NCBI RefSeq assembly: GCF_055900595.2 | Contig: NZ_CM148325.1 | Length of the DNA stretch: 64,000 bases | Direction: 5' to 3' (one strand) | Shown: piece by piece, positions 1 through 64,000 of the stretch | How positions within the stretch are numbered: position 1 is the first letter of the stretch | How the letters are laid out: every line of letters starts with the position of its first letter | The notes under the pieces: model-generated | What the model saw: only the letters and a program-made list of their open reading frames with translations | Told to the model about the DNA's origin: nothing | Database searches by the model: none | Translations under genes and position numbers: made by a program

Positions 1-1
1 T

Positions 2-1036
2 ATAGTTCTGCATGTTCGCGCTGATGGCGATTATCTCTCTATCCGTGTGCGTGATACGGGGGTGGGGATTCCGGCGAAAGAAGTGGTGCGCTTGTTTGAT
101 CCCTTCTTCCAGGTCGGCACGGGCGTACAGCGTAACTTCCAGGGGACCGGTCTGGGGCTGGCGATTTGTGAAAAACTGATCAGCATGATGGACGGCGACA
201 TCTCGGTAGATTCAGAACCGGGAATGGGCAGCCAGTTTACCGTGCGTATTCCGTTGTACGGCGCTCAGTACCCGCAGAAAAAAGGCGTGGAAGGGTTGAG
301 TGGTAAACGCTGCTGGCTGGCGGTCCGCAATGCGTCGCTCTGTCAGTTCCTGGAAACCAGTTTGCAGCGTAGCGGCATCGTCGTTACAACATACGAAGGG
401 CAGGAACCGACTCCCGAAGATGTGTTAATCACTGACGAGGTAGTGAGCAAAAAATGGCAGGGTAGAGCGGTAGTGACCTTCTGTCGTCGCCATATTGGTA
501 TTCCGCTGGAGAAAGCGCCAGGGGAGTGGGTACACAGTGTGGCTGCACCGCATGAGCTACCGGCATTGTTGGCGCGTATTTATTTGATCGAGATGGAGAG
601 CGATGATCCTGCTAACGCTCTGCCGTCGACGGACAAAGCGGTCAGCGATAACGACGATATGATGATTCTGGTCGTGGATGATCATCCGATTAACCGGCGT
701 CTGCTTGCAGATCAGTTGGGATCGTTGGGCTATCAATGTAAAACCGCGAATGATGGCGTCGATGCGCTTAATGTACTTAGCAAGAATCATATTGATATCG
801 TGCTTAGCGACGTCAACATGCCAAATATGGATGGTTACCGCTTGACGCAACGCATTCGTCAGTTGGGGCTGACGTTGCCGGTAATCGGAGTAACTGCTAA
901 TGCGCTGGCTGAAGAGAAGCAGCGGTGTCTGGAGTCCGGTATGGACAGTTGCCTGTCGAAGCCGGTAACGCTGGATGTTATAAAACAGACACTGACGGTA
1001 TATGCCGAGAGGGTCAGGAAATCGCGGGAATCGTAG
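2..1036 (+). CDS. rcsC: Hybrid sensor histidine kinase RcsC, C-terminal part (5' end lies outside the window)
   Basis: Frame continues from window edge (…LHVRADGDYLSIRVRDTGVGIPAKE…); HATPase G-box GTGLGLAICEKLI; C-terminal receiver domain ILVVDDHPINRRLL…DIVLSDVNMPNMDGY; convergent with rcsB as in E. coli. Confidence 0.95.
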   Translation: MVLHVRADGDYLSIRVRDTGVGIPAKEVVRLFDPFFQVGTGVQRNFQGTGLGLAICEKLISMMDGDISVDSEPGMGSQFTVRIPLYGAQYPQKKGVEGLSGKRCWLAVRNASLCQFLETSLQRSGIVVTTYEGQEPTPEDVLITDEVVSKKWQGRAVVTFCRRHIGIPLEKAPGEWVHSVAAPHELPALLARIYLIEMESDDPANALPSTDKAVSDNDDMMILVVDDHPINRRLLADQLGSLGYQCKTANDGVDALNVLSKNHIDIVLSDVNMPNMDGYRLTQRIRQLGLTLPVIGVTANALAEEKQRCLESGMDSCLSKPVTLDVIKQTLTVYAERVRKSRES

Positions 1037-1250
1037 GCTTATAAGACATTTACGCCGCATCTGGCATTCAGTGCAAATGCCAGACGCGACGCTGGTGCGT
1101 CTTATCTGGCCTACTTTGTTGTAATCCATTGAAATAATGGGAATCGTAGGCCGGATGAGGCGTTTACGCCGCATCCGGCATTCAGTGCAAATGCCAGATG
1201 CGACGCTGACGCGTCTTATCTGGCCTACAGATGATTAGTCTTTATCTGCC
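1027..1250. repeat. REP/BIME-type palindromic repeat, about 112-bp unit in two tandem copies; first copy includes the last 10 nt of rcsC
   Basis: gggaatcgtagg…gccgcatc(t/c)ggcattcagtgcaaatgccagacgcgacgctg…cgtcttatctggcctac occurs twice (from about 1027 and 1139); imperfect palindromes typical of REP elements between convergent genes. Confidence 0.8.
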
Positions 1251-1885
1251 GGACTTAAGGTCACAGAAGAGAGATAATTCAGCAGAGCGATATCGTTCTC
1301 GACACCCAGTTTCATCATCGCAGATTTCTTCTGGCTACTGATGGTTTTAATACTGCGGTTCAGCTTTTTAGCGATCTCGGTCACCAGGAAACCTTCCGCA
1401 AACAGGCGCAGAACTTCACTCTCTTTTGGCGAGAGACGCTTGTCACCATAACCGCCAGCACTGATTTTTTCTAACAGGCGAGAAACGCTTTCCGGGGTAA
1501 ATTTCTTCCCTTTCTGCAGCGCGGCGAGAGCTTTCGGCAGATCGGTCGGTGCACCTTGTTTCAGCACGATCCCTTCGATATCCAGATCCAATACCGCACT
1601 AAGAATCGCCGGGTTGTTGTTCATGGTCAGAACGATGATCGACAGGCTTGGGAAATGGCGCTTGATGTACTTGATTAAGGTAATTCCATCGCCGTACTTA
1701 TCGCCGGGCATGGAGAGATCGGTAATCAACACATGCGCATCCAGTTTCGGCAGGTTGTTGATCAGTGCTGTAGAGTCTTCAAATTCGCCGACAACATTCA
1801 CCCACTCAATTTGCTCAAGTGATTTGCGAATACCGAACAAGACTATCGGATGGTCATCGGCAATAATTACGTTCATATTGTTCAT
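1235..1885 (-). CDS. rcsB: Response regulator RcsB (LuxR/FixJ family), 216 aa
   Basis: Start placed at MNNMNVIIADDHPIVLFGIRKSL (receiver domain); C-terminal LuxR HTH LSPKESEVLRLFAEGFLVTEIAKKLNRSIKTISSQKKSAMMKLGV; the ORF track extends 15 aa upstream of the likely start. Confidence 0.96.
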   Translation of the reverse strand: MNNMNVIIADDHPIVLFGIRKSLEQIEWVNVVGEFEDSTALINNLPKLDAHVLITDLSMPGDKYGDGITLIKYIKRHFPSLSIIVLTMNNNPAILSAVLDLDIEGIVLKQGAPTDLPKALAALQKGKKFTPESVSRLLEKISAGGYGDKRLSPKESEVLRLFAEGFLVTEIAKKLNRSIKTISSQKKSAMMKLGVENDIALLNYLSSVTLSPADKD

Positions 1886-1901
1886 GTAATAGGCTACCTT
1901 G

Positions 1902-4574
1902 CTACAGCAAGCTCTTGACATAACTGTCAATGTCGCTGATGTATTTTTCTATTCCTGGAACATCCTTCTCACGAATCAGATGTTCCAGCGTTTCACATAA
2001 CTGCTTGCCGGGTACCAGATTTAGCATGGCAAATACGCCTTTAAGACGATGAGCCGTTTGGGCTAACGCAGCAAAGTCACTGGTTGCTGCTTCAGTATAC
2101 AGCCTCTTAACATCATCCGGTACTGTGTCTACAAAGAGCGCATAATAGCCGCTGGCATGGAGTTGCGCATTTTCATCTCCGCCCAGAGGCGATTCTGTCA
2201 CCTCTTCCTGCGCCAGTTGCACTTCAATTAATTGTAAGACCGCTTCCTGCATAGCGTTGCTCATATTGAAGTTGACGCACAATTGACCAGGCCCAATTTC
2301 CCGTACGCCAGACTCATCATCGCTTAAAAGCAAGCCAGAGGCAGTAAGATTAGACGGATTATCCGTTAAAAAGATATCATAATCTTGACTAATTAATCTT
2401 TCATCGGGTGTGATACAGGTTGCACCCCAATTTTCTAACTGGCGAGTGACAATATTCCGAATTTCTGCCGAAGTAACATCCACCATTATGCAGACATCAT
2501 CCAGTAATCGTTCTTCTTCCTCTTCAACTTCCGGGTCAGCTGCGAGCATTTTGATATGCACAGAGTAGCGTGTACCAAGCCCATCCCGCGTTTTGATGTT
2601 TAAATGACCGCCCAGTTTACGCGCCAGTTGATCGCTCAGCCAGAATGCCAGCGGGTCCGCCTTGCCAAAGCGATCGTTTTGGGTCTGGTTGATAAACGGG
2701 AAGTGCAAATTATCCATTTCATGAATGCTTACGCCTTCTCCGGTGTCCAGAATGCGGAACGTCAGGCGGTCTTCGGAGGACTCATCCTGATCAACCTCAA
2801 GGGTGATTTTTCCCAATTGCGTTGAGGTCACGGCATATTGCATCAGTAGTAGCAAAATACGTCGTAAGGCATCGCGATCGCCGCGGCGCATATCGTGTGC
2901 TTTCAGATGATTGTTAATCAGCAGTTGCAGACCTTTACGCTTGATGGCAGGCAATACTGAAGGCACAACTTCATCAATCAAATCCTGCACGGAGAACAGC
3001 TCCGTCTCACTTTTCCAGCTATCGTCCGCAAGCATATTCGCTAACTGTATTTCATCGACCAGCCGCACCAGCACATCTGCCTGATTCGCCAGTTGTTTGC
3101 CTTCCGGGGCGTTGAGTTTAGCCGCGCTCTCCGCCAGGGACTGTGCGGGTTCTTTCAGCGCATCACCAATGTTTTTCATAAAGGTCATCCGCCCCTGCTG
3201 GTTTTTCTCATACAGACGCTGCGCCTGCTTGAGTTTCTTGTTTACCAGCACTTCGCGATCCTGATCGCGAATAATGAAAATTTGTGTGCGCGGCGCAACC
3301 TGGCTGCGGAACATGCGGATCTCATACAGCTCGTTATTGATCGTCGCCTGAATAATCCCCTGATGCTGTTCCGCCATGGTGGTGATGTTTTGCAGATTCA
3401 AATGCGGCAGCAAATGATCGGCAATTTTGTTACTTATGACAGTGCGGTTCGATTCCTGATCGTGAACCAGCAGGCCGAGCGGCAGCAGTGAGACTATCTC
3501 TTCATTAATTGCCCGTAAAATGCGCAATTCGTTATTGACCGCCGTGCTGGGGACGCTTTCTGTACTGCGGCTGGAGAAATGGCGGAATGTGGTATAGCCA
3601 AATAACGCCAGCGCCAGCAAACCGATGTTCAGCAGCAGTGGCAGCAGAATGTTTTGCAACGTATCCAGCAATAAGGTGCCATAAGGAACCTGCCAGACCA
3701 GGCGCATATCGGTAGAGTTGAGTGCCGAGGAGATTTCAATCTTCGTACTGTTAAAGTGGATACTGACGCTATCCGTCCCTTCTTTCTCATTTTCATTGTT
3801 TCCCGTTGCCGTCGCGTCTGGCTCAAGGCGGAAACTGTCCAGCGGCATACCCGGTGGGATCAAATCATTAATCGGCAGATCAAAAGCAACGACCGTTGCC
3901 AGATGTCCCGGCTGGTTGAACGTGGTACGCAAGGTAAAGTAATGACCGTTCTGCCAGGCCAGGCGGCGCAGGTTAGAAAAACTTTCGCGTTCATCGAGGG
4001 CGTTGGCCTGTTGCAACATCTCTGCACGACGTGAATCAACAATGTCGCTGACGGTCGATTCTTTAAATCCGGAGGTGAGATCTTTGAGGGGCAGGGTCGA
4101 GATCAGCACCAGACTGTTATCCTGACCATTCAGGTAATACATCGACCACGGTATATTTTCTGCGCCCCACAATGTGTCCAGATAGGTGGACATCCGTTGA
4201 GTCATCTCAAGCGTTGAGTTGTCGTGAGAGCCAAAGATTAACGCTTCCGTTTTGCGGCGTGGTTTTTCCAGATAGTAGACATCCTGTTTCAGGCGCGTCT
4301 CTTGTAAACCTTCGCCGGAGGAGGGGGAAGTCGTCGCGGCAATGTTGTCGTAGATCTGCCAGGTCACGTAACGCCAGGTATCGACGCGCTTTTGGATTGC
4401 GTGGGTAATGTCGACAATCTGGTAACTTTTATCTTTCAGCCAGGCGTTAACGGCGCTTTGTACCATTACACCCATCGTCACCAGTAACACAATGATCAAC
4501 AGTAAAAAGAAGCGGGTAATGCTCCCCGGTAGGAGTGAAAAGCGGGTCGTGGCCGTTGTCTCTTTCTGACGCAT
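1902..4574 (-). CDS. rcsD: Phosphotransfer intermediate protein RcsD (YojN), 890 aa
   Basis: 890-aa ORF 16 bp upstream of rcsB on the same strand; N-terminal TM segment, degenerate kinase-like core, C-terminal Hpt region …AQTAHRLKGVFAMLNL…. Confidence 0.95.
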   Translation of the reverse strand: MRQKETTATTRFSLLPGSITRFFLLLIIVLLVTMGVMVQSAVNAWLKDKSYQIVDITHAIQKRVDTWRYVTWQIYDNIAATTSPSSGEGLQETRLKQDVYYLEKPRRKTEALIFGSHDNSTLEMTQRMSTYLDTLWGAENIPWSMYYLNGQDNSLVLISTLPLKDLTSGFKESTVSDIVDSRRAEMLQQANALDERESFSNLRRLAWQNGHYFTLRTTFNQPGHLATVVAFDLPINDLIPPGMPLDSFRLEPDATATGNNENEKEGTDSVSIHFNSTKIEISSALNSTDMRLVWQVPYGTLLLDTLQNILLPLLLNIGLLALALFGYTTFRHFSSRSTESVPSTAVNNELRILRAINEEIVSLLPLGLLVHDQESNRTVISNKIADHLLPHLNLQNITTMAEQHQGIIQATINNELYEIRMFRSQVAPRTQIFIIRDQDREVLVNKKLKQAQRLYEKNQQGRMTFMKNIGDALKEPAQSLAESAAKLNAPEGKQLANQADVLVRLVDEIQLANMLADDSWKSETELFSVQDLIDEVVPSVLPAIKRKGLQLLINNHLKAHDMRRGDRDALRRILLLLMQYAVTSTQLGKITLEVDQDESSEDRLTFRILDTGEGVSIHEMDNLHFPFINQTQNDRFGKADPLAFWLSDQLARKLGGHLNIKTRDGLGTRYSVHIKMLAADPEVEEEEERLLDDVCIMVDVTSAEIRNIVTRQLENWGATCITPDERLISQDYDIFLTDNPSNLTASGLLLSDDESGVREIGPGQLCVNFNMSNAMQEAVLQLIEVQLAQEEVTESPLGGDENAQLHASGYYALFVDTVPDDVKRLYTEAATSDFAALAQTAHRLKGVFAMLNLVPGKQLCETLEHLIREKDVPGIEKYISDIDSYVKSLL

Positions 4575-4886
4575 TCGTGTTTATGACCTGTTAAAACTTC
4601 GCGAAGTGATAGGGCAGTATAAAGGGTACAGTGTGAAATTCCAGACTCTTACCTGATTGATGATTCTCTATTCTCCCGTGATATTTATCATCCTGCATTG
4701 GGGGAAATAGATGTACAAGCGCCATTTTGCTGTACAAATAACCTACAAAAAGCCTAACGAAATTAATTGCAAATAAACGAAGATTGCTGGAAATTATGCT
4801 GATGTTAATTATTTGTGAAATAGTTAACAAGCGTTATAGTTTTTCTGTGGTAGCACAGAATAATGAAAATTGTGTAAAGAAGGGTA

Positions 4887-4979
4887 AAAAAAAACCGGAT
4901 GCGAGGCATCCGGTTGAAATAGGGGTAAACAGACATTCAGAAATGAATGACGGTAATAAATAAAGTTAATGATGATAGC
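4887..4979 (-). ncRNA. micF: MicF antisense sRNA (about 93 nt) divergent from ompC
   Basis: Reverse complement reads GCTATCATCATTAACTTTATTTATTACCGTCATTCATTTCTGAATGTCTGTTTACCCCTATTTCAACCGGATGCCTCGCATCCGGTTTTTTTT, which matches my memory of micF including its terminator hairpin and U-tract. Confidence 0.9.
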
Positions 4980-5134
4980 GGGAGATATTCTAGTTGCGAG
5001 TGAAGGTTTTGTTTTGACATTCAGTGCTGTCAAATACTTAAGAATAAGTTATTGATTTTAACCTTGAATTATTATTGCTTGATGTTAGGTGCTTATTTCG
5101 CCATTCCGCAATAATCTTAAAAAGTTCCCTTGTA

Positions 5135-5195
5135 TTTACATTCTGAAACATCTATAGCGATAAATGAAACATCTTAAAAGTTTTAGTATCATATT
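5135..5195 (+). promoter_or_regulatory. OmpR-binding boxes C1-C2-C3 of the ompC promoter
   Basis: tttacattctgaaacatcta / agcgataaatgaaacatctt / aaaagttttagtatcatatt: three tandem roughly 20-bp sites with the GAAACAT core, about 120 bp upstream of the ompC start. Confidence 0.8.
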
Positions 5196-5298
5196 CGTGT
5201 TGGATTATTCTGCATTTTTGGGGAGAATGGACTTGCCGACTGATTAATGAGGGTTAATCAGTATGCAGTGGCATAAAAAAGCAAATAAAGGCATATAA

Positions 5299-6441
<1,143 letters not shown>

Positions 6442-6459
6442 TCTCGATTGATATCGAAC

Positions 6460-6483
6460 AAAGGGCCTGCGGGCCCTTTTTTC
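6460..6483 (+). terminator. Rho-independent terminator of ompC
   Basis: aagggcctgcgggccc hairpin followed by tttttt immediately after the ompC stop. Confidence 0.85.
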
Positions 6484-6552
6484 ATTGTTTTCAGCGTACA
6501 AACACAGTTTTTTGGTGTACTCTTGCGACCGTTCGCATGAGGATAATCACGT

Positions 6553-7608
6553 ATGGAAATAAGCTTTACCCGCGTGGCACTGCTGGCTGCCGTGCTCTTC
6601 TTTGTTGGTTGCGATCAAAAACCACAACCCGCCAAAACCCACGCTATTGAAGTTACCGTTCTCGAAGGCAAAACCATGGGTACCTTCTGGCGTGCCAGCA
6701 TTCCGGGCATTGACGCCAAACGCAGTGCCGGACTTAAAGAAAAGATTCAGACCCAGCTGGACGCTGACGATCAGCTGCTTTCGACCTATAAAAAAGATTC
6801 CGCGCTGATGCGATTTAACGACTCGCAAAGTTTATCGCCGTGGCCGGTAAGTGAAGCGATGGCCGATATCGTCACTACCTCGCTGCGCATTGGCGCAAGG
6901 ACCGATGGTGCGATGGATATAACCGTCGGGCCGCTGGTGAATCTGTGGGGCTTTGGCCCGGAACAACAGCCGGTTCAAATTCCGAGCCAGGAACAGATCG
7001 ATGCGATGAAAGCCAAAACCGGCTTACAGCACCTGACGGTCATTAATCAGTCGCATCAGCAATATCTGCAAAAAGACCTGCCGGAATTATATGTCGATCT
7101 CTCCACCGTCGGCGAAGGCTATGCGGCGGATCATCTGGCACGCTTGATGGAGCAGGAAGGGATTTCCCGCTATCTGGTGTCGGTGGGCGGCGCGCTGAAC
7201 AGCCGTGGTATGAACGGTGAAGGCCAGCCGTGGCGGGTAGCGATTCAAAAACCAACCGATAAAGAAAACGCGGTTCAGGCCGTGGTGGATATCAACGGTC
7301 ATGGCATTAGCACCTCTGGCAGCTACCGTAACTATTACGAACTGGACGGCAAACGTCTTTCCCATGTTATCGATCCGCAAACCGGGCGTCCCATCGAACA
7401 CAATCTGGTATCCGTGACGGTGATTGCCCCGACGGCGCTGGAAGCCGATGCCTGGGATACTGGCTTAATGGTACTCGGGCCGGAGAAAGCCAAAGAGGTT
7501 GTTCGCCGGGAAGGGCTGGCGGTTTATATGATCACCAAAGAGGGCGATAGCTTTAAAACCTGGATGTCGCCGCAGTTTAAAAGCTTCCTTATCAGCGAAA
7601 AAAATTAA
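6553..7608 (+). CDS. apbE: FAD:protein FMN transferase ApbE (lipoprotein), 351 aa
   Basis: Lipoprotein signal with lipobox LFFVGCDQ; 351-aa ApbE-like sequence; synteny ompC-apbE-ada. Confidence 0.93.
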   Translation: MEISFTRVALLAAVLFFVGCDQKPQPAKTHAIEVTVLEGKTMGTFWRASIPGIDAKRSAGLKEKIQTQLDADDQLLSTYKKDSALMRFNDSQSLSPWPVSEAMADIVTTSLRIGARTDGAMDITVGPLVNLWGFGPEQQPVQIPSQEQIDAMKAKTGLQHLTVINQSHQQYLQKDLPELYVDLSTVGEGYAADHLARLMEQEGISRYLVSVGGALNSRGMNGEGQPWRVAIQKPTDKENAVQAVVDINGHGISTSGSYRNYYELDGKRLSHVIDPQTGRPIEHNLVSVTVIAPTALEADAWDTGLMVLGPEKAKEVVRREGLAVYMITKEGDSFKTWMSPQFKSFLISEKN

Positions 7609-7681
7609 AGCGCAAGATTGTTGGTTTTTGCGTGATGGTGACCGGGCAGACTAAAGGCTATCCTTAACCAGGGAGCTGATT
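7600..7681 (+). promoter_or_regulatory. ada promoter with Ada box (AAANNAAAGCGCA)
   Basis: aaaaattaaagcgcaagattg at 7600-7620 overlapping the apbE stop codon, followed by RBS ggga before the ada ATG; matches the ada-regulon operator consensus. Confidence 0.75.
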
Positions 7682-8746
7682 ATGAAAAACGCCACATGCT
7701 TAACTGACGATCAACGCTGGCAATCTGTCTTAGCCCGCGACCCGAACGCCGACGGCGAATTCGTTTTCGCCGTGCGCACCACGGGTATTTTTTGCCGTCC
7801 GTCTTGCCGAGCCAGACATGCCTTGCGGGAAAATGTCTCCTTCTACGCAAATGCCAGCGAGGCACTCGCCGCCGGATTTCGCCCCTGCAAACGTTGTCAG
7901 CCAGACAAAGCCAATCCCCGGCAACATCGCCTTGATAAAATTACCCACGCCTGCCGACTGCTGGAACAGGAAACGCCTGTAACGCTGGAAGCCTTAGCCG
8001 ACCAGGTGGCGATGAGTCCGTTCCATCTGCATCGGTTGTTTAAAGCGACTACCGGAATGACGCCTAAAGCCTGGCAACAGGCCTGGCGCGCTCGCCGTTT
8101 GCGTGAATCGCTGGCGAAAGGGGAGAGCGTGACGACGTCTATTCTTAACGCCGGATTCCCCGACAGCAGCAGTTACTACCGCAAAGCTGACGAAACGCTG
8201 GGCATGACGGCTAAACAATTCCGTCATGGTGGCGAAAATCTGGCGGTGCGTTACGCGCTGGCTGATTGTGAGCTGGGCCGTTGCCTGGTGGCAGAAAGCG
8301 AGCGGGGGATTTGCGCGATATTGCTGGGCGATGATGACGCGACGCTAATCAGCGAGTTGCAGCAGATGTTTCCCGCTGCCGACAACGCGCCTGCCGATCT
8401 GACGTTTCAGCAACATGTGCGTGAAGTGATCGCCAGTCTCAATCAACGCGATACGCCGCTGACGTTACCGCTGGACATTCGCGGCACTGCTTTTCAGCAA
8501 CAAGTCTGGCAGGCACTGCGCACGATACCTTGTGGTGAAACCGTCAGTTATCAGCAACTGGCGAACGCCATCGGCAAACCGAAAGCGGTACGGGCCGTTG
8601 CCAGCGCCTGTGCAGCCAACAAGCTCGCTATCGTAATACCCTGTCATCGGGTAGTCCATGGTGATGGCACACTTTCCGGTTACCGCTGGGGCGTGTCGCG
8701 CAAAGCGCAACTGCTGCGCCGTGAAGCTGAAAATGAGGAGAGGTAA
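7682..8746 (+). CDS. ada: Bifunctional transcriptional activator / O6-methylguanine-DNA methyltransferase Ada, 354 aa
   Basis: N-terminal zinc Cys cluster CRPSCRARH…FRPCKRC, AraC-type HTH, C-terminal methyl-acceptor motif PCHRVV. Confidence 0.97.
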   Translation: MKNATCLTDDQRWQSVLARDPNADGEFVFAVRTTGIFCRPSCRARHALRENVSFYANASEALAAGFRPCKRCQPDKANPRQHRLDKITHACRLLEQETPVTLEALADQVAMSPFHLHRLFKATTGMTPKAWQQAWRARRLRESLAKGESVTTSILNAGFPDSSSYYRKADETLGMTAKQFRHGGENLAVRYALADCELGRCLVAESERGICAILLGDDDATLISELQQMFPAADNAPADLTFQQHVREVIASLNQRDTPLTLPLDIRGTAFQQQVWQALRTIPCGETVSYQQLANAIGKPKAVRAVASACAANKLAIVIPCHRVVHGDGTLSGYRWGVSRKAQLLRREAENEER

Positions 8747-9396
8747 TGTTGGATCTGTTTGCCGATGCTGAACCGTGGCAAGAGCCACTGGCGGCTGGTG
8801 CGGTGATTTTGCACCGTTTTGCTTTTAACGCTGCGGAGCAACTGATCCGCGATATTAATGACGTTGCCAGCCAGTCGCCGTTTCGCCAGATGGTCACTCC
8901 AGGCGGATATACCATGTCGGTGGCGATGACCAACTGTGGGCATCTGGGCTGGACGACCAATCGGCAAGGTTATCTCTATTCGCCCATTGATCCGCAAACA
9001 AATAAACCGTGGCCCGCCATGCCGCAGAGTTTTCATAATTTATGTCAACGTGCGGCTACGGCGGCGGGCTATCCAGATTTCCAACCTGATGCTTGCCTCA
9101 TCAACCGCTACGCTCCTGGCGCGAAACTGTCGCTGCATCAGGATAAAGACGAACAGGATCTGCGTGCGCCAATAGTTTCTGTTTCTCTGGGCTTACCCGC
9201 GATTTTTCAATTTGGTGGCCTGAAACGAAATGATCCGCTCAAACGTTTATTGCTGGAACATGGCGATGTGGTGGTATGGGGCGGTGAATCGCGGCTGTTT
9301 TATCACGGCATTCAACCGTTGAAAGCGGGCTTTCATCCACTCACCGCCGACTGCCGCTACAACCTGACATTCCGTCAGGCAGGTAAAAAAGAATAA
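8746..9396 (+). CDS. alkB: Fe(II)/2-oxoglutarate-dependent DNA/RNA demethylase AlkB, 216 aa
   Basis: Start overlaps the ada stop (ATGTTGGATCTG…); HxD motif within LSLHQDKDE; conserved ada-alkB operon. Confidence 0.97.
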   Translation: MLDLFADAEPWQEPLAAGAVILHRFAFNAAEQLIRDINDVASQSPFRQMVTPGGYTMSVAMTNCGHLGWTTNRQGYLYSPIDPQTNKPWPAMPQSFHNLCQRAATAAGYPDFQPDACLINRYAPGAKLSLHQDKDEQDLRAPIVSVSLGLPAIFQFGGLKRNDPLKRLLLEHGDVVVWGGESRLFYHGIQPLKAGFHPLTADCRYNLTFRQAGKKE

Positions 9397-9471
9397 AAAT
9401 AAGAATTATTATTGCTGTGCGCGCGGAGATGTTTAAACTGCGGGCTGTAATTCATTGTCCGGGTTTTTTGC

Positions 9472-11115
9472 ATGGAACTTCTTGTACTTGTCTGGCGGCA
9501 GTATCGCTGGCCATTTATCAGTGTGATGGCGCTAAGCCTCGCCAGTGCGGCATTAGGCATTGGCTTAATTGCTTTTATCAATCAGCGCCTTATCGAAACG
9601 GCGGATACCAGTCTGCTGGTGTTGCCGGAGTTTCTCGGTTTATTGCTGCTGCTAATGGCGGTGACGCTAGGTTCGCAACTGGCGCTCACCACTCTGGGGC
9701 ATCATTTCGTTTACCGACTGCGTAGCGAATTTATCAAGCGGATACTGGATACTCACGTCGAGCGTATCGAACAACTTGGTAGCGCCTCGTTGCTGGCGGG
9801 GTTAACCAGCGATGTGCGCAATATCACTATTGCGTTTGTTCGTCTGCCAGAACTGGTGCAGGGGATCATTCTCACTATCGGTTCGGCGGCGTATCTGTGG
9901 ATGCTGTCGGGCAAGATGTTGCTGGTAACGGCTATCTGGATGGCGGTCACCATCTGGGGCGGTTTTGTACTGGTGGCGCGGGTTTACAAACATATGGCGA
10001 CCCTGCGTGAAACCGAAGACAAGCTGTACACGGACTTTCAAACCGTGTTGGAAGGGCGCAAAGAACTGACTCTGAACCGTGAACGCGCCGAGTATGTGTT
10101 TAACAACCTCTACATTCCTGATGCGCAAGAGTATCGCCATCATATCATCCGCGCAGACACCTTCCATCTTAGTGCTGTGAACTGGTCAAACATCATGATG
10201 CTGGGCGCAATCGGCCTGGTGTTCTGGATGGCGAACAGTCTCGGTTGGGCTGATACCAACGTTGCCGCGACCTATTCGCTAACGCTGTTATTTCTGCGTA
10301 CGCCGCTGCTTTCGGCGGTTGGTGCGTTGCCGACGCTGCTGACGGCGCAGGTAGCGTTTAACAAGCTGAATAAATTCGCGCTCGCACCTTTCAAAGCTGA
10401 GTTTCCGCGTCCGCAGACGTTTCTCAACTGGCAAACGCTGGAGCTGCGCAATGTTACGTTTGCTTATCAGGATAACGCGTTTTCCGTTGGGCCGATTAAC
10501 CTCACCATTAAACGTGGCGAACTGCTGTTTCTGATTGGCGGCAACGGTAGCGGAAAATCGACACTGGCGATGTTGCTGACGGGCTTGTATCAACCACAAA
10601 GCGGCGAAATTTTGCTGGATGGCAAACCTGTCAGCGGCGAACAACCGGAAGATTATCGCAAACTGTTTTCGGCAGTGTTTACCGATGTCTGGTTGTTTGA
10701 TCAACTGCTGGGGCCGGAGGGGAAACCTGCTAACCCGCAACTGGTTGAGAAGTGGCTGGCGCAGCTGAAAATGGCTCATAAGCTTGAGTTAAGCAACGGG
10801 CGTATTGTTAACCTGAAGTTATCAAAAGGGCAGAAAAAACGCGTCGCGCTGTTGCTGGCGCTGGCAGAAGAACGCGATATTATCCTGTTGGATGAATGGG
10901 CGGCGGATCAGGACCCACACTTCCGTCGTGAGTTTTATCAGGTGCTGCTGCCGCTGATGCAGGAGATGGGTAAAACGATTTTCGCCATCAGTCATGATGA
11001 TCATTACTTTATCCACGCTGACCGCCTGCTGGAAATGCGCAACGGGCTACTTAGCGAGCTGACAGGTGAAGAGCGCGATGCTGCTTCGCGTGATGCCGTT
11101 GCCCGGACGGCGTAA
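9472..11115 (+). CDS. yojI: ABC transporter, fused permease/ATPase YojI (microcin J25 efflux), 547 aa
   Basis: N-terminal TM domain; Walker [13 protein letters not shown] signature [12 protein letters not shown], Walker [13 protein letters not shown]. Confidence 0.93.
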
Positions 11116-11127
11116 TATTTCGACGCT

Positions 11128-11154
11128 GACCTGGCGGACTGCTGCCGCCAGGTC
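11128..11154 (+). terminator. Hairpin downstream of yojI (possible terminator, weak U-tract)
   Basis: gacctggcggactgctgccgccaggtc perfect stem-loop 12 bp after the yojI stop. Confidence 0.5.
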
Positions 11155-11320
11155 AATATTCTAAATAACCCTTCGTTTCTAATAACCCTATAATTAATCA
11201 ACGAAATTATAATGTTTCTAAAATTGGAATATAATTTATAAACATTATTTAAATGTTGTTACTTAAGTGTTACCGTTGATGCCGCGCAAATCTCACCTGC
11301 AATAAAGCGACTAAAAGTAA

Positions 11321-12979
<1,659 letters not shown>

Positions 12980-12984
12980 TGATG

Positions 12985-13460
12985 TGCCACATCCGGCATG
13001 GTATGCCGGATGTGGCGTATGCTGATAAGACGCGCCAGCGTCGCATCAGTCAACCGGCTCGGGCGTTAGATCGGATGCGGCGTAACCGCCTTATCCGACC
13101 TACGGGGTGGAGCACTTCACAGCGGTGTAGGCCTGATAAGACGCGCCAGCGTCGCATCAGGCTACCGGCTTGGGCGTTAGATGTCGGATGCGGCGTGACC
13201 GCCTTATCCGACCTACGGGGTGGAGCACTTCACAGCGGTGTAGGCCTGATAAGACGCGCCAGCGTCGCATCAGGCAACCGGCTCGGGCGTTAGATGTCGG
13301 ATGCGGCGTGACCGCCTTATCCGACCTACGGGGTGGAGCACTTCACAGCGGTGTAGGCCTGATAAGATGCGTCAGCGTCGCATCAGTCAACCGGCTTGGG
13401 CGTTAGATGTCGGATGCGGCGTGACCGCCTTATCCGACCTACGGGGTGCCACACTTCACG
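12985..13460. repeat. Tandem REP/BIME array, four copies of an about 113-bp unit
   Basis: Unit gcctgataagacgcgccagcgtcgcatcag…gggcgttagatgtcggatgcggcgtgaccgccttatccgacctacggggtggagcacttcacagcggtgtag repeated from about 13017, 13131, 13245 and 13357 with a few substitutions. Confidence 0.9.
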
Positions 13461-13465
13461 GCAGT

Positions 13466-13954
13466 TTAGCGGACTACCGCGTTGTCAATTTTCTCTTCCG
13501 CCTTCCAGATGCGGTATTTCACATCTACATTGTCTGGCGTATACACCACGATCGGCAGCTTGCTGTTGTAACGCAGCATTCCAGCATCGCCCAGATACGC
13601 GGTGACAAATTTCTTCTCTTTCTTGCCATCCGGGCAGGCCATCATCGTGGAAACCGGCGAGCTAACTTTATCAAAGACGTAATAATCATAGCCCCAGCCT
13701 TCCAGCGTTTTGCTTTCCAGCTTCCCGCCGAGACGATGCAAATTGCAATCGACTTCCAGCGTCTGACCGATTAACAGTTCTACTTTCAGGGTAGATTCAT
13801 CTTCTTGCGGGGTTAACTGAATCACCTGACGCTTCATGCCTTTTTCAGCTTGCGGATAAGGCGCGATTTTTTCCAGTGGCTGGACGCTCTCTGCCGCCCA
13901 GGCGGAAGTGGTAGCGAAAGCGGCAAACAATACTGCAGGTAGAATGGTCTTCAT
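13466..13954 (-). CDS. eco: Ecotin (periplasmic serine protease inhibitor), 162 aa
   Basis: Signal peptide [20 protein letters not shown]; ecotin-like sequence …[20 protein letters not shown]…; position between mqo and napF. Confidence 0.95.
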
Positions 13955-14231
13955 TGTTGTATTCCCTTCGTCATTTATAGGTTTTCACCGATGATGTCGC
14001 TGAAGGTTAACATATTCATCAGATTTATTAATTTGCTTTATGAATAACTAAAAGAACATTCAGACAATTTTACCTTCTCTTTTAGTGTTAAATTCTGAGG
14101 AGTGGTAAAGCCTTGAGAAATATCTCTGGCGAATTAATCGCTATATAAATATGTTTATAACCATTTGAAATGTGAGCAAAAGCCCGTTTTTGCCACTCTT
14201 CCCACCACTCTTTTGATCCTGCTACAGGTTT

Positions 14232-14247
14232 TACCCCGATCGGGGTA
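14232..14247 (+). promoter_or_regulatory. NarL/NarP 7-2-7 heptamer pair in the napF control region
   Basis: Perfect inverted repeat TACCCCGATCGGGGTA about 115 bp upstream of napF; matches the NarL/NarP heptamer consensus (TACYYMT) arranged 7-2-7. Confidence 0.7.
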
Positions 14248-14360
14248 TGCATCTTTGACACAACCTTTAATATCTTAGCGGCTATAAAAATAGCTTATTA
14301 GTTGTGTGGTTTATTTGGTCGCTCTCAATTTTCAGAGCGCGTTAATGATGGAAGGTCAAT

Positions 14361-14855
14361 GTGAAGATTGATGCATCCCGTCGGGGCATACTCACTGGTC
14401 GCTGGCGCAAAGCCAGTAACGGTATCCGTCCGCCCTGGTCCGGTGATGAATCTCATTTTCTGACCCATTGCACCCGCTGTGACGCCTGTATTAATGCTTG
14501 TGAAAACAACATTCTGCAACGCGGCGCGGGGGGCTATCCGAGCGTTAATTTCAAAAATAACGAGTGCAGCTTCTGTTATGCCTGCGCGCAAGCTTGCCCC
14601 GAATCGCTATTTTCTCCGCGCCACACCAGGGCCTGGGATTTGCAGTTCACCATTGGGGACGCGTGCCTGGCGTATCAGTCAGTTGAATGCCGCCGCTGTC
14701 AGGATAGCTGTGAGCCAATGGCAATTATCTTTCGCCCGACGCTCTCCGGGATCTACCAGCCGCAACTTAATAGCCAACTTTGCAACGGATGTGGAGCATG
14801 TGCAGCCAGCTGTCCGGTATCAGCCATAACTGCGGAGTATCTCCATGCACACTAA
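14361..14855 (+). CDS. napF: Ferredoxin-type protein NapF, 164 aa (GTG start)
   Basis: Three 4Fe-4S cysteine clusters CTRCDACINAC, CSFCYACAQACP, CNGCGACAASCP. Confidence 0.95.
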   Translation: MKIDASRRGILTGRWRKASNGIRPPWSGDESHFLTHCTRCDACINACENNILQRGAGGYPSVNFKNNECSFCYACAQACPESLFSPRHTRAWDLQFTIGDACLAYQSVECRRCQDSCEPMAIIFRPTLSGIYQPQLNSQLCNGCGACAASCPVSAITAEYLHAH

Positions 14856-15108
14856 CTGGCAAGTTTGCAGCCTGGTCGTGCAGGCCAAAAGCGAACGAAT
14901 TTCAGACATCAGCACCCAACTGAACGCCTTTCCCGGCTGTGAAGTCGCTGTCAGCGACGCGCCGAGCGGTCAGTTGATTGTGGTGGTGGAAGCAGAAGAC
15001 AGCGAAACGCTGATCCAAACCATTGAGTCAGTACGCAACGTAGAGGGCGTGCTGGCGGTGTCGCTGGTTTATCACCAGCAGGAAGAGCAAGGTGAGGAAA
15101 CACCATGA
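14845..15108 (+). CDS. napD: NapA chaperone NapD, 87 aa
   Basis: Small ORF overlapping napF and napA ends (translational coupling); conserved nap operon position. Confidence 0.93.
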
Positions 15109-17591
15109 AACTCAGTCGTCGTAGCTTTATGAAAGCTAACGCCGTTGCGGCCGCTGCGGCGGCTGCCGGTCTCAGCGTGCCGGGCGTTGCCCGCGCCGTT
15201 GTTGGTCAGCAGGAAGCCATTAAATGGGATAAAGCACCATGCCGTTTCTGCGGTACTGGTTGTGGCGTTCTGGTCGGAACGCAGCAGGGGCGTGTGGTGG
15301 CCTGTCAGGGCGACCCGGACGCACCGGTTAACCGTGGTCTGAACTGCATTAAGGGCTATTTCCTGCCCAAAATCATGTACGGTAAAGACCGTTTGACGCA
15401 GCCGCTTCTGCGTATGAAAAACGGTAAATATGACAAAGAAGGCGAGTTCACCCCAATCACCTGGGATCAAGCCTTCGATGTGATGGAAGAAAAATTCAAA
15501 ACTGCCCTGAAAGAAAAAGGGCCGGAATCGATCGGTATGTTCGGTTCTGGTCAGTGGACTATCTGGGAAGGTTATGCCGCGTCCAAGCTGTTCAAAGCGG
15601 GCTTCCGTTCGAACAACATCGACCCGAACGCGCGTCACTGTATGGCGTCGGCGGTAGTTGGCTTTATGCGTACCTTTGGTATGGATGAGCCGATGGGCTG
15701 CTATGACGACATCGAACAGGCTGACGCGTTTGTGCTGTGGGGCGCTAACATGGCGGAGATGCACCCGATTCTCTGGTCGCGCATCACCAACCGTCGTCTC
15801 TCTAACCAGAACGTCACCGTGGCGGTGCTTTCTACCTACCAGCATCGTAGCTTCGAGCTGGCGGATAACGGCATCATCTTTACGCCACAGTCTGACCTGG
15901 TGATCCTGAACTACATCGCCAACTATATCATTCAAAACAACGCGATAAATCAGGACTTCTTTAGCAAACACGTTAACCTGCGCAAAGGGGCGACGGACAT
16001 CGGCTACGGTTTACGTCCGACCCATCCGCTGGAAAAAGCAGCAAAGAATCCAGGTTCTGACGCTTCCGAGCCGATGAACTTTGAAGATTACAAAGCCTTC
16101 GTTGCCGAGTATACGCTGGAAAAAACCGCTGAAATGACCGGCGTGCCGAAAGACCAGCTAGAACAACTGGCGCAGCTGTATGCCGATCCGAACAAGAAAG
16201 TCATCTCCTACTGGACGATGGGCTTTAACCAGCATACCCGTGGCGTGTGGGCCAACAACCTGGTCTACAACCTGCACCTGCTGACTGGCAAAATTTCTCA
16301 GCCGGGTTGCGGTCCGTTCTCCCTGACCGGGCAGCCTTCTGCGTGCGGTACTGCGCGTGAAGTCGGCACCTTTGCTCACCGTCTGCCTGCGGACATGGTG
16401 GTGACTAACGAGAAACACCGTGATATCTGCGAGAAGAAGTGGAATATCCCGAGCGGCACCATTCCGGCGAAAATCGGCCTGCACGCGGTGGCACAGGACC
16501 GTGCGCTGAAAGACGGCAAACTGAATGTTTACTGGACCATGTGTACCAACAACATGCAAGCCGGGCCGAACATTAATGAAGAGCGTATGCCGGGCTGGCG
16601 CGATCCGCGCAACTTTATCATCGTTTCCGATCCGTATCCGACAGTCAGTGCGCTGGCAGCCGACTTGATCCTGCCGACCGCAATGTGGGTAGAAAAAGAG
16701 GGTGCTTACGGTAACGCCGAACGCCGTACTCAATTCTGGCGTCAGCAGGTACAGGCACCGGGCGAAGCGAAATCGGATCTCTGGCAGTTAGTTCAGTTCT
16801 CCCGCCGCTTCAAAACTGAAGAAGTGTGGCCGGAAGAGTTGCTGGCGAAGAAACCGGAACTGCGTGGCAAAACGCTGTATGAGGTTCTGTATGCCACCCC
16901 GGAAGTGAGCAAATTCCCGGTATCCGAACTGGCAGAAGATCAGTTGAACGATGAATCCCGCGAGCTGGGCTTCTATCTGCAAAAAGGGCTGTTCGAAGAG
17001 TATGCATGGTTTGGTCGCGGTCACGGTCACGATCTCGCGCCGTTCGATGACTACCACAAAGCACGCGGTCTGCGCTGGCCGGTGGTGAACGGTAAAGAAA
17101 CGCAGTGGCGTTATAGCGAAGGTAACGACCCATACGTGAAAGCGGGCGAAGGCTACAAGTTCTACGGTAAACCGGATGGCAAAGCGGTGATCTTCGCACT
17201 GCCGTTCGAACCAGCGGCGGAAGCACCGGATGAAGAGTACGATCTGTGGCTCTCTACCGGGCGTGTCCTGGAGCACTGGCACACCGGCAGTATGACTCGC
17301 CGTGTACCGGAACTGCACCGTGCCTTCCCGGAAGCGGTCCTGTTTATTCATCCGCTGGATGCGAAAGCGCGCGATCTGCGTCGTGGCGACAAAGTGAAAG
17401 TGGTTTCTCGCCGTGGCGAAGTCATCTCGATTGTTGAAACGCGCGGTCGTAACCGTCCGCCGCAGGGCCTGGTGTATATGCCGTTCTTCGACGCCGCACA
17501 GCTGGTTAACAAACTGACGCTGGATGCGACCGATCCGCTCTCGAAAGAGACGGACTTCAAGAAGTGTGCGGTCAAACTGGAGAAGGTGTAA
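15105..17591 (+). CDS. napA: Periplasmic nitrate reductase catalytic subunit NapA, 828 aa
   Basis: Twin-arginine signal [28 protein letters not shown]; N-terminal 4Fe-4S motif CRFCGTGCG; molybdopterin oxidoreductase length. Confidence 0.97.
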
Positions 17592-17597
17592 GCCATT

Positions 17598-18293
17598 ATG
17601 TCCCGGTCAGCGAAACCTCAAAATGGTCGCCGCCGCTTTCTGCGCGATGTCGTTCGCACAGCTGGCGGGCTGGCTGCCGTGGGTGTGGCGCTGGGGTTAC
17701 AACAGCAAACCGCACGCGCATCTGGTGTGCGGTTGCGCCCGCCCGGAGCCATAAACGAGAACGCCTTTGCCAGTGCCTGTGTACGTTGCGGTCAGTGTGT
17801 TCAGGCTTGCCCTTACGACACCTTAAAACTGGCGACACTGGCCTCTGGCCTGTCGGCGGGCACGCCATATTTTGTTGCACGGGATATTCCTTGCGAAATG
17901 TGTGAGGACATTCCGTGCGCCAAAGTGTGCCCGAGCGGTGCGCTGGATCGAGAGATCGAATCGATCGACGACGCGCGGATGGGGCTGGCGGTGCTGGTGG
18001 ATCAGGAGAACTGCCTCAACTTTCAGGGGCTGCGCTGCGATGTTTGCTATCGCGAATGCCCGAAAATTGATGAGGCAATCACCCTGGAGCTGGAGCGTAA
18101 CACGCGTACCGGTAAGCACGCCCGTTTTCTGCCGACGGTTCACAGCGACGCCTGTACCGGCTGCGGTAAGTGCGAAAAAGTGTGCGTGCTGGAACAACCC
18201 GCAATCAAGGTGTTACCGCTGTCACTGGCGAAAGGGGAGTTAGGTCACCATTACCGCTTCGGCTGGCTGGAGGGGAACAATGGCAAATCGTAA
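17598..18293 (+). CDS. napG: Ferredoxin-type protein NapG, 231 aa
   Basis: Tat signal GRRRFLRDV; Fe-S clusters [46 protein letters not shown]. Confidence 0.95.
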
Positions 18294-19143
18294 ACGTGAC
18301 GCCGGGCGCGAGGCGCTGGAGAAAAAAGGCTGGTGGCGCAGTCACCGTTGGTTAGTGTTACGTCGCCTTTGTCAGTTCTTCGTGCTGGGGATGTTTTTGA
18401 GCGGCCCGTGGTTTGGTGTGTGGATCTTGCACGGCAACTACAGCAGTAGCTTGTTATTCGACACCGTTCCACTGACCGATCCGCTGATGACGTTGCAAAG
18501 TCTTGCCAGCGGTCATCTGCCTGCCACGGTGGCGCTGACCGGTGCGGTGATTATCACCGTGCTCTACGCCCTGGCAGGAAAGCGATTATTTTGCAGCTGG
18601 GTCTGCCCGCTGAACCCGATTACCGATTTAGCAAACTGGTTACGCAGACGATTTGACCTCAATCAGTCTGCGACGATCCCTCGCCACATTCGCTACGTGC
18701 TGTTGGTGATCATTCTGGTGGGATCGGCCTTAACTGGCACGCTCATCTGGGAATGGATCAACCCCGTTTCCCTGATGGGGCGTAGCCTGGTAATGGGCTT
18801 CGGCAGCGGCGTGCTGCTTATTCTCGCGCTGTTTTTATTTGATCTACTGGTCGTTGAACACGGCTGGTGCGGGCACATTTGTCCGGTTGGTGCACTGTAT
18901 GGCGTGCTGGGTAGTAAAGGTGTGATTACCGTTGCGGCCACCGATCGGCAGAAATGTAACCGCTGTATGGATTGTTTTCATGTTTGCCCGGAACCGCATG
19001 TTCTACGTGCCCCGGTGCTGGATGAACAAAGCCCGGTGCAGGTCACCAGCCGCGATTGCATGACGTGCGGTCGCTGCGTGGATGTCTGTTCTGAGGATGT
19101 ATTTACAATAACTACACGATGGAGTTCGGGAGCGAAATCATGA
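18280..19143 (+). CDS. napH: Membrane ferredoxin-type protein NapH, 287 aa
   Basis: TM segments plus Cys clusters [12 protein letters not shown] and [11 protein letters not shown]; overlaps napG end. Confidence 0.95.
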
Positions 19144-19589
19144 AAAGCCATGACCTGAAGAAAGCGCTGTGTCAATGGACGGCGATGCTGGCCCTGGTGG
19201 TAAGCGGCGCGGTTTGGGCGGCTAATGGCGTCGATTTTAGCCAGTCGCCGGAAGTATCCGGGACGCAGGAAGGGGCCATTCGGATGCCAAAAGAGCAGGA
19301 TCGGATGCCGCTGAACTATGTGAATCAGCCGCCAATGATCCCGCATAGCGTTGAAGGTTATCAGGTAACGACCAATACCAACCGCTGCTTGCAGTGCCAC
19401 GGTGTCGAAAGCTATCGCACCACTGGCGCGCCGCGCATTAGTCCTACTCACTTTATGGACAGCGACGGCAAAGTGGGCGCAGAAGTGGCTCCGCGTCGTT
19501 ATTTCTGTCTGCAATGTCACGTACCGCAGGCTGATACCGCGCCAATCGTGGGGAATACCTTTACCCCATCAAAAGGTTACGGGAAATAA
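19140..19589 (+). CDS. napB: Diheme cytochrome c NapB, 149 aa
   Basis: Signal peptide [27 protein letters not shown]; two CxxCH motifs (CLQCH twice); start chosen at MKSH rather than the upstream MEFGSEI in the ORF track. Confidence 0.92.
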   Translation: MKSHDLKKALCQWTAMLALVVSGAVWAANGVDFSQSPEVSGTQEGAIRMPKEQDRMPLNYVNQPPMIPHSVEGYQVTTNTNRCLQCHGVESYRTTGAPRISPTHFMDSDGKVGAEVAPRRYFCLQCHVPQADTAPIVGNTFTPSKGYGK

Positions 19590-19598
19590 GAGGTTATT

Positions 19599-20201
19599 AT
19601 GGGAAATTCTGACCGTAAGCCTGGTCTGATTAAGCGCCTGTGGAAATGGTGGCGTACCCCCAGCCGTCTGGCGCTAGGGACGCTGCTGTTGATCGGTTTT
19701 GTCGGCGGCATCGTTTTCTGGGGCGGCTTTAACACCGGGATGGAAAAAGCCAATACCGAAGAGTTCTGCATTAGCTGCCACGAAATGCGTAACACGGTGT
19801 ATCAGGAATACATGGATTCCGTGCACTACAACAACCGTAGCGGCGTCCGTGCGACCTGTCCGGATTGTCACGTTCCGCACGAGTTTGTGCCGAAGATGAT
19901 ACGCAAGCTCAAAGCAAGTAAAGAGCTGTATGGTAAAATTTTTGGCGTTATTGACACGCCGCAGAAATTTGAAGCTCATCGCCTGACGATGGCACAGAAT
20001 GAGTGGCGGCGCATGAAGGACAATAACTCGCAGGAGTGTCGTAACTGTCACAACTTCGAGTATATGGATACAACCGCCCAGAAATCAGTTGCCGCTAAGA
20101 TGCACGACCAGGCGGTGAAAGATGGGCAAACCTGTATTGATTGCCATAAAGGGATAGCGCACAAGCTGCCCGATATGCGCGAAGTCGAGCCAGGTTTTTA
20201 A
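19599..20201 (+). CDS. napC: Tetraheme cytochrome c NapC (quinol dehydrogenase), 200 aa
   Basis: Four CxxCH motifs: CISCH, CPDCH, CRNCH, CIDCH; N-terminal membrane anchor. Confidence 0.96.
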   Translation: MGNSDRKPGLIKRLWKWWRTPSRLALGTLLLIGFVGGIVFWGGFNTGMEKANTEEFCISCHEMRNTVYQEYMDSVHYNNRSGVRATCPDCHVPHEFVPKMIRKLKASKELYGKIFGVIDTPQKFEAHRLTMAQNEWRRMKDNNSQECRNCHNFEYMDTTAQKSVAAKMHDQAVKDGQTCIDCHKGIAHKLPDMREVEPGF

Positions 20202-20213
20202 CAGGGTTATTGC

Positions 20214-20837
20214 GTGGGTATGCTTGAAGCCAGAGAGTTACTTTGCGAGCGGGATGAACGAACCTTATTTAGTGGCTTGTCATTTACGCTGAACGCAGGC
20301 GAGTGGGTACAAATCACCGGTAGCAACGGCGCGGGGAAGACAACGCTTCTCCGTTTGCTGACGGGGTTGTCTCGCCCTGACGCAGGCGAGGTTCTCTGGC
20401 AAGGGCAGCCCTTGCATCAGGTACGCGACAGCTACCATCAAAACCTGTTATGGATAGGCCATCAGCCGGGGATCAAAACCCGGCTGACGGCGTTAGAAAA
20501 TCTGCACTTTTATCATCGCGATGGCGATACCGCACAATGTCTGGAAGCCCTGGCGCAGGCCGGGCTTGCCGGATTCGAAGATATTCCTGTAAATCAACTT
20601 TCTGCCGGGCAACAACGCCGCGTCGCTTTAGCGCGTCTGTGGCTGACCCGTGCCACGTTATGGATACTCGACGAGCCTTTTACCGCGATTGACGTTAACG
20701 GCGTCGATCGTCTGACCCAGCGTATGGCGCAGCATACGGAGCAGGGGGGGATTGTGATTCTGACTACCCACCAGCCGCTCAACGTTGCTAAAAGTAAAAT
20801 TCGCCGCATTTCACTGACGCAAACGGGGGCCGCATGA
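20214..20837 (+). CDS. ccmA: Cytochrome c maturation ABC ATPase CcmA, 207 aa (GTG start)
   Basis: Walker [10 protein letters not shown], signature [14 protein letters not shown], Walker B WILDEP. Confidence 0.92.
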
Positions 20838-21496
20838 TGTTCTGGCGCATTTTCCTTCTTGAGCTGCGCGTAGCGTTTCGCCATAGCGCCGAAATCGCCA
20901 ACCCGCTGTGGTTCTTCCTGATTGTAATTACCCTTTTTCCGCTCAGTATCGGTCCGGAGCCGCAACTGCTGGCGCGTATTGCCCCAGGCATTATCTGGGT
21001 TGCAGCGCTGCTTTCATCCTTGCTGGCACTGGAACGACTGTTCCGTGACGATTTGCAGGACGGCAGTCTTGAACAATTGATGTTGTTGCCGTTACCCTTG
21101 CCCGCCGTTGTGCTGGCGAAGGTGATGGCGCACTGGATGGTAACAGGTCTGCCGTTACTCATCCTTTCGCCTCTGGTAGCAATGCTACTGGGAATGGATG
21201 TTTATGGCTGGCAAGTGATGGCGCTGACGCTGCTGCTGGGAACCCCAACGCTTGGTTTTCTCGGTGCACCGGGCGTGGCGCTGACAGTGGGACTTAAGCG
21301 CGGTGGTGTGCTGCTCAGCATACTGGTATTACCGCTGACTATCCCATTACTCATCTTTGCCACCGCCGCGATGGACGCGGCTTCCATGCATTTGCCCGTT
21401 GACGGGTATCTGGCAATTTTAGGCGCGTTGCTGGCAGGCACCGCGACATTAAGTCCTTTTGCGACGGCGGCAGCGTTACGAATCAGCATTCAATAA
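20834..21496 (+). CDS. ccmB: Heme exporter permease CcmB, 220 aa
   Basis: Polytopic membrane protein, start overlaps the ccmA stop. Confidence 0.93.
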
Positions 21497-21537
21497 CGCT
21501 GGATTACTGATTTTTGTTCGAGTCTGGTATCGAAACT

Positions 21538-22275
21538 ATGTGGAAAACACTGCATCAACTGGCGATCCCACCACGGCTGTATCAAATCTGTGGCTGGTTT
21601 ATACCGTGGCTGGCAATTGCCAGTGTGGTCGTGCTTACCGTCGGCTGGATCTGGGGATTCGGCTTTGCTCCGGCTGATTATCAGCAGGGAAATAGCTACC
21701 GCATTATCTACCTGCATGTGCCTGCGGCGATCTGGTCGATGGGCATTTATGCATCAATGGCGGTGGCAGCGTTTATTGGCCTGGTCTGGCAGATGAAAAT
21801 GGCCAACCTGGCGGTGGCGGCGATGGCCCCCATTGGTGCCGTGTTTACCTTTATTGCCCTGGTTACCGGCTCTGCATGGGGAAAACCGATGTGGGGCACC
21901 TGGTGGGTATGGGATGCACGCCTGACTTCTGAACTGGTGCTGCTGTTTTTGTATGTGGGTGTGATTGCCCTGTGGCACGCCTTCGACGACCGCCGTCTGG
22001 CGGGCCGTGCGGCAGGTATTCTGGTGCTAATTGGCGTGGTGAACCTGCCGATTATTCATTACTCCGTGGAGTGGTGGAACACCCTGCATCAGGGATCAAC
22101 GCGGATGCAGCAAAGTATCGATCCGGCGATGCGTTCGCCGCTGCGCTGGTCGATTTTTGGCTTCCTGCTGCTGTCTGCCACGCTGACGCTGATGCGGATG
22201 CGTAATTTAATTTTGCTGATGGAAAAACGCCGTCCGTGGGTGAGTGAACTGATACTGAAAAGAGGCCGTAAATGA
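21538..22275 (+). CDS. ccmC: Heme exporter protein CcmC, 245 aa
   Basis: WWD domain WGTWWVWDARL; start set at MWKTLHQL (ORF track extends 8 aa upstream). Confidence 0.92.
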   Translation: MWKTLHQLAIPPRLYQICGWFIPWLAIASVVVLTVGWIWGFGFAPADYQQGNSYRIIYLHVPAAIWSMGIYASMAVAAFIGLVWQMKMANLAVAAMAPIGAVFTFIALVTGSAWGKPMWGTWWVWDARLTSELVLLFLYVGVIALWHAFDDRRLAGRAAGILVLIGVVNLPIIHYSVEWWNTLHQGSTRMQQSIDPAMRSPLRWSIFGFLLLSATLTLMRMRNLILLMEKRRPWVSELILKRGRK

Positions 22276-22481
22276 CCCCTGCATTTGCTTCCTGGAATGA
22301 ATTTTTCGCAATGGGCGGTTACGCCTTTTTTGTCTGGCTGGCGGTGGTGATGACCGTTATTCCGCTGGTGGTTTTGGTCGTGCATTCGGTGATGCAGCAT
22401 CGCGCAATTCTGCGTGGCGTGGCGCAACAGCGGGCGCGTGAGGCGCGTTTACGTGCTGCGCAACAGCAGGAGGCTGCATGA
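22272..22481 (+). CDS. ccmD: Heme exporter small membrane protein CcmD, 69 aa
   Basis: Small single-TM ORF overlapping ccmC and ccmE (ATGA junctions). Confidence 0.9.
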
Positions 22482-22957
22482 ATATTCGCCGTAAAAACCG
22501 CTTGTGGATTGCCTGTGCCGTGCTGGCGGGGCTGGCGCTGACTATCGGTCTGGTGCTATATGCGCTGCGCTCGAATATCGATCTTTTTTATACGCCGGGG
22601 GAAATTCTCTACGGCAAGCGTGAAACTCAGCAGATGCCGGAAGTCGGGCAGCGTCTGCGCGTTGGCGGGATGGTGATGCCGGGTAGCGTGCAGCGCGATC
22701 CCAATTCGCTGAAAGTAACGTTCACCATTTACGACGCTGAAGGCTCAGTGGATGTCTCTTACGAAGGCATTTTGCCGGATCTGTTCCGTGAAGGGCAGGG
22801 CGTAGTGGTGCAGGGCGAACTGGAAAAAGGTAATCATATCCTCGCGAAAGAAGTACTGGCGAAACACGATGAAAACTACACGCCGCCAGAAGTCGAGAAA
22901 GCGATGGAAGCTAATCACCGTCGCCCGGCGAGTGTTTATAAGGACCCAGCATCATGA
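22478..22957 (+). CDS. ccmE: Heme chaperone CcmE, 159 aa
   Basis: N-terminal anchor, OB-fold domain, conserved His region …[12 protein letters not shown]…. Confidence 0.94.
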
Positions 22958-24897
22958 TGCCAGAAATTGGTAACGGACTGCTGTGCCTGGCGCTAGGAAT
23001 TGCGCTGTTGCTGTCCGTGTATCCGCTATGGGGCGTGGCGCGCGGGGATGCGCGCATGATGGCTTCTTCGCGCTTGTTTGCCTGGCTGCTATTTATGTCT
23101 GTGGCTGGCGCATTTCTGGTGCTGGTCAATGCTTTCGTGGTGAATGACTTTACTGTCACCTATGTTGCCAGCAACTCCAATACCCAGCTTCCGGTGTGGT
23201 ATCGCGTAGCGGCAACCTGGGGTGCGCATGAAGGCTCGCTACTGCTGTGGGTGCTGCTGATGAGCGGCTGGACATTTGCGGTGGCGATTTTTAGTCAGCG
23301 TATTCCGCTGGATATTGTGGCCCGTGTACTGGCGATAATGGGGATGGTCAGTGTCGGCTTTTTGCTGTTCATTCTCTTTACCTCTAACCCGTTCTCACGC
23401 ACGTTGCCGAACTTCCCGATTGAAGGGCGCGATCTTAACCCGCTGTTGCAGGATCCGGGGCTGATCTTCCATCCGCCTCTGCTTTATATGGGGTATGTCG
23501 GTTTCTCGGTGGCGTTTGCTTTCGCCATTGCTTCTTTGTTGAGTGGACGTCTGGACAGCACCTATGCGCGTTTTACCCGTCCGTGGACGCTGGCGGCGTG
23601 GATTTTCCTGACGCTCGGCATTGTGCTCGGTTCCGCATGGGCCTATTACGAACTCGGCTGGGGCGGCTGGTGGTTCTGGGATCCGGTAGAAAACGCCTCG
23701 TTTATGCCGTGGCTGGTGGGGACTGCGCTGATGCACTCACTGGCGGTCACTGAACAACGCGCCAGCTTCAAAGCGTGGACATTACTGCTGGCAATCAGTG
23801 CCTTCTCGCTGTGTCTGCTGGGGACTTTCCTCGTGCGTTCCGGCGTGCTGGTATCGGTACACGCGTTTGCGTCTGATCCGGCGCGCGGTATGTTTATCCT
23901 CGCCTTTATGGTGCTGGTGATTGGCGGTTCGCTGCTGCTGTTTGCCGCGCGTGGACACAAAGTTCGCTCACGCGTAAACAATGCGCTGTGGTCGCGGGAA
24001 TCTTTGCTGTTAGCGAACAACGTTTTGCTGGTCGCCGCGATGCTGGTGGTGTTGCTGGGGACGCTGCTGCCGCTGGTGCACAAGCAACTGGGACTGGGCA
24101 GCATTTCGATTGGCGAACCGTTCTTCAACACCATGTTTACCTGGCTGATGGTGCCGTTTGCGCTACTGCTGGGTGTCGGTCCACTGGTGCGCTGGGGGCG
24201 CGATCGCCCACGTAAAATCCGCAATTTATTGATTATCGCCTTCATCTCTACGCTGGTGCTGTCTCTGCTGTTGCCGTGGCTGTTCGAAAGCAAAGTTGTG
24301 GCGATGACGGTGCTCGGCCTGGCAATGGCCTGCTGGATTGCAGTGCTGGCGATTGCGGAAGCTGCGCTGCGTATTTCACGCGGCATGAAAACCACCTTCA
24401 GTTATTGGGGCATGGTGGCGGCTCACCTGGGGCTGGCGGTAACAATTGTTGGTATTGCCTTTAGCCAGAACTATAGCGTTGAGCGTGATGTGCGCATGAA
24501 GTCCGGCGATAGCGTCGATATTCATGAATATCGCTTCACCTTCCGTGATGTCAAAGAAGTGACTGGTCCGAACTGGCGCGGCGGTGTGGCGACTATCGGC
24601 GTAACGCGCGATGGCAAGCCGGAAACGGTGCTGTATGCGGAAAAACGTTATTACAACACTGCAGGGTCGATGATGACCGAAGCGGCGATTGACGGCGGTA
24701 TCACGCGTGATCTGTACGCCGCGCTCGGTGAAGAGCTGGAAAACGGCGCGTGGGCCGTGCGTCTTTACTACAAACCGTTTGTTCGCTGGATTTGGGCGGG
24801 CGGGCTGATGATGGCATTGGGCGGGCTGCTGTGCCTGTTTGATCCTCGCTATCGTAAGCGCGTGAACCCGCAGAAAACTGCGCCGGAGGCTGTATGA
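22954..24897 (+). CDS. ccmF: Cytochrome c-type biogenesis heme lyase CcmF, 647 aa
   Basis: WWD motif [12 protein letters not shown]; polytopic membrane protein. Confidence 0.96.
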
Positions 24898-25451
24898 AGC
24901 GCAAAGTATTGTTAATTCCTTTGATTATCTTCCTGGCGATTGCCGCGGCGCTGCTGTGGCAGCTGGCACGTAATGCCGAAGGGGATGATCCGACCAATCT
25001 GGAATCGGCGCTCATTGGCAAGCCGGTGCCAAAGTTTCGCCTCGAATCACTGGACAATCCGGGGCAGTTTTATCAGGCGGATGTGCTGACTCAGGGCAAA
25101 CCAGTGCTGCTTAACGTCTGGGCGACCTGGTGTCCGACCTGCCGCGCGGAACATCAATATCTGAATCAGCTTTCTGCGCAGGGCATCCGCGTAGTTGGCA
25201 TGAACTATAAAGACGATCGCCAGAAAGCGATCAGCTGGCTGAAAGAGCTGGGCAATCCTTACGCGTTAAGCCTGTTTGATGGCGACGGCATGTTAGGGCT
25301 GGATCTCGGTGTCTATGGCGCGCCAGAAACGTTCCTCATCGACGGCAACGGCATCATTCGCTATCGCCATGCGGGTGATCTCAATCCCCGCGTCTGGCAA
25401 GAAGAGATCAAGCCGCTGTGGGAGAAATACAGTAAGGAGGCCGCACAATGA
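24894..25451 (+). CDS. ccmG: Thiol:disulfide interchange protein CcmG/DsbE, 185 aa
   Basis: Thioredoxin active site WATWCPTC. Confidence 0.96.
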   Translation: MKRKVLLIPLIIFLAIAAALLWQLARNAEGDDPTNLESALIGKPVPKFRLESLDNPGQFYQADVLTQGKPVLLNVWATWCPTCRAEHQYLNQLSAQGIRVVGMNYKDDRQKAISWLKELGNPYALSLFDGDGMLGLDLGVYGAPETFLIDGNGIIRYRHAGDLNPRVWQEEIKPLWEKYSKEAAQ

Positions 25452-26500
25452 GGTTTTTATTGGGCGTGCTGATGCTGATGATCTCCGGCTCAGCGCTGGC
25501 GACCATCGACGTGTTGCAGTTTAAAGATGAAGCACAGGAACAACAGTTTCGTCAGCTTACTGAAGAACTGCGCTGCCCGAAATGCCAGAATAACAGCATT
25601 GCCGATTCCAACTCGATGATTGCCACCGACCTGCGCCAGAAAGTGTACGAACTGATGCAGGAAGGTAAAAGTAAGAAAGAGATTGTCGATTATATGGTGG
25701 CGCGTTACGGCAACTTCGTCACTTACGACCCGCCGTTAACGCCGCTGACCGTTCTGCTGTGGGTGCTACCGGTGGTGGCTATTGGCATTGGCGGTTGGGT
25801 TATTTACTCCCGCTCACGGCGTCGGGTACGCGTGGTGCTGGAAGAGTTTCCTGAACAAAGCGTGCCGGAAGGTAAGCGTGCCGGATATGTTGTTTATCTG
25901 CCGGGTATTGTGGTGGCGTTAATTGTGGCTGGCGTCAGCTACTACCAGACCGGCAATTATCAGCAGGTGAAAATTTGGCAGCAGGCCACGGCACAGGCGC
26001 CGGCGTTATTGGACAGGGCGCTGGATCCGAAAGCCGATCCGCTCAACGAAGAAGAGATGTCCCGCCTTGCGCTGGGGATGCGTACTCAACTGCAAAAAAA
26101 TCCGGGAGATATAGAAGGCTGGATTATGTTGGGCCGCGTTGGCATGGCGCTGGGTAACGCCAGTATTGCCACCGATGCATACGCCACTGCGTATCGCCTC
26201 GATCCGAAGAACAGCGATGCTGCACTGGGATACGCTGAAGCGTTGACACGTTCATCTGATCCCAACGACAACCGCCTGGGTGGTGAACTGCTACGCCAGT
26301 TGGTGAGAACGGACCATAGCAATATCCGTGTGTTAAGCATGTATGCGTTTAATGCCTTTGAGCAGCAGCGATTTGGCGAAGCCGTTGCCGCGTGGGAGAT
26401 GATGTTGAAACTCTTACCTGCCAACGATACTCGCCGTGCGGTGATTGAACGTAGTATCGCGCAGGCGATGCAACACTTATCACCACAGGAGAGTAAATAA
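25448..26500 (+). CDS. ccmH: Cytochrome c-type biogenesis protein CcmH (fused CcmH/CcmI), 350 aa
   Basis: LRCPKCQN motif in the N-terminal domain, C-terminal TPR-like region. Confidence 0.94.
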   Translation: MRFLLGVLMLMISGSALATIDVLQFKDEAQEQQFRQLTEELRCPKCQNNSIADSNSMIATDLRQKVYELMQEGKSKKEIVDYMVARYGNFVTYDPPLTPLTVLLWVLPVVAIGIGGWVIYSRSRRRVRVVLEEFPEQSVPEGKRAGYVVYLPGIVVALIVAGVSYYQTGNYQQVKIWQQATAQAPALLDRALDPKADPLNEEEMSRLALGMRTQLQKNPGDIEGWIMLGRVGMALGNASIATDAYATAYRLDPKNSDAALGYAEALTRSSDPNDNRLGGELLRQLVRTDHSNIRVLSMYAFNAFEQQRFGEAVAAWEMMLKLLPANDTRRAVIERSIAQAMQHLSPQESK

Positions 26501-26544
26501 GAACAAGCCCGATGGTGATGCCATCGGGCCAGACTGATGGCAAA

Positions 26545-26670
26545 GTGCGCTTTGTTTATACCAGATGCGGCGTAAACGCCTTATTCAGCCTACAAAATCG
26601 TGCGAACTCAATACATTGCTCGATCCGCGTAGGCCTGATAAGCGTAGCGCATCGGGCAGTTTTGCGTTTG
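26545..26670. repeat. REP elements between ccmH and narP
   Basis: …ccagatgcggcgtaaacgccttattcagcctac… and …cgcgtaggcctgataagcgtagcgcatcgggc… REP-like imperfect palindromes. Confidence 0.75.
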
Positions 26671-26681
26671 TCATCAATATC

Positions 26682-26714
26682 AGCCCGAGGGTAAATCCAT
26701 CGGGCTATTTTTTT
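26682..26714 (+). terminator. Rho-independent terminator closing the nap-ccm transcription unit
   Basis: agcccgagggtaaatccatcgggct hairpin followed by attttttt; abuts the narP stop. Confidence 0.6.
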
Positions 26715-27360
26715 ATTGCGCCCCACGTTGTTGCAGGAACAGAATAGTGGCCGCCACGCGTGAGCGGACATTGAGTTTACGCAGCAGATTACGAATGTGT
26801 ACTTTTACTGTCTGCTCGGAAATATTCAACACCGAGGCAATCTGTTTATTTGACAGTCCCTGTGCCAGCTCGTGCAGAACATCCAGCTCGCGCTCCGTCA
26901 GCACGCTGAAGGGATCTTCTTCCGCGCCAAACATTTCACGTTCACGTAAGTACTGATTGACGCGTTCGCTAAAGACTTTGCTGCCTTTCGCTCCGGCACG
27001 AATCGCTTCCAGCAACACTTCCGGGTCGCTGTCTTTCAACAGATAACCGTCTGCGCCTGCGTCTATCAGCGCAAAGACATCGCTGGAGGCATCTGATACG
27101 GTCAGGATAATAATTTGCGCGGTAACGCCATCCCTGCGCAAGGCATTGAGGGTATCCAGGCCACTCATACCTTTCATATTGAGATCCAGCAAGATCACGT
27201 CAATATCCAGTCTATTCGCCAGATCGATAGCACTTGCGCCGTCGCCCGCTTCGGCGACCACTTCAAAGCCAGGATCAAGCTCCAGTAACTGACGAACACC
27301 GCGTCGCATAAGTGGATGATCATCCACAATCATCACCTGAAAAGGCGTTGCTTCAGGCAT
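26713..27360 (-). CDS. narP: Nitrate/nitrite response regulator NarP, 215 aa
   Basis: Start at MPEATPFQVMIVDDHPLMRRG (receiver); LuxR HTH …LSNKQIASVLNISEQTVKVHIRNLLRKL…; ORF track start is 10 aa upstream. Confidence 0.95.
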   Translation of the reverse strand: MPEATPFQVMIVDDHPLMRRGVRQLLELDPGFEVVAEAGDGASAIDLANRLDIDVILLDLNMKGMSGLDTLNALRRDGVTAQIIILTVSDASSDVFALIDAGADGYLLKDSDPEVLLEAIRAGAKGSKVFSERVNQYLREREMFGAEEDPFSVLTERELDVLHELAQGLSNKQIASVLNISEQTVKVHIRNLLRKLNVRSRVAATILFLQQRGAQ

Positions 27361-27679
27361 AGTAGTCTCCTGAGGTTTTATTAGAATCATTATGTTTGAG
27401 CGTAGCGTTGGAAACGCTACCAGGCGCGTGAATGTTACCCCATTTTATGTATGGACATGTAGTGAAAAGTACAGCTCAGTAGTTCATCCTCGCATCATTT
27501 TCATTATAAATATGGAATTTTGCATCAACTTCCCATCAAGAAAAACAACTAAAAAATCAATCACAATACTTGTGCATTTCTTTAAACAGTTTTTAAAAAC
27601 TGACTCCGGGTATGGCGCTATGGGTATTTTCAGTACCCAATGCTTTTGACAGCAATTAATTTCATAGGATGAAAGATTA

Positions 27680-30274
27680 ATGCATCACTCTGGTTCTGTT
27701 TCTCTTTGTCGTTCCGCAATATCTGTTCTGGTGGCTACAGCGTTATATTCACCCATAGCATTGGCATCAACTGTTGAGTATGGTGAGACAGTTGATGGTG
27801 TTGTCCTGGAAAAAGATATCCAGCTGGTTTATGGGACCGCCAATAATACGAAAATCAATCCTGGCGGAGAACAGCATATAAAAGAATTTGGTGTAAGTAG
27901 TAATACTGAAATTAACGGAGGGTATCAGTACATTGAAATGAATGGCACCGCAGAATACTCAGTATTAAATGACGGTTATCAAATTGTTCAAATGGGTGGC
28001 GCGGCAAACCAGACAACCCTCAATAATGGTGTGCTACAGGTTTATGGCGCAGCGAATAATACTACCATTAAAGGCGGGCGCTTAATTATTGAAAAAGATG
28101 GGATTACCGTCTTTGCCGCTATCGAAAAGGGAGGATTACTGGAGGTTAAAGAGGGGGGATTAGCATTTGCGGTAGATCAGAAAGCAGGCGGTGCGATTAA
28201 AACAACCACGCGGGCCATGGAGGTATTCGGAACAAACCGTCTCGGTCAGTTCGATATCAAGGATGGTATTGCTAATAATATGTTGTTGGAAAACGGTGGA
28301 AGTTTGCGAGTTGAAGAAAATGACTTCGCTTATAATACTACTGTGGATAACGGCGGTTTACTGGAGGTTATGGATGGCGGGACTGCAACTGGCGTTGATA
28401 AAAAAGCAGGCGGAAAATTAATTGTCTCAACGAATGCGCTGGAAGTGAGTGGTACAAACAGTAAAGGCCAATTTAGTATAAAAGATGGTGTGTCAAAAAA
28501 TTATGAACTGGATGATGGTTCCGGGCTCATTGTTATGGAGGGCACTCAGGCAATTGACACTATCCTTGATGAGCATGCAACCATGCAATCGTTGGGAAGA
28601 GATACTGGTACGAGAGTGCAGGCACATGCAGTTTATGATCTTGGTCGGTCAGTGCAGAATGGAAGCATAAAATATTCCTCAAATGCCATATCTGAAAATA
28701 TGGTTATCGATAATGGTCGCGCTAATGTCTGGACTGGCACAATGGTTAACGTAACAGTCAGAGGAAATGAGGGCATTATTGATGCAATGGCGCTGGAATT
28801 AAATTTTTATACACCGGCTACATTTTTAGGTGACGTGGTGGTTTCTGATGGTGCATCTTTAAGAACGCATGGCGCAGTGGATACCAGTAAAGCAGATGTT
28901 TCTATCGAAGAGAGTTTTTGGGCTATTATTGCCGATATCAATAATATAAACCAAAACACCCGTCTCAATTTAGCAAACCTGGTGATGTCAGACGGAACTG
29001 TCGTTATGATGGCTGAGCCAGTGACTCGTTCATCTGTGACGGCAAGTGCGGAAAATTTCACTACGTTGACCACCAATACCCTATCGGGAAACGGCAATTT
29101 TTATATGCGTACCGATATGGCTAATCATCAGAGCGATCAGCTTAACGTCACCGGTCAGGCTACAGGTGATTTCAAAATATTCGTGACGGACACCGGTGCC
29201 AGCCCGGCAGCAGGAGATAGCCTTACACTGGTAACAACGGGCGGCGGTGATGCTGCATTTACGTTGGGCAATGCCGGAGGCGTTGTTGATATCGGTACGT
29301 ATGAATATACCTTGCTGGATAATGGCAACCATAGCTGGAGTCTGGCAGAGAATCGCGCGCAAATTACCCCTTCAACCACTGATGTGTTGAATATGGCGGC
29401 AGCACAACCGCTGGTATTTGATGCAGAACTGGACACCGTGCGTGAGCGTCTTGGTAGCGTAAAAGGCGTTAATTACGATACGGCGATGTGGAGTTCGGCA
29501 ATTAACACCCGCAACAACGTGACCACTGATGCGGGAGCTGGCTTTGAGCAAACATTGACGGGGCTGACGCTCGGTATCGATAGCCGTTTCTCCCGTGAAG
29601 AAAGCAGTACAATTCGCGGCTTGTTCTTTGGTTACTCTCATTCTGATATTGGTTTTGATCGCGGCGGCAAAGGCAATGTCGATAGCTATACCCTGGGGGC
29701 TTATGCCGGTTGGGAGCATCAGAACGGTGCCTATGTTGATGGGGTGGTGAAAGTTGACCGTTTTGCCAACACCATCCATGGCAAGATGAGTAATGGGGCA
29801 ACAGCGTTTGGCGATTACAGTAGTAACGGCGCGGGTGCTCATGTCGAGAGCGGGTTCCGTTGGGTTGACGGATTGTGGAGTGTTAGACCTTATCTGGCCT
29901 TTACCGGCTTTACCACAGATGGTCAGGACTACACGTTATCAAACGGCATGCGCGCGGATGTGGGAAATACCCGCATATTACGCGCTGAAGCGGGAACGGC
30001 GGTAAGCTATCACATGGACCTGCAAAACGGTACGACGCTGGAACCCTGGCTGAAAGCCGCCGTACGTCAGGAATACGCCGATTCTAACCAGGTGAATGTT
30101 AATGACGACGGCAAATTTAATAACGATGTGGCTGGAACCCGTGGCGTTTATCAGGCTGGGATAAGGTCATCGTTTACCCCGACGTTAAGCGGTCATTTGT
30201 CAGTCAGCTATGGCAATGGCGCGGGGGTAGAATCAGCGTGGAATACCCAGGCGGGTGTGGTCTGGACGTTCTGA
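27680..30274 (+). CDS. yejO: Autotransporter (type Va) outer-membrane protein, adhesin-like, intact 864 aa
   Basis: N-terminal signal peptide (…ATALYSPIALAS…), passenger with degenerate repeats (VYGTANNTKINPGG…, VYGAANNTTIKGGRLII…), C-terminal beta-barrel ending in the OMP signature …QAGVVWTF; passenger region visibly AT-rich. Confidence 0.85.
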   Translation: MHHSGSVSLCRSAISVLVATALYSPIALASTVEYGETVDGVVLEKDIQLVYGTANNTKINPGGEQHIKEFGVSSNTEINGGYQYIEMNGTAEYSVLNDGYQIVQMGGAANQTTLNNGVLQVYGAANNTTIKGGRLIIEKDGITVFAAIEKGGLLEVKEGGLAFAVDQKAGGAIKTTTRAMEVFGTNRLGQFDIKDGIANNMLLENGGSLRVEENDFAYNTTVDNGGLLEVMDGGTATGVDKKAGGKLIVSTNALEVSGTNSKGQFSIKDGVSKNYELDDGSGLIVMEGTQAIDTILDEHATMQSLGRDTGTRVQAHAVYDLGRSVQNGSIKYSSNAISENMVIDNGRANVWTGTMVNVTVRGNEGIIDAMALELNFYTPATFLGDVVVSDGASLRTHGAVDTSKADVSIEESFWAIIADINNINQNTRLNLANLVMSDGTVVMMAEPVTRSSVTASAENFTTLTTNTLSGNGNFYMRTDMANHQSDQLNVTGQATGDFKIFVTDTGASPAAGDSLTLVTTGGGDAAFTLGNAGGVVDIGTYEYTLLDNGNHSWSLAENRAQITPSTTDVLNMAAAQPLVFDAELDTVRERLGSVKGVNYDTAMWSSAINTRNNVTTDAGAGFEQTLTGLTLGIDSRFSREESSTIRGLFFGYSHSDIGFDRGGKGNVDSYTLGAYAGWEHQNGAYVDGVVKVDRFANTIHGKMSNGATAFGDYSSNGAGAHVESGFRWVDGLWSVRPYLAFTGFTTDGQDYTLSNGMRADVGNTRILRAEAGTAVSYHMDLQNGTTLEPWLKAAVRQEYADSNQVNVNDDGKFNNDVAGTRGVYQAGIRSSFTPTLSGHLSVSYGNGAGVESAWNTQAGVVWTF

Positions 30275-30339
30275 TAACAGAAAATAAACAGGCCGTAATG
30301 TGTCGCGGTCTGTTTATCAAATTAATCGCAGATATAAAA

Positions 30340-30372
30340 AAACCAACCGCAATAGGTTGGTTTTCTTGGGAT
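30340..30372 (-). terminator. Terminator of proL (minus strand); may also stop yejO on the plus strand
   Basis: aaccaaccgcaataggttggtt hairpin flanked by A-run on one side and T-run on the other. Confidence 0.7.
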
Positions 30373-30375
30373 TTT

Positions 30376-30452
30376 TGGTCGGCACGAGAGGATTTGAACC
30401 TCCGACCCCCGACACCCCATGACGGTGCGCTACCAGGCTGCGCTACGTGCCG
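30376..30452 (-). tRNA. proL: tRNA-Pro (anticodon GGG)
   Basis: Reverse complement reads CGGCACGTAGCGCAGCCTGGTAGCGCACCGTCATGGGGTGTCGGGGGTCGGAGGTTCAAATCCTCTCGTGCCGACCA; cloverleaf with anticodon loop CATGGGGTG and 3' CCA. Confidence 0.95.
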
Positions 30453-30526
30453 ACTCGTGGCTGCTAATACTACCGTTTTCCACACCGATTGCAAGTAAGA
30501 TATTTTGCTAACTGATTTATAATTAA

Positions 30527-32287
30527 TCAGTTAGCGATAAAACGCTTCTCTTCTGTCAGTACTTGTAATAACAAACTTAACTGTGGTTTTTCATCTTTCA
30601 CTCTTTCACCACGTAAGTTGTAAGTACGGTATTTACCGTTATTGTTCAGCACCAGCGTCTTTTTCGGGGTGGTAATTGCCAGCGTATCGTTATCCGCGGC
30701 GGTAACCCAGTAATGACGGCGTTGAGGGTTGAACAAATCCTGACCTTGCGAATATTCGCTGGCAGGTGTGCTGACATGTAGCAGGCGTTGCATCAGCGTC
30801 GTCATCAGATCGGTATGATCAGTCAGCGCATTAATACGCTGCGCCGGCGTGCCTGGCCAGTGAATCACTAATGGTACCTGCAGATGACCGTGGGACCAGT
30901 CAAAGGTTTCTTCCTCTTCGCTCAGCGGAATACCCCGGCCGGCAGTGATAATCACCACCGTATTGTCCAGTTTGCCAGAATCACGCAGTGCATTGAGCAC
31001 GCGGTTGATCTGGTCATCGACATTGCCTGCCGCCCGGCTATATTTCCGTGCAAATGCCTGCTGATTGCTGTCGTCAATGTTAGTGCCATTGAAAGAGACC
31101 CACGAGAACCAGCGGTTATCTTCTTGTGCGTAGCGGCCCAGCCAGTTGATCCACTGCGTGGCGGTCTGCTCGTCGGATTGGGTACGTACGCTCGGCATCG
31201 AGAAATCTGACAACAATGCCTGGCGATACAGCGGGCTGGTAAAGCCATCTGACGAGAATAACCCCAGCTGATAGCCTTGCTGGTTAAGCGCAGTAATTAA
31301 CGCCGCAGGCGTACGGGTCGACAGAATGCCGTCCATATAGCTTGGCGAGATGCCATAGAACAGGCCAAAGATGCCGTTGTCTGTAGTGTTGCCGGAACTC
31401 ATATGACGTGTGAACGAAATATTTTGCTCAGCAAAACCTGCCAGTGCAGGCATCTGTTTCTCGAAGCGTGAGTAATTCAGGCCATCGACAGTGATCAACA
31501 GCACATTCTGCCCGGTGCCCATATCGCGATAGCGCAGCTCGCTTAACGGATACTGAACGGAAACAGCGTCTGGGTTACCTTGCTCAATGAGACGGCGTTG
31601 ATACTCTTGTGCATCAAGCAAACCATGCTTCTCAAGAAAACGTCGTGCCGTCATCGGGTACGAAAGCGGCAGGTTAGCGCGCTGCATGGTGATCGGGCGA
31701 TAGAAGTTGGCATCGGCCCAGATATACACCACATGCGAGGCAATAAAAGCGATAAATAAGAATGCGGCCAGCGGGCGCGCGAAGCGCCGACGACGCGTCA
31801 GGCTGCGAAGCTTTTGCCAGCTCCACGTCGCAAACACCAGTTCAAGCAATAAAATAACCGGCACGCTAATGAACATCAGCTGCCAGTCGCGCGCCATCTC
31901 ATTTTCGTCTGGGTTGATAACCAACTGCCAGACGATGGGATTAAGATGGAGATGGAAACGAGTAAAGACTTCGCTATCGATCAGTAATAGCGTCATTCCC
32001 GCCGTTGCTAAAATGACGGACAAAAACCTCATCAGCCTCTGGGAGCCGACGATAAAAGTCAGCGGGAAGAGGATCAGCAAGTAGGTGGCAAACACCAGGA
32101 AGCTGAAATGGCCGATAATGCTTACGTAGGAATAAATACGACCAGCAAGCGTTGTCGGCCAGTCGGCGATAAACAGGTAACGGCTGCCAATGACGAGCGA
32201 AAGCAGAATATTGAACAGTGCAAACCAGTGCCCCCAACTGACCATCTGGGAGACTTTTTCACGGTAGCGCTGACGATGAGTTACCAT
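30527..32287 (-). CDS. yejM: Inner-membrane protein YejM (PbgA/LapC), sulfatase-like periplasmic domain, 586 aa
   Basis: Five N-terminal TM helices followed by alkaline-phosphatase/sulfatase-like domain; 586 aa; synteny with yejL and proL. Confidence 0.93.
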   Translation of the reverse strand: MVTHRQRYREKVSQMVSWGHWFALFNILLSLVIGSRYLFIADWPTTLAGRIYSYVSIIGHFSFLVFATYLLILFPLTFIVGSQRLMRFLSVILATAGMTLLLIDSEVFTRFHLHLNPIVWQLVINPDENEMARDWQLMFISVPVILLLELVFATWSWQKLRSLTRRRRFARPLAAFLFIAFIASHVVYIWADANFYRPITMQRANLPLSYPMTARRFLEKHGLLDAQEYQRRLIEQGNPDAVSVQYPLSELRYRDMGTGQNVLLITVDGLNYSRFEKQMPALAGFAEQNISFTRHMSSGNTTDNGIFGLFYGISPSYMDGILSTRTPAALITALNQQGYQLGLFSSDGFTSPLYRQALLSDFSMPSVRTQSDEQTATQWINWLGRYAQEDNRWFSWVSFNGTNIDDSNQQAFARKYSRAAGNVDDQINRVLNALRDSGKLDNTVVIITAGRGIPLSEEEETFDWSHGHLQVPLVIHWPGTPAQRINALTDHTDLMTTLMQRLLHVSTPASEYSQGQDLFNPQRRHYWVTAADNDTLAITTPKKTLVLNNNGKYRTYNLRGERVKDEKPQLSLLLQVLTEEKRFIAN

Positions 32288-32306
32288 AACCTGTTATCTG
32301 TTTCCC

Positions 32307-32534
32307 TTAGTGCGCTTTGTCTTCGTTGATAGAGGACTGTAAGGCGCGGGCAAAAGAGTTGGCAATTGCCTGGCGTTGGGCCGGGGCAATGCTGGTGTTG
32401 ATAAGGTTAGTGACCATGTTGCCTAACACCATCAGGGAAAGGTCGGTCGGAGCCTTATGTTTTTCCAGTACGTTGAGCAGCTCTGCGAGCAATTGTTCAA
32501 CCTGTTCATCACTGTAGCGGGAAATTTGTGGCAT
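32307..32534 (-). CDS. yejL: UPF0352 small protein YejL, 75 aa
   Basis: 75-aa ORF immediately upstream of yejM on the same strand. Confidence 0.9.
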
Positions 32535-32715
32535 AAATCGAAATCAGTTAGTTGATGAAAGGGCAACATATTACCGTAGCAACGGTTTTTTTTCTGCTTT
32601 TTTATGCTTTAAATCATTCTCGTTACGCCGCCTTCTGTAAAATGACCGCCATCTTTTATTGCGTCGCTTTACCGGCGGTGGTTGAATACCGGCCGGTCTT
32701 AAAGGAGAGTTTATC

Positions 32716-33723
32716 ATGAGTCTGGATATCAACCAGATTGCTCTGCACCAGCTTATCAAGCGTGATGAGCAGAACCTTGAGCTGGTGTTGCGCGATTCAT
32801 TGCTGGAACCGACAGAAACCGTCGTTGAGATGGTGGCAGAACTGCATCGGGTCTATAGCGCCAAAAATAAAGCATACGGCTTGTTCAGCGAAGAGAGTGA
32901 ACTGGCGCAGACGCTACGCTTACAGCGTCAGGGCGAAGAGGACTTTCTGGCCTTTAGCCGCGCGGCAACCGGTCGCCTGCGTGACGAATTAGCGAAATAT
33001 CCTTTTGCTGACGGTGGCTTCGTGCTGTTTTGTCACTACCGTTATTTAGCTGTCGAATATCTGCTGGTGGCGGTTCTGAGCAACCTGAGCAGTATGCGCG
33101 TTAACGAAAATCTCGACATCAACCCGACCCATTATCTTGATATCAATCATGCGGATATTGTTGCGCGTATTGATTTAACCGAATGGGAAACCAATCCAGA
33201 GTCGACCCGGTATCTCACTTTCCTGAAAGGGCGAGTCGGGCGCAAAGTGGCCGATTTCTTCATGGACTTCCTCGGTGCCAGCGAAGGGTTGAACGCGAAA
33301 GCGCAAAACCGCGGATTATTGCAGGCGGTTGATGATTTCACTGCCGAAGCACAACTGGATAAAGCAGAACGGCAGAACGTGCGTCAGCAGGTCTACAGCT
33401 ACTGTAATGAGCAATTGCAGGCGGGTGAAGAGATCGAGCTTGAATCGCTGTCGAAAGAGCTGGCGGGCGTCAGCGAAGTGAGCTTCACGGAATTTGCGGC
33501 TGAAAAAGGCTACGAACTTGAAGAGAGCTTCCCGGCAGACCGTAGCACGTTGCGTCAGTTGACGAAGTTTGCCGGTAGCGGTGGTGGCTTGACCATTAAC
33601 TTTGATGCGATGCTGTTAGGTGAGCGCATTTTCTGGGACCCGGCGACCGATACCCTGACCATTAAAGGCACGCCGCCGAACTTGCGCGATCAATTGCAGC
33701 GCCGGACGTCTGGCGGCAATTAA
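32716..33723 (+). CDS. yejK: Nucleoid-associated protein YejK (NdpA), 335 aa
   Basis: 335-aa ORF with RBS aaggagag; sequence [19 protein letters not shown]… typical of NdpA. Confidence 0.94.
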
Positions 33724-33737
33724 TCGGTTTGGTGTTA

Positions 33738-33778
33738 TGAATGCCAGATGCGGCGTGAACGCCTTATCTGGCCTACAA
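33738..33778. repeat. REP element
   Basis: atgccagatgcggcgtgaacgccttatctggcctac. Confidence 0.75.
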
Positions 33779-33816
33779 AAAATAGCAATACCGTAATCAG
33801 GCATAATTTGCAGATA

Positions 33817-33848
33817 CAAAAAACCCCGCCGGAGCGGGGTTTTTTTTA
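33817..33848. terminator. Bidirectional rho-independent terminator between yejK and rplY
   Basis: aaaaaaccccgccggagcggggtttttttt: GC stem flanked by A-run and T-run. Confidence 0.85.
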
Positions 33849-33863
33849 CAACTTATTCAGCGA

Positions 33864-34256
<393 letters not shown>

Positions 34257-34272
34257 TCAATTAAAACTACCA

Positions 34273-36033
34273 TTAACCGCGTAATTCGTGTGCCCGACGA
34301 AAACGACCTTCGTAATCAAACACTTTTTCGCGCACTTGCCAGTACTGGCCTTTCATTCGTGCGACGACGAAATCCGGATGGCGCAGCAACGCTTGTTGGG
34401 CGAGGATATCAGCAGCGGTGATCCAGCGCAGAGGGATGCCCGGTGTACGCGTATGCGGGCGGATAAAAAGCTGCTCGAAGGCGGTACGCTGGGCGGGCGT
34501 TTGCAGACGGAAACGCTCACTCACATCCGCGCCGTCTTCATCGTAATAGGTGATTTTCAGCCATTCGCCTTTCTCGTCGTGCCCATGTTGCAAAGACATG
34601 CCGCTACAGCGTAATACCAGCGCGTCTTTCAGTCGTAGCGCCGCTTTTAACATATCGTCCGGATCAACCAGAATGGTGTCACATTCGCGGCAGCGGCGGG
34701 CGGCTATATCATTTTCTGCGTTACATTGTGGGCAATTCTTAAAACGGAAGCGGAAGTCACACTGTTCGCGATGACCGTCGTCATCTTCAAACCATCCCTG
34801 ACAACGACGACCAAAGTGTTCAATCAATGTCCCGTCGGCGGTCGTTTTCCCCCAAAAGGTGTTGGCAAAACCGCAGGCAGGGCAGAAAACCTGTACCGGA
34901 ACGTTGTCACTTTTGCCTTTAGGTGTACCAACTTCCGGCGCGTAGAGATCGTGAGGATTACCCGCATAATCAAGAATTAAGCAATCAGTCTTGCCGGGAG
35001 CCAGACGCAGACCGCGCCCGACAATTTGTTGGTAAAGACTCACTGATTCGGTAGGGCGCAGAATAGCGATAAGATCGACGTGCGGGGCGTCAAATCCGGT
35101 GGTCAGTACCGCGACGTTGACCAGATAGCGAAAACGCTGGGCTTTAAAATCTTCAATTAATACATCGCGTTCAGCGCCTGGCGTGTCGCCAGTAATAAGT
35201 GCTGCATCCTCAGCGGGCAGCAAGCCGACAATCTCTTTTGCGTGTTCGACTGTCGCAGCGAAAATCATCACCCCTTTGCGCGTTGCGGCGAACTCCATAA
35301 TCTGGCTGATGATGTGCGGGGTAATACGTTGCTGTTTTTTCAGCTCGCGGTTGAGATCGGCTTCGCTGAACAGCCCGTTACTCTGTGCCTGCAATCGGCT
35401 GAAATCGTATTGCACTACTGGCATATCCAGTCGTTCTGGCGGCGTCAGATAGCCGTGTTTAATCATATAACGCAGCGGCAGCTCATAAATACAGTCGCGG
35501 AAAAGGGCTTTCTCATCGCCGCGTACCATGCCGTGATAATGAAACTGATAAATCCAGCCTTTGCCCAACCGAAAAGGCGTGGCAGTCAGCCCTAACAGGC
35601 GTAAGCGGGGATTCACTTTTGTCAGGTGAGTGAGGATTTGCTGATACTGGCTCTCTTCATCGTCACCAATACGATGGCATTCATCGACAATCAACAGTGA
35701 AAATTCACCCTGAAAGGCATCAAGGTTACGGGCGACCGATTGCACGCTGCCAAATACTACTTTACCGTGGCTCTCTTTACGCTTTAGCCCAGCGGCAAAG
35801 ATATCGGCTTCCAGTCCCAGTGCCTGATATTTTGCATGGTTTTGCGCCACCAGTTCTTTAACGTGTGCCAGCACCAGCACGCGACCACGCGCCAGCCGCG
35901 CCAGTTCCGCTATCACCAGGCTTTTACCGGCACCGGTGGGCAGCACGATAACGGCAGGGGTTTTATGACGACGAAAATGGTTGAGCGTGGCATCCACGGC
36001 TTCTTGCTGATATGGACGAAGTGTAAAAATCAT
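34273..36033 (-). CDS. radD: ATP-dependent DNA repair helicase RadD (YejH), 586 aa
   Basis: Walker [11 protein letters not shown], DEcH box LIVDECHR, C-terminal zinc-finger Cys pairs (CPACG…CPQCN…CREC). Confidence 0.94.
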
Positions 36034-36181
36034 GGTCTCGCGTAGGTAGATTATTCTGCCAATAGTATGCCATGGATCTTTTTCCCTTGAGGGATGTTAT
36101 TAGACCGCTATACTGGGCAGACAACAGTTCAGATTTTCGGGTCAATGCCCGACCTCCGTTTTTACAGGCAAAATCACACAC

Positions 36182-36877
36182 ATGCGACTTGATAAATTTA
36201 TCGCACAGCAACTCGGCGTTAGCCGTGCTATTGCCGGGCGTGAAATCCGCGGCAATCGTGTCACCGTCGATGGCGAAATCGTCCGTAACGCAGCGTTCAA
36301 ACTGCTACCTGAACATGAAGTCGCCTACGATGGCAACCCGCTGGCGCAGCAACACGGTCCTCGTTACTTCATGCTCAATAAGCCTCAGGGCTATGTTTGC
36401 TCAACTGATGACCCGGATCACCCAACGGTGCTCTATTTTCTTGATGAACCGGTAGCGTGGAAACTGCACGCCGCAGGGCGTCTGGATATCGATACCACTG
36501 GTCTGGTGCTGATGACTGACGACGGTCAGTGGTCGCATCGCATTACTTCTCCACGTCATCATTGCGAGAAGACCTATCTGGTGACGCTGGAATCACCCGT
36601 AGCTGACGATACGGCAGAGCAATTTGCTAAAGGCGTGCAGCTGCATAACGAAAAAGATCTCACTAAGCCGGCGATGCTGGAAGTGATTACCCCAACGCAG
36701 GTTCGTCTGACCATCAGCGAAGGGCGTTATCATCAGGTGAAACGCATGTTCGCCGCCGTGGGTAACCACGTGGTTGAGCTGCATCGTGAACGTATTGGTG
36801 GCATTACGCTGGATGCTGATTTAGCCCCCGGTGAATATCGTCCGTTAACTGAAGAAGAAATTGCCAGCGTCGTCTAA
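36182..36877 (+). CDS. rsuA: 16S rRNA pseudouridine(516) synthase RsuA, 231 aa
   Basis: S4 domain at N-terminus; catalytic motif [17 protein letters not shown]. Confidence 0.95.
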
Positions 36878-36904
36878 CTTTTTAATGACTTTCAGGAGCC
36901 CGTT

Positions 36905-38095
36905 GTGACCACCCGACAGCATTCGTCGTTTGCTATTGTTTTTATCCTTGGCCTGCTGGCCATGTTGATGCCGCTGTCGATTGATATGTATCTGCCCGCG
37001 CTACCGGTAATTTCAGCGCAATTTGGCGTACCTGCGGGCAGTACGCAGATGACCCTCAGTACTTATATTCTGGGCTTTGCGTTGGGGCAGTTAATCTACG
37101 GGCCGATGGCAGACAGTTTTGGGCGTAAGCCGGTGGTTCTTGGCGGTACGCTGGTGTTTGCCGCCGCCGCGGTGGCGTGTGCGTTGGCACAAACCATCGA
37201 TCAGCTGATTGTGATGCGTTTCTTCCACGGTCTGGCTGCGGCTGCGGCCAGCGTGGTTATCAACGCTTTAATGCGTGATATCTACCCGAAGGAAGAGTTC
37301 TCACGGATGATGTCGTTTGTCATGCTGGTGACGACCATTGCACCGCTGATGGCACCGATAGTTGGCGGCTGGGTGCTGGTGTGGCTGAGCTGGCATTACA
37401 TCTTCTGGATCCTCGCCGTAGCGGCGATTCTGGCTTCGGCAATGATCTTCTTTCTGATCAAAGAAACCTTACCACCGGAGCGTCGCCAGCCTTTTCACAT
37501 TCGTACCACTATTGGTAACTTTGCGGCGCTGTTTCGTCATAAGCGTGTCCTGAGTTATATGCTGGCCAGCGGTTTCAGCTTTGCCGGAATGTTCTCGTTC
37601 CTGAGCGCCGGACCGTTTGTCTACATTGAAATTAACCACGTCGCGCCGGAAAACTTTGGTTATTACTTTGCGCTAAACATTGTTTTCCTGTTCGTGATGA
37701 CCATCTTTAACAGTCGCTTCGTCCGCCGTATTGGCGCGTTAAATATGTTCCGCTCGGGGTTGTGGATACAGTTTATTATGGCGGCGTGGATGGTCATCAG
37801 TGCGCTGCTGGGGCTGGGATTCTGGTCGCTGGTAGTTGGCGTTGCGGCGTTTGTGGGCTGCGTGTCGATGGTGTCATCTAATGCGATGGCGGTCATTCTT
37901 GATGAGTTTCCCCATATGGCGGGAACGGCATCTTCGCTGGCAGGAACCTTCCGTTTTGGCATAGGGGCAATTGTTGGCGCATTGCTTTCTCTTGCGACCT
38001 TTAACTCTGCATGGCCGATGATTTGGTCAATTGCATTCTGCGCAACCAGCTCCATTCTCTTCTGTCTGTACGCCAGTCGGCCGAAAAAACGGTGA
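36905..38095 (+). CDS. bcr: MFS multidrug efflux transporter Bcr (bicyclomycin resistance), 396 aa (GTG start)
   Basis: 12-TM MFS profile, motif GRKPVVLGG; follows rsuA as in E. coli. Confidence 0.93.
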
Positions 38096-38427
38096 TCTAT
38101 TGCACAACGAGGAAGCTAAAAGGCTTCCTTTGTTGATGCATGTCAACCACAAATCCATCATTCCCCCGATATATGTTTATTTTATGTAAAATCAATTTAT
38201 GTAAAAAGTCACATCATTGTAGTTAAAAAGGTTGAGTTAGATCGCAGAAACGGGTACATATAGCCCCGCAAACGTGACCACGCCCGCAGATATTATTTAA
38301 ATCAGAGCCATAGAGGCCACGCTGGCGAGGCATCAATCTTTACGATCTGTATAAAGACGGATTGTTGATGATGTGTTAAAATTGATGTAAACAAATTGTG
38401 AAGTAAATGTGCTTCCGGGGAAAATAA

Positions 38428-38772
38428 GTGACTTCATTACAACTCTCAATCGTCCATCGACTGCCGCAGAACTATCGCTGGTCTGCTGGTTTCGCAGGTT
38501 CGAAGGTTGAACCGATTCCGCAAAATGGACCGTGCGGTGACAACAGCCTGGTGGCGCTTAAATTGCTTAGCCCGGATGGTGATAATGCATGGTCGGTGAT
38601 GTACAAACTAAGCCAGGCGTTAAGCGACATCGAAGTTCCATGCTCGGTACTGGAGTGTGAAGGTGAGCCGTGCCTGTTTGTAAATCGCCAGGACGAGTTT
38701 GCTGCAACATGCCGATTGAAAAATTTTGGTGTGGCAATTGCCGAACCCTTCTCAAACTACAATCCTTTTTAA
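38428..38772 (+). CDS. yejG: Uncharacterized protein YejG, 114 aa
   Basis: 114-aa ORF convergent with yejF; matches conserved enterobacterial YejG position. Confidence 0.85.
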
Positions 38773-38775
38773 GCG

Positions 38776-40365
38776 TCAGCTCAACGCCAGTAGCTGACGC
38801 GTATACTCCTGCTGCGGTGCGGCAAACACGCGCGCGCACGGTCCTTGTTCCACTACTTCCCCTTGTCGCAGTACGATAACCTGATGACATAACGCGCGGA
38901 CAACGTGCAAATCGTGACTGATAAACAAATAGGCCAATTGATGCTTTTGTTGCAATGATTTCAATAGCGTCAATATTTGCGCCTGTACCGTTTTGTCGAG
39001 CGATGATGTTGGTTCATCAAGAATGATCAGCGAGGGCTTAAGAATTAACGCCCTGGCAATCGCAATACGTTGCCGCTGACCACCAGAGAACTCCGCCGGA
39101 TAACGGTGGCGTGTTTCAGGATCTAATCCCACTTCATGCATCACGGCTATCACTTGTTGTTCGCGTTGCACGGCAGAAAGCATCGGCTGGTGAACCCGTA
39201 AACCTTCCTCGATAATTTGCAAAACGTTGAGTCGTGGGTTGAGCGAGGAGTTAGGATCCTGAAATACCACCTGAATGCGATGGCGAATAGGTAATAGCTG
39301 ACGGCGGTTTAAATTTTGCAATGGCTGACCGTCAAAAATGATGCTGCCCTGAGAGTTAATCAGTCGCAGCAGCGCCAGTCCCGTCGTGCTTTTCCCGGAA
39401 CCGGACTCGCCCACTAAACCCAGTGTTTCACCCGCCCGTAGCGTAAAACTGATGTTTTTCACCACCACATTATGATCCACAATGCGCTTCAAAATCCCTT
39501 TGCGAATGGGGAAGGCAACCTGAAGCTGTTCAACATCTAGCAACGTTGAGGCAGGTTCTGGCAATGGGACCGGGTCGCCTGACGGTTCACTGTTGAGTAG
39601 CTTTTGTGTGTAAGGATGAGTGGGTGAGGCAAATAGCGTAGCAGCGTCATTTTGCTCGACACAGCGACCGTTTTGCATTACCGCCACGCGGTGAGCCAGT
39701 TTTCTGACAATACTGAGGTTATGAGTAATAAACAGCATGCCCATATTCAGCTCGCCTTGCAGTTCGCGCAACAGCTGTAAAATCTGCGCCTGGACAGAGA
39801 CGTCCAGCGCGGTGGTCGGTTCATCGGCAATTAATAATTCCGGTCGCGTTAACAGCGCCATCGCAATCATCACCCGCTGGCGTTCGCCGCCGGAGAGCTG
39901 ATGTGGATAATCTGTCAGCCGTTTTGCCGCCTGGCGGATACCGACGCGATCAAGGCAGTTAAGAATTTCGCCACGAGCCGCTTCCCGACGCATCCCGCGG
40001 TGGAGTGAAAGCACTTCATAAAGCTGTTTTTCCAGGGTATGCAATGGATTTAACGACACCATCGGTTCCTGAAAAATCATGGCAATCTTATTACCGCGTA
40101 CACCGCGTAACGTTTGATCGCTGGCATGAAGCAGCGATTCGCCATGAAAACGAATATCGCCGGAGAGATATTCAACCGGCGGGGAAGGGAGCAGGCGTAA
40201 AATTGACAGCGCGGTAACGCTCTTACCTGAACCAGACTCACCCACCAGCGCCAGCGTTTCGCCAGCCGCAATCTGTAGTGAAACATCATTGACTACTGTG
40301 CGTACGGTTTGCTGATGGCGAAAACCCACCGACAAATTTTCAATCGCTAACAGAGTTTGCGTCAT
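38776..40365 (-). CDS. yejF: Peptide ABC transporter ATPase YejF (two fused ABC domains), 529 aa
   Basis: Two Walker A motifs ([13 protein letters not shown] and [13 protein letters not shown]), two signature motifs ([18 protein letters not shown]); start at [11 protein letters not shown]. Confidence 0.94.
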
Positions 40366-40366
40366 G

Positions 40367-41392
40367 CTACACCGCCTTATTAGGATCAAATGCGTCGCGG
40401 ACGGCTTCACCAATAAAGATCAGCAAAGACAACAATATCGCCACCGACAAGAAGGCGGTGATCCCAAGCCACGGGGCCTGAAGGTTATTTTTCCCTTGTA
40501 ACAGCAGTTCGCCGAGTGACGGTGAACCGAGCGGCAGACCGAAGCCGAGGAAATCGAGTGAGGTCAGGGTGGTGATCGAACTACATAAAATAAACGGTAA
40601 AAAGGTGAGGGTAGCGACCATGGCATTTGGCAACATATGACGCAGGATGATACTGCGATCGCTGACGCCAAGCGCCTGCGCCGCACGGATGTAGTCGAAA
40701 TTACGGGTACGTAAAAACTCCGCCCGCACCACGCCGACCAGACTCATCCAGCCAAACAAGACGGTAATTGCCAACAGCCACCAGAAGTTAGGCTGTACGA
40801 CGCTGGAAAGTAAAATAATCAAAAACAGCGTCGGCATCCCCGACCATACTTCAATAAAACGTTGCCCCCAGAGATCGACTTTACCGCCGTAATAGCCTTG
40901 TAGCGCCCCCGCCAACACGCCCATCACGCTGGAGCAGAGGGTCAGCATCAGGCCAAACAGAACTGAGATCCGCGTGCCATAGAGAATGCGCGCCAGCACA
41001 TCGCCGCCATTGGCATCCGTTCCCAGCCAGTTTTGCCGGGAGGGTGGAGAAGGGAAGGGCTTATCGGTAGCAAAGTTGATACTGGTAGCACCAAAGCGAA
41101 TCGGTGCCCACAGTACCCAGCCTTTATCTTCCAACCGCTGTTTCAGCCACGGGTCCTGATAATCAGCCTGGCTTGCCAGCGGACCGCCAAAATCGCTTTC
41201 GCTGTAGTTTTTCAACAACGGGAAATACCAACTGCCGTCATAACGTACCAGCAACGGTTTATCGTTGGCGATAAGTTCAGAACACAAACTCAAACCAAAT
41301 AAGACGAGGAACATCCATAACGACCAGTAGCCGCGACGGTTATGACGAAAACGCGCCCAACGGGCCTGATTGACGGGGCTGAGTCGCGACAT
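40367..41392 (-). CDS. yejE: Peptide ABC transporter permease YejE, 341 aa
   Basis: Polytopic permease; ends 1 bp before the yejF start. Confidence 0.93.
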   Translation of the reverse strand: MSRLSPVNQARWARFRHNRRGYWSLWMFLVLFGLSLCSELIANDKPLLVRYDGSWYFPLLKNYSESDFGGPLASQADYQDPWLKQRLEDKGWVLWAPIRFGATSINFATDKPFPSPPSRQNWLGTDANGGDVLARILYGTRISVLFGLMLTLCSSVMGVLAGALQGYYGGKVDLWGQRFIEVWSGMPTLFLIILLSSVVQPNFWWLLAITVLFGWMSLVGVVRAEFLRTRNFDYIRAAQALGVSDRSIILRHMLPNAMVATLTFLPFILCSSITTLTSLDFLGFGLPLGSPSLGELLLQGKNNLQAPWLGITAFLSVAILLSLLIFIGEAVRDAFDPNKAV

Positions 41393-42486
41393 TAACGTCC
41401 CTCAAAATCTATACGCGGATCGACCAGCGTATAGCTGATATCACTGACAATATTCAGCAGCAGGCCAATCAGGGTGAAAATATACAAGGTACCAAACATT
41501 ACAGGATAATCGCGCGAGACGGTCGCTTCGTAGCCCAGTAAGCCAAGACCATTGAGTGAAAACATCACCTCAATCAGCAGCGAGCCGGTAAAAAACATGC
41601 TGATAAACGTCGCCGGAAAACCGGCAATCACCAGCAGCATGGCGTTGCGGAACACATGTTTCCAGAGAATATTTTTTTCACTTACCCCTTTCGCACGGGC
41701 GGTCACCACGTACTGCTTGCGCACTTCATCAAGGAATGAGTTTTTTGTCAGCATGGTCAGCGCCGCAAAGCCGCCAATCACCGTCGCCAGCACCGGCAGC
41801 GTGATATGCCACAGATAATCGGTGATTTTCTGATACCACGGCAGCGAATCAAAGTTAGCGGAAACCAGGCCGCGCAGAGGGAACAGGTCGAAATAGCTGC
41901 CGCCCGCGAAGAAGACTATCAGCAGGATGGCAAACAAAAAGGCCGGAATGGCGTAGCCGATGATGATAAATGCGCTACTCCAGACGTCAAAGCGGCTACC
42001 ATTATAAACAGCTTTGCGAATACCCAGCGGAATCGACACCAGATAGATAATCAGCGTGCTCCACAATCCGAGGGTGATGGAAACCGGCAGACTGTCTTTA
42101 ATCAGCGTCAGCACCGAGGCGCTGCGAAACAGGCTATCGCCAAAATCAAAGCGGATGTAGTCCCAGAGCATTTTGAAGTAACGTTCGTGGATCGGCTTAT
42201 CGAAACCGTAGCGATGAGTGATCTCGGCGATCACTTCTGGATCTAATCCGCGTCCACCACGGTAATTACTGTCGCTGATATTGCCGACGCCCGTTTGCGC
42301 ATGGCTGGCGCGAACACCTTCACCGCCTGCGCCGGGTAATACTCCGGCATTACCAAACTCAATGGCGGCGATGGCCTGGTCGACCGGACCGCCAGGCGCA
42401 ATTTGCACGATGAAAAAGTTGATAGTGATAATCGCCCATAACGTTGGGATCACCAGCAACAGACGGCGAATCAGATAAGCGCCCAT
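41392..42486 (-). CDS. yejB: Peptide ABC transporter permease YejB, 364 aa
   Basis: Polytopic permease with the binding-protein-dependent transport motif; overlaps the yejE start. Confidence 0.93.
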
Positions 42487-44307
42487 CTACTCTCCCTGTT
42501 GTCTGGCTGACGGCAGTTTCGTCGCTTTATTAACGTCATACCACCAGGTATCGATACCCAGGCTGTAAACAGGGCGCACTGCGGGTTGAGAGAATTTATC
42601 CCACCAGGCGAGACGGTCTTCCGCCATATACCACATTGGCAGCATGTAATAATTCCACGTTAATACGCGATCCAGTGCTCGCCCCAACGGCAGTAATTTT
42701 TCTTTATTTCCCTGCGCGGCAATAATTTTGTTGATCAGCGAGTCGATAACCGGACTTTGCACGCCGGGGGCATTATAAGTGGAGTTGATATATTCCGATG
42801 ACCAGGAAATCTGTAAATCGGAACTGGGCCACGGCATCGCCCGCCATACGCGCGGCATCATGTCATAGTCGCGACTGCGCATGCGGTTGGTGATTTGCGA
42901 GTTATCCACCTTGCGAATGTCCATGTTGATACCCAGCCGTTGCAGGCTGTGCTGGAACGGTAATACCCACTGACTATTGCTGCTTGCGGGAAGCAATAAT
43001 TCAAAGCTGAGAGGCTGACCCGTTGTGGCATTAACGCGTTGCTGACCCTTCAGCACCCAGCCCGCTTCATTGAGAAGTTTGTCGGCTTTTAACAGGTTGT
43101 TACGATCGTAGCCATCGCCTTTCGATACCGGCGGCTGGTAGATTTGTGTGAAGACTTCTGGCGGAAGATCTTTTTTCATTGGTGCCAGAAGCACCAGCTC
43201 CGCGGCGTCGGGGTAATTTCTGGCTGCGTATTCGGTATTCTGAAAATAACTGTTCGTGCGACTCCAGGCATTGTAAAACAACGCCTTGTTCATCCATTCA
43301 AAGTCAAAGGCAAGAGTGATCGCTTCCCGGACCCGGCGATCGCTGAATACCGGACGTTGGATATTAAACGCCAGCCAGCGCGTATCCTGGGCTGATTCGT
43401 TCTTTTGCTCATCTTTGATGATGTATTTCTTATCGAAATTTTTACCGGTATAGCGCGTGGCCCAGTTTTTGGCGTCGTTTTCCATACGCAAATCAAAGGC
43501 ACCGGCTTTAAACGCTTCAAAGGCGACATTATCATCGAGGTAGTAATCGTAGCGAATGGTGTCGAAATTCCAGCGTCCACGGTTTACCGGTAAGTTTGCT
43601 GCCCAGTAATCTTTCACGCGGGAATAGACAATATTTTGCCCCATTTTCCAGGACGTAATGCGGTACGGATCACTGGCAAGCGGAGGCGTGGCGAGCGGAT
43701 CGCTAAGTTTGTGATCCTTCCAGTACTTTTCTGGAAAGACCGGCAGCGAAAACAGGCTCAGCATATCTTCTTTGCCGGGTTTCGCTAACTCAATACGCAC
43801 GGTTAATGGTGCAATGGCTTTGACGGTGGTGCCTTTGTAGACCAGACGAAATTGCGGTACGCCTTCGGTCATAAATTTTTGAAAAGTGAATTCGACATCG
43901 CGGGCAGTAATGGGGGAACCATCATGAAAACGGGCGCGCGGATTAATTGCGACCTCCACCCAGGAATAATCGTCAGCATAGCGCGCACTTTCGGCAATCA
44001 GCGGATAATAACTACCTGGCTCGTCATCGGAAGTAGTAAATAGCGTGTCGTACAACTGCTCGGTGCGTGCGCCTGGGTTGCCGCGCAGTGCATAACGGTT
44101 GAAATTATCGAAGGTGCCGAGGGCTGACAACGTTATCTGCCCCCCTTTTGGCGCGGCGGGGTTCACATAATCAAAATGGTTGAAATTAAACGCGTACCGG
44201 GGTTCGCCCAGCACGGCAAAGGCATAGCTTTCCTTGATAGCCTGCGCCTGCGCACCAAAGGTGAACAGAGCGATAAACAGCAGCAGTATGCGCACAATCA
44301 TCTGCAA
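42487..44307 (-). CDS. yejA: Periplasmic oligopeptide-binding protein YejA (SBP family 5); start could be 2 codons downstream
   Basis: Signal peptide [21 protein letters not shown]; about 600 aa substrate-binding protein heading the yejABEF operon. Confidence 0.92.
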
Positions 44308-44382
44308 CAGATTTCCTTTTACTCATCATTAGCCGCAAACCGGCATGCTTTCACTATGAATAATAAGGGACGTAAGCACGCC

Positions 44383-45939
44383 TTACCACTGCGGCGTATA
44401 CGGTTTCTTCAGCCAGCGGACAAAATCGTCCAGCGGTAATGGGCGACTGATCCAGTAGCCTTGCATGAAATTAACGCCGCGTTCGCTTAGCCATCGCGCC
44501 TGTTCCGGCGTTTCAACCCCTTCAGCAACCGTCAGCATATTGAGACGTTTCGCCAGCGTCAGCACCGCGTCAAGTACGGGTGAAGTGATCGTTTCCGTAC
44601 CGATGGCGTTGATAAATCCACGATCAATTTTCAGATAATCGAGCGTAAAACGCTCAAGATAGATAAGCGCGCTGTGCCCGGTGCCAAAGTCATCAATAGC
44701 AATTTCAACGCCGACTGAATGCAGCCAGGCGAAGAGTTGCGTGGCTTCTTGCTCTTTCAACATATCGCGCTCGGTAATTTCCAGCACAATCTGGAAATGA
44801 TGTGCGGGCAGGGAAGTGAGCAATTTTTGGATATCAGCTTTAAAGCTTTCGCTATGCAGATGGTCCGGCGCAATGTTAATGCCAAATTTGACGCCTACCG
44901 GCAGTACTTTTTCTAATTCTGCGGCATCACGGGCAATCAACTCAAACAGGTGCTGAGTCAGCGGCACAATCATCTTTTGCGATTCGGCAAAGTTGATGAA
45001 GGCATCCGGGGGAATTTCTCCCGCTACAGGATGCCGCCAGCGTAGTAGTACTTCCAGGCCTGTTACCCGCAAAGCTTGTGTATCAACCACCGGTTGATAT
45101 ACCACGTAAAATTGTTCGCGCTTGATGGCGGTCATGATTTCTCTGCCCGGTCGCATACGCACGCTCATCAGGCAATAGCAGAGAAGTCCAACCATTGTTC
45201 CACTCATGCCGCCCAGTAAAAATGCGTACCACACATCGTTCCATGTCCAGTCATCCGCATAAAGCCGAACGGTCAGAGGAATGCCCGCAATTTTAGTTTC
45301 ACGGACCGGCATGTCGGTTAATTCATTAACGTTCATCAAACGTGAAGAAAAGGTAGATAGCGCAGTATTGCCAATAATGAGGGCGACGCCATCGTAATCT
45401 TCCTGCCGTGAACTATAAAAGAGAGAAGGCGTCAGGTTGAGATTCAGAGCGGCAAACACGCCGCTATTTTTCAGCAAAGGGTTGCGATACCAGATGACGA
45501 TTGCGGGTTTGTTCGGCACCATCGGCGTGCCGGGTAAGATCGCCATATCGACGTTTTTATTAATGTCGAGCGCCGGAATCAATTCATTGAGTGGAATGTC
45601 CATCTCACCGGTCGCAGATGAACAGAATGTTTTTTTATCTTTTACCAGCACAAACGTACGGACATTCATACTAAACGCCGCGCGGGCAGTCAGTTCGGGG
45701 TTAGCTTGCTGACAAGTATCTAAGGTCAGCGGCTGGAGCCGGTCAGTAGTGGATTTCAGGTCGGCAAAATAGGTATCGAGATACTTTTGTACGTCGGTAA
45801 TCAGTGTGTCGTATTTGACTTCGTGCTTATGCCAGGCCACTAAAAACTGAAGGCAGCTCACCAGTATCGCAATCATCACGCCTGCAACGATGCAGGTAAG
45901 CATAAGCTTACGTCCAGAATTGGGAGCGCGTATGAACAT
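44383..45939 (-). CDS. rtn: Membrane-anchored EAL-domain (c-di-GMP phosphodiesterase-type) protein Rtn, 518 aa
   Basis: Two TM segments flanking a periplasmic domain, then EAL domain with EVLLRW, …EITE…, DDFGTGHS motifs. Confidence 0.9.
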   Translation of the reverse strand: MFIRAPNSGRKLMLTCIVAGVMIAILVSCLQFLVAWHKHEVKYDTLITDVQKYLDTYFADLKSTTDRLQPLTLDTCQQANPELTARAAFSMNVRTFVLVKDKKTFCSSATGEMDIPLNELIPALDINKNVDMAILPGTPMVPNKPAIVIWYRNPLLKNSGVFAALNLNLTPSLFYSSRQEDYDGVALIIGNTALSTFSSRLMNVNELTDMPVRETKIAGIPLTVRLYADDWTWNDVWYAFLLGGMSGTMVGLLCYCLMSVRMRPGREIMTAIKREQFYVVYQPVVDTQALRVTGLEVLLRWRHPVAGEIPPDAFINFAESQKMIVPLTQHLFELIARDAAELEKVLPVGVKFGINIAPDHLHSESFKADIQKLLTSLPAHHFQIVLEITERDMLKEQEATQLFAWLHSVGVEIAIDDFGTGHSALIYLERFTLDYLKIDRGFINAIGTETITSPVLDAVLTLAKRLNMLTVAEGVETPEQARWLSERGVNFMQGYWISRPLPLDDFVRWLKKPYTPQW

Positions 45940-46119
45940 GATTCCGTTAATTTCCTGAAATTACGACAACATTTAAAAGATAACAATGACCGGACTATAG
46001 CCTGGATCAAGACGCGGAAACATCATTTTCTCTGATGAATGAAAACAAAAAAGCACTGCTTAAGCAGTGCTTTCAGTTAACTCGTCAGGATAGCCAAGGG
46101 ATTGCATCCAAACGGTTTA

Positions 46120-46686
46120 TTAGCTGCGGCTGAGAACCCGGCGTGCTTCGTTGTAACGCTTCTTCCAGTACGGTTCATTCATGCTGGAAATAATAACACC
46201 ACTGCTGGTGGAAGCATGGACAAACTGATTGTTGCCGATATAAATACCGACATGGCGTCCCGTTGAACCGGCGCGGAACAGAACTAAATCACCCGTACGC
46301 AAATTACTGCGGGAAACAGATTTACCCATTTCCTGCTGTTCGTAAGTCGAACGCGGAAGTTCTAAGCCAAATTGCTCGCGGAATGTACGCTGTACGAAAC
46401 CAGAACAATCGATACCTTTTTTAGTGCTGCCGCCCAGACGATAGCGTACGCCTTTCCAGTCAGCATACTGATCCATAATTCGCGATTTTACGTCGACATT
46501 ACGAACCAGGTTTTCAAATTCATCCTGAGAAGCTTGCAGTGATGATGTTTCACTACCCACTGCACGTGTCTCAGGATGCATATTCTTTGCGGTGTTATTT
46601 GCACTACATGCAGAAAGCAGAACCGCTACTGCAATCGCGGGGATCCCGCGCAAGATATATCTCAAAATCGGTTGAGATTTGACCAT
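46120..46686 (-). CDS. mepS: Peptidoglycan DD-endopeptidase/LD-carboxypeptidase MepS (Spr), NlpC/P60 lipoprotein, 188 aa
   Basis: Lipobox LLSACSAN; NlpC/P60 catalytic Cys in GIDCSGFV and His in GRHVGIYIG. Confidence 0.95.
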
Positions 46687-47098
46687 GTTGTTTGTTTTCC
46701 CTTGAAGTCCTTAACGACAAATATCGTTATAAAAAAATGCCAAGCGACACGAGACTAATTACCTGGGCATGTTGAAACAATTCCTTAAGGCCAAATCTGT
46801 GGACTAACGCACAAAATTATATGCTGTGAGGATAATCTACCGCCGAGGCAAAACGAGTTCGAGATTACCCGATTGGTGCGGTCTTGGCGAGTGGTTTTAC
46901 ATGATTTTTTATAAGAAAAAGTGATACAGAAAGTTAATAAGCGGGATTGGTCAATTAAAGTACGATTGAGTGAAACGCATACAATCCATTCATTTACTTA
47001 GGGAATGATTTTTGTGTTCGATGAAAGAAAGCAAAGGCGCACATCATCAGGAATATCCTTACTATAAAAATAAACCTGATGATGTTAATTACCGTGAG

Positions 47099-47812
47099 TT
47101 ATTTGTTTTGGAAATGTTTGTTTTTTCCCGGTAGTGATTTGTCAAAAAAGGTGATTAATCGATCACTTAATGGCGTCAGCAACATCCAGGGCAAACCAAT
47201 CAATATCACGGTCATCGAACCAACAATGATGTCAGTAAACCAGTGTGCACCAATCATTACTCTGGGAAATGCAAAAACCACAAAAATAATAAGGGCGATA
47301 AGGCCTGCGACTTTGCCGAAATAACGCCACATGAATGCCGAAAAAATAAGCAGCATCATGCCGTGATCGCCGGGAAAGCTGTCTCGTGAGGCATCTTTCG
47401 TGGGGATAGGGAGCAGTTCGCTGACGCGGTTAATATTGGCAAAAGTTAATGTTGGGCTGGCCCGTTTTACAGGAATTAATGCCTGTCCCAGTTGGTTTAA
47501 GACCACTGCAGTTAATAGCATGACGAGGCCAATAATCACGATACGTCGTCGGCCTGGGGCGTTTTCTTTCAGCCAGAAACTCAGCATCAACATTCCCATT
47601 GCCAGCAGTGAACAACCGTCGAAGGCACGATTATTGGTCAATGCAACCAGCCACAAAAAGGCCTTACTTTCGACCAGTTTCTGATTAAAGAAATAAAAAA
47701 TATCCGCATCAATCGGCAACCAGAATCCATGATTAACGGGAATATACCAGGAAAGAAACAGCGCGAGGCCGACAATATTCAACAACACTATTTGCGGCAA
47801 ATTTTTAATCAT
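47099..47812 (-). CDS. lpxT: Lipid A 1-diphosphate synthase LpxT (YeiU), PAP2 family, 237 aa
   Basis: PAP2 motifs (…SFPGDHGMM…, …IGAHWFTD…); start set at MIKNLPQIVLL (ORF track starts 12 aa upstream). Confidence 0.88.
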   Translation of the reverse strand: MIKNLPQIVLLNIVGLALFLSWYIPVNHGFWLPIDADIFYFFNQKLVESKAFLWLVALTNNRAFDGCSLLAMGMLMLSFWLKENAPGRRRIVIIGLVMLLTAVVLNQLGQALIPVKRASPTLTFANINRVSELLPIPTKDASRDSFPGDHGMMLLIFSAFMWRYFGKVAGLIALIIFVVFAFPRVMIGAHWFTDIIVGSMTVILIGLPWMLLTPLSDRLITFFDKSLPGKNKHFQNK

Positions 47813-47850
47813 ATTTTCTCTAATTATCTTACTGAAAAACGCAGGCAACC

Positions 47851-48837
47851 TTACGCGGTAGTCGCTAAACGAAGCTTCAACAGCGCGCTCTGCAAAGCAT
47901 TCCAGTCAGCTTCGCTGCTGGAAATCAGCTCAATACGACTGTCCGGTGGCGCAACGTTTTGCGTTTCAATGTGCAGGTCATCGCCCTGACGGTTGATTCG
48001 CACCAGCCCTTCGGGAATACGCATCACGCCTTTGACGCGTTCCACCGGTGCAAGTCGCGCCCATTCCAGAATGCCAATGGTGTCGAATACCGTATCAGCG
48101 TCGAATATCCAGCCACAGGCCTGATGCCCTTGTCCACTGTTCAGACTGCGACGCCAGCGTTGATGCTCTGGCAGGCTTAACGCTGCTAATCCTTTTTTCA
48201 CGCTATGCTGATGAGAATGCGCCGCGCTGGCGGGCAACTCGGCTAAATTGCGACGTGGCAAATCCAGAAGATGACCGTCAATTTTCCCATGCTTGCTGTG
48301 AATTAATTGCCGATCGCCACCATTTTGCTGCCACCAGCGCTGTAGCGCTTGCTCACTTTCGGGCGTCGCACGGTCGGATTTATTGGCGACAATAATGTCT
48401 GCGGCAGCCAGCTGGTCACGGAAGTTTTCATTGCTGGCGCTTTTTTCGTCCAGCAGCAGGCGTGGATCGAGAATGCACAACGTGGCGCGCAGATCTATCC
48501 ACGGTTCATACACGGGCGCGGTTAAGAGATCGAGGATCTGTTTCGGATGGCCCAGCCCGGTCGGCTCTATCAACAAGCGGTCTGGTTTTCCCTGACGCAG
48601 TAAGGTATTCAACCCTACCTGCATGGGTAAACCATTAACGCAGCACATACAGCCGCCGGGGATCTCTTTCAACAATGCGCCGCTATCGGCGAGCAAAGCA
48701 CCATCAATTCCGACTTCCCCAAATTCATTAACCAGTACCGCCCATTTTTCGTTGGGATCTTTATGGGCTAACAGATGAAGAATCGACGTAGTTTTCCCGC
48801 TGCCGAGAAAACCGGTGATGAGGTTGGTCCTGGTCAC
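47851..48837 (-). CDS. yeiR: CobW/P47K-family zinc-binding GTPase YeiR, 328 aa
   Basis: P-loop GFLGSGKTT, metal-binding GGCMCC motif, C-terminal CobW domain. Confidence 0.93.
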   Translation of the reverse strand: MTRTNLITGFLGSGKTTSILHLLAHKDPNEKWAVLVNEFGEVGIDGALLADSGALLKEIPGGCMCCVNGLPMQVGLNTLLRQGKPDRLLIEPTGLGHPKQILDLLTAPVYEPWIDLRATLCILDPRLLLDEKSASNENFRDQLAAADIIVANKSDRATPESEQALQRWWQQNGGDRQLIHSKHGKIDGHLLDLPRRNLAELPASAAHSHQHSVKKGLAALSLPEHQRWRRSLNSGQGHQACGWIFDADTVFDTIGILEWARLAPVERVKGVMRIPEGLVRINRQGDDLHIETQNVAPPDSRIELISSSEADWNALQSALLKLRLATTA

Positions 48838-48954
48838 AACGGCTCCGCAATACTCTTAAAAGTTAACTGAGCGTTAATCCTGGCTAAAAAAGGCAGAAAA
48901 GAGAAGGGGAGAGCGGACGAAGGCGAGCTTCATCCGCTTTAACCGCAGAAATCG

Positions 48955-50421
48955 TTAAATTTTGAGGGTGTTTAATAGCGCCTGATGCGCGCCGAATTGT
49001 GCGATTTGTTGCCAGGCTTGTTCGATAGCTTGTACAAAATGCGGGTTATCTGGCAGATCATCACCGAAAACTTCACGCAGAGAAAGCAGGGCGGTTACGC
49101 GTTGTTCACTGCTACTGCCCGCAACAAGTTCGCAAATTTTATCGCTAAGCGGATCGCGAACATCAATGGCATTTCCGGCATCATCAACGCCGCTGACGTA
49201 ACGCATCCAGCCTGCAACGCCTAATGCCAGCAACGACCAGTCCGTTTCGCGCGCCAGATGTATGCGAATACCAGCCAGCATACGTTGCGGTAATTTCTGG
49301 CTACCATCCATTGCGATTTGCCAGGTCTTATGTTTCAGCGCCGGGTTAGCAAAACGTGCAATTAACTTATCCGCATATTGTGTTAAATCGACATCTTTAA
49401 TTCGCAGTGTCGGCGCTTGCTCATCCAGCATTAATGCTCTGGCGGCATGGCGAAATGCGCGATCCTGCATGCAATCACTGATGTGCGCGAATCCTGAGAG
49501 GTAACCCAGATAAGCGAGAAAAGAGTGGCTGCCATTAAGCATACGCAGTTTCATCTCTTCCCATGGCAGGACATCATTCACCATTTGTACACCTGCGACT
49601 TCCCAGGCAGGACGCCCAGCGACGAAGTTATCTTCCACCACCCACTGGATAAACGGTTCGCAGCTAATCGCGCAGGGATCATTCACCCCCAGATGTTGGC
49701 TGATTTCCGCCAGTGATTCGTCGGTTGCTGCCGGAACAATACGGTCGACCATGGTTCCCGGAAAACTGACGTGTTCTTTTATCCACCCGGCGAGTTCTGG
49801 TGAACGTTTTTCCGCCATCCCCTGCACCGCATTTTTCACCACATGGCCATTGTCGGGAATATTGTCGCAGGAGAGTACGGTAAACGGTGCAAGGCCGCGT
49901 TCACGGCGTCGTTTCAGTGCTTCGACGAGAATACCCGGCGCGGAGTGAGGTTCTTCAGGATTTTGAAGATCGTGAATAATCCGCGGATTGCTGGTGTCGA
50001 GTGCACCGGTGGCCGGGTCAATACAATAGCCTTTTTCGGTAATCGTCAGGGAAACAATTGCCACCTGTGGCTCGCAAAATTTCTCAATAATTGCCGCTAA
50101 GGAATCCAGTTTTGCATTCAGGCATTCGTGAACGGCACCGACAATTATCGCCTGATTGCCGTCCGCACCTTTCTCCAGCACGGTATATAAATGGTTCTGT
50201 GCGCGGAGCTGGCTCATCAGTTGATCGCCGCTGAACAAGCTGATCTCACAGATCCCCCAGTCGCCGCCCTGGGCATTCAGCACACGATCGGTCAGTAACG
50301 CCTGATGTGCGCGGTGAAAGGCTCCGAAGCCAAAATGAACGATACGTGATTGCAACTGCTGGCGATCGTAGCGTGGAGCGTGTACCTGAGGCGGGAGCGT
50401 AGCGGAGGCGATTGTATTCAT
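48955..50421 (-). CDS. yeiQ: Mannitol dehydrogenase-family oxidoreductase YeiQ, 488 aa
   Basis: N-terminal Rossmann region HFGFGAFHRAHQ; long-chain mannitol/fructuronate reductase family length; start at MNTIASA. Confidence 0.9.
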   Translation of the reverse strand: MNTIASATLPPQVHAPRYDRQQLQSRIVHFGFGAFHRAHQALLTDRVLNAQGGDWGICEISLFSGDQLMSQLRAQNHLYTVLEKGADGNQAIIVGAVHECLNAKLDSLAAIIEKFCEPQVAIVSLTITEKGYCIDPATGALDTSNPRIIHDLQNPEEPHSAPGILVEALKRRRERGLAPFTVLSCDNIPDNGHVVKNAVQGMAEKRSPELAGWIKEHVSFPGTMVDRIVPAATDESLAEISQHLGVNDPCAISCEPFIQWVVEDNFVAGRPAWEVAGVQMVNDVLPWEEMKLRMLNGSHSFLAYLGYLSGFAHISDCMQDRAFRHAARALMLDEQAPTLRIKDVDLTQYADKLIARFANPALKHKTWQIAMDGSQKLPQRMLAGIRIHLARETDWSLLALGVAGWMRYVSGVDDAGNAIDVRDPLSDKICELVAGSSSEQRVTALLSLREVFGDDLPDNPHFVQAIEQAWQQIAQFGAHQALLNTLKI

Positions 50422-50642
50422 AGGAATCACGTCTTAGTAACGATTGATTAACAATGACAGTGTAAAGTTATATGACAGAAATTGAAATTGGTCTGGATTG
50501 TTAATGCGATGAAGTGTGAGGGCGATCAATGAACTGGTGAATATTACGGGAGAACTATATTCAGGAAGCGCAAAATAGAAGATTGGTATAATAAATTAAA
50601 AAGGGACAGCCTGAGCTATCCCTTTTCTGCATGCGGCTGAAG

Positions 50643-51215
50643 TTAGTCAGCACGACCCATATAACGGCGTTCTTCGATATGGATACGAATTTTTTCGCCC
50701 GGGCTTAAGTATTCTGGTACCTGAATCACCAGACCAGTGCTCAATGTCGCCGGTTTGTTACGGGCGCTGGCAGATGCCCCTTTGATGCCTGGTGCGGTTT
50801 CAACGATTTCCAGATCAACGGTCTGCGGCAGCTCAAGCGCCAGCAGTTGACCGTCCCAGGTCAGCACCTGCATGTCCGGCATGCCGCCCTCTGGCATAAA
50901 CAGCAACTCTTCTTCAATCTGATCTTTGGTGAAGGTATACGGGGTATAGTCTTCTTTATCCATAAAGACATATTCGTTGCCATCGACATAGGAGAAGTCA
51001 ACGTAACGGCGGGTCAGCGTCACGGTGTCAACGATATCATCTCCTTTGAAACGCTCTTCTACTTTCAGCCCGGTACGGACATCAGAAAAACGCATTTTGT
51101 ACAGCGTAGCGGCACCGCGGGCAGTGGGCGACTGAATATCAATGTCCTTAACCAGCAGCAGTTTGCCGTTGTAATTCAGTACCATACCTTTTTTAATTTC
51201 GTTCGCTCTTGGCAT
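50643..51215 (-). CDS. yeiP: Elongation factor P-like protein YeiP (EfpL), 190 aa
   Basis: EF-P-like fold starting [20 protein letters not shown]; the ORF track's 275-aa frame has an 85-aa upstream extension with no EF-P similarity. Confidence 0.9.
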
Positions 51216-51369
51216 CGAAAAATTCCTGTAGTCGAAAATGTCAAAAATATCGCGACAAAGTACTCGCGACGGGCCTTTCGGGCAAGTGGTATTCGCACTT
51301 TTGCTGGTGCAAAAAAGGTGGTACTGTGCGCGCTCATCAATCCGGTGGTTAACCTTAAGAGAACAACGT

Positions 51370-51624
51370 ATGGAATGCCGTCCGGGTTGCGGGGCGTGTT
51401 GCACTGCCCCTTCAATTTCCAGCCCTATTCCCGGTATGCCCGATGGCAAGCCCGCCAATACGCCCTGCATTCAGCTTGATGAACAGCAACGCTGTAAAAT
51501 TTTCACCTCGCCACTGCGACCGAAAGTCTGTGCAGGCTTACAAGCCAGCGCTGAAATGTGCGGTAACTCGCGTCAGCAGGCCATGACCTGGCTTATCGAT
51601 CTGGAAATCCTGACCGCGCCTTAA
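51370..51624 (+). CDS. yeiW: UPF0153 small Cys-rich protein YeiW, 84 aa
   Basis: [14 protein letters not shown]…[14 protein letters not shown]…PKVCAGL; start at internal ATG (51370); 3' end overlaps the setB stop by 4 bp (convergent). Confidence 0.8.
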
Positions 51625-52802
51625 ACATCTTTAATCCGCAGTAAGCAAAACAGAGTGGCGATAATCATCACCATCGCAAACCAGAACACAGCGTGATAAT
51701 TCCAGATCTCGGCGACGATGCCCGCCACTGATCCTGCGATGATCCAGCCCACGCGCGAAGTGTTGGTATAGAGCGTGGTGGCTGAACCTGCCTGACCGGG
51801 CATCAAATCCTGAAAATAGAGCATCCCGATGCCGCCCAGAATGCCAATAAAAATAGCATTTAGCAGCTGCAAGCCCAACAGAATGACAGGTGAATGCGCC
51901 ATCAGCATTCCTGCGTAAAAACAGACGCCACCCACGGCAGCAACGCGCATTAAGAAACGCTTACCCAGACGTTTGGCGAAATATCCGGCAATCAACATGG
52001 TCGGGATTTCCAGCCCGGCGGCGGTCCCCATCATCACACCGGCCAGTTTCTCGGGAAGATGCAGTTCGTTGATAATAAATAGCGGCATGTTGATGATGTA
52101 CAGGCTGTTCGAGCCCCACATCAATGTACAAATGACAAACAGCAGCAGCGTATCGCGACGGTTACGGCGCGGCGCTTCAACCGTGCCGGTCGCCAGTGGA
52201 AGCTCTTTTTGCATCGACGGTAAAAACAGCCACACCATCACGCCGCAAACAATAAACGCTACCGCTGCGCTCAGATACATTACCGTAAAGCTGAAACCCA
52301 TCGCTAAGGCATAAGCCAGCGGCGGGCCAATGACCCATGCCAGTGAAACCTGAGCGCGTAAAAAAGAGCTGAACATCACCGCTTCACGTCCGGTTTTGTC
52401 AGCATGTTCACGGGCGAGGGCAAACATTTGCGGGTTAGCAGTCGAGCCAAAGCTGCTAAGAAAGACGCCAACGAATAGCAAAACAAAGTAGTTGCGATTC
52501 CAGGCAAAAAGAGTGCAGGCCAGCACGCCTAACAGGCAGCAAAAGACAATCAGCGATTTGCGATCGCCGCGCTTATCAGAGAGCCCGGCGAGAAACTGAC
52601 TTACCAGAATCCCAATGACAGCGCTGCCGGTAAAGAAGAATCCCACCATCGCCGGGCGGGCATGTACTTCATCAGTAAGAAAAATACTGAGTGTCGGGGT
52701 TTGCAGAGCGCCCGCAATACCGGTGAGAAAGGCAACGATTAAAAACGCCGTCGAGGTCAGATCAAACGATTTCGCGCTGGAGACTGCGGGGGAGTTATGC
52801 AT
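51621..52802 (-). CDS. setB: MFS sugar efflux transporter SetB, 393 aa
   Basis: 12-TM MFS transporter; divergent from fruB. Confidence 0.92.
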
Positions 52803-53067
52803 GCTGGTCGATCACTGGAAGAGGAAGACGCGGAGTTTACGCTGCTTGTCAGAAAATAAACAGACAGCGAAATCAAAAGCGCCACGAATAATCAAAATGC
52901 CATTTCACTGTTGCTGATTGGCTGCTGACGCTGCTGAAATGAAATTGCTGATAACGGATTTTCCCATCAGCAATTAGGAAAAATGACAAAAAATTGTGCA
53001 GCACATCAAACTTTTGCTCATAACTTTACGGCTTTCCTTGCGTGCTGAAACAGAAGTATTATGCTTT

Positions 53068-53155
53068 CTTGAAACGTTTCAGCGCGATCTTGTCTTTAAC
53101 CCTAAGCCAGGTTGGCGCTTTTTTTCTCATAGAAGCTGAATCGTTTCAATTCAGC
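53068..53155 (+). promoter_or_regulatory. fruBKA promoter region with two Cra (FruR) operators
   Basis: TTGAAACGTTTCAGC (53069-53083) and GCTGAATCGTTTCAATTCAGC (53135-53155) match the Cra consensus GCTGAAnCGnTTCA; sited just upstream of fruB. Confidence 0.85.
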
Positions 53156-53169
53156 AAGAGAGGAGAACT

Positions 53170-54300
53170 ATGTTCCAGTTATCCGTACAGGACATCCATC
53201 CGGGCGAAAAGGCCGGAGACAAAGAAGAGGCGATTCGCCAGGTCGCTGCGGCGCTGGTGCAGGCCGGTAATGTAGCTGAAGGCTACGTCAATGGCATGCT
53301 GGCGCGCGAACAGCAAACCTCTACGTTCCTCGGCAATGGTATTGCTATTCCACACGGCACTACCGACACCCGCGATCAGGTGCTGAAAACCGGCGTTCAG
53401 GTATTTCAGTTCCCGGAAGGCGTCACCTGGGGTGACGGCCAGGTAGCGTACGTGGCGATCGGTATTGCTGCCAGCTCGGATGAACATCTGGGTCTGTTAC
53501 GCCAGCTGACCCATGTACTGAGCGATGATTCCGTTGCTGAACAGCTGAAGTCAGCAACGACAGCAGAAGAACTTCGCGCATTGCTGATGGGCGAAAAGCA
53601 GAGTGAGCAGCTGAAGCTCGATAACGAAATGCTGACGCTGGATATTGTCGCCAGCGATCTGCTGACGCTTCAGGCGCTTAACGCTGCGCGTCTGAAAGAA
53701 GCAGGGGCAGTTGACGCCACCTTCGTCACTAAAGCCATCAATGAACAACCGCTGAACCTCGGACAGGGCATCTGGCTGAGCGATAGCGCTGAAGGCAATT
53801 TGCGTAGCGCGATTGCGGTAAGCCGTGCGGCAAATGCTTTTGATGTGGACGGCGAAACGGCAGCCATGCTGGTGAGTGTGGCGATGAATGACGATCAGCC
53901 CGTCGCGGTTCTTAAGCGTCTCGCTGATTTGTTGCTCGACAATAAAGCTGACCGTTTGCTGAAAGCGGATGCGGCAACGTTGCTGGCGCTGCTGACCAGC
54001 GATGATGCGCCGACCGACGACGTGTTAAGCGCGGAGTTTGTGGTGCGCAATGAACACGGCCTGCATGCTCGTCCAGGTACCATGCTGGTCAATACTATTA
54101 AACAATTTAACAGTGATATTACCGTGACAAACCTTGATGGCACCGGCAAACCGGCAAACGGACGTAGTCTGATGAAAGTTGTGGCACTTGGCGTTAAGAA
54201 AGGTCATCGCCTACGCTTTACCGCCCAGGGTGCAGATGCTGAGCAGGCGCTGAAAGCCATTGGCGACGCTATCGCTGCCGGTCTTGGGGAGGGCGCATAA
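53170..54300 (+). CDS. fruB: Fructose PTS multiphosphoryl transfer protein FruB (EIIA-FPr), 376 aa
   Basis: N-terminal EIIA(Fru)-like domain, C-terminal HPr-like domain with phosphorylatable His in [10 protein letters not shown]. Confidence 0.96.
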
Positions 54301-55238
54301 TGAGCAGACGTGTTGCTACTATCACCCTTAATCCGGCTTATGACCTTGTTGGTTTCTGCCCGGAAATTGAACGCGGCGAAGTGAACCTGGTGAAAACCAC
54401 CGGTCTGCATGCGGCGGGTAAAGGCATCAACGTGGCCAAAGTATTAAAAGACCTGGGAATTGATGTCACCGTTGGCGGCTTCCTCGGTAAAGACAATCAG
54501 GATGGTTTTCAGCAACTGTTCAGCGAGCTGGGCATTGCCAACCGTTTCCAGGTTGTACAGGGGCGCACCCGAATTAACGTTAAGCTGACGGAAAAAGACG
54601 GCGAAGTGACCGACTTCAACTTCTCGGGTTTTGAGGTTACCCCCGCCGACTGGGAACGCTTTGTGACTGATTCTCTGAGCTGGCTCGGTCAGTTCGATAT
54701 GGTCTGTGTCAGCGGAAGCTTACCGTCAGGCGTCAGCCCGGAAGCGTTCACCGACTGGATGACTCGCCTGCGTAGTCAGTGTCCTTGCATTATCTTTGAT
54801 AGTAGCCGTGAAGCGTTAGTGGCAGGTTTGAAAGCGGCACCGTGGCTGGTGAAACCTAACCGCCGCGAGCTGGAAATCTGGGCGGGCCGTAAACTGCCTG
54901 AAATGAAAGATGTGATTGAAGCTGCGCATGCGCTGCGTGAACAAGGTATCGCGCATGTCGTTATTTCACTGGGTGCCGAAGGCGCGCTTTGGGTTAATGC
55001 CTCCGGCGAATGGATCGCCAAACCACCGTCAGTCGATGTCGTAAGCACCGTTGGCGCAGGGGATTCTATGGTTGGTGGCCTGATTTATGGCTTGCTGATG
55101 CGTGAATCCAGTGAACACACACTGCGTCTGGCGACAGCTGTTGCAGCCCTGGCGGTAAGTCAAAGCAATGTGGGTATTACCGATCGTCCGCAGTTGGCCG
55201 CAATGATGGCGCGCGTCGACTTACAACCTTTTAACTGA
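54300..55238 (+). CDS. fruK: 1-phosphofructokinase FruK, 312 aa
   Basis: PfkB family, ATP-site motif GAGDSMVGG; start overlaps the fruB stop. Confidence 0.96.
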   Translation: MSRRVATITLNPAYDLVGFCPEIERGEVNLVKTTGLHAAGKGINVAKVLKDLGIDVTVGGFLGKDNQDGFQQLFSELGIANRFQVVQGRTRINVKLTEKDGEVTDFNFSGFEVTPADWERFVTDSLSWLGQFDMVCVSGSLPSGVSPEAFTDWMTRLRSQCPCIIFDSSREALVAGLKAAPWLVKPNRRELEIWAGRKLPEMKDVIEAAHALREQGIAHVVISLGAEGALWVNASGEWIAKPPSVDVVSTVGAGDSMVGGLIYGLLMRESSEHTLRLATAVAALAVSQSNVGITDRPQLAAMMARVDLQPFN

Positions 55239-55254
55239 CAGCAGGAGAGGCATA

Positions 55255-56946
55255 ATGAAAACGCTGCTGATTATTGACGCTAATCTCGGTCAGGCACGCG
55301 CCTATATGGCGAAGACCCTGCTGGGCGCGGCGGCGCGAAAAGCAAAACTGGAAATCATCGACAATCCGAACGACGCTGAAATGGCGATTGTTCTCGGTGA
55401 TTCCATCCCGAACGACAGCGCGCTGAACGGTAAAAATGTCTGGCTGGGCGATATTTCCCGGGCAGTTGCGCACCCTGAGCTGTTCCTGAGTGAAGCCAAA
55501 GGCCATGCGAAACCTTACACTGCACCGGTCGCTGCAACAGCACCAGTTGCCACCAGCGGTCCGAAACGCGTAGTTGCGGTGACAGCTTGCCCGACTGGCG
55601 TAGCACACACATTTATGGCGGCTGAAGCCATTGAAACCGAAGCGAAAAAACGTGGCTGGTGGGTGAAAGTTGAAACCCGTGGTTCTGTTGGCGCGGGTAA
55701 TGCGATCACCCCTGAAGAAGTCGCAGCAGCGGATCTGGTGATTGTGGCGGCAGATATCGAAGTGGATCTGGCGAAATTTGCTGGTAAACCGATGTATCGC
55801 ACCTCTACCGGTCTGGCGCTGAAGAAAACCGCGCAGGAACTGGATAAAGCGGTTGCTGAAGCAACGCCGTATGAACCGGCGGGCAAAGCTCAAACAGCGA
55901 CCACTGAAGGTAAGAAAGAGGGTGCAGGCGCTTACCGTCACTTGCTGACGGGCGTCTCTTACATGCTGCCGATGGTCGTTGCAGGTGGTCTGTGTATCGC
56001 GCTTTCTTTTGCTTTTGGTATCGAAGCGTTTAAAGAGCCGGGTACGTTGGCAGCGGCGCTGATGCAGATTGGTGGTGGTTCAGCCTTTGCGCTGATGGTG
56101 CCGGTACTGGCAGGTTACATTGCCTTCTCCATTGCCGATCGTCCGGGTCTCACGCCGGGTCTGATTGGCGGTATGCTGGCGGTCAGCACCGGTTCTGGCT
56201 TCATTGGGGGTATTATTGCGGGCTTCCTGGCTGGTTACATTGCGAAGTTAATCAGTACGCAACTGAAACTGCCACAGAGTATGGAGGCGCTGAAACCGAT
56301 CCTGATCATTCCGCTAATTTCCAGTCTGGTGGTCGGTCTGGCGATGATCTACCTGATCGGTAAACCGGTTGCTGGCATTCTCGAAGGGTTGACTCACTGG
56401 CTGCAGACCATGGGGACTGCGAATGCGGTTCTGCTGGGGGCGATCCTCGGTGGCATGATGTGTACTGACATGGGCGGTCCGGTAAATAAAGCAGCGTACG
56501 CATTCGGTGTGGGTCTGCTGAGTACTCAAACCTATGGCCCGATGGCGGCGATTATGGCGGCAGGTATGGTGCCACCGCTGGCAATGGGTCTGGCAACAAT
56601 GGTGGCGCGTCGCAAATTCGACAAAGCGCAGCAGGAAGGTGGCAAAGCCGCTCTGGTTCTTGGTCTGTGCTTTATTTCGGAAGGTGCAATTCCGTTTGCT
56701 GCTCGTGATCCGATGCGTGTGCTGCCGTGTTGTATCGTTGGTGGGGCGCTGACTGGCGCAATCTCAATGGCGATTGGTGCGAAACTGATGGCACCGCACG
56801 GTGGTCTGTTTGTTCTGCTGATCCCTGGCGCTATTACGCCGGTACTGGGTTACCTGGTAGCAATTATTGCCGGTACGCTGGTGGCGGGTTTGGCCTATGC
56901 CTTCCTGAAACGTCCGGAAGTGGACGCAGTAGCGAAAGCAGCGTAA
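55255..56946 (+). CDS. fruA: Fructose PTS EIIB'BC component FruA, 563 aa
   Basis: IIB domain with phospho-Cys in VTACPTGVAHTFMAAE, C-terminal polytopic IIC domain. Confidence 0.96.
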   Translation: MKTLLIIDANLGQARAYMAKTLLGAAARKAKLEIIDNPNDAEMAIVLGDSIPNDSALNGKNVWLGDISRAVAHPELFLSEAKGHAKPYTAPVAATAPVATSGPKRVVAVTACPTGVAHTFMAAEAIETEAKKRGWWVKVETRGSVGAGNAITPEEVAAADLVIVAADIEVDLAKFAGKPMYRTSTGLALKKTAQELDKAVAEATPYEPAGKAQTATTEGKKEGAGAYRHLLTGVSYMLPMVVAGGLCIALSFAFGIEAFKEPGTLAAALMQIGGGSAFALMVPVLAGYIAFSIADRPGLTPGLIGGMLAVSTGSGFIGGIIAGFLAGYIAKLISTQLKLPQSMEALKPILIIPLISSLVVGLAMIYLIGKPVAGILEGLTHWLQTMGTANAVLLGAILGGMMCTDMGGPVNKAAYAFGVGLLSTQTYGPMAAIMAAGMVPPLAMGLATMVARRKFDKAQQEGGKAALVLGLCFISEGAIPFAARDPMRVLPCCIVGGALTGAISMAIGAKLMAPHGGLFVLLIPGAITPVLGYLVAIIAGTLVAGLAYAFLKRPEVDAVAKAA

Positions 56947-56956
56947 TAAAAGGTGT

Positions 56957-56987
56957 GTTACAGGGCAGAAATTTCCTGCCCTGTAAC
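56957..56987 (+). terminator. Hairpin after fruA (terminator-like, weak U-tract)
   Basis: gttacagggcagaaatttcctgccctgtaac perfect 12-bp stem. Confidence 0.6.
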
Positions 56988-57101
56988 ATTTGATGAGCGC
57001 AAAGGGAATGACCAGTTTGTGAATATAATTTTATGAATTTAAATGGTTTTATCTTTCAGTAGAAACCTGAAATGTTCATCAAACACTAAGGTTATTTCCT
57101 T

Positions 57102-57131
57102 AAGGGCAGATTATTTTCTGCCCTTTTTTAG
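57102..57131 (+). terminator. Second rho-independent terminator in the fruA-psuK spacer
   Basis: aagggcagattattttctgccctt hairpin followed by tttta; lies about 115 bp after the first hairpin. Confidence 0.7.
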
Positions 57132-57369
57132 TGTTCCTGTTCTGTGCATCCCGTCACAAATTCCTCACTTTTGTAATTCAGGCATTTAATCGCATTTTGT
57201 GAGCCTGCTCAAATCTGCCCATTTTGCCTCTCTGGCGGCAATTTACTTTACGTAAAACATGCATACTATGAGCACATGTTTAAATATGAACACATGTTTA
57301 AACCGTCTTTGCAGTATCTATATTCTTGTGGATTGACAGGGTTGGTAATTTTTTACCAGAGGACGTGCT

Positions 57370-58311
57370 ATGCGCGAAAAGGATTATGTCGTAATTATAG
57401 GCTCGGCGAATATTGATGTCGCCGGATATTCACATGAATCATTAAATTATGCGGATTCAAATCCAGGTAAAATAAAATTTACGCCTGGTGGGGTAGGGCG
57501 CAATATTGCACAAAACCTGGCGTTGCTGGGTAATAAAGCCTGGCTACTGAGCGCCGTAGGCAGTGATTTTTATGGTCAATCGCTGCTAACGCAAACCAAT
57601 CAATCTGGCGTTTATGTCGATAAATGCCTGATTGTGCCGGGAGAAAATACGTCGAGCTATTTATCATTACTCGATAATACCGGTGAAATGCTGGTTGCTA
57701 TAAATGACATGAATATTAGCAACGCTATTACAGCTGAATATCTCGCACAGCACCGTGAATTTATTCAGAGGGCAAAGGTCATTGTCGCGGACTGTAATAT
57801 CAGTGAAGAGGCACTGGCATGGATTCTGGATAATGCCGCCAACGTACCCGTATTTGTCGATCCTGTTTCTGCGTGGAAATGTGTCAAAGTGCGCGACCGT
57901 CTAAATCTGATCCACACTCTCAAGCCAAACCGCCTTGAAGCGGAAACCCTGAGTGGGATTGCGCTGTCAGGGCGTGAAGATGTGGCAAAGGTTGCCGCCT
58001 GGTTCCATCAACATGGCCTGAACCGACTGGTATTGAGCATGGGCGGCGACGGCGTTTATTACAGTGATATCAGCGGTGAAAGTGGTTGGTCTGCGCCGAT
58101 TAAAACCAATGTCATTAATGTTACCGGAGCGGGCGATGCCATGATGGCGGGACTTGCTTCGTGTTGGGTAGACGGAATGCCGTTTGCCGAATCTGTTCGT
58201 TTCGCACAGGGATGTTCGTCAATGGCGCTCTCCTGTGAATACACCAATAACCCCGATTTATCGATTGCCAACGTTATATCGTTAGTGGAGAACGCAGAAT
58301 GTCTGAATTAA
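57370..58311 (+). CDS. psuK: Pseudouridine kinase PsuK (YeiC), PfkB family, 313 aa
   Basis: PfkB motifs including GAGDAMMAGL; precedes psuG with 13-bp overlap. Confidence 0.93.
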   Translation: MREKDYVVIIGSANIDVAGYSHESLNYADSNPGKIKFTPGGVGRNIAQNLALLGNKAWLLSAVGSDFYGQSLLTQTNQSGVYVDKCLIVPGENTSSYLSLLDNTGEMLVAINDMNISNAITAEYLAQHREFIQRAKVIVADCNISEEALAWILDNAANVPVFVDPVSAWKCVKVRDRLNLIHTLKPNRLEAETLSGIALSGREDVAKVAAWFHQHGLNRLVLSMGGDGVYYSDISGESGWSAPIKTNVINVTGAGDAMMAGLASCWVDGMPFAESVRFAQGCSSMALSCEYTNNPDLSIANVISLVENAECLN

Positions 58312-59237
58312 AAATTTCCCCTGAATTATTACAAATTTCCCCGGAAGTGCAGGACGCTTTAAAAAACAAAAAACCGGTTGTGGCACTGGAATCGACCATT
58401 ATTTCTCACGGGATGCCATTCCCGCAAAATGCTGAGACGGCAATTGAAGTAGAAGACACAATTCGTAAGCACGGTGCAGTACCTGCAACAATCGCCATTA
58501 TTGGTGGTGTCATGAAAGTAGGTTTGAGCAAAGAAGAAATTGAATTGTTAGGCCGTGAAGGACATAACGTGACGAAAGTCAGTCGCCGTGATTTACCTTT
58601 TGTCGTTGCCGCAGGAAAAAATGGCGCGACCACCGTTGCTTCAACGATGATTATCGCGGCACTGGCAGGAATTAAAGTATTTGCAACGGGGGGGATTGGT
58701 GGTGTGCATCGCGGTGCGGAACATACATTCGATATTTCTGCCGATTTACAGGAACTGGCAAATACTAATGTCACCGTTGTTTGTGCCGGTGCAAAATCTA
58801 TTCTCGATTTAGGATTAACAACAGAATATTTAGAAACCTTCGGTGTACCGTTAATTGGCTATCAGACAAAAGCGCTGCCTGCGTTTTTCTGCCGTACCAG
58901 TCCATTTGAAGTCAGTATTCGCCTTGATAGTGCCACGGAAATCGCTCGTGCAATGGCAGTGAAATGGCAAACCGGTTTGAACGGCGGCCTGGTAGTGGCG
59001 AATCCGATCCCGGAGCAGTTTGCGATGCCGGAGGAATCTATCAATGCAGCCATAGATCAAGCCGTCGCCGAAGCCGAAGAGCAGGGCGTTATTGGTAAAG
59101 AAAGTACACCGTTCCTGTTGGCGCGTGTTGCTGAACTGACCGGTGGTGACAGTCTGAAATCCAACATCCAACTGGTGTTCAATAACGCCATTCTGGCGAG
59201 CGAAATTGCCAAAGAATACCAGCGTCTCGCGGGTTAA
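58299..59237 (+). CDS. psuG: Pseudouridine-5'-phosphate glycosidase PsuG (YeiN), 312 aa
   Basis: Indigoidine synthase A-like family sequence; operon position between psuK and psuT. Confidence 0.93.
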   Translation: MSELKISPELLQISPEVQDALKNKKPVVALESTIISHGMPFPQNAETAIEVEDTIRKHGAVPATIAIIGGVMKVGLSKEEIELLGREGHNVTKVSRRDLPFVVAAGKNGATTVASTMIIAALAGIKVFATGGIGGVHRGAEHTFDISADLQELANTNVTVVCAGAKSILDLGLTTEYLETFGVPLIGYQTKALPAFFCRTSPFEVSIRLDSATEIARAMAVKWQTGLNGGLVVANPIPEQFAMPEESINAAIDQAVAEAEEQGVIGKESTPFLLARVAELTGGDSLKSNIQLVFNNAILASEIAKEYQRLAG

Positions 59238-59330
59238 TTTCTGACGGGCAGAAAGCCGTCGCCCGTACTGATCATACATACCAAAACCTGGCGCTTGCGC
59301 CGGGTTTACTGGCATGAAAGGAAAATCATT

Positions 59331-60581
59331 ATGGATATAATGAGAAGTTTGGTGGGTATGGTGGTATTGCTGGCAATTGCATTCTTATTGTCAGTGAATA
59401 AAAAGCGTATCAGCGTACGCACGGTCGGAGCTGCATTGCTGCTGCAAATCGCTATTGGTGGCATTATGCTCTACTTCCCACCGGGAAAATGGGCAGTAGA
59501 GCAGGCGGCATTAGGCGTTCATAAAGTGATGTCTTACAGTGATGCCGGTAGCGCCTTCATTTTTGGTTCGCTGGTTGGGCCGAAAATGGATGTCCTGTTT
59601 GATGGCGCGGGCTTTATCTTCGCCTTTCGCGTACTTCCGGCAATTATTTTCGTCACAGCGCTCATCAGCCTGCTGTACTACATTGGCGTGATGGGGCTGC
59701 TAATCCGCATTCTTGGCAGTATTTTTCAGAAAGCCCTCAACATCAGCAAAATCGAATCTTTTGTTGCGGTTACCACTATTTTCCTCGGGCAAAATGAGAT
59801 CCCGGCGATCGTTAAACCGTTTATCGATCGCATGAATCGCAACGAGCTATTTACGGCAATTTGTAGCGGGATGGCGTCCATTGCCGGTTCGATGATGATT
59901 GGTTATGCCGGAATGGGCGTACCAATTGACTACCTGTTAGCGGCATCGCTGATGGCGATCCCTGGTGGTATTTTGTTTGCACGTATTCTTAGCCCAGCCA
60001 CCGAGCCTTCGCAGGTGACATTTGAAAATCTGTCGTTCAGCGAAACGCCGCCAAAAAGTTTTATCGAAGCGGCGGCGAGCGGTGCGATGACCGGGTTGAA
60101 AATCGCCGCTGGTGTGGCGACGGTGGTAATGGCGTTTGTGGCAATTATTGCGCTGATCAACGGCATAATCGGCGGAATTGGTGGCTGGTTTGGTTTTTCC
60201 AATGCCTCTCTGGAAAGTATTTTTGGCTATGTGCTGGCACCGCTGGCGTGGATCATGGGCGTGGACTGGAGTGATGCCAACCTTGCGGGTAGCCTGATTG
60301 GGCAGAAACTGGCGATTAACGAATTCGTCGCTTACCTGAGTTTCTCCCCATACCTGCAAACGGGCGGCACGCTGGAAGTGAAAACCATTGCGATTATCTC
60401 CTTTGCGCTTTGTGGTTTTGCTAACTTTGGTTCTATCGGTGTTGTCGTTGGGGCGTTTTCGGCTATTTCGCCAAAACGCGCGCCGGAAATCGCTCAGCTT
60501 GGGTTACGGGCGTTGGCAGCAGCAACGCTTTCCAACCTGATGAGCGCGACCATTGCCGGGTTCTTTATTGGTTTAGCTTGA
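59331..60581 (+). CDS. psuT: Nucleoside (putative pseudouridine) transporter PsuT (YeiM), NupC family, 416 aa
   Basis: NupC/CNT-family polytopic transporter; start at MDIMRSLVGMVVLL (ORF track extends 12 aa upstream); about 88% aa identity to NupX in this window. Confidence 0.92.
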   Translation: MDIMRSLVGMVVLLAIAFLLSVNKKRISVRTVGAALLLQIAIGGIMLYFPPGKWAVEQAALGVHKVMSYSDAGSAFIFGSLVGPKMDVLFDGAGFIFAFRVLPAIIFVTALISLLYYIGVMGLLIRILGSIFQKALNISKIESFVAVTTIFLGQNEIPAIVKPFIDRMNRNELFTAICSGMASIAGSMMIGYAGMGVPIDYLLAASLMAIPGGILFARILSPATEPSQVTFENLSFSETPPKSFIEAAASGAMTGLKIAAGVATVVMAFVAIIALINGIIGGIGGWFGFSNASLESIFGYVLAPLAWIMGVDWSDANLAGSLIGQKLAINEFVAYLSFSPYLQTGGTLEVKTIAIISFALCGFANFGSIGVVVGAFSAISPKRAPEIAQLGLRALAAATLSNLMSATIAGFFIGLA

Positions 60582-60587
60582 GTTTCA

Positions 60588-60633
60588 TTACCGGATGTAC
60601 GCGCTTATTAAGCGTTGCATCCGGCAATCGCGC
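60588..60633. repeat. REP element
   Basis: ttaccggatgtacgcgcttattaagcgttgcatccggcaatcgcgc. Confidence 0.7.
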
Positions 60634-60649
60634 TATTCCAGATTATTTT

Positions 60650-61309
60650 TTACTGCATCATCCCGGAGAATTTATTCTCCGGATCCATCTCCAGCGCCAG
60701 CCCTAACAACTGCTTTCTGTTTTTAATTAAATACCCTTTCTTACTTTTAATTAATAAACCGTCGTGAATGAGTTGAGCGATCACATATAGCAAGTGACGA
60801 TAAGTAACACCTAAATACTCTGCCGCCTGGGTATGTTTTTCGTGATAAAGATCACCTTCTTGCGAGAGTAATATAAATGCTGCCAGGCGATTCACTAACG
60901 GAAATGATTGATTCTGAGTTAAAGAAACAATATTACGATAATTTTTATGACTTAAGGTGACGCAGAGTTTTCGTAAAAATAGCGTATCGTTTAATAACAG
61001 CGGGCGGTAATGTTTCATAGGGAGCGCAAGGCACCAACACTCTTCAATCGCCTGTACCGCTCGTGGTTCATGATCTTTATCGATTAACTCAATCTCGCCA
61101 ATAAAACAGGGTGCAGCAAAGAAATCAATCAGCGACACGCGACCATTGGCAAGCGTGGCGTAAAGCCTGGCGCGGCCTCGCGTCAGGTAAAACAGCCATG
61201 ACGGCTGTTGCCCTTCCTGCACAATGTAGTCACGCGCTAAAAAATGAAACAGCCGTGTATCGGCTGAAACATCCGTTGAAAAGCAATTCTTATACGCGGA
61301 CTCACTCAT
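60650..61309 (-). CDS. yeiL: CRP/FNR-family transcriptional regulator YeiL (Nsr), 219 aa
   Basis: cNMP-binding-like fold and C-terminal HTH (…[19 protein letters not shown]…); start at [10 protein letters not shown]. Confidence 0.88.
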
Positions 61310-61477
61310 CAATTGCTGCTTAAGATCATTATTGTGGATTTCTTTCACGATGTTTATCCGCTATGAGATTTCTCATATTTAGCATACGTACGCTGTTGTT
61401 AAGATTCAATCATCGGCCCGGTCGAATTTTCTTTGCTGTAGAAAAAATAACGCAACTGGAAACAGAGGAAATAAACA

Positions 61478-62419
61478 ATGGAAAAGAGAAAAATTATTCT
61501 GGATTGTGATCCGGGTCATGATGATGCTATTGCCATAATGATGGCCGCGAAACATCCGGCGATTGATTTATTAGGTATCACTATTGTGGCGGGGAATCAA
61601 ACCCTCGATAAAACATTAATTAATGGCCTGAATGTTTGCCAGAAACTGGAGATTAATGTTCCGGTTTATGCGGGGATGCCGCAACCCATTATGCGTCAAC
61701 AAATCGTTGCCGATAATATTCACGGTGAAACCGGACTTGATGGCCCGGTATTCGAGCCGCTGACCCGCCAGGCAGAAAGTACCCATGCGGTGAAATATAT
61801 CATCGATACCCTGATGGCAAGCGATGGCGATATCACTCTGGTGCCGGTTGGTCCGCTTTCAAATATCGCGGTGGCAATGCGTATGCAGCCCGCAATCCTG
61901 CCGAAAATCCGTGAAATTGTACTGATGGGCGGCGCTTACGGTACTGGCAACTTCACCCCATCTGCCGAGTTCAACATCTTTGCTGACCCGGAAGCGGCGC
62001 GAGTGGTGTTCACCTCCGGCGTTCCATTAGTGATGATGGGCCTCGATCTCACCAACCAGACCGTTTGCACTCCGGACGTGATTGCTCGGATGGAAAGGGC
62101 AGGCGGCCCTGCCGGAGAGTTGTTCAGCGACATCATGAACTTCACTCTGAAAACCCAGTTCGAAAACTACGGTCTGGCTGGCGGCCCGGTACATGACGCC
62201 ACCTGTATCGGTTATCTGATTAACCCCGATGGCATTAAAACCCAGGAGATGTACGTCGAAGTGGACGTCAACAGTGGCCCTTGTTACGGGCGTACCGTCT
62301 GCGACGAGCTGGGCGTTCTTGGCAAGCCCGCCAATACCAAAGTCGGCATCACTATTGATACCGACTGGTTCTGGGGATTAGTTGAAGAGTGCGTGCGCGG
62401 CTACATCAAAACCCATTAA
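61478..62419 (+). CDS. rihB: Pyrimidine-specific ribonucleoside hydrolase RihB (YeiK), 313 aa
   Basis: Nucleoside hydrolase fingerprint [15 protein letters not shown] at the N-terminus. Confidence 0.95.
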
Positions 62420-62432
62420 GTGTTGATAACAA

Positions 62433-62470
62433 GCCGGGACAGTATCGCAAGATGCAGGCCCGGCTATTTC
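62433..62470 (+). terminator. Stem-loop after rihB (possible terminator/attenuator)
   Basis: gccggg…(20-nt loop)…cccggc followed by tatttctg. Confidence 0.45.
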
Positions 62471-62518
62471 TGATGGGCAGAAAGCCGTCGCCCAAAATGA
62501 CATGAAGAGATAATAACT

Positions 62519-63769
62519 ATGGATGTCATGAGAAGTGTTCTGGGAATGGTGGTACTGCTGGCAATTGCGTTTTTGCTGTCAGTAAACAAGAAGAAGATCA
62601 GCCTGCGTACCGTTGGCGCGGCGTTAGTGTTACAGGTCGTGATTGGCGGCATTATGCTTTGGTTACCGCCAGGGCGTTGGGTCGCAGAAAAAGTCGCTTT
62701 TGGCGTGCATAAAGTGATGGCGTACAGCGACGCAGGTAGCGCATTTATCTTCGGTTCTCTGGTTGGACCGAAAATGGACACCTTATTTGATGGCGCAGGA
62801 TTTATCTTTGGTTTCAGGGTATTACCGGCAATTATCTTCGTTACAGCACTGGTGAGTATTCTCTACTACATCGGTGTGATGGGGATCTTAATTCGCATTC
62901 TCGGCGGTATCTTCCAGAAAGCTTTAAATATCAGCAAGATCGAGTCATTCGTCGCGGTCACTACCATTTTCCTCGGGCAAAACGAAATTCCGGCAATCGT
63001 CAAACCCTTTATCGATCGTCTGAATCGCAATGAATTATTTACGGCTATTTGTAGTGGCATGGCCTCGATTGCTGGTTCGACAATGATTGGTTACGCCGCA
63101 CTGGGCGTGCCTGTGGAATATCTGCTGGCGGCATCGTTAATGGCTATCCCTGGCGGGATCTTGTTTGCCCGCATGTTAAGTCCGGCTACGGAATCTTCGC
63201 AGGTTTCCTTTAATAACCTCTCTTTCACCGAAACAGCGCCAAAAAGCATTATTGAAGCCGCTGCTACAGGGGCAATGACCGGGCTGAAAATCGCTGCGGG
63301 TGTGGCGACAGTGGTGATGGCATTTGTCGCCATCATTGCGTTGATCAACGGTGTTATCGGCGGCGTTGGTGGCTGGTTTGGTTTTGAACATGCCTCGCTG
63401 GAGTCCATTTTAGGTTACCTGCTGGCCCCGCTGGCGTGGGTGATGGGTGTTGACTGGAGTGATGCGAATCTTGCCGGAAGTTTGATTGGACAGAAGCTGG
63501 CGATTAATGAATTTGTCGCTTACCTCAATTTCTCACCCTATCTGCAAACGGCTGGCACTCTCGATGCTAAAACCGTGGCGATTATTTCCTTCGCGTTGTG
63601 TGGCTTCGCTAACTTCGGCTCTATCGGGGTGGTGGTTGGCGCATTTTCTGCGGTTGCGCCACACCGTGCACCGGAAATCGCCCAGCTTGGGTTACGGGCG
63701 TTGGCAGCAGCAACGCTTTCCAACCTGATGAGCGCGACCATTGCCGGGTTCTTTATTGGTTTAGCGTAG
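62519..63769 (+). CDS. nupX: Nucleoside permease NupX (YeiJ), NupC family, 416 aa
   Basis: NupC/CNT-family transporter, paralog of psuT within this window. Confidence 0.93.
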   Translation: MDVMRSVLGMVVLLAIAFLLSVNKKKISLRTVGAALVLQVVIGGIMLWLPPGRWVAEKVAFGVHKVMAYSDAGSAFIFGSLVGPKMDTLFDGAGFIFGFRVLPAIIFVTALVSILYYIGVMGILIRILGGIFQKALNISKIESFVAVTTIFLGQNEIPAIVKPFIDRLNRNELFTAICSGMASIAGSTMIGYAALGVPVEYLLAASLMAIPGGILFARMLSPATESSQVSFNNLSFTETAPKSIIEAAATGAMTGLKIAAGVATVVMAFVAIIALINGVIGGVGGWFGFEHASLESILGYLLAPLAWVMGVDWSDANLAGSLIGQKLAINEFVAYLNFSPYLQTAGTLDAKTVAIISFALCGFANFGSIGVVVGAFSAVAPHRAPEIAQLGLRALAAATLSNLMSATIAGFFIGLA

Positions 63770-63781
63770 TGCGCGATTTAT

Positions 63782-63820
63782 GAGCCGGATAAGACGCGGT
63801 CAAGCGTCGAATCCGGCAAG
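63782..63820. repeat. REP element
   Basis: gagccggataagacgcggtcaagcgtcgaatccggcaag. Confidence 0.7.
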
Positions 63821-63824
63821 ATTG

Positions 63825-64000
63825 TTACACCATCGGCACTAATGAAAGCGCGTTATCGGCAGACAGGGTAGGGTTGTTTAAGCTGCCGCTGGCGCGTGAA
63901 ATTGCCGCGCAGGCCATCGCAAAACGGGCACTATCACGGAAACTGCTTCCTTCCAGAAAGCTATACACCAGGCCCGCCATAAAACCATCGTCAGCACCAA
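63825..64000 (-). CDS. yeiI: PfkB-family sugar kinase YeiI, C-terminal 58 codons only (gene runs off the window end)
   Basis: Minus-strand frame reads …GADDGFMAGLVYSFLEGSSFRDSARFAMACAAISRASGSLNNPTLSADNALSLVPMV-stop, typical of a ribokinase-family C-terminus; the adjacent gene in E. coli synteny. Confidence 0.7.
   Translation of the reverse strand, partial: GADDGFMAGLVYSFLEGSSFRDSARFAMACAAISRASGSLNNPTLSADNALSLVPMV

Follow-up and report, generated by a model that had tools for sequence, protein, structure and literature searches.

The spacer between the convergent rcsC and rcsB genes is very probably the E. coli element REP162, a BIME-2-type array in which two ~114-bp units stand in tandem and the linker between them carries a copy of the end of the rcsC coding sequence. 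This degree of confidence is a joint one and applies to our best explanation as a whole, i.e., to the anatomy of the array, the founding duplication, its later dynamics, and its inferred function. The window (the whole 64-kb stretch of DNA that was analyzed) opens on the 3' part of rcsC, encoding a sensor kinase (1–1036, + strand; ORF 47–1036), which is followed on the − strand by rcsB, encoding a response regulator (1235–1885, stop codon 1235–1237); both genes are annotated in matching E. coli records. The spacer that separates them is 198 nt long (1037–1234), and the rcsC stop codon TAG (1034–1036) is part of the GTAG with which the first REP starts. The name REP162 was taken from the supplement of a preprint (bioRxiv 10.64898/2026.03.23.713779). 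No REP feature is present in the rcsC/rcsB spacer in the K-12 annotation NC_000913.3, and a search for papers on an rcsB-rcsC REP found nothing relevant.

The string GGGAATCGTAGG is present in exactly two copies in the window (1026–1037 and 1139–1150), which bears out the preliminary description in that the end of rcsC, including its TAG, recurs downstream. The spacing needs correction from ~112 bp to 113 nt between these two occurrences, with a repeat period of 113/114, and the quoted string, said to be the last nucleotides of the gene, is 12 nt long, of which 11 belong to rcsC (eight coding bases and TAG) and the final G to the spacer. Because a 12-mer with two mismatches is common in shuffled sequences (3.6 matches expected), and hence not rare alone, the evidence for the repeat sits in its register. 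A repeat search gave a 21-nt match (1018–1038 and 1131–1151, 18/21 identical) and, in a common register with it, a 74-nt match (1041–1114 and 1155–1228, 91%), so that the repeat covers ~97 nt (1018–1114 and 1131–1228). Tandem Repeats Finder reported no repeat at this locus, even at a minimum score of 30.

The repeated unit had been described as containing a REP, which is correct, but it holds a pair of inverted REPs instead of a single one. Each unit opens with a Y-type REP whose first bases are GTAG, followed by an 11-nt head-to-head linker (TTCAGTGCAAA) and an inverted Z2-type REP that ends with CTAC. On the + strand, unit 1 comprises the Y-type REP at 1033–1066, placed by alignment with other E. 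coli alleles, the linker at 1067–1077, and the Z2-type REP at 1078–1114; the same elements of unit 2 are located at 1146–1180, 1181–1191, and 1192–1228. A tail-to-tail linker, also given on the + strand, joins the two units. Its left half (TTTGTTGTAATCCATT, 1115–1130) is A/T-rich and locus-specific, and its right half (GAAATAATGGGAATC, 1131–1145) is the copy of the rcsC terminus. The four imperfect palindromes measure 30–40 nt and have the conserved GTAG 5' of the stem foot, as in the definition of REPs given in PMC3333891. They belong to a multi-copy, extragenic family represented in the window by 12 REPs at five loci, and their sole coding overlap at the rcsC/rcsB locus is the rcsC stop codon. 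A 501-nt query (900–1400) found a median of three places per E. coli genome.

In the portion of Ton-Hoang et al. (2012; PMC3333891) that summarizes the Gilson/Bachellier nomenclature, BIME-2 elements are tandem copies whose number varies between strains. The rcsC/rcsB array shares with this family the inverted y and z2 REPs, a short S linker (11 nt between Y and Z), tandem copies conserved within the locus, and a copy number that differs between strains (1, 2, 3, or 5). It is distinguished by having two units here and by a tail-to-tail linker that is partly traced to the coding end of the adjacent gene. The array is an already catalogued BIME-2 element and not a new one, and its tandem organization and its copy-number variation between strains are already published properties of BIME-2. 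REP162 of K-12 is found at the same locus; it has the same architecture of two Y/Z2 units in a spacer of 199 nt, with GAAATAATGGGAATC in the linker. It differs from the array analyzed here in that the 501-nt query is 93.6% identical, and in that the 5' arm of the unit-1 Y REP is decayed in the window, where GCTTATAAGACAT is found versus GACGGATAAGGCG in K-12, with several substitutions and a 1-nt deletion (1033–1046). The two units are 88% identical over their 82/83-nt cores in the window and 92–96% identical in other alleles, and the extra divergence of unit 1 in the window is a lineage-specific decay. This strain has lost the small hairpin at the rcsC stop codon, and the long whole-unit hairpin is still predicted. 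Records at least 99% identical to the window over 900–1400 numbered 12 out of 5,428.

The assignment of the inverted REPs to type Z2 and not Z1 was judged solely via the Rfam naRNA4 model of a Y-Z2 pair (RF02564). This model matched unit 2 end to end (1149–1225) with 81.6 bits, above the gathering score of 59.5, and gave 45.6 bits on unit 1, below it. Such a match could be taken as a sign that the units form a functional small RNA, naRNA-like and binding HU; alternatively, they could encode the 33-aa ORF at 1137–1238, whose ATG is located in the linker copy and which stays open as far as a TAG at 1236–1238. We hold both possibilities to be very improbable, since the naRNA4 model merely describes the Y-Z2 REP pair and the role of naRNA4 in the nucleoid is disputed (bioRxiv 10.64898/2026.03.23.713779), and since the ORF consists of REP sequence, has no ribosome-binding site on inspection, and has a similar counterpart called in a five-unit array. 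This ORF, which runs on the + strand from the rcsC-end copy through unit 2 and whose TAG overlaps the rcsB stop codon on the opposite strand, is probably spurious. REP325, the naRNA4 element at yjdM-yjdN, has the same Y-Z2 pair as the rcsC/rcsB array; it differs in being composed of six units between tandem genes and in its head-to-head linker, 13 nt in the model versus TTCAGTGCAAA here.

The last 15 coding bases of rcsC before the GTAG of the REP (GAAATCGCGGGAATC, 1018–1032, + strand), the source of the copy, are identical to GAAATAATGGGAATC at 12 of 15 positions in a fixed register (binomial p = 1.2e-5). Self-alignment accordingly showed a similarity that reaches 15 nt past the REP into rcsC, beyond the generic REP consensus. 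The 5' flanks of ten REPs at three other loci of the window are unrelated to this rcsC-end flank, and the flank GAAAT...GGGAATC does not stand 5' of any other REP in the window. A 40-nt query over the 31-nt inter-unit linker matched the E. coli genomes at a median of one place each, always at the rcsC/rcsB locus; the linker is therefore not a dispersed BIME motif. It had been proposed that the duplicate includes the rcsC terminus, and the register statistic, the different flanks of the other REPs, and the locus-unique linker all bear this out. Similarity limited to the generic REP consensus, with the match to the rcsC terminus arising by chance, would be in keeping with the GTAGGC of every REP and with the frequency in shuffles noted above for a 12-mer with two mismatches. 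This explanation is refuted by the 12/15 identity in fixed register, by the unrelated flanks of the ten other REPs, and by the conservation of the linker copy across divergent lineages, and we give it next to no weight.

The left half of the linker has another status. Compared with the rcsB-side flank, it matched at 5/16 positions (p = 0.37), which does not support a duplication of the rcsB terminus, and pairwise alignment detected no similarity with the sequence upstream of 1018; there was likewise no similarity to indicate that the 16 nt upstream of the rcsC copy formed part of the duplicated segment. Because this 16-nt left half (1115–1130) matches neither flank, the founding event may not have been a plain head-to-tail duplication: a simple tandem duplication does not account for these nucleotides.

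The direction of the copying was deduced from outgroups. Among the matches listed, the spacers of Citrobacter, Enterobacter, Kluyvera, Pseudocitrobacter, and others were 33–128 nt long and did not contain the linker copy, and many of them held an A-run/hairpin/T-run terminator. Since these outgroups, which have no array, keep the rcsC coding end AAA.CGCGGG.A (for example AAG TCG CGG GAA TAA in Kluyvera), copying went from the gene end into the spacer. The first REP directly adjoins rcsC, whose TAG stop codon is provided by the conserved GTAG. We suggest that, in an Escherichia ancestor, a single duplication took in both the unit and the last ~15 nt of rcsC; this would have left a 31-nt inter-unit spacer ending in a copy of the rcsC terminus.

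The reverse, in which a mobile BIME inserted into rcsC and its own flank became the last codons of the gene, would be in line with the length of RcsC, which is 949 aa in Escherichia versus 948 aa in Citrobacter, Enterobacter, and the group that we presume to be Salmonella. A published REP consensus moreover reaches CTACGA, which is TCGTAG on the other strand, so that the REP could be the origin of the last codon, TCG, and of the TAG stop. However, GAAATCGCGGGAA encodes K-S-R-E, which is conserved in REP-less outgroups such as Kluyvera (AAGTCGCGGGAATAA), and Pseudocitrobacter ends with ...GAGTCGTAG and has no REP, which leaves the final TCG-TAG as the most that a REP could have contributed. We thus find a landing of this kind improbable and retain the rcsC end as the origin of the linker copy. 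As to the termini themselves, the 949-aa RcsC of Escherichia ends with RES-TAG, and the 948-aa proteins of Citrobacter, Enterobacter, and the presumed Salmonella group end with R-(A/G/T/V)-TAA. The TCGTAG end of the REP could have supplied both the additional TCG codon and the TAG of rcsC; a RES-stop without a REP, as seen in Pseudocitrobacter, runs counter to this.

The age of the duplication was approached with divergent lineages retrieved by exact look-ups of RcsB variants. The linker copy is present in two Escherichia-like lineages with an rcsC 3' end 94% identical to that of the window (L102 and L105) and in three others with 86.5–87% identity (L106, L108, and L110), for example as GAAATAATGGAATTTGTAGG. 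A very abundant group with RcsB A213T/D216E is presumably Salmonella, as judged from the RcsB C-terminus. Its rcsC is 77.5% identical, encodes 948 aa, and stops with TAA, and its 102-nt spacer lacks the linker copy and has its REPs arranged differently. Because divergent Escherichia-like lineages carry the copy and non-Escherichia relatives are without it, the duplication is older than the splits within Escherichia and younger than the split from sister genera. Its description as ancient is supported by these data. In three of the divergent lineages (L102, L108, and L110), the second unit has an internal deletion that fuses its outer arms, with the centre of the palindrome collapsed.

A comparison of the spacer across other E. 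coli strains, which had been proposed as a check, located the linker copy in 4436 of 5426 complete genomes; two units are carried by ~81% of them all. Single-unit alleles have an 85-nt spacer and were seen in 7 of the 39 rcsC-rcsB rows of a spread listing and in two of ten contigs; extrapolation from such samples, as distinct from a genome-by-genome count, puts them at roughly 18% of E. coli genomes. The places found by the linker query exceed the records by 35, and at most 35 genomes can therefore have three or more units. SBF45, with three units, is the only confirmed three-unit case in E. coli, and L105, whose rcsC is 94% identical, has five tandem units in a 541-nt spacer (L105 1852–2392). 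A 55-aa ORF was called by the gene caller inside this five-unit array.

The single-unit alleles fall into two chimeric classes, either unit-1-like throughout or with the left of unit 1 joined to the right of unit 2, and the middle unit of SBF45 is also chimeric. Chimeric units are the pattern predicted by unequal homologous exchange, and we propose that the 114-bp repeats underwent slippage or unequal homologous recombination, giving rise to arrays of 1, 2, 3, or 5 units, gene conversion then shuffling sequence between units. Unit 2 of the window is 98% identical to unit 1 of K-12 and 92% identical to unit 2 of K-12, unit 1 of L091 is identical to unit 2 of L093, and the units within L105 or within L106 are closer to each other than to their positional counterparts elsewhere. 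Gene conversion thus homogenizes the units, and it blurs which of them is the original. Because copy number still changes and units are homogenized in this way, the divergence between units is no clock.

Both the duplication and the changes in copy number might instead be the work of the TnpA-REP/RAYT transposase cutting at C|T sites. TnpA-REP cleaves and joins BIMEs and linkers in vitro and has been proposed as the cause of BIME-2 amplification (PMC3333891), and the unexplained 16-nt half-linker would fit a non-homologous event. The breakpoints of the chimeric single- and three-unit alleles, on the other hand, lie inside homologous stretches, and the top strand has no CT dinucleotide at the left boundary (1011–1037). 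On the bottom strand, a CC|T is found one base off this boundary. An origin by transposase seems unlikely to us, and homologous recombination or slippage is the mechanism that we prefer.

The preliminary description had also suggested an influence of the array on the 3' ends of both mRNAs. The predicted folds of the two strands reach −100 and −107 kcal/mol (z = −7.2 and −9.8), and a unit is predicted to fold, on either strand, as two hairpins or as one long hairpin. A search for a canonical intrinsic terminator in the spacer gave one weak consensus hit, no better than in shuffles, and the G+C hairpin followed by a U tract on each strand that characterizes an intrinsic bidirectional terminator is absent. 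In several non-Escherichia genera (L013, L016–L019, L028, and L030), the spacer contains an intrinsic terminator of the classic bidirectional kind, with an A-run, a G+C hairpin, and a T-run, and, in Escherichia, REP hairpins without U tracts stand in its place.

Previously mapped bidirectional terminators were cross-referenced to REPs in a table of bioRxiv 10.64898/2026.03.23.713779, and its supplement lists two K-12 segments, 2316832–2316874 and 2316942–2316985, as bidirectional terminators at rcsB:rcsD:rcsC, REP162. They correspond to ~1188–1230 and ~1077–1120 of the window, that is, to the Z hairpins of unit 2 and unit 1, respectively. As both Z hairpins of K-12 REP162 are listed as bidirectional termination sites, a role in 3'-end formation is plausible, as had been suggested. 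The same preprint reports that REP325 is a partial Rho-dependent terminator and a stabilizer of mRNA, and that convergent gene pairs with a REP are more highly expressed. From the literature on K-12 and on REPs, we infer that the hairpins would serve as 3'-end structures on both sides, for the convergent rcsC and rcsD-rcsB mRNAs, by terminating transcription in part and by impeding 3' exonucleases.

According to the passage of PMC12306157 that summarizes earlier work, REPs located at most 15 nt from a stop codon stall ribosomes. The distance from the rcsC stop codon to the first REP is zero, and the first hairpin, which begins at the stop codon, may slow the termination of rcsC translation. 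Judging from the decayed 5' arm of the stop-proximal Y hairpin, stalling at the rcsC stop codon may be weaker in this strain than in K-12. DNA gyrase is known to bind some BIME-2 arrays, a subset of which is enriched in gyrase sites (PMC6379681), and rcsB/rcsC is not mentioned in the supplements of that paper or of the RepRanger paper. As a speculation to which we attach a low probability, REP162 might be a strain-variable dial on the RcsC:RcsB ratio, set by how many units are present (1 to 5) and by the condition of the first hairpin, in which the stop codon is embedded. If so, such a dial would act via the efficiency of termination, the stability of 3' ends, and the stalling of ribosomes at the rcsC stop codon, and would contribute to differences between lineages in Rcs envelope-stress and capsule signalling.

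Our analysis makes a modest addition to what is known of REP162, namely that its repeat period holds a traceable copy of the coding end of the adjacent gene, and beyond annotation, this finding matters little. The polymorphism of one to five copies at convergent signalling genes nonetheless offers a natural allelic series for claims that REPs tune 3' ends. A second BIME-2-type array in the window was compared with the first: REP161 (eco-mqo; ~12985–13470) consists of four Y/Z units repeated in tandem every 113 nt, and its linker GGGGTGGAGCACTTCACAGCGGT resembles its right flank GGGGTGCCACACTTCACGGCAGT, so that a flank is again found in the repeat period. It differs from the rcsC/rcsB array by an unrelated linker sequence, a longer head-to-head linker, and the lack of overlap with a stop codon. 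Because the rcsC array and the eco-mqo array both carry a flank in their period, these sequences suggest that the locus-specific linkers of BIME-2 may be built from host flanks upon duplication of a unit. Of the four units of the REP161 array, three reach the gathering score of the Rfam naRNA4 model. Ahead of this array stands a perfect hairpin, GCCACATCCGGCAT...ATGCCGGATGTGGC, which matches the eco:mqo entry labelled REP161 in the table of the preprint. Elsewhere in the window, Rfam hits at the gathering score were obtained for the MicF sRNA (4887–4980, − strand, 116.8 bits), a tRNA (30379–30452, − strand), and an L25 ribosomal protein leader (34170–34195, − strand).

Follow-up and report, generated by a model that had tools for sequence, protein, structure and literature searches.

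What occupies the intergenic spacer between mqo and eco, and does the number of repeat units found there carry any biological weight? In the window analysed here, by which we mean the whole 64-kb stretch of DNA, this spacer measures 486 bp (12980–13465) and lies between mqo (malate:quinone oxidoreductase; 11333..12979, + strand), a 548-aa ORF with its TAA stop codon at 12977–12979, and eco (ecotin; 13466..13954, − strand), a 162-aa ORF. The gene names are those that RefSeq gives in a strain with 100% identical flanks, and the K-12 annotation concurs; both genes are annotated in NZ_CP098223.1 and in K-12. They are convergent, and a repeat array lying wholly inside the spacer, and thus extragenic, sits at their meeting point, with mqo transcription running into it from one side and eco entering it from the other. 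The element is very probably the eco-mqo BIME-2 of Escherichia coli in the form of a four-unit allele, which is the best joint explanation of what was found, including the gyrase, RNA and copy-number steps proposed below. The locus itself is already known: it is a textbook BIME-2, catalogued, with gyrase cleavage mapped in K-12, and the finding is real but ordinary.

Tandem Repeats Finder returned a single array at 13022–13459 with a period of 113, 3.9 copies, 95% matches, 0% indels and a score of 785, and a repeat search placed four copies in register at spacings of 111, 113 and 113 nt. The four-copy tandem array of about 113 bp that the initial annotation had placed in the mqo-eco spacer is thus borne out. 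Its proposed start at 12985 is too early, for that span takes in a separate palindrome (12986–13016) outside the 113-bp period; the array itself, beginning at 13022, stands. The same annotation spoke of three near-perfect copies, and pairwise comparison reduces these to the two inner units, u2 and u3, which are 98.1% identical. The first unit, u1, matches u2 and u3 at 94–96% and carries a 2-bp deletion and GTAT for GTAG, and u4 shares 90–92% with the remaining units, so that identities among all units range from 90 to 98%.

Read on the + strand, each unit opens with a Z2-type REP, which a linker of about 20 nt separates from an inverted Y-type REP, and closes with a linker of 23 nt. The Z2 REP, GTAGGCCTGATAAGACGCGCCAGCGTCGCATCAGGC, is represented by Z2 no. 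2 (13127..13162, +), which has 0 mismatches to the Z2 pattern and folds at −20.5 kcal/mol; Z2 no. 3 lies at 13240..13275 (+). Z2 no. 1 (13017..13051, +) is degenerate, with GTAT for GTAG and its closing GC pairs gone, and Z2 no. 4 (13353..13388, +) has three substitutions, 1 core mismatch and a weaker stem (−13.0 kcal/mol on the + strand, −9.7 on the − strand). The Y REP, GTCGGATGCGGCGTGACCGCCTTATCCGACCTAC when written on the + strand, occurs in − orientation at 13071..13103, where a 2-bp deletion affects the foot (CTAC on the + strand), and at 13183..13216, 13296..13329 and 13409..13442, the second of the four Y REPs having 0 mismatches to the Y pattern and folding at −19.1 kcal/mol. Pattern search found 0 mismatches in each of the four Y cores and 0–1 in the four Z2 cores, and the GTAG/CTAC foot is intact on seven of the eight REPs, Z2 no. 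1 being the exception. All eight palindromes, four Z2 and four Y, are therefore canonical types in alternating orientation, in agreement with the REP/BIME composition claimed earlier. The Y pattern has 8 matches in the 64-kb window against 0.01 expected from a shuffled window, and the Z2 pattern 6 against 0.00, so the REP matches of the array are not due to chance. Elsewhere in the window, isolated Y-type REP cores with 2 mismatches each occur at 26563–26586 and 33746–33769, and a second BIME-2-like element (Z2, Y, Z2) occupies 1081–1225.

Two kinds of linker separate the REPs. The head-to-head linker between Z2 and Y, TACCGGCTTGGGCGTTAGAT, recurs at 13052–13070, 13163–13182, 13276–13295 and 13389–13408. 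The tail-to-tail linker between units, GGGGTGGAGCACTTCACAGCGGT, is identical at its three occurrences (13104–13126, 13217–13239 and 13330–13352), and a terminal variant, GGGGTGCCACACTTCACGGCAGT, at 13443–13465 adjoins the eco stop codon. CT dinucleotides occur in the linkers, alongside the GTAG feet. On the mqo side, the palindrome that precedes the array, hereafter the lead palindrome, reads GCCACATCCGGCAT-GGT-ATGCCGGATGTGGC (12986..13016), with 14-bp arms that are 100% complementary and a 3-nt loop. It begins 6 nt 3' of the mqo stop codon, and each of its arms resembles the head half of a Y REP.

BIMEs of the first class combine Y with Z1, occur as a single copy and have a long L linker, often with an IHF site, while those of the second combine Y with Z2 in multiple tandem copies with short, variable linkers and a copy number that differs between strains (PMC3333891); BIME-2 elements hold two to twelve Y/Z2 units each (Chiapello et al., PMC1187871). 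The mqo-eco array has the Y and Z2 composition, the alternating orientation with GTAG/CTAC feet, the conserved tandem copies, the extragenic position and the strain-variable unit number of a BIME-2, and it further serves as an IS1397 target in strain KV7. With BIME-1 (RIP/RIB) it shares the construction from REPs, a Y unit among them, and the extragenic position. However, a BIME-1 exists in single copy, and its long L linker, which contains an IHF site, joins Y to a Z1 REP, whereas here Z2 alone accompanies Y, the linkers are 20 and 23 nt and the units are in tandem. Neither a Z1 REP nor an L linker is present in the array, and the IHF core WATCAANNNNTTR, which has 5 matches in the 64-kb window against 2.4 expected, has none within 12980–13465. 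A BIME-1 or IHF-binding element is thus ruled out by the lack of Z1 and of the IHF core motif, the short linkers and the tandem arrangement. The suggestion that the array could bind IHF is accordingly not upheld here, as this is a property of the BIME-1 L linker (PMC3333891).

The unit number at this locus varies widely among strains. A query of 700 bp of mqo joined to 700 bp of eco/yojO was searched in 5,426 complete E. coli genomes, and 5,372 of them have at least 80% of this joined flank query in one place. Matches were taken at even steps down the ranking, giving 59 usable rows that form a systematic sample and are not phylogenetically independent. One unit, in a spacer of ~149 bp, was the state of 35/59 genomes. 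Three units (~376 bp) and four units (486–491 bp) were found in 2/59 each, five units (601–607 bp) in 7/59 and six units (715–717 bp) in 13/59. The one-unit state therefore accounts for ~59% of the sample, multi-unit arrays for ~37–41% as judged from the 59 genomes and from a junction 60-mer, and the four-unit allele of the window for ~3% of the 59 sampled complete genomes. The earlier expectation of a strain-variable copy number holds, with 1, 3, 4, 5 and 6 units among these genomes and six in K-12. The 60-mer, which crosses from one unit into the next inside the array, gives an independent estimate in agreement with the sample: its full length was found in 2,007/5,426 genomes (37%), with a median of 5 and a maximum of 11 matches per positive genome. 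In the 40 genomes listed, its matches are confined to the eco 3' end and to intergenic sequence without annotation. The listed K-12 strains show 5 places, as many as their six-unit array has internal junctions; on these grounds the tail-to-tail linker is very likely specific to the mqo-eco locus.

Alignment of the alleles showed differences of whole units and conserved ends. A four-unit allele is also found in the unrelated strain EC130. Beyond E. coli, Escherichia sp. E1V33, of a cryptic, non-coli clade, carries three units at mqo-eco (421–753 of the extracted locus), and an exact internal-junction 30-mer, a pattern that is blind to one-unit alleles and diverged linkers, was found among species-representative genomes in this strain only. 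In E1V33 the first Z2 foot, GTAGGCC, is intact, two units have CCTGG for the Y foot CCTAC, and the tail linker differs. The five-unit array of AHM8C212RI (NZ_CP104613.1; 701–1306 of the extracted locus) begins with a unit of the type seen in the one-unit allele, followed by six extra bases, ATTTTA, as at the eco-stop junction of that allele, where CACAGCATT is directly followed by TTAG. This arrangement suggests either an ancestral single unit to which the other four were joined on the downstream side or a recombinant chimera. The lead palindrome was recovered in all ten alleles examined. It is imperfect in several of them, with a GG insertion in its right arm (ATGCCGGGGATGTGGC) and in one allele also a C-to-T change in the left arm, and such imperfections would argue against strong selection on the lead palindrome.

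In one further strain, KV7 (NZ_LT795502.1), IS1397 is annotated at ~1139–2572 of the extracted locus, where it interrupts the loop of Z2 REP no. 4 of the array and is flanked on either side by GTCA. This insertion sequence was reportedly described by Bachellier et al. in 1997 as specific for REP loops. The KV7 insertion exemplifies such a REP-loop-specific element with the mqo-eco array as its target.

The array would grow and shrink by entire 113-bp units, and replication slippage or unequal recombination between near-identical units is the likely route. The REP-associated transposase TnpA-REP possibly assists; an in-vitro model exists in which this Y1 transposase (RAYT) cleaves and recombines REPs with a 5' GTAG (PMC3333891), and the sequence alone makes slippage or recombination indistinguishable from TnpA-REP activity. 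TUM22762 (NZ_CP188130.1), a K-12 derivative labelled "laboratory developed", has five units and lacks one of the identical units u5 and u6 of K-12 MG1655, which would reflect either unit loss on laboratory timescales or a collapse in assembly. Gene conversion may in addition homogenise short patches. Compared with its sister Z0117EC0005, the window has 1,400 bp of identical flanks, the same 486-bp spacer and 4 base differences, all in the last unit, at 13368 and 13449–13451. The adjacent triplet at the latter position is CCA in the window and GAG, the inner-unit variant, in Z0117EC0005, and it looks like a short conversion tract between units. The flanks at 12280–14165 match 13/5,421 E. coli genomes at ≥99% and nearly all others at 95–99%, and the lineage of the window is thus sparsely sampled; the best match was isolated from a dog in South Korea. 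The stems vary hardly at all among 40 units drawn from 10 alleles, with one compensated change of a C-G to a T-A pair; the other stem changes are single transitions that give G-T on either strand, with no interpretable strand bias. Covariation is consequently uninformative about selection on the stems, whose conservation could reflect recent copying instead.

Gyrase cleavage at this locus has been mapped in K-12. A literature search on mqo, ecotin and REP returned nothing relevant, and the locus surfaced through supplementary Table DS3 of the Topo-seq study of Sutormin et al. (2019, PMC6379681), which lists a BIMEs2 element at 2308874–2309528 of 654 bp, eco>-<mqo. The gyrase cleavage sites recorded for the K-12 element number 11 with Cfx, 7 with RifCfx, 2 with Micro (microcin B17) and 5 with Oxo (oxolinic acid), placing the K-12 array among the BIME-2 elements with most cleavage sites. 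Six in-vivo gyrase cuts at the K-12 eco-mqo locus are credited to Espeli and Boccard (1997) as cited in the same table. Gyrase cuts y-type REPs far more often than z2, and its BIME-2 signal rises under rifampicin, that is, when transcription is blocked (PMC6379681). The gyrase binding proposed in the initial annotation is thus documented for the orthologous K-12 locus, with 6 cuts and 11 Cfx sites. By extension from K-12, the array in the window would be a strong, transcription-independent site of gyrase binding and cleavage, cut mainly in its Y REPs and located where the positive supercoils of two convergent genes would meet. Six cuts for six K-12 units suggest roughly one strong gyrase site per unit, hence perhaps four here compared with six in K-12.

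At the RNA level, the array is expected to be highly structured on both strands. Folding of a 521-nt region gave z = −6.7 (+) and z = −7.4 (−) relative to shuffles, individual REP hairpins ranged from −13 to −21 kcal/mol on the + strand and from −10 to −21 on the − strand, and RNAfold assigned the lead palindrome −26.3 kcal/mol on either strand. The spacer contains no intrinsic terminator (G+C hairpin plus T run) on either strand, the lone match in the scanned region being inside mqo at 12706, so what the mqo and eco transcripts would both encounter are the stable REP hairpins. General REP roles include attenuation of read-through and protection of 3' ends (summarised in PMC3333891 and PMC12306157). 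By analogy, read-through is most likely dampened by these hairpins and 3'-to-5' exonucleases are halted at them, so that the 3' ends of the mqo and eco mRNAs would be both set and protected. REPs located <16 nt from a stop codon have been reported to hinder terminating ribosomes and depress translation (Liang et al. 2015, as related in PMC12306157). At 6 nt from the mqo stop codon, the lead palindrome lies inside this range, and any effect of it on terminating ribosomes is speculative.

Several other explanations of the array have to be weighed against the four-unit BIME-2. The count of four might be an artefact of assembly, the true array being longer or shorter; since u2 and u3 share 98% of their 113 bp and the ~440-bp array is longer than a short read, a collapse is technically possible. 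We consider it very improbable here, because the independent complete genome Z0117EC0005 has 100% identical flanks and the same 486-bp spacer with 4 bases different, private substitutions in each of the four units give them a unique order, and the unrelated EC130 has four units as well; the matching spacer of Z0117EC0005 by itself weakens the concern. Genuine repeat-protein genes, for their part, have next to no chance of being what the array is. Open frames of 104, 78, 157 and 69 aa (+) and 106 aa (−) do exist, as had been noted at the outset, where they were rightly called spurious: all five lack a Pfam match and go unannotated in the sister genome and in K-12. Moreover, differences in unit number between strains break or alter these ORFs, the longest is an antisense overlap with eco, and no sigma-70-like promoter from which they could be expressed was found in the 486-bp spacer. 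The weightiest alternative, possible but on balance doubtful, is that the array is a neutral, selfish or passively copied repeat whose length changes by slippage or through TnpA-REP, with gyrase cuts and hairpins as by-products that affect neither fitness nor mqo and eco. Most sampled genomes (35/59) manage with one unit, from which it follows that multi-unit arrays are dispensable; the unit number ranges freely from 1 to 6, with up to 11 junction matches per genome; TUM22762 lost a unit without evident consequence; an IS1397 insertion is tolerated; and the stems have almost no compensatory substitutions. However, all 10 alleles examined, cryptic-clade Escherichia included, keep the lead palindrome and one unit or more, the locus is conserved (5,372/5,426 genomes by the flank criterion given above), the K-12 array ranks high in gyrase cleavage, and neutrality of copy number is compatible with a function of the element as such.

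The remaining alternative concerns RNA. The Rfam model naRNA4 (RF02564, also CssrE) matches all four Y-linker-Z2 units on the − strand, the eco sense, at 13020–13100 (60.9 bits), 13130–13213 (71.8 bits), 13243–13326 (75.2 bits) and 13356–13439 (59.3 bits). Three of the four exceed the gathering score of 59.5 bits, and the last is 0.2 bits short; on the + strand, the mqo sense, scores of 34–42 bits are below it. Other gathering-level Rfam matches in the window are the MicF sRNA at 4887–4980 (−, 116.8 bits), a tRNA at 30379–30452 (−) and the L25 ribosomal-protein leader at 34170–34195 (−). naRNA4 derives from REP325, a six-unit BIME-2 between yjdM and yjdN, and acts with HU in nucleoid condensation (Qian et al. 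2015, PMC4550694, whose main text does not mention mqo); what counts in naRNA4 for condensing DNA is reported to be secondary structure and not sequence (PMC4550694). Read in this light, the array could be a cluster of naRNA4-like RNA genes, in which eco read-through would yield HU-binding RNAs that bridge cruciform DNA and condense the nucleoid, and the shared architecture of tandem Y-linker-Z2 units with a constant spacer speaks for it, as does the importance of structure over sequence. We nevertheless regard it as unlikely. Genuine REP325 units score 95–111 bits, far above the 59–75 bits at mqo-eco; in the Rfam alignment the head-to-head linker exceeds the naRNA4 consensus by a 7-nt insertion, and neither linker has the sequence of its REP325 counterpart; and the spacer has no promoter-like site from which naRNA-like transcription could start. 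In addition, the unrelated BIME-2-like element of the window scores 81.6 bits at 1149–1225 (+), above every mqo-eco unit, so the model is unspecific to REP325, and a naRNA4 match is, on these scores, a signal of BIME-2 units in general and not of a specific RNA gene.

The four-unit BIME-2 allele thus remains the preferred reading, and its consequences are mostly practical. The spacer should be labelled as REP/BIME-2 and its internal ORFs should not be called, and beyond correct annotation the importance of the locus is little. As a minority allele with unit-specific substitutions, the four-unit array is usable as a lineage marker, and the population figures, together with the unit loss in TUM22762, the patchy conversion between sister strains and the IS1397 insertion, provide a baseline for possible BIME-2 dosage effects on gyrase loading or on the stability of convergent transcripts. 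Any dosage effect of the four units is hypothetical. The gyrase, transcript-end and mRNA-stability roles assigned to the array are taken from K-12 or from work on REPs at large. More ambitiously, the array might, alongside REP325, give rise to naRNA4-like RNAs, or it might be a strong gyrase site of variable dosage, with the unit number tuning HU- or gyrase-mediated chromosome organisation or mqo and eco expression. We think this quite unlikely; if it held, a common copy-number polymorphism (1 unit in most strains, 4 here, 6 in K-12) would be phenotypically relevant.

Set beside known systems, the array resembles REP325 with its naRNA1-6 in having tandem Y-linker-Z2 units and a constant spacer, and both loci have six units in K-12. 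REP325 is, however, a different locus, between co-directional genes, whereas the mqo-eco array lies between convergent ones. The period is 100 nt in REP325 and 113 nt here, the head-to-head linker ~11 nt compared with ~18–20 nt, and the between-unit spacer 17 nt compared with 23 nt, the two spacers being unrelated in sequence; the Y foot reads GTAGGCCGG in REP325 and GTAGGTCGG at mqo-eco. The closest counterpart is the eco-mqo BIME-2 of K-12 itself. MG1655 has six units in a 714-bp spacer where the window has four in 486 bp, substitutions are scattered over the units, unit 1 of the window has its 2-bp deletion, and the mqo and eco flanks are ~96% identical. Common to both are the position between convergent genes, the lead palindrome, the Y and Z2 REPs, the linkers and the 113-bp period.

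Follow-up and report, generated by a model that had tools for sequence, protein, structure and literature searches.

The closest known counterpart of the locus analysed here is yejO of Escherichia coli (b2190 in K-12), which has the same location, length and domain order and whose common allele is 93% identical at the amino acid level to the protein found here. Antigen 43 (Flu/Cah), a self-associating autotransporter, has AIDA-type repeats and a beta-helical passenger and gives the strongest PDB matches, both in sequence and in fold, although its identity to YejO is about 23-25% and the YejO passenger is shorter. AIDA-I and TibA have in common with YejO the strand-loop-strand repeats of PF16168 and TIGR04415 and a pertactin-like junction, but the YejO passenger is only 30-37% identical to plasmid TibA, Cah and AIDA-repeat proteins, and no heptosyltransferase or glycosyltransferase gene adjoins yejO, whose neighbours are narP and proL. 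Pertactin, BrkA and Vag8 of Bordetella resemble it in the pertactin domain and in the barrel (Vag8 aligns over aa 70-861, and the BrkA beta-domain 3qq2 superposes with a TM score of 0.91 and an rmsd of 2.7 A), but identity in fold alignments is 16-22%, the hosts are different, and the roles of these proteins in serum resistance and adhesion are not implied for YejO. Islands integrated at proL, such as the phage-satellite-like element of E. coli 01_3327, the gtrIC prophage and SPI-12 of Salmonella, share with yejO the tRNA neighbourhood and an atypical composition. Their place is the interval from proL to yejO, and they have an integrase as well as repeats of the tRNA 3' end, whereas yejO sits outside the attachment site and has neither.

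We read the gene in the window (the 64,000-nt stretch of contig NZ_CM148325.1, to which all coordinates refer) as an orthologue of E. coli yejO, coding for a type Va adhesin-like autotransporter and gained outside the tRNA site before the Escherichia species diverged, and assign this reading as a whole a probability of roughly 85%. The gene as such is already known. Its ORF (27680..30274, plus strand; 864 aa and stop) is intact, starts with ATG, has an AGGA motif about 10 nt 5' of the start and codes for a protein ending in VVWTF. A 100% identical protein is deposited at NCBI as "autotransporter YejO", the PGAP name; complete genomes have the same locus annotated as yejO, and 16,859 sequences belong to the main cluster of intact E. 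coli alleles (93% identity). High full-length identity together with the narP-yejO-proL-yejM synteny places the gene in the YejO orthologous group. Scores against the NCBIfam equivalogs stay below their cut-offs (Ag43, 137.7 against 1200; AIDA-I, 70.6 against 1200; BafA, 212 against 700), and YejO is, as judged from these comparisons, an orthologous group separate from all three.

The left core neighbour is narP (26713..27360, minus strand, 215 aa; located by tblastn and by the annotation of K-12, R32_14_1F and E400634), which is divergent from yejO. Mechanically, its ORF extends to 27390 through an upstream ATG, while homology puts the start at 27360; the preliminary description, which gave the locus as 27391-30372 between narP and proL, was right about the position and wrong about this start. 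The adjoining 27361..27469 is conserved in Citrobacter, where it aligns to the empty sites L006 and L008 with homology stopping at about 27469, and is presumed to be the ancestral narP control region. It is followed by the AT-rich upstream region of yejO (27470..27679, plus strand), where 400-bp windows that begin at 27401-27601 have a GC content of 0.375-0.405. As a scan for the sigma-70 consensus upstream of yejO gave no match, we claim no promoter. An 85-aa ORF at 27392-27649 was rejected as a gene, being AT-rich intergenic sequence that is unannotated in K-12, R32_14_1F and E400634. Downstream of the stop codon there is a terminator-like hairpin (30284..30317, plus strand; dG -17.8 kcal/mol, z -4.2) that is also found in E. 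albertii, and then the proL terminator, a hairpin with a U-tract (30336..30367, minus strand; dG -15.8 kcal/mol, z -4.3) recognized also in the Citrobacter alignment. The tRNA-Pro(GGG) gene proL itself (30376..30452; ARAGORN and Rfam) is on the minus strand, so that the yejO stop lies 101 nt from the 3' end of the tRNA and opposite it, in agreement with the earlier placement of yejO beside it. Apart from the tRNA, the Rfam scan of 26500-31000 returned only weak REP-type matches outside the yejO feature.

The architecture of the protein is that of a type Va autotransporter, with passenger and translocator in a single ORF. Pfam identifies two AIDA repeat matches (PF16168; 7e-51), a pertactin domain at aa 432-556 (PF03212; 5e-45) and an autotransporter beta-domain at aa 603-842 (PF03797; 1e-44), and the protein also matches TIGR01414 (2e-110) and TIGR04415 (1.6e-20). 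Residues 1-29 (27680..27766, plus strand; MHHSGSVSLCRSAISVLVATALYSPIALA, followed by ST) read as a Sec signal peptide, as by eye they contain an n-region with Arg11 and a hydrophobic core, with A-L-A at 27-29 as the cleavage motif; AlphaFold2 (AF2) models residues 14-21 as a helix, and the N-terminus after it has low confidence. The full AF2 model, built on an alignment of 78 sequences, has a mean pLDDT of 86.6 and consists of a beta-helix and 12 barrel strands, with a helix at 564-593 between them. It supersedes an earlier run on 10 near-identical alleles that modelled the passenger and left the barrel at a pLDDT of about 25. The passenger (aa 30-562; 27767..29365, plus strand) is predicted as a right-handed beta-helix with short three-strand rungs, mostly at pLDDT 85-98. 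It contains two tandem AIDA-type units of 74 aa (222 nt; 28119..28562, plus strand), visible in the DNA as a repeat with a period of 222 and 71% identity and in the protein as units 53% identical to each other (E 3e-22); the 790-aa allele P0016 is without exactly one of them. The pertactin-like domain (28973..29347, plus strand) would be the autochaperone region of the passenger, and pertactin 1dab matches aa 365-559. Next is an alpha-helical linker (aa 564-593; 29369..29458, plus strand), which aligns with the linker regions of BrkA and Vag8 and in the model would fill the barrel lumen. The translocator (aa 601-864; 29480..30271, plus strand) has 12 long strands and a terminal Phe, the aromatic last residue of the WTF end. 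The top Foldseek matches were the Ag43 passengers 7koh, 7ko9 and 4kh3, and besides BrkA the barrel matched EspP (TM 0.81-0.86); PDB sequence matches were Ag43, TibA, pertactin, Vag8 and BrkA. The kinship with AIDA-I-, Ag43- and TibA-type adhesins, a comparison already proposed in the preliminary description, is borne out by phmmer (4e-38, passenger against Ag43) and by the similarity to TibA, Cah and AIDA-repeat proteins given above, and its account of an intact 864-aa type Va protein agrees with the ORF, the Pfam and TIGR01414 matches and the model.

According to the mechanism that best explains these features, the 29-residue signal peptide would direct passage through the Sec system, and the C-terminal 264 residues, modelled as a 12-stranded outer membrane barrel, would be inserted by the BAM complex, as is established for type Va proteins. 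The helix at aa 564-593 is predicted to pass through the barrel pore, and the passenger (aa 30-562) would be exported and fold from its pertactin-like C-terminal end, probably in this order, into an Ag43/AIDA-like beta-helix, as both model and homology suggest. By resemblance, the helix displayed on the surface would most likely be an adhesin or a self-associating aggregation factor. The AT-rich promoter region and 5' half of yejO suggest that the gene is probably silent in laboratory growth. Adhesion, self-association and silencing by H-NS are attributed to YejO by analogy, and it may be described as an adhesin-like E. coli autotransporter with a putative function proposed by resemblance only. 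In the literature that mentions YejO, we found no experiments on its function; there the protein or gene figures only in three roles: pseudogene control, presence/absence marker and array antigen.

Intact copies of yejO are common. The full-length locus is kept in about 79% of 5,426 complete E. coli genomes. Two other Escherichia lineages at species level have the gene in this position, namely E. albertii and one with 88-89% identity to the window in the flanks. Inactivated copies are frequent as well, and inactivation has occurred repeatedly and independently. In MG1655 the gene is interrupted by IS5K after nt 67 (see also PMC11005336), just as the preliminary description had stated, and without IS5 it gives an 863-aa ORF; other strains have IS1 or IS3 in the gene, 01_3327 has an internal stop, and two deletions within the gene (28152-29158 and 29616-30244) occur in about 20% of genomes. 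The gene is reported to be truncated throughout UPEC (Wells 2010, cited by PMC3426408) and to be missing from ST131 (PMC5654935). In K-12, where it is interrupted by IS5, it is among the least-detected genes, with very low expression and detection in 106 of 3,376 RNA-seq sets (PMC10392735), which would also fit the silence proposed above. The inactivations, the reported losses and the low expression, together with a P853A substitution in the window allele, would suit a decaying, functionless relic whose ORF is merely unbroken so far in the window. We consider such a relic unlikely, since each of the three parts of the gene has a dN/dS well below 1 up to a divergence of dS about 0.8-1.0 (0.13-0.29 in the passenger and 0.07-0.25 in the barrel, including the comparison with a homologue at dS 0.82) and most lineages of E. 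coli, as well as other Escherichia species, have kept full-length alleles. These ratios indicate that yejO is maintained as a coding gene under purifying selection, although it is repeatedly lost in extraintestinal lineages. After its gain, it would have become a mosaic and frequently inactivated surface-protein gene. The finding is correct but ordinary, as thousands of genomes already have yejO in their annotation; the intactness of this copy is real, and the special value once attached to it is weak given how many full-length alleles exist, an identical one among them. What is of practical use is the confident full-length model, the exact domain and insertion boundaries and the evidence of purifying selection despite repeated loss in extraintestinal lineages.

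The composition of the gene is atypical and its presence lineage restricted, as expected of an island. GC content is 0.39-0.44 across 27200-29200 against 0.50-0.59 in the flanks, which supports the earlier claim of an AT-rich passenger and spacer, and the 1.5-kb windows starting at 27301-27501, i.e., the 5' half of yejO with the upstream spacer, have the lowest GC content of the whole 64 kb (0.415 against a mean of 0.512, sd 0.035). GC3 is 0.438 for yejO against 0.571 +/- 0.055 for 49 other ORFs, falling to 0.356 in the passenger (aa 1-430) and reaching 0.551 in the barrel (aa 601-864). Codon usage, also named for checking, follows the same division: the Karlin codon bias of the passenger is 0.464 against 0.258 +/- 0.056 in the other window genes of at least 250 aa, and that of the barrel half is 0.214-0.218. 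The passenger is compositionally foreign and the barrel host-like, a contrast that we have as a minor new detail. The host-like barrel in E. coli counts against import of the whole gene, as simple import does not predict it, and could be taken to mean that yejO was ancestral to Escherichia, Citrobacter and Salmonella and was deleted elsewhere, with no horizontal gain. It would fit this too that all the Escherichia lineages examined have the gene in this position. We nevertheless find such an ancestry highly improbable. The passenger deviates by about 3.7-3.9 sd from the window's genes in both GC3 and codon bias, and in the divergent lineage L087 the whole of yejO is AT-rich (GC3 0.39-0.45 against 0.53-0.63 in the flanks). 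Moreover, YejO-like sequence was absent from all 78 non-Escherichia loci scanned and from the Citrobacter empty sites, and two Citrobacter species have unrelated cargo in the same slot. The scan, based on YejM, took in 80 of 155 loci, without records from E. coli, E. fergusonii and S. enterica subsp. enterica, which limits inference on gain versus loss. In an exhaustive representative search, the nearest non-YejO relatives, metagenomic proteins and plasmid autotransporters of Pantoea, were at most about 43% identical, and tblastn of the passenger against plasmids returned only mis-filed chromosomes and the 30-37% relatives named above, so that neither search identified a donor.

The origin of the gene is also informed by the insertion boundaries. 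Alignment to the Citrobacter empty sites (proL, 207 bp, narP) delimits an Escherichia-specific segment of 2,854 bp (27470..30323, plus strand; GC 0.461), which would comprise yejO with its own promoter region and terminator; the empty sites have about 35 bp of unrelated sequence in its place. The boundary at about 30323/30324 lies 52 bp beyond proL, outside the tRNA and past its conserved ancestral terminator, which in the window is still joined to the tRNA. There is no integrase ORF between 27361 and 30375 and no tRNA-fragment direct repeat of the proL 3' end at the segment, as the preliminary description had noticed. A search for terminal direct or inverted repeats gave nothing above chance level, and the longest word shared between the segment ends is 7 nt, the shuffle expectation. 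The 3' end of proL is a real attachment site in other strains, and elements that use it recombine within the tRNA 3' end and displace the proL terminator to their far end, beside yejO. The 8.8-kb element of E. coli 01_3327 (integrase, RepA, capsid and small terminase) and the integrase-carrying element of the E. albertii type strain have the same attR junction with the terminator displaced in this way; the element of Citrobacter R56 measures 3.3 kb and has a tRNA repeat of 48 nt. By locus, integration at proL is seen in L083, L017 and L009 (L017 with an integrase matching PF00589 at 7.5e-28, L083 with an annotated one). The gtrIC prophage of Shigella flexneri 1c is at proL as well (PMC4924310). 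An AT-rich gene abutting the 3' end of a tRNA that is a true attachment site might be taken for the remnant of an integrase-mediated islet targeted to proL, whose integrase and repeat have decayed, but the ancestral terminator still attached to the tRNA and aligning with Citrobacter, where true integrations move it away, the start of the segment past the tRNA and terminal repeats no longer than chance make this very doubtful, and the classic tRNA-islet arrangement proposed in the preliminary description is not supported. Nor is the islet a recent one, given the same locus in E. albertii and the further lineage. Rather, the segment would have entered a short slot with the proL terminator on one side and the narP control region on the other, in an acquisition older than the split of E. 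coli and E. albertii.

This gap of at most 35 bp, separate from the attachment site some tens of bases off, may be a recurrent, integrase-independent insertion slot, as Escherichia has yejO there and two Citrobacter species have unrelated cargo (a DUF6056 fragment and a Gly-rich protein in one case, a DUF1493 protein in the other) while the elements on either side are preserved. In a third Citrobacter the gap accommodates a colicin-like gene, but between duplicated copies of the terminator.

Two further minor new details set the window allele apart from the common one, aside from the IS5K of the K-12 copy. A hypervariable passenger block of 541 bp (28480..29020, plus strand) has 78-87% nucleotide identity to K-12 against a background of about 96.5%. 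The window's form of this block (match of at least 95%) occurs in 18 of 4,293 genomes, i.e., 0.4% of complete E. coli, and 4,265 of the 4,293 match it at 80-90% (82.8-83.5% in sampled rows). The second is the Ala853 codon (30236..30238, plus strand), at a near-invariant barrel position that is Pro in 75 of 78 aligned autotransporters and in all nine other aligned YejO alleles; P853A could impair the window allele. As it combines a rare passenger class with this substitution, the window YejO could differ from the common allele in binding specificity or assembly. The readings of a recurrent slot and, separately, of a functionally divergent window YejO are tentative, and we give them rather less than an even chance. 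Because of the unusual barrel substitution, a common allele (for example the 863-aa form, or that of K-12 without IS5) would be safer to use in functional work.

The uninterrupted yejO ORF (27680-30274, + strand) codes for 864 aa and is flanked on the left by narP (26713-27360, - strand) and on the right by the proL gene for tRNA-Pro(GGG) (30376-30452, - strand). The 3' end of this tRNA points at the yejO stop codon, 101 nt away, and beyond it follow yejM, yejL, and yejK. A preliminary description of this region identified yejO correctly and gave the right coordinates, length, signal peptide, and VVWTF C terminus for it; the region was well placed, except that its start, 27391, was set by a mechanical upstream ATG of narP, the true narP start being 27360 by homology. 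The gene is an already known feature: NCBI holds a 100% identical protein named autotransporter YejO, and matched Escherichia coli genomes carry the annotation "yejO: autotransporter YejO." When 5,426 complete E. coli genomes were compared, 5,425 matched the region, 4,284 of them over at least 80% of its length, and the commonest allele cluster (863 aa, 93% identity to this protein) has 16,859 member sequences. The IS5 disruption described for MG1655 is correct: IS5K splits yejO (b2190) there after nt 67 (PMC11005336, PMC11677980), and its removal restores an 863-aa ORF. The gene is confirmed to be intact, but this is its usual state in E. coli and does not make it a rare copy.

In composition, the gene is foreign, as had been proposed. 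The lowest GC content of the 64 kb is found in the 1.5-kb windows starting at 27301-27501 (0.415, against a mean of 0.512 and a standard deviation of 0.035), and the GC3 of yejO is 0.438, compared to 0.571 ± 0.055 for the 49 other ORFs. Within yejO, GC3 rises from 0.356 in the passenger (aa 1-430) through 0.471 in the pertactin part to 0.551 in the host-like barrel, so that the gene is a compositional chimera. Karlin codon bias was 0.464 for the passenger and 0.218 for the C-terminal half, the reference being genes of at least 250 aa in the window (0.258 ± 0.056). In a divergent Escherichia lineage (L087), yejO is AT rich throughout (GC3 of 0.39/0.44/0.45, versus 0.53 to 0.63 in the flanks). 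Other short low-GC patches lie at 4400-5200, 13700-14100, 46400-47200, 56800-57400, and 60600-61400, with a minimum of 0.318 at about 4801; the first is probably the rcsD-micF-ompC regulatory region, judging by gene order.

The preliminary description read this arrangement as the classic one for a small, horizontally acquired islet at a tRNA gene. We scanned genomes with YejM as bait (one genome per species; 80 of 155 loci kept) and then mapped where proL, narP, and any YejO-like sequence lie in those 80 loci and in those of K-12 and strain R32_14_1F. Empty sites, consisting of proL, 207 bp, and narP, were found in Citrobacter sp. Cu233 and in a Citrobacter-like MAG. Coming from narP, homology with them ends near 27469; it resumes near 30324, on the tRNA side, which delimits an Escherichia-specific segment (27470-30323; 2,854 bp; GC, 0.461) containing the AT-rich upstream region and the yejO ORF, with a terminator hairpin belonging to yejO (30284-30317; ΔG, -17.8). 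The proL terminator hairpin (30336-30367; ΔG, -15.8) remains joined to the tRNA, an arrangement conserved with Citrobacter. In contrast, true integrations at proL displace this terminator next to yejO. In E. coli 01_3327, an 8.8-kb element coding for an integrase, an Icd-like protein, a RepA helicase, a small terminase, and a capsid protein separates proL from yejO, and its attR (GGCACGAGAG) adjoins yejO, as does the displaced terminator; a junction of this type, with an integrase, is also present in the E. albertii type strain, and Citrobacter R56 has a 3.3-kb proL element with a 48-nt tRNA repeat. As had been noted before, yejO has no integrase, and a search of the segment ends (27470-30323) and for tRNA fragments found no repeats beyond chance. 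With the boundary outside the tRNA gene and the ancestral terminator in place, the tRNA-islet reading does not stand, and the alignments indicate that yejO did not enter via the proL attachment site.

The elements of 01_3327 (L083, 23178-31950) and the E. albertii type strain (NBRC 107761; L017, 11913-20160) are related, span ~8 to 9 kb, and lie at the 3' end of proL, between it and yejO. The former also encodes an Ash protein, and its capsid protein is a major capsid protein; this gene set resembles that of capsid-forming phage satellites. Salmonella enterica subsp. diarizonae (L016, 11912-17558) carries a 5.6-kb proL island bounded by a 31-nt repeat of the tRNA 3' end, with ORFs that by eye resemble a TonB-dependent receptor and a sialidase. 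Escherichia sp. MOD1-EC7003 (L003, 11912-13298) lacks yejO in the 1.4 kb between proL and the contig end, where another element is probably integrated.

The presence of yejO in E. albertii, with the same terminator arrangement, and of an intact 862-aa yejO at the same locus in a lineage with flanks only 88 to 89% identical to the window indicates that the gain predates the divergence of Escherichia species. The gap between proL and narP appears to be a general variable spot: between the terminator and a conserved block upstream of narP, C. amalonaticus ku-bf3 carries a DUF6056 fragment and a Gly-rich protein, and Citrobacter sp. NCU1 a DUF1493 protein, both in the ~30-bp interval that yejO occupies in Escherichia. 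In C. amalonaticus S646 (L012, 12557-14279), the gap gene is pore-forming colicin-like and has duplicated proL terminators on either side. Given the composition of yejO and this variable Citrobacter cargo, a gain in Escherichia is favored over loss elsewhere, although not formally proven. The S646 bacteriocin is chromosomal and has 472 aa with a colicin pore-forming domain (1e-56), and an adjoining 99-aa membrane ORF could be its immunity protein.

A short sequence upstream of narP (27436-27451, TACCCCAttTTATGTA) is conserved in the window, K-12, and Citrobacter and, by its resemblance, is a candidate NarL/NarP 7-2-7 heptamer pair. A stretch of the ccmH-narP gap (26517-26636) is the most divergent part of the flank relative to K-12 (88 to 92% identity), and its weak Rfam matches to naRNA4 and ES036, below the gathering score, are consistent with REP-type repeats.

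Pfam assigns YejO a pair of AIDA repeats (7e-51), with a pertactin domain at aa 432-556 (5e-45) and an autotransporter beta-domain at aa 603-842 (1e-44), and the protein matches TIGR01414 of NCBIfam (2e-110). The AlphaFold2 model (mean pLDDT, 86.6), built on a 78-sequence alignment from an exhaustive search, starts with a signal helix, which is followed by a beta-helix whose short rungs have three strands each (aa 30-562), a helix (564-593), and twelve long strands (601-863), a predicted fold and architecture that show a type Va autotransporter. Foldseek ranked Ag43 passengers first (7koh, 7ko9) and placed the model on the BrkA beta-domain (TM, 0.91; RMSD, 2.7 Å), followed by the EspP, Hbp, AIDA-I, and NalP translocators. 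These placements agree with PDB sequence matches to Ag43 (4e-38), Vag8 (across aa 70-861), TibA, pertactin, and BrkA, which supports the standard type Va route. Following established knowledge of this secretion type, YejO would be exported by Sec, its barrel would insert, the passenger would be exported through the barrel or alongside it, and folding from the pertactin-like end would yield a surface beta-helix. From its resemblance to Ag43 and AIDA, YejO may work like Ag43/AIDA-I-type adhesins, in adhesion or self-association; no reported function was found in the literature searched. It falls below the NCBIfam equivalog cutoffs for Ag43 (137.7 versus 1200), AIDA-I (70.6 versus 1200), and BafA (212 versus 700), and its nearest non-YejO relatives in the exhaustive search reach at most about 43% identity; YejO is an orthologous group of its own.

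Identity to K-12 is about 96.5% in the flanks and 78 to 87% at 28500-29000, and the divergent blocks relative to R32_14_1F are different ones; the yejO alleles are mosaics. The version at 28480-29020 occurs at ≥95% identity in only 18 of 4,293 genomes, while 4,265 fall in the 80 to 90% band (82.8 to 83.5% in sampled rows). Two repeats of 74 aa in the passenger share 53% identity, and alleles differ by deletions of whole repeat units and other indels. Internal deletions at 28152-29158 and 29616-30244 are both found in about 20% of sampled genomes, which fits reports of yejO as missing from ST131 (PMC5654935) and, in a citation of Wells 2010 within PMC3426408, as truncated in UPEC. Elsewhere, yejO has an IS1, IS3, or IS5 insertion or an internal stop, the latter in 01_3327. 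The dN/dS values (passenger, 0.13 to 0.29; barrel, 0.07 to 0.25, including a homologue at a dS of about 0.8; neighboring yejM, 0.006 to 0.027) point to constraint on yejO, but a loose one. At residue 853, where the last barrel strand begins in the model, this protein has Ala, whereas the other nine YejO alleles in the alignment all have Pro, as do 75 of 78 aligned autotransporters; the change could impair this allele and tempers its description as intact. The flanks (20000-27300 and 30500-33700) are about 96.5 to 97% identical to typical E. coli and 99.5% to E400634 (human stool, Kenya), with only eight records at ≥99%, which places the window in an uncommon, divergent lineage of the E. coli group.

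Follow-up and report, generated by a model that had tools for sequence, protein, structure and literature searches.

What do the short TGTAAA repeats in front of yejG do, and which protein reads them? The window that we analyzed, a stretch of 64,000 nucleotides, is E. coli DNA, reversed relative to MG1655. According to the open reading frame list and the RefSeq annotation, the gene order is radD (minus strand), rsuA (plus), bcr (plus, 36905 to 38095), yejG (plus), and yejF (minus); the names bcr and yejG were confirmed by the RefSeq annotation of identical and near-identical E. coli DNA. The bcr-yejG spacer extends from 38096, just past the bcr stop codon (38093 to 38095), to 38427, just before the GTG start codon of yejG at 38428. 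Its 332 bp have 38% G+C and differ from MG1655 at 4 positions. The yejG coding sequence (38428 to 38772, plus strand; open reading frame list and RefSeq) specifies 114 amino acids with a single recognized domain, Pfam PF13989 (E = 5.8e-51), and the structure of the protein has been solved (PDB 6BI6, titled “Uncharacterized protein YejG”). As an initial annotation of this DNA had stated, yejG is convergent with the yejABEF side, its stop codon (38770 to 38772) facing the end of the yejF open reading frame at 38776, with 3 bp between the genes. A perfect 9-bp hairpin (GCGTCAGCT / AGCTGACGC, 38773 to 38800) begins 1 base past the yejG stop and spans the convergent yejF stop; on the plus strand it has a predicted stability of -16.6 kcal/mol (z = -2.9), and it is without a T-tract. 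The mechanical open reading frame list gives yejF (38776 to 40413) a TTG start and 545 amino acids, whereas RefSeq has 1590 bp and 529 amino acids, an artefact that arises because the list takes the first possible start codon. Published data also place a Cra ChIP-exo site inside yejG.

At its bcr end, the spacer carries the intrinsic terminator of bcr (38111 to 38135, plus strand), with the stem GGAAGCU/GGCUUCC (hairpin 38111 to 38128), the loop AAAA, and then TTTGTTG. The fold of 38090 to 38145 has a stability of -21.7 kcal/mol (z = -4.35), matched by none of 200 shuffles. A scan of the spacer for consensus promoters and terminators returned nothing useful, missing this terminator and both of the mapped promoters described below. 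We rejected a structured RNA in the spacer region, as an Rfam scan of 37500 to 39200 at a permissive threshold gave two sub-threshold matches at chance level (18.8 bits against a threshold of 80, and 18.3 bits against a threshold of 36).

The initial annotation had pointed to a direct repeat occurring twice within 30 bp, and the sequence bears this out: exact copies of TTTATGTAAAA lie at 38181 to 38191 (copy 1) and 38196 to 38206 (copy 2), on the plus strand and 15 bp apart from start to start, with no other exact match on either strand of the 64 kb. The related TGTAAA motifs that it placed near 38380 to 38410 are there as well, in the form of a third, related copy, AATTGATGTAAA, at 38380 to 38391 and a series of TGT-type hexamers at 38363 (TGTTGA), 38374 (TGTTAA), 38386 (TGTAAA), and 38397 (TGTGAA). 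Could the 11-mer duplication be a product of chance or slippage that serves no purpose in itself? Of 2000 dinucleotide-preserving shuffles of the spacer, 0.35% contained an exact direct repeat of at least 11 nt at an offset of at most 30 nt, and the same test gave 0.1% when restricted to the AT-rich core. About 70 species retain the two TGTAAA cores at the 15-bp spacing, and the 46 bp that hold both copies are identical in 5204 of 5426 complete E. coli genomes (96%). In favor of chance or slippage, exact identity beyond TGTAAAA is specific to E. coli and Citrobacter, and the flanks of copy 2 differ in other genera. Even so, this explanation is scarcely credible, being largely refuted by the conservation. 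The motifs in the spacer are real, non-random, and conserved. Two further candidates were considered and rejected. The ATG-TAA start-stop pairs within each repeat form small open reading frames, but these lie upstream of the P2 start (see below), where transcription is unlikely; a minus-strand promoter with TTTACA as its -35 element has no acceptable -10 element at the proper spacing.

Which protein, then, binds the motifs? The initial annotation proposed an unknown regulator, but ArcA binding, ArcA-dependent repression of yejG, and two start sites were all published in 2013. Park et al. 2013 (PMC3798270, supplementary tables S1 to S6) found two ArcA binding regions upstream of yejG by ChIP-seq. 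The first, “yejG1,” gave peaks in both replicates (8.2- and 8.5-fold) and has a box of 18.8 bits, with four direct repeats in TTGTTGATGATGTGTTAAAATTGATGTAAACAAATTGTGAAGTG (repeat scores of 8.6, 9.7, 9.8, and 5.3 bits) at -26 to +18 of the start. The second, “yejG2,” gave a 1.9-fold peak at 2276488 in replicate 2 only and has a box of 17.6 bits; the repeats in its site, ATGTTTATTTTATGTAAAATCAATTTATGTA, score 8, 8.5, and 1.4 bits, and the third is a different 10-mer and not the second TGTAAA. In anaerobic E. coli, yejG was 11.9-fold up in ΔarcA, and it is among the 85 operons listed as directly ArcA regulated (PMC3798270). In Chung et al. 2013 (PMC3798280), sigma-70 binding upstream of yejG was resolved into two events, and primer extension in aerobic cultures mapped start sites to U00096.2 positions 2,276,299 (P1) and 2,276,419 (P2). 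Myers et al. 2013 reported a sigma-70 occupancy at yejG of 1461.7 under aerobic conditions and 56.1 under anaerobic conditions; in their aerobic-versus-anaerobic table the yejG ratio is 4.0, a figure whose direction (aerobic higher) we take from the neighboring rows. In Salmonella, yejG was 2.94-fold up in ΔarcA and 5.8-fold induced by peroxide, and an ArcA site was predicted there that is orthologous to window positions 38364 to 38378. A pH-specific (acid) induction of yejG has also been reported. With responses to oxygen, acid, and peroxide on record, a defined promoter map could help reporter experiments on the role of yejG.

The published yejG1 and yejG2 sequences match the window exactly at 38362 to 38404 and 38173 to 38203, respectively. 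Their positions (38362 to 38405 and 38173 to 38203) therefore fix the coordinate mapping, placing P1 at about 38388 and P2 at about 38268. The last base of the four-repeat site, 38405, is A here and G in K-12 (...GTGAAGTA versus ...GTGAAGTG in MG1655), a strain difference from which no effect is expected. Copy 1 falls within the yejG2 box and the motifs at 38380 to 38410 fall within yejG1; thus, the motifs first noticed in this spacer are mostly published ArcA sites at the two yejG promoters. In this respect, the finding is for the most part ordinary. The regulation of yejG by ArcA was already known in 2013, along with the sites and the promoters, and the weight of the observation as a discovery is low, as ArcA control and both binding regions stand in the supplementary tables of a genome-scale study (PMC3798270). 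Our modest additions are three: the 92-bp module made up of the upstream ArcA box and P2 is unusually rigid, with about 90% conservation in about 80 enterobacterial species; the ArcA register leaves one of the two repeat copies unaccounted for; and conservation extends to a CRP-like site and an FNR-type palindrome. Work on copy 2 and the surrounding CRP-like and FNR-type elements is incremental promoter dissection of a known kind.

To score the sites ourselves, we built an ArcA log-odds matrix from 114 published boxes, with yejG1 left out (training range, 9.6 to 21.9 bits), and counted as an ArcA box at least two TGTTAA-like direct repeats spaced 11 bp from center to center and scoring 9 to 21 bits, as in known boxes. 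Boxes of this kind begin at 38362 (19.1 bits), 38385 (19.0 bits), and 38173 (17.9 bits). These rank among the six best matches on both strands of the 64 kb, which are rcsD (21.5 bits), mqo (21.0 bits), 38362, 38385, yeiQ (18.5 bits), and 38173, so that 3 of the 6 top matches sit within the 332-bp spacer; the seventh match has 13.4 bits. The rcsD, mqo, and yeiQ matches (4802 to 4819, 11256 to 11273, and 50437 to 50454, with 21.5, 21.0, and 18.5 bits, respectively) are the published box sequences of those genes; they are not independent evidence because those boxes sat in the training set.

The upstream site, yejG2 (38173 to 38203, plus strand; -95 to -65 of the P2 start), has TGTTTA as its first direct repeat (DR1, 38174 to 38179) and TGTAAA as its second (DR2, 38185 to 38190). 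DR2 is the core of copy 1, and copy 1 as a whole corresponds to the linker plus DR2 of this box. The promoter-proximal operator, yejG1 (38362 to 38405, plus strand; -26 to +18 of P1), consists of TGTTGA, TGTTAA, TGTAAA, and TGTGAA; the third motif described above is its third repeat, and the motifs at 38380 to 38410 are its third and fourth repeats. The exact 11-mer duplication is therefore not the functional unit that it first appeared to be, since copy 1 pairs with the upstream TGTTTA and copy 2 is out of register. Copy 2 starts 15 bp after copy 1, so that the two copies do not keep the register of one ArcA site. Taken alone as an ArcA-type repeat, copy 2 scores 8.7 bits, 15 bp off DR2; as part of any 18-bp ArcA box, the best score that it reaches is 4.7 bits.

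In their TGTTAA-like direct repeats at 11-bp spacing, with 3 to 4 repeats over sigma-70 promoter elements and anaerobic repression, the yejG sites resemble the multi-repeat ArcA operators of icdA, astC, acs, and paaA, and yejG1 and yejG2 are themselves listed in the same study (PMC3798270). They differ from the other operators in that the upstream site is weakly occupied and far from the start (-95 to -65 of P2), and in having copy 2, a strong repeat-like hexamer, out of register by 15 bp. Among the promoters that PMC3798270 names as footprinted are icdA, acs, trxC, astC, phoH, and paaA; its main text makes no mention of yejG, and our search found no ArcA-P footprint or gel shift at the yejG promoter.

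Since the first half-site of the upstream box equals the PhoP consensus, we also asked whether TGTTTA-N5-TGTAAA is a box for PhoP or another regulator of the OmpR/PhoB family, which would explain the acid induction of yejG. The PhoP consensus is (T/G)GTTTA, repeated at 11-bp spacing. A PhoP box, (T/G)GTTTA-N5-(T/G)GTTTA, thus shares with the ArcA box here the protein family, the 11-bp geometry, and an identical first half-site, and the induction of yejG is pH specific. The second half-site, however, is TGTAAA, two positions off TGTTTA, and the ortholog variants are nearer to ArcA: many genera have TGTTTC, and Erwinia has TGTTGC-N5-TGTGAA, in which both halves are common ArcA repeat variants. 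The box also lies at -95 to -78 of P2 instead of the usual PhoP position, where it replaces the -35 element, and a literature search for yejG together with PhoP returned the Salmonella ArcA paper alone. We consider control through such a box very improbable. A CpxR box, GTAAA-N5-GTAAA, likewise has the GTAAA pentamer in direct orientation, but the gap between the pentamers here is 10 nt (38191 to 38200), not the defining 5. TyrR, OxyR, IHF, Fis, CpxR, RstA, OmpR, and LacI-family operators were set aside for poor fit or wrong spacing; these are weak exclusions, made by eye against consensus sequences.

How old is this arrangement, and which parts of it are constrained? The initial annotation had suggested phylogenetic footprinting of the yejG upstream region, and the outcome was strong conservation across 80 species. 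For this, we took 80 loci encoding YejG relatives, one genome per species, and aligned the upstream 345 nt; the genera include Escherichia, Salmonella, Citrobacter, Klebsiella, Kluyvera, Kosakonia, Enterobacter, Leclercia, Mangrovibacter, Siccibacter, and Franconibacter, along with the distant Serratia and Erwinia, and a genus-level alignment covered 31 genera. Positions 38174 to 38265 (92 bp) are about 90% or more identical to E. coli, 38266 to 38350 are poorly conserved, and 38372 to 38425 are conserved again. The conserved upstream block contains the ArcA box, both TGTAAA cores, an A-tract, TTGAGT, a 17-bp spacer, and TACATATAG, and it ends about 3 nt before the P2 start. Because the whole 92-bp block is kept, including positions that are uninformative for ArcA, its conservation cannot be credited to ArcA alone. 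The ArcA boxes are well kept nonetheless: a score of 10 bits or more is reached by the box at 38173 in 79 of 81 sequences, by that at 38385 in 75, and by that at 38362 in 62. Together with the published ArcA binding at both clusters, the strong conservation upholds the view that the motifs are DNA bound by a regulatory protein.

The pattern within the block also bears on a less specific explanation, in which the AT-rich repeats serve as sites for nucleoid proteins (Fis, IHF, or H-NS) or as an UP-element-like contact for the alpha subunits of RNA polymerase, with no specific regulator. The region is 29 to 35% G+C, an A-tract (38225 to 38229) lies just upstream of the P2 -35 element, and a Fis ChIP-seq peak overlaps a nearby predicted FNR site, all of which would suit such a role. 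But conservation is position specific: the hexamers are fixed, and variation within the block is greatest in the linker TCAATTTA that separates the TGTAAA cores. A requirement for composition predicts otherwise. In addition, the match to the IHF consensus WATCAR-N4-TTR is poor (TGT for TTR), its ATCAA varies between genera, and ArcA occupancy and dependence are documented. A purely architectural function is therefore improbable.

The two promoters differ in how they are tied to the upstream box. From the ArcA box to the P2 -10 landmark, the distance is 79 to 81 bp in the 73 species in which both landmarks were found, whereas the P2-P1 distance varies by more than 100 bp among species; therefore, the upstream ArcA box belongs to P2. 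In complete E. coli genomes, the 71-bp P2-P1 linker is identical in 709 of 5426. The two ArcA sites are 189 bp apart in E. coli, equivalent to 18 helical turns, but we rejected a phase-locked loop between them, as the distance ranges from about 95 to 212 bp among species and helical phase is not kept.

Judging from the sequence, P2 (38232 to 38268, plus strand) probably has TTGAGT (38232 to 38237) as its -35 and TACATA (38255 to 38260) as its -10 element, separated by 17 bp, with the start at about G38268; this stretch is nearly invariant in the 80 species. P1 (38374 to 38388, plus strand) appears to have an extended -10 element, TGtTAAAAT (38374 to 38382), and starts at about 38388. The P2 spacer (TTAGATCGCAGAAACGGG, 38231 to 38254) is almost invariant across genera, which is unusual for promoter spacers, and it carries a conserved GATC (a Dam site) as well as a CRP-like box. 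Window position 38235 corresponds to an RpoH-holoenzyme SELEX peak at U00096.2 2276452. At 38156, the window has C where MG1655 has T, which turns the -10 element of the “constitutive” promoter of Shimada 2014 (TTGATG-17-TATCAT) into CATCAT; that guessed promoter falls in a poorly conserved stretch.

Given the published occupancy, ArcA-dependent repression, and start sites, and the matrix match and conservation computed here, the spacer is very probably the yejG regulatory region, with two sigma-70 promoters that are both controlled by phosphorylated ArcA. ArcA is the response regulator of the ArcAB redox system, and in its phosphorylated form it would bind the tandem TGTTAA-like direct repeats 11 bp apart. 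At P1, it would occupy the four-repeat operator (38362 to 38405) over the -10 element and start, and so block RNA polymerase when oxygen is limiting. The upstream box (38173 to 38190; TGTTTA-N5-TGTAAA, with copy 1 as its second half), at its fixed distance from P2, most likely helps to shut P2 off. ArcA bound there may spread over weaker in-phase repeats toward the -35 element, or it may dislodge an activator on the adjacent DNA. A continuous ArcA array reaching the P2 -35 element is unsupported, however: the in-phase repeats at 38217 (4.2 bits) and 38229 (5.1 bits) are weak, and 38195 and 38206 score below zero. Among the points against ArcA control as set out here, the upstream ChIP peak is weak (1.9-fold, one replicate), copy 2 is unexplained by the 11-bp register, and a position of -95 to -65 is unusual for simple steric repression.

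What might copy 2 be for, if not for ArcA? In 88% of species it still resembles a repeat. Klebsiella, Franconibacter, Siccibacter, and Intestinirhabdus have lost its TGT while the adjacent AAAAGTCAC is kept almost everywhere; therefore, the identity of the 11-mers in E. coli is partly coincidental, and the constrained element is ...TGTAAAAAGTCACA. The conserved core at copy 2, AAAAGTCACA, is the most conserved stretch of the block. It is tempting to see here a separate class I CRP site, T(A/G)TGT-AAAAAG-TCACA (38198 to 38213), that includes the 3′ part of copy 2 and activates a weak P2. In E. coli, this candidate reads TATGT-AAAAAG-TCACA; its center at 38205.5 lies 62.5 bp upstream of the P2 start at 38268 (-62.5); class I sites center near -61.5, -71.5, and so on, and the difference is within the primer-extension mapping error, which we estimate at about 1 nt. 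Of the CRP consensus TGTGA-N6-TCACA, the right half, TCACA (38209 to 38213), is perfect, the distance to P2 is fixed across species, and Shimada et al. 2011 found the bcr/yejG spacer to be a cAMP-CRP genomic-SELEX target, at a low resolution that places binding somewhere in the spacer.

Our CRP matrix is symmetric and was built from 148 SELEX-derived boxes (Shimada et al. 2011, Table S3), with the two yejG entries left out; it was thus trained on predicted rather than footprinted boxes, with a training median of 11.1 bits. Against it, the E. coli version of 38198 to 38213 scores only 7.6 bits, and a score of 8 bits or more is found in 28% of sequences. Position 38199 is A or G, and with G the site becomes TGTGT-N6-TCACA and scores 11.4 bits, as in the variant TGTGTAAAAAGTCACA, found in 7 sequences, the G being present in several genera. 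Scores of 6 bits or more occur at about 124 positions across the 64 kb, and a match of such strength within 332 bp is therefore unsurprising. The boxes that Shimada et al. predicted lie elsewhere and could explain the SELEX signal. One of them, TGCGATCTAACTCAAC (38231 to 38246, minus strand; Table S3), overlaps the P2 -35 element and spacer and contains the conserved GATC; our matrix gives it 10.1 bits, and 91% of sequences score 8 bits or higher there. The other, GGTGATCTATTGCACA (38091 to 38106), lies over the bcr stop and is the best CRP-matrix match in the region (11.7 bits), reaching at least 8 bits in only 32% of species; it may be clade specific or a chance match.

We therefore put forward only tentatively that copy 2 belongs to such a CRP site. 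It is possible, to the same modest degree, that ArcA at its adjacent, partly overlapping box would repress by displacing this activator, a step that would complement the ArcA explanation and not replace it. A precedent is cited in PMC3798270, where the paaA promoter has ArcA repeats overlapping a CRP activator site; as there, ArcA-P and CRP might compete at yejG for adjoining or overlapping DNA. The two cases differ in that CRP binding at 38198 to 38213 is proposed from a matrix and conservation, with a weak half-site in E. coli. As a whole, the idea that copy 2 and the adjacent AAAAGTCACA form a distinct CRP-like activator site at -62.5, rigidly coupled to P2 and displaced by ArcA, is doubtful. 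If it is true, the yejG promoter would integrate carbon and redox signals in a form nearly unchanged across Enterobacteriaceae.

One more conserved element lies farther upstream. The spacer contains an FNR-consensus-like palindrome, TTGATGCATGTCAA (38133 to 38146), directly after the bcr terminator and at about -128 from P2. The FNR ChIP peak table of Myers 2013 (Table S5) does not include yejG; their Table S6 has a predicted FNR site at U00096.2 2276541, and it is this site that the Fis ChIP-seq peak overlaps. Variant counts and the alignment of 31 genera show that the palindrome, TTGAT-N4-ATCAA, is intact in most other genera, with E. coli departing from it at a single position; the element may add a third input to the yejG promoter.

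Follow-up and report, generated by a model that had tools for sequence, protein, structure and literature searches.

A conserved composite palindrome at the psuK promoter of Escherichia coli and YeiI, a candidate regulator of pseudouridine catabolism

BirA, at once biotin ligase and bio repressor, and NadR are bifunctional enzyme-repressors, or 'trigger enzymes'. The pseudouridine kinases (PsuK) of Serratia, Yersinia, Photorhabdus and Pasteurella are likewise built as a helix-turn-helix (HTH) domain fused to a pathway enzyme, with a dyad operator at the promoter of the pathway operon, and, as in BirA and NadR, the ligand of the enzyme domain would putatively set DNA binding by HTH-PsuK. In contrast to BirA and NadR, the psu enzyme has the fold of a PfkB nucleoside kinase, and these two roles seem to be divided, in the E. 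coli group, between PsuK, an enzyme that has lost the HTH, and YeiI, which has kept the HTH and has degenerate catalytic motifs. A second parallel is found in the ROK family, where the repressors NagC and Mlc stand beside the ROK sugar kinases. YeiI resembles these repressors in combining an HTH with a sugar-kinase-like sensor domain and in having active paralogues without an HTH, but its PfkB ribokinase-like fold is unrelated to the ROK/ASKHA fold.

We analysed the stretch between fruA and psuK, the gap between the fructose (fruBKA) and pseudouridine (psuKGT) operons of E. coli, within a 64-kb stretch of DNA (the window). No gene or RNA is annotated in this interval in the RefSeq records whose annotation was examined, and a literature search found no paper on how psuKGT is controlled. 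The two hairpins and the tandem repeat described here by an initial annotation were present at their coordinates and exceeded chance: none of 1,000 shuffles held a tandem of equal quality, and none of 1,000 dinucleotide shuffles held a pair of distant hairpins with a common 7-bp stem. In the reading we favour, with a probability of roughly 0.6, a fruBKA terminator with an inserted hairpin 1 is followed by a CRP-activated, YeiI-repressed psuK promoter, and YeiI and PsuK derive from a split ancestral fusion. Positions 56947-57131 would then be the 3' UTR of fruBKA and 57132-57369 the control region of psuKGT (Table 1).

Table 1. Features of the fruA-psuK spacer and flanking genes, in window coordinates
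Feature	Position	Strand	Assignment or basis
fruA coding sequence, last gene of fruBKA (stop codon ends at 56946)	55255-56946	+	ORF list; RefSeq annotation of matching genomes
Hairpin 1, 14-bp stem, 7-nt loop	56955-56989	.	Escherichia-specific addition to the predicted fruBKA 3' UTR
Inter-hairpin segment, 112 bp	56990-57101	+	Single-copy, fast-evolving filler of the predicted fruBKA 3' UTR
Hairpin 2 and T6 run	57102-57131	+	Predicted ancestral fruBKA intrinsic terminator
Distal CRP-like site TGTGCatcccgTCACA, centre 57150.5	57143-57158	.	Read from sequence
Proximal CRP-like site TGTGAgcctgcTCAAA, centre 57205.5	57198-57213	.	Conservation
Predicted -35 hexamer TTTACT	57242-57247	+	Conservation; adaptive SNP at 57244
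Predicted -10 hexamer TACTAT, 16 nt past the -35	57264-57269	+	Conservation; predicted start ~57276
18-bp tandem repeat / composite palindrome	57267-57302	.	Repeat finding; conservation
5' UTR hairpin TGGTAA-TTTT-TTACCA, then Shine-Dalgarno GAGGA (57359-57363)	57343-57358	+	
psuK, pseudouridine kinase, 313 aa, PfkB domain only, without DNA-binding domain	57370-58311	+	
yeiI 3' end (residues 306-362; gene runs beyond the window)	63828-64000	-	tblastn; K-12 annotation; domains

The two repeat units, TATGAGCACATGTTTAAA at 57267-57284 and TATGAACACATGTTTAAA at 57285-57302, are identical at 17 of 18 positions (TRF score 65) and lie 68-103 nt upstream of the psuK ATG (57370), confirming both the coordinates first given and the estimate of roughly 70-100 bp. 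Each unit is one half of a composite palindrome AACA-NN-TGTT-N8-AACA-NN-TGTT (57271-57298), which in E. coli reads AGCA-CA-TGTT-N8-AACA-CA-TGTT and encloses an inner 16-bp TGTT-N8-AACA at 57277-57292. Across five Escherichia species all 34 columns of 57270-57303 were invariant, making this the most conserved stretch of the spacer. With the third-codon positions of psuK as the neutral yardstick (74% invariant columns in the five species), the proportion of invariant columns was 52% in the inter-hairpin segment, 87% in hairpin 2, 90% in the CRP-like site, 93% from the -35 to the -10 and 100% in the repeat.

The comparison of this spacer among enterobacteria that had been proposed as a check found the repeat conserved, with its two-unit structure in 11 genera of two orders; the promoter-operator block upstream of psuK likewise recurs in 11 genera, Pasteurella among them. 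The AACA/TGTT arms and the 18-bp spacing were kept in Escherichia, Citrobacter, Raoultella, Buttiauxella, Klebsiella, Brenneria, Serratia, Yersinia, Photorhabdus and Pasteurella. The central dinucleotide varied among genera (CA, TG, CG, TA, AG or GG), the inner 8 bp were free, and the flanks were unalignable between distant genera. Conserved arms around variable non-contact bases, seen across 11 genera, are the dyad symmetry expected of a repressor operator, and it is these arms, instead of the ACATGT and TTTAAA palindromes first singled out, that are conserved. The proposal of a candidate operator is strongly supported in the sense of a conserved cis-element at the core promoter. TGTT-N8-AACA occurs once only in the window, at psuK; no operator motif was found elsewhere in it, including the rihB, nupX and yeiL promoters. 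The motif was also found once, at psuK, in each of the seven related loci scanned (6-10 kb); it is missing from the Pasteurella locus, where one arm reads AGTT instead.

Sequence motifs upstream of psuK point to a weak sigma-70 promoter, TTTACT-16 nt-TACTAT. In 14 sequences from 4 genera, TTGTGA-N6-TCA.ATCT, TTTAC and TA..AT were invariant at fixed, gap-free spacing, and the -35 TTTAC recurred in most of the further genera examined (TTTAT in Pasteurella). The predicted hexamers match at only 8 of 12 positions; the orthologous pair in an alternative E. coli allele, TTTACA-16-TATTAT, reached 10 of 12 in the promoter scan. On this promoter, inferred from conservation and an adaptive SNP, the repeat would reach from the end of the -10 across the predicted +1 to +23. 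A protein on the composite palindrome, at about -5 to +23, would shut the psuK promoter, a placement that depends on the predicted promoter with its 8-of-12 hexamers. TTTAAA-16-TATATT (57297-57324) was rejected as a downstream promoter, being conserved only within the main Escherichia allele.

Class I CRP-dependent promoters with a site near -70.5 include that of malT. The psuK promoter likewise has a TGTGA-N6-TCAnA site, which from the predicted start would lie one helical turn beyond -61.5, upstream of a weak -35 at fixed spacing; unlike in malT-like promoters, the start is predicted, the role of CRP putative, and another CRP-like site is present 55 bp further upstream. The proximal site matches TGTGA-N6-TCACA at 9 of 10 positions and is centred at about -70.5 from the predicted start, and the distal site is partly conserved in the alignment (TGT...TC.C.A). 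In Brenneria, TGTGA-N6-TCACA occurs without mismatch further upstream than the proximal site. CRP-cAMP would activate psuK from the site near -70.5, with the second CRP-like site further upstream. No paper linking CRP to psuK (yeiC) was found in the literature searched.

The same promoter is the target of a recurrent adaptive SNP, K-12 2257444 A>C, which arose in many mouse-gut populations independently of one another and in 3 populations kept in stationary phase. The authors of PMC9509342 assign it to the promoter region of psuK and describe altered growth in vitro. The SNP maps to 57244 in the -35, on the opposite strand, consistent with the reference base A, and changes TTTACT to TTGACT, a variant found in 5 complete genomes. 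This mapping uses an offset between K-12 sequence versions that we take to be 1978. By inference, the SNP would be a -35 up-mutation of a weak, putatively CRP-dependent, operator-controlled promoter; the evolution studies report this single -35 SNP alone.

A candidate for the operator-binding protein emerged from the psu loci of other genera. In Serratia, Yersinia, Photorhabdus and Pasteurella, PsuK has an N-terminal winged-helix DNA-binding domain (HTH_24 in the PsuK homologues of 362-372 aa), and no second HTH-PfkB gene was found in these fused-PsuK loci. PsuK of the E. coli group lacks the winged helix; instead, a paralogue, YeiI, is encoded near the psu genes. YeiI, which NCBI names only 'sugar kinase', consists of HTH_24 (E 1e-10; 41.2 bits against a Pfam cut-off of 21.9) and PfkB, and is 51% identical to Serratia HTH-PsuK over the full length and 39% identical to E. 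coli PsuK. The YeiI model (pLDDT 86) has a three-helix N-terminal domain and a flexible linker, and its C-terminal domain superposes on the solved PsuK with a TM score of 0.95 (normalised to PsuK) and an rmsd of 1.7 Å. Among the matches listed in a PDB search with the model, each covers the kinase domain only. In the YeiI clade (three orthologues) T..E replaces NxxE and GADD replaces GAGD, which we take to be the catalytic motifs of the PfkB family; both are intact in PsuK and HTH-PsuK.

yeiI adjoins psuT in 6 genera (E. albertii, four Citrobacter, Raoultella, two Buttiauxella, Klebsiella and Brenneria), and in Brenneria this adjacency is kept though every other neighbouring gene differs. The operator and an HTH-PfkB protein from the same locus occur together in 10 of the 11 psu-bearing genera with a readable locus. 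Counting against the model, the psu locus of Aeromonas jandaei has neither an HTH-PfkB gene nor the palindrome, and an operator-like site was not found in the region upstream of Brenneria yeiI. On this comparison across genera, which joins the HTH-PsuK fusions to the linkage of yeiI with psu genes, YeiI is likely to be the regulator that binds the psuK operator.

The favoured reading of the repeat is an operator for a repressor that senses pseudouridine, with YeiI the likeliest candidate. YeiI would bind the composite palindrome as a dimer or pair of dimers, and would release the DNA once pseudouridine or its phosphate fills the PsuK-like domain. An ancestral bifunctional winged helix-pseudouridine kinase, a fusion that persists in Serratia, Yersinia, Photorhabdus and Pasteurella, would have given rise to YeiI and E. 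coli PsuK as its two halves. In its most complete form this model makes YeiI the missing regulator of pseudouridine catabolism ('PsuR'), a pseudokinase transcription factor from a duplicated and split HTH kinase, which binds the 28-bp palindrome at the psuK start and is freed by pseudouridine; PsuK would have lost its HTH, leaving traces in its 5' UTR, and the gut SNP would strengthen the -35 of a repressed, CRP-dependent promoter. We hold this complete form tentatively, at somewhat less than even odds. Against it, if YeiI were a simple repressor, loss of yeiI function should be an easy adaptive route, and yeiI is not mentioned in the supplements of PMC9509342 or the main text of PMC7858067. 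The absence of yeiI mutants would fit only on the assumption that the gut supplies enough pseudouridine for the operon to be induced there already.

Alternatively, the operator could be real but bound by a DeoR-family protein or another global factor, with YeiI merely a paralogous kinase; we consider this unlikely. The DeoR operators of deo (TGTTAGAA-TTCTAACA) share with psuK a 16-bp palindrome with TGTT...AACA ends, the TGTT-N8-AACA frame, overlapping a nucleoside-catabolism promoter. Compared with the K-12 deo operators TGTTAGAATTCTAACA and TGTTAGAATACTAACA, the psuK inner palindrome TGTTTAAATATGAACA matches at 11-12 of 16 positions (hand count), and it is the only such frame in the window. 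Uncharacterised DeoR-family members exist in E. coli, and yeiI mutants are not reported in those parts of the evolution studies named above. However, the inner 8 bp, AGAA/TTCT in DeoR sites, differ and vary freely among genera at psuK, which also has extra outer arms 2 bp away, and the psuK operator accompanies a same-locus HTH-PfkB protein in all but one of the genera compared. DeoR itself, which belongs to another protein family than YeiI, was rejected on these inner bases. CytR was set aside because the comparative CytR regulon study searched mentions no psu or yei genes, LexA because no box was found in the spacer, YeiL because its gene is adjacent in Escherichia alone, and the LysR gene upstream of Citrobacter psuK because it is absent elsewhere.

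It is improbable that the repeat is conserved for a role in RNA or translation, whether as a stabilising stem-loop at the 5' terminus, as a leaderless start at ATG 57276, by encoding a leader peptide or as a pairing site for the sRNA RprA. An ATG does coincide with the predicted start, and in Serratia and Yersinia an upstream ATG is in frame with HTH-psuK (MFKNKQVSNM...), the second ATG having no Shine-Dalgarno. Against a translational role, the conserved first-arm bases 57271-57274 lie upstream of the predicted start, reading frames across the repeat differ between genera (by hand count the Photorhabdus upstream ATG is out of frame), and the Pasteurella operator contains no ATG. Two small ORFs across the repeat (46-aa MFKYEH... 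and 22-aa MSTCLN...) were rejected, as neither frame nor length is conserved. The first 28 nt of the E. coli 5' UTR fold into an 11-bp hairpin, but this hairpin is not kept in Citrobacter, and conservation is symmetric about the dyad with a free central dinucleotide. An RprA-psuK interaction appears in TRIC-seq and RIL-seq listings, but the best predicted pairing, favoured by a windowed search, covers the Shine-Dalgarno and AUG (57345-57374) and not the repeat, and RprA pairing with the repeat was rejected, the whole-length duplex being no better than shuffled.

The 5' UTR hairpin closer to psuK had 98.8% of cells paired in 14 sequences, with one covarying pair (CG:8, UA:5, UG:1). A sigma-54 promoter at this hairpin was rejected: the GG-N10-GC spacing is right in some Citrobacter and Raoultella sequences only (Citrobacter TGGCAAGTTAATTGCC fits TGGCAC-N5-TTGC; in E. 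coli, Buttiauxella and FP75 the spacing is wrong), and the Shine-Dalgarno follows the site directly.

At the fruA end of the spacer, hairpin 2 resembles Rho-independent terminators in having a GC stem and a U tract. Its stem-loop at 57102-57125, followed by T6, has a dG of -15.4 kcal/mol (z -4.6) and is the sole + strand intrinsic-terminator call in each of two E. coli alleles; in K-12, fruBKA transcripts would be expected to end there at ~2,259,533-2,259,538 on the minus strand. This bears out the GGGCAG/CTGCCC hairpin with U-tract first reported at 57102-57131. Hairpin 1 (dG -24 kcal/mol, z -6.2) has, as also reported, a perfectly paired core, gttacagggcag...ctgccctgtaac, but is called as a terminator on the - strand only, where its tail CACCTTTTAT is U-rich; the + strand tail CATTTGAT fails the U-tract rule of the terminator scan. 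Of the description as two similar terminator hairpins about 115 bp apart, the similarity (common sequence AGGGCAGA...TTTyCTGCCCT, ~19 of 22 positions counted by eye) and the spacing (113 nt) stand, whereas hairpin 1 lacks the + strand U tract.

The stem core of hairpin 1 is kept among Escherichia species, with two outer pairs changed on both sides. In Buttiauxella and Klebsiella the hairpin 2 orthologue stands alone, directly 3' of fruA, and hairpin 1 and the inter-hairpin segment are absent. In 22% of complete E. coli genomes, which carry the alternative allele, the inter-hairpin segment is replaced by a multi-copy REP pair, with the hairpin 2 orthologue retained at an unchanged distance to the psuK control block. 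Since no other hairpin follows fruA in Buttiauxella and Klebsiella, and since the alternative allele retains it, hairpin 2 is identified as the conserved, predicted ancestral terminator of fruBKA; hairpin 1, not hairpin 2, is on the same comparison the later, Escherichia-specific addition. The second terminator, initially described as having no gene in front of it, belongs to fruBKA and is conserved directly after fruA elsewhere, so that the two hairpins are an ordinary terminator and a lineage-specific insert. Transcription of fruBKA would end at hairpin 2, insulating psuK from it. Between this terminator and the stop codon of fruA, Escherichia would have gained by insertion the copy-like hairpin 1 and 112 bp of sequence under no constraint. 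The REP pair that the alternative allele carries at this site is of a kind with the 3' UTR stem-loops and REP elements found downstream of operons. Unlike those elements, the two hairpins within each allele are more alike than either is to its counterpart in the other allele, which suggests that the terminator was duplicated or underwent gene conversion. The two hairpins may act together as a fail-safe.

Hairpin 2 could instead end an independent or 3'-UTR-derived RNA of ~100-180 nt, as the initial annotation had suggested for a small independent transcript, or hairpin 1 could end an antisense RNA. We regard both as very doubtful. The stem and U tract of hairpin 2 are typical of the 3' ends of Hfq-binding sRNAs, folding of the 146-nt segment is favourable (z -5.1), an inverted repeat of 7 bp in the inter-hairpin segment, TTGATGA...TCATCAA, is invariant, and hairpin 1 is the better terminator on the - strand. 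However, the promoter scan found no promoter-like site on either strand of the segment, a TATAAT at 57024-57029 is not conserved (K-12 has TGTAAT), and the Rfam scan of the spacer found no family at or near threshold. The segment changes more quickly than the third-codon positions of psuK, changes on both sides affect only 4 of 47 pairs, which is weak structural support, and the segment is missing from the alternative allele, Buttiauxella and Klebsiella alike. With neither a promoter nor an RNA-family match found, and with conservation poor, an independent sRNA or antisense RNA was rejected; a processed fragment of the fruBKA 3' UTR is possible. The segment was also rejected as a REP/BIME, a decayed BIME or a mobile element, as it has one copy per genome and its similarity to the alternative-allele BIME is no better than shuffled. 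Finally, 18-bp tandem duplications do arise by slippage and the E. coli repeat units are 94% identical, but a neutral duplication without function is highly improbable for two units kept at equal spacing in 11 genera across two orders, in the best-conserved part of the spacer.

Few targets are hit as repeatably as the fruA-psuK spacer when E. coli adapts to the mouse gut and to long-term stationary phase, and the recurrent SNP would gain a concrete reading as a promoter mutation. Natural variation runs through the same element, with an allele of stronger predicted core promoter in 22% of complete E. coli genomes. For yeiI, a y-gene, the proposed role in pseudouridine catabolism would provide a testable function, and together with PsuK it may offer a clean evolutionary case of a bifunctional enzyme-regulator that has apparently divided into two proteins, one an enzyme and the other a regulator of pseudo-enzyme type.

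The initial annotation had placed two similar hairpins and a tandem repeat between fruA and psuK of E. coli, an interval with no annotated feature in the annotated records examined. All three elements were present at these positions (table).

Features of the fruA-psuK region and its surroundings (window positions unless a locus is named)
Feature	Position	Strand	Remark
fruA	ends 56946	+	
fruA-psuK spacer	56947-57369		
Hairpin 1	56955-56989		after fruA
TATAAT in the insert	57024-57029		TGTAAT in K-12, lost in other species
Hairpin 2	57102-57125 plus T6		
Distal CRP-like site, TGTGCatcccgTCACA	57143-57158		partly conserved
TTGTGA-N6-TCA.ATCT (proximal CRP-like site)	57197-57216		invariant block, alignment of 14
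TTTAC.T	57242-57248		invariant block, alignment of 14
TA..AT	57264-57269		invariant block, alignment of 14
18-bp tandem repeat	57267-57302		both repeat cores invariant, alignment of 14
28-bp dyad	57271-57298		
Inner TGTT-N8-AACA	57277-57292		best-kept part of the dyad
Hairpin TGGTAA-TTTT-TTACCA	57343-57358		invariant block, alignment of 14; region with Shine-Dalgarno sequence 57343-57363
psuK	start 57370	+	then psuG, psuT, yeiL, rihB, nupX
yeiI, 3' end	63828-64000 (window edge)	-	K-12 copy: L017 2201-3286

Real but unremarkable, the hairpins amount to a terminator and a lineage-specific insert. Hairpin 1 (14-bp stem) folds at -24 kcal/mol (z -6.2) and hairpin 2 at -15.4 kcal/mol (z -4.6). They share AGGGCAGA...TTTyCTGCCCT, and two distant hairpins with an identical 7-bp stem appeared in 0 of 1000 dinucleotide shuffles. 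The terminator scan called hairpin 2 on the + strand and hairpin 1 on the - strand only, because the + strand tail of the latter is CATTTGAT. In Buttiauxella and Klebsiella oxytoca psuK also follows fruA, and one hairpin (GGGGCAGAGAgttCTCTGCCC-T6 and GGGCAGAGtcttCTCTGCCC-T7, respectively) stands directly 3' of the fruA stop codon; its distance to the psuK control block equals that of hairpin 2. From this arrangement we read hairpin 2 as the ancestral fruBKA terminator, and hairpin 1 with 112 bp as an Escherichia insert between the fruA stop codon and that terminator.

A 521-bp query matched one dog isolate at 100% and most of 4232 matching genomes at 95-99%. Among 5426 complete E. coli genomes the spacer is dimorphic, with 4232 carrying the window's type and exactly 1194 an alternative 454-bp allele that resembles E. 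albertii (L001 3575-4028). Downstream of fruA the alternative allele carries, in order, a hairpin of different sequence, CATCATCGGGGCTGAGACATCTCTGCCCCGATGATG, a REP pair that is multi-copy in the genome, and an orthologue of hairpin 2, GAGGGCAGAGACATCTCTGCCCTTTTT, the only + strand terminator call. Within each allele the two hairpins, loops included, resemble one another more closely than they do the corresponding hairpins of the other allele (window 56955-56989 and 57102-57125; L001 3583-3618 and 3760-3783). This likeness suggests that the fruBKA terminator was independently duplicated or gene-converted. The chicken isolate NZ_CP148423.1 (L001 4029-4971) has psuK annotated as a pseudogene with a frameshift.

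The suggestion that the second hairpin ends a small independent RNA found no support. The single-copy insert contains no promoter-like site on either strand in the promoter scan and no Rfam match, and it is less conserved (52% invariant columns among five Escherichia species) than psuK third-codon positions (74%). It folds well (z -5.1), chiefly through the invariant pair TTGATGA...TCATCAA together with a few compensated ones. Derivation from a decayed REP pair was rejected, its similarity to the REPs of the alternative allele being no greater than that of shuffled sequence.

The 200 bp upstream of psuK were aligned for 14 sequences drawn from Escherichia species, Buttiauxella, Citrobacter and Raoultella; in the last two genera the gene before psuK is of LysR type instead of fruA. 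Discrete blocks of invariant columns, fixed in their spacing, stand out in the alignment. Within Escherichia, 90% of columns are invariant in the CRP-like site, 93% from -35 to -10 and 100% in the repeat; the flanking stretches reach 59-79%. The predicted promoter pairs a -35 TTTACT with a -10 TACTAT across 16 nt and would start transcription near 57276; owing to its match of only 8/12 it escaped the promoter scan. In the alternative allele the orthologues of these hexamers, TTTACA-16-TATTAT, form a stronger core promoter (10/12) that the scan did call. The proximal CRP-like site is centred at 57205.5, about -70.5 from the predicted start. This would be a class I position in a candidate CRP-dependent promoter. 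The distal CRP-like site lies 55 bp further upstream; the stretch between them carries two copies of GCATTT, 10 bp apart, a feature unique to the main E. coli allele.

The 18-bp tandem (17/18 identical) was found by both TRF and the repeat finder, and no tandem of such quality arose in 1000 shuffles. Conservation across genera does not extend to ACATGT and TTTAAA, the palindromes singled out in the initial annotation; kept instead are the arms of a pair of 10-bp AACA-NN-TGTT palindromes at 18-bp spacing. Their central dinucleotide varies (CA, TG, CG, TA, AG or GG), as do the 8 bp between them. Together they form a dyad spanning the -10 edge to about +23 of the predicted start, a placement expected of a repressor operator. 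The proposal of an operator upstream of psuK is strengthened by a dyad conserved across genera at the predicted promoter. No other promoter within the 64-kb window carries the motif, and in seven related loci of 6-10 kb TGTT-N8-AACA occurs once per locus, at psuK; the Pasteurella locus lacks it because one arm is AGTT. A coding role was rejected, as reading frames over the repeat are not conserved. Although an RprA-psuK interaction has been reported (TRIC-seq and RIL-seq), the best predicted pairing lies not over the repeat but over the Shine-Dalgarno sequence and AUG (57345-57374 with RprA nt 30-65, -22.8 kcal/mol; 5 of 100 shuffles as good).

Across the 14 aligned sequences the 6-bp hairpin directly preceding the Shine-Dalgarno sequence is 98.8% paired, and one pair covaries (CG:8, UA:5, UG:1, the last in E. 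albertii), which points to some RNA-level role. A sigma-54 promoter, mimicked here in some Citrobacter and Raoultella, was rejected on its wrong spacing elsewhere.

The psuK/fruA intergenic region is described as a recurrent adaptive target in four reports (PMC7518454, PMC9509342, PMC6731689, PMC10340439). According to these sources 2257444 A>C rose in many independent K-12 mouse-gut populations (PMC7518454, tables; PMC6731689; PMC10340439) and in 5/7 mice (PMC9509342), and a further study lists a 'psuKp' A>C allele in three long-term stationary-phase populations (PMC7858067). The SNP was assigned to the psuK promoter region and is reported to alter growth in vitro (PMC9509342). Mapped from verified K-12 coordinates with an assumed offset of 1978 between K-12 sequence versions, the base lies 126 nt upstream of the psuK ATG, reads A in the reference and matches T57244 of the window (NC_000913.3 position 2259422). 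The SNP then falls on the predicted -35 and converts TTTACT to TTGACT, which supports the promoter assignment. The TTGACT variant, exact over 90 nt, also occurs in four laboratory K-12 derivatives (ER1821R, ER2683, S17-1 and ST18) and one pigeon isolate (fEC.1).

A search with PsuK returned ~60% identical homologues in Yersinia, Serratia, Photorhabdus, Xenorhabdus and Pasteurellaceae. These are 355-372 aa long and carry an N-terminal winged helix-turn-helix (HTH_24) fused to the kinase, and their genes stand first in psuK-psuG(-psuT) operons. Promoter and operator of the psuK type also precede the fused genes, within otherwise unalignable sequence: the Serratia copy reads cTTTACT-15-TATAAA-...AACTcaTGTTtaaaaacaAACAagTGTC and stops 5 nt short of the ATG, and the Pasteurella operator is AACAaaAGTTgaaaaataAACAggTGTT. 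Klebsiella and Brenneria add perfect or near-perfect copies from two further genera. In the Serratia and Yersinia loci (L018 3501-3530; L020 3501-3530) the called start codon of HTH-psuK is an ATG within the operator (MFKNKQVSNM...). This ATG nearly coincides with the predicted transcription start, and the second ATG has no preceding Shine-Dalgarno sequence; the mRNA could be leaderless. In Photorhabdus the corresponding ATG is out of frame. The Citrobacter psuK 5' UTR (L012 2935-3000) translates in frame to CVALVIFNELICGKLIARGRA-M, with a faint likeness to GVAGHIMNLMNKGYIKGKGYIL from the C-terminal part of the winged helix of HTH-PsuK/YeiI, and a tblastn alignment extends through this stretch. 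The operator-to-ATG distance is 10-11 nt in fused forms versus 66-97 nt in HTH-less forms. Both observations hint that psuK lost its HTH through a 5' deletion, with the Citrobacter 5' UTR as a possible relic of the lost domain.

E. coli PsuK (313 aa) lacks an HTH, and the 362-aa paralogue YeiI (HTH_24 and PfkB) is 39% identical to PsuK and 51% identical over its full length to Serratia HTH-PsuK, with the HTH well conserved. The gene immediately downstream of psuT, in convergent orientation, is a yeiI orthologue in E. albertii, four Citrobacter, Raoultella, two Buttiauxella, Klebsiella and Brenneria, the last keeping this linkage with all other neighbours different; in E. coli yeiL-rihB-nupX is inserted between psuT and yeiI. 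Each such locus, with fused HTH-psuK or psuT-linked yeiI, thus has exactly one HTH-PfkB protein. The PfkB catalytic motifs NxxE and GAGD are intact in PsuK and HTH-PsuK. In the YeiI clade they are replaced by T..E (KPNRLEAE to KPTLPELE) and GADD, and YeiI orthologues may therefore be inactive as kinases. In an AlphaFold model of YeiI (pLDDT 86) three N-terminal helices form a domain that a flexible linker joins to a PsuK-like domain; the latter can be superposed on the solved structure of E. coli PsuK at 1.7 A. None of the solved structures among the matches listed covers the HTH-PfkB architecture. At NCBI the family goes by 'sugar kinase' only.

Three observations count against YeiI as the repressor. 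The evolution studies report one SNP only, with no yeiI loss-of-function mutations in the text searched, Brenneria yeiI has no operator upstream, and the Aeromonas jandaei psuKGT locus (L026 2142-2471) has neither an adjacent HTH-PfkB gene nor an AACA/TGTT operator. A different palindrome, AGTTGTtaaatACAACT, lies just before psuK there. Among other possible binders, DeoR has operators with the TGTT-N8-AACA frame of the dyad, but at psuK the inner bases of these operators are not kept. One comparative CytR regulon study does not mention psu or yei genes. YeiL was rejected, as yeiL adjoins the locus in Escherichia only, and the spacer contains no LexA box.

We propose that CRP-cAMP would activate a weak psuK promoter, while YeiI, or HTH-PsuK itself in other genera, would occupy the dyad over the start site and block initiation for as long as the PsuK-like domain has not bound pseudouridine or its phosphate; the -35 SNP would raise promoter strength. 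Judged from sequence comparison, the tandem repeat is an ancient, tightly conserved candidate operator, and the uncharacterised psuK promoter is a hotspot of experimental adaptation. The psuK operator now has a specific, testable candidate regulator.
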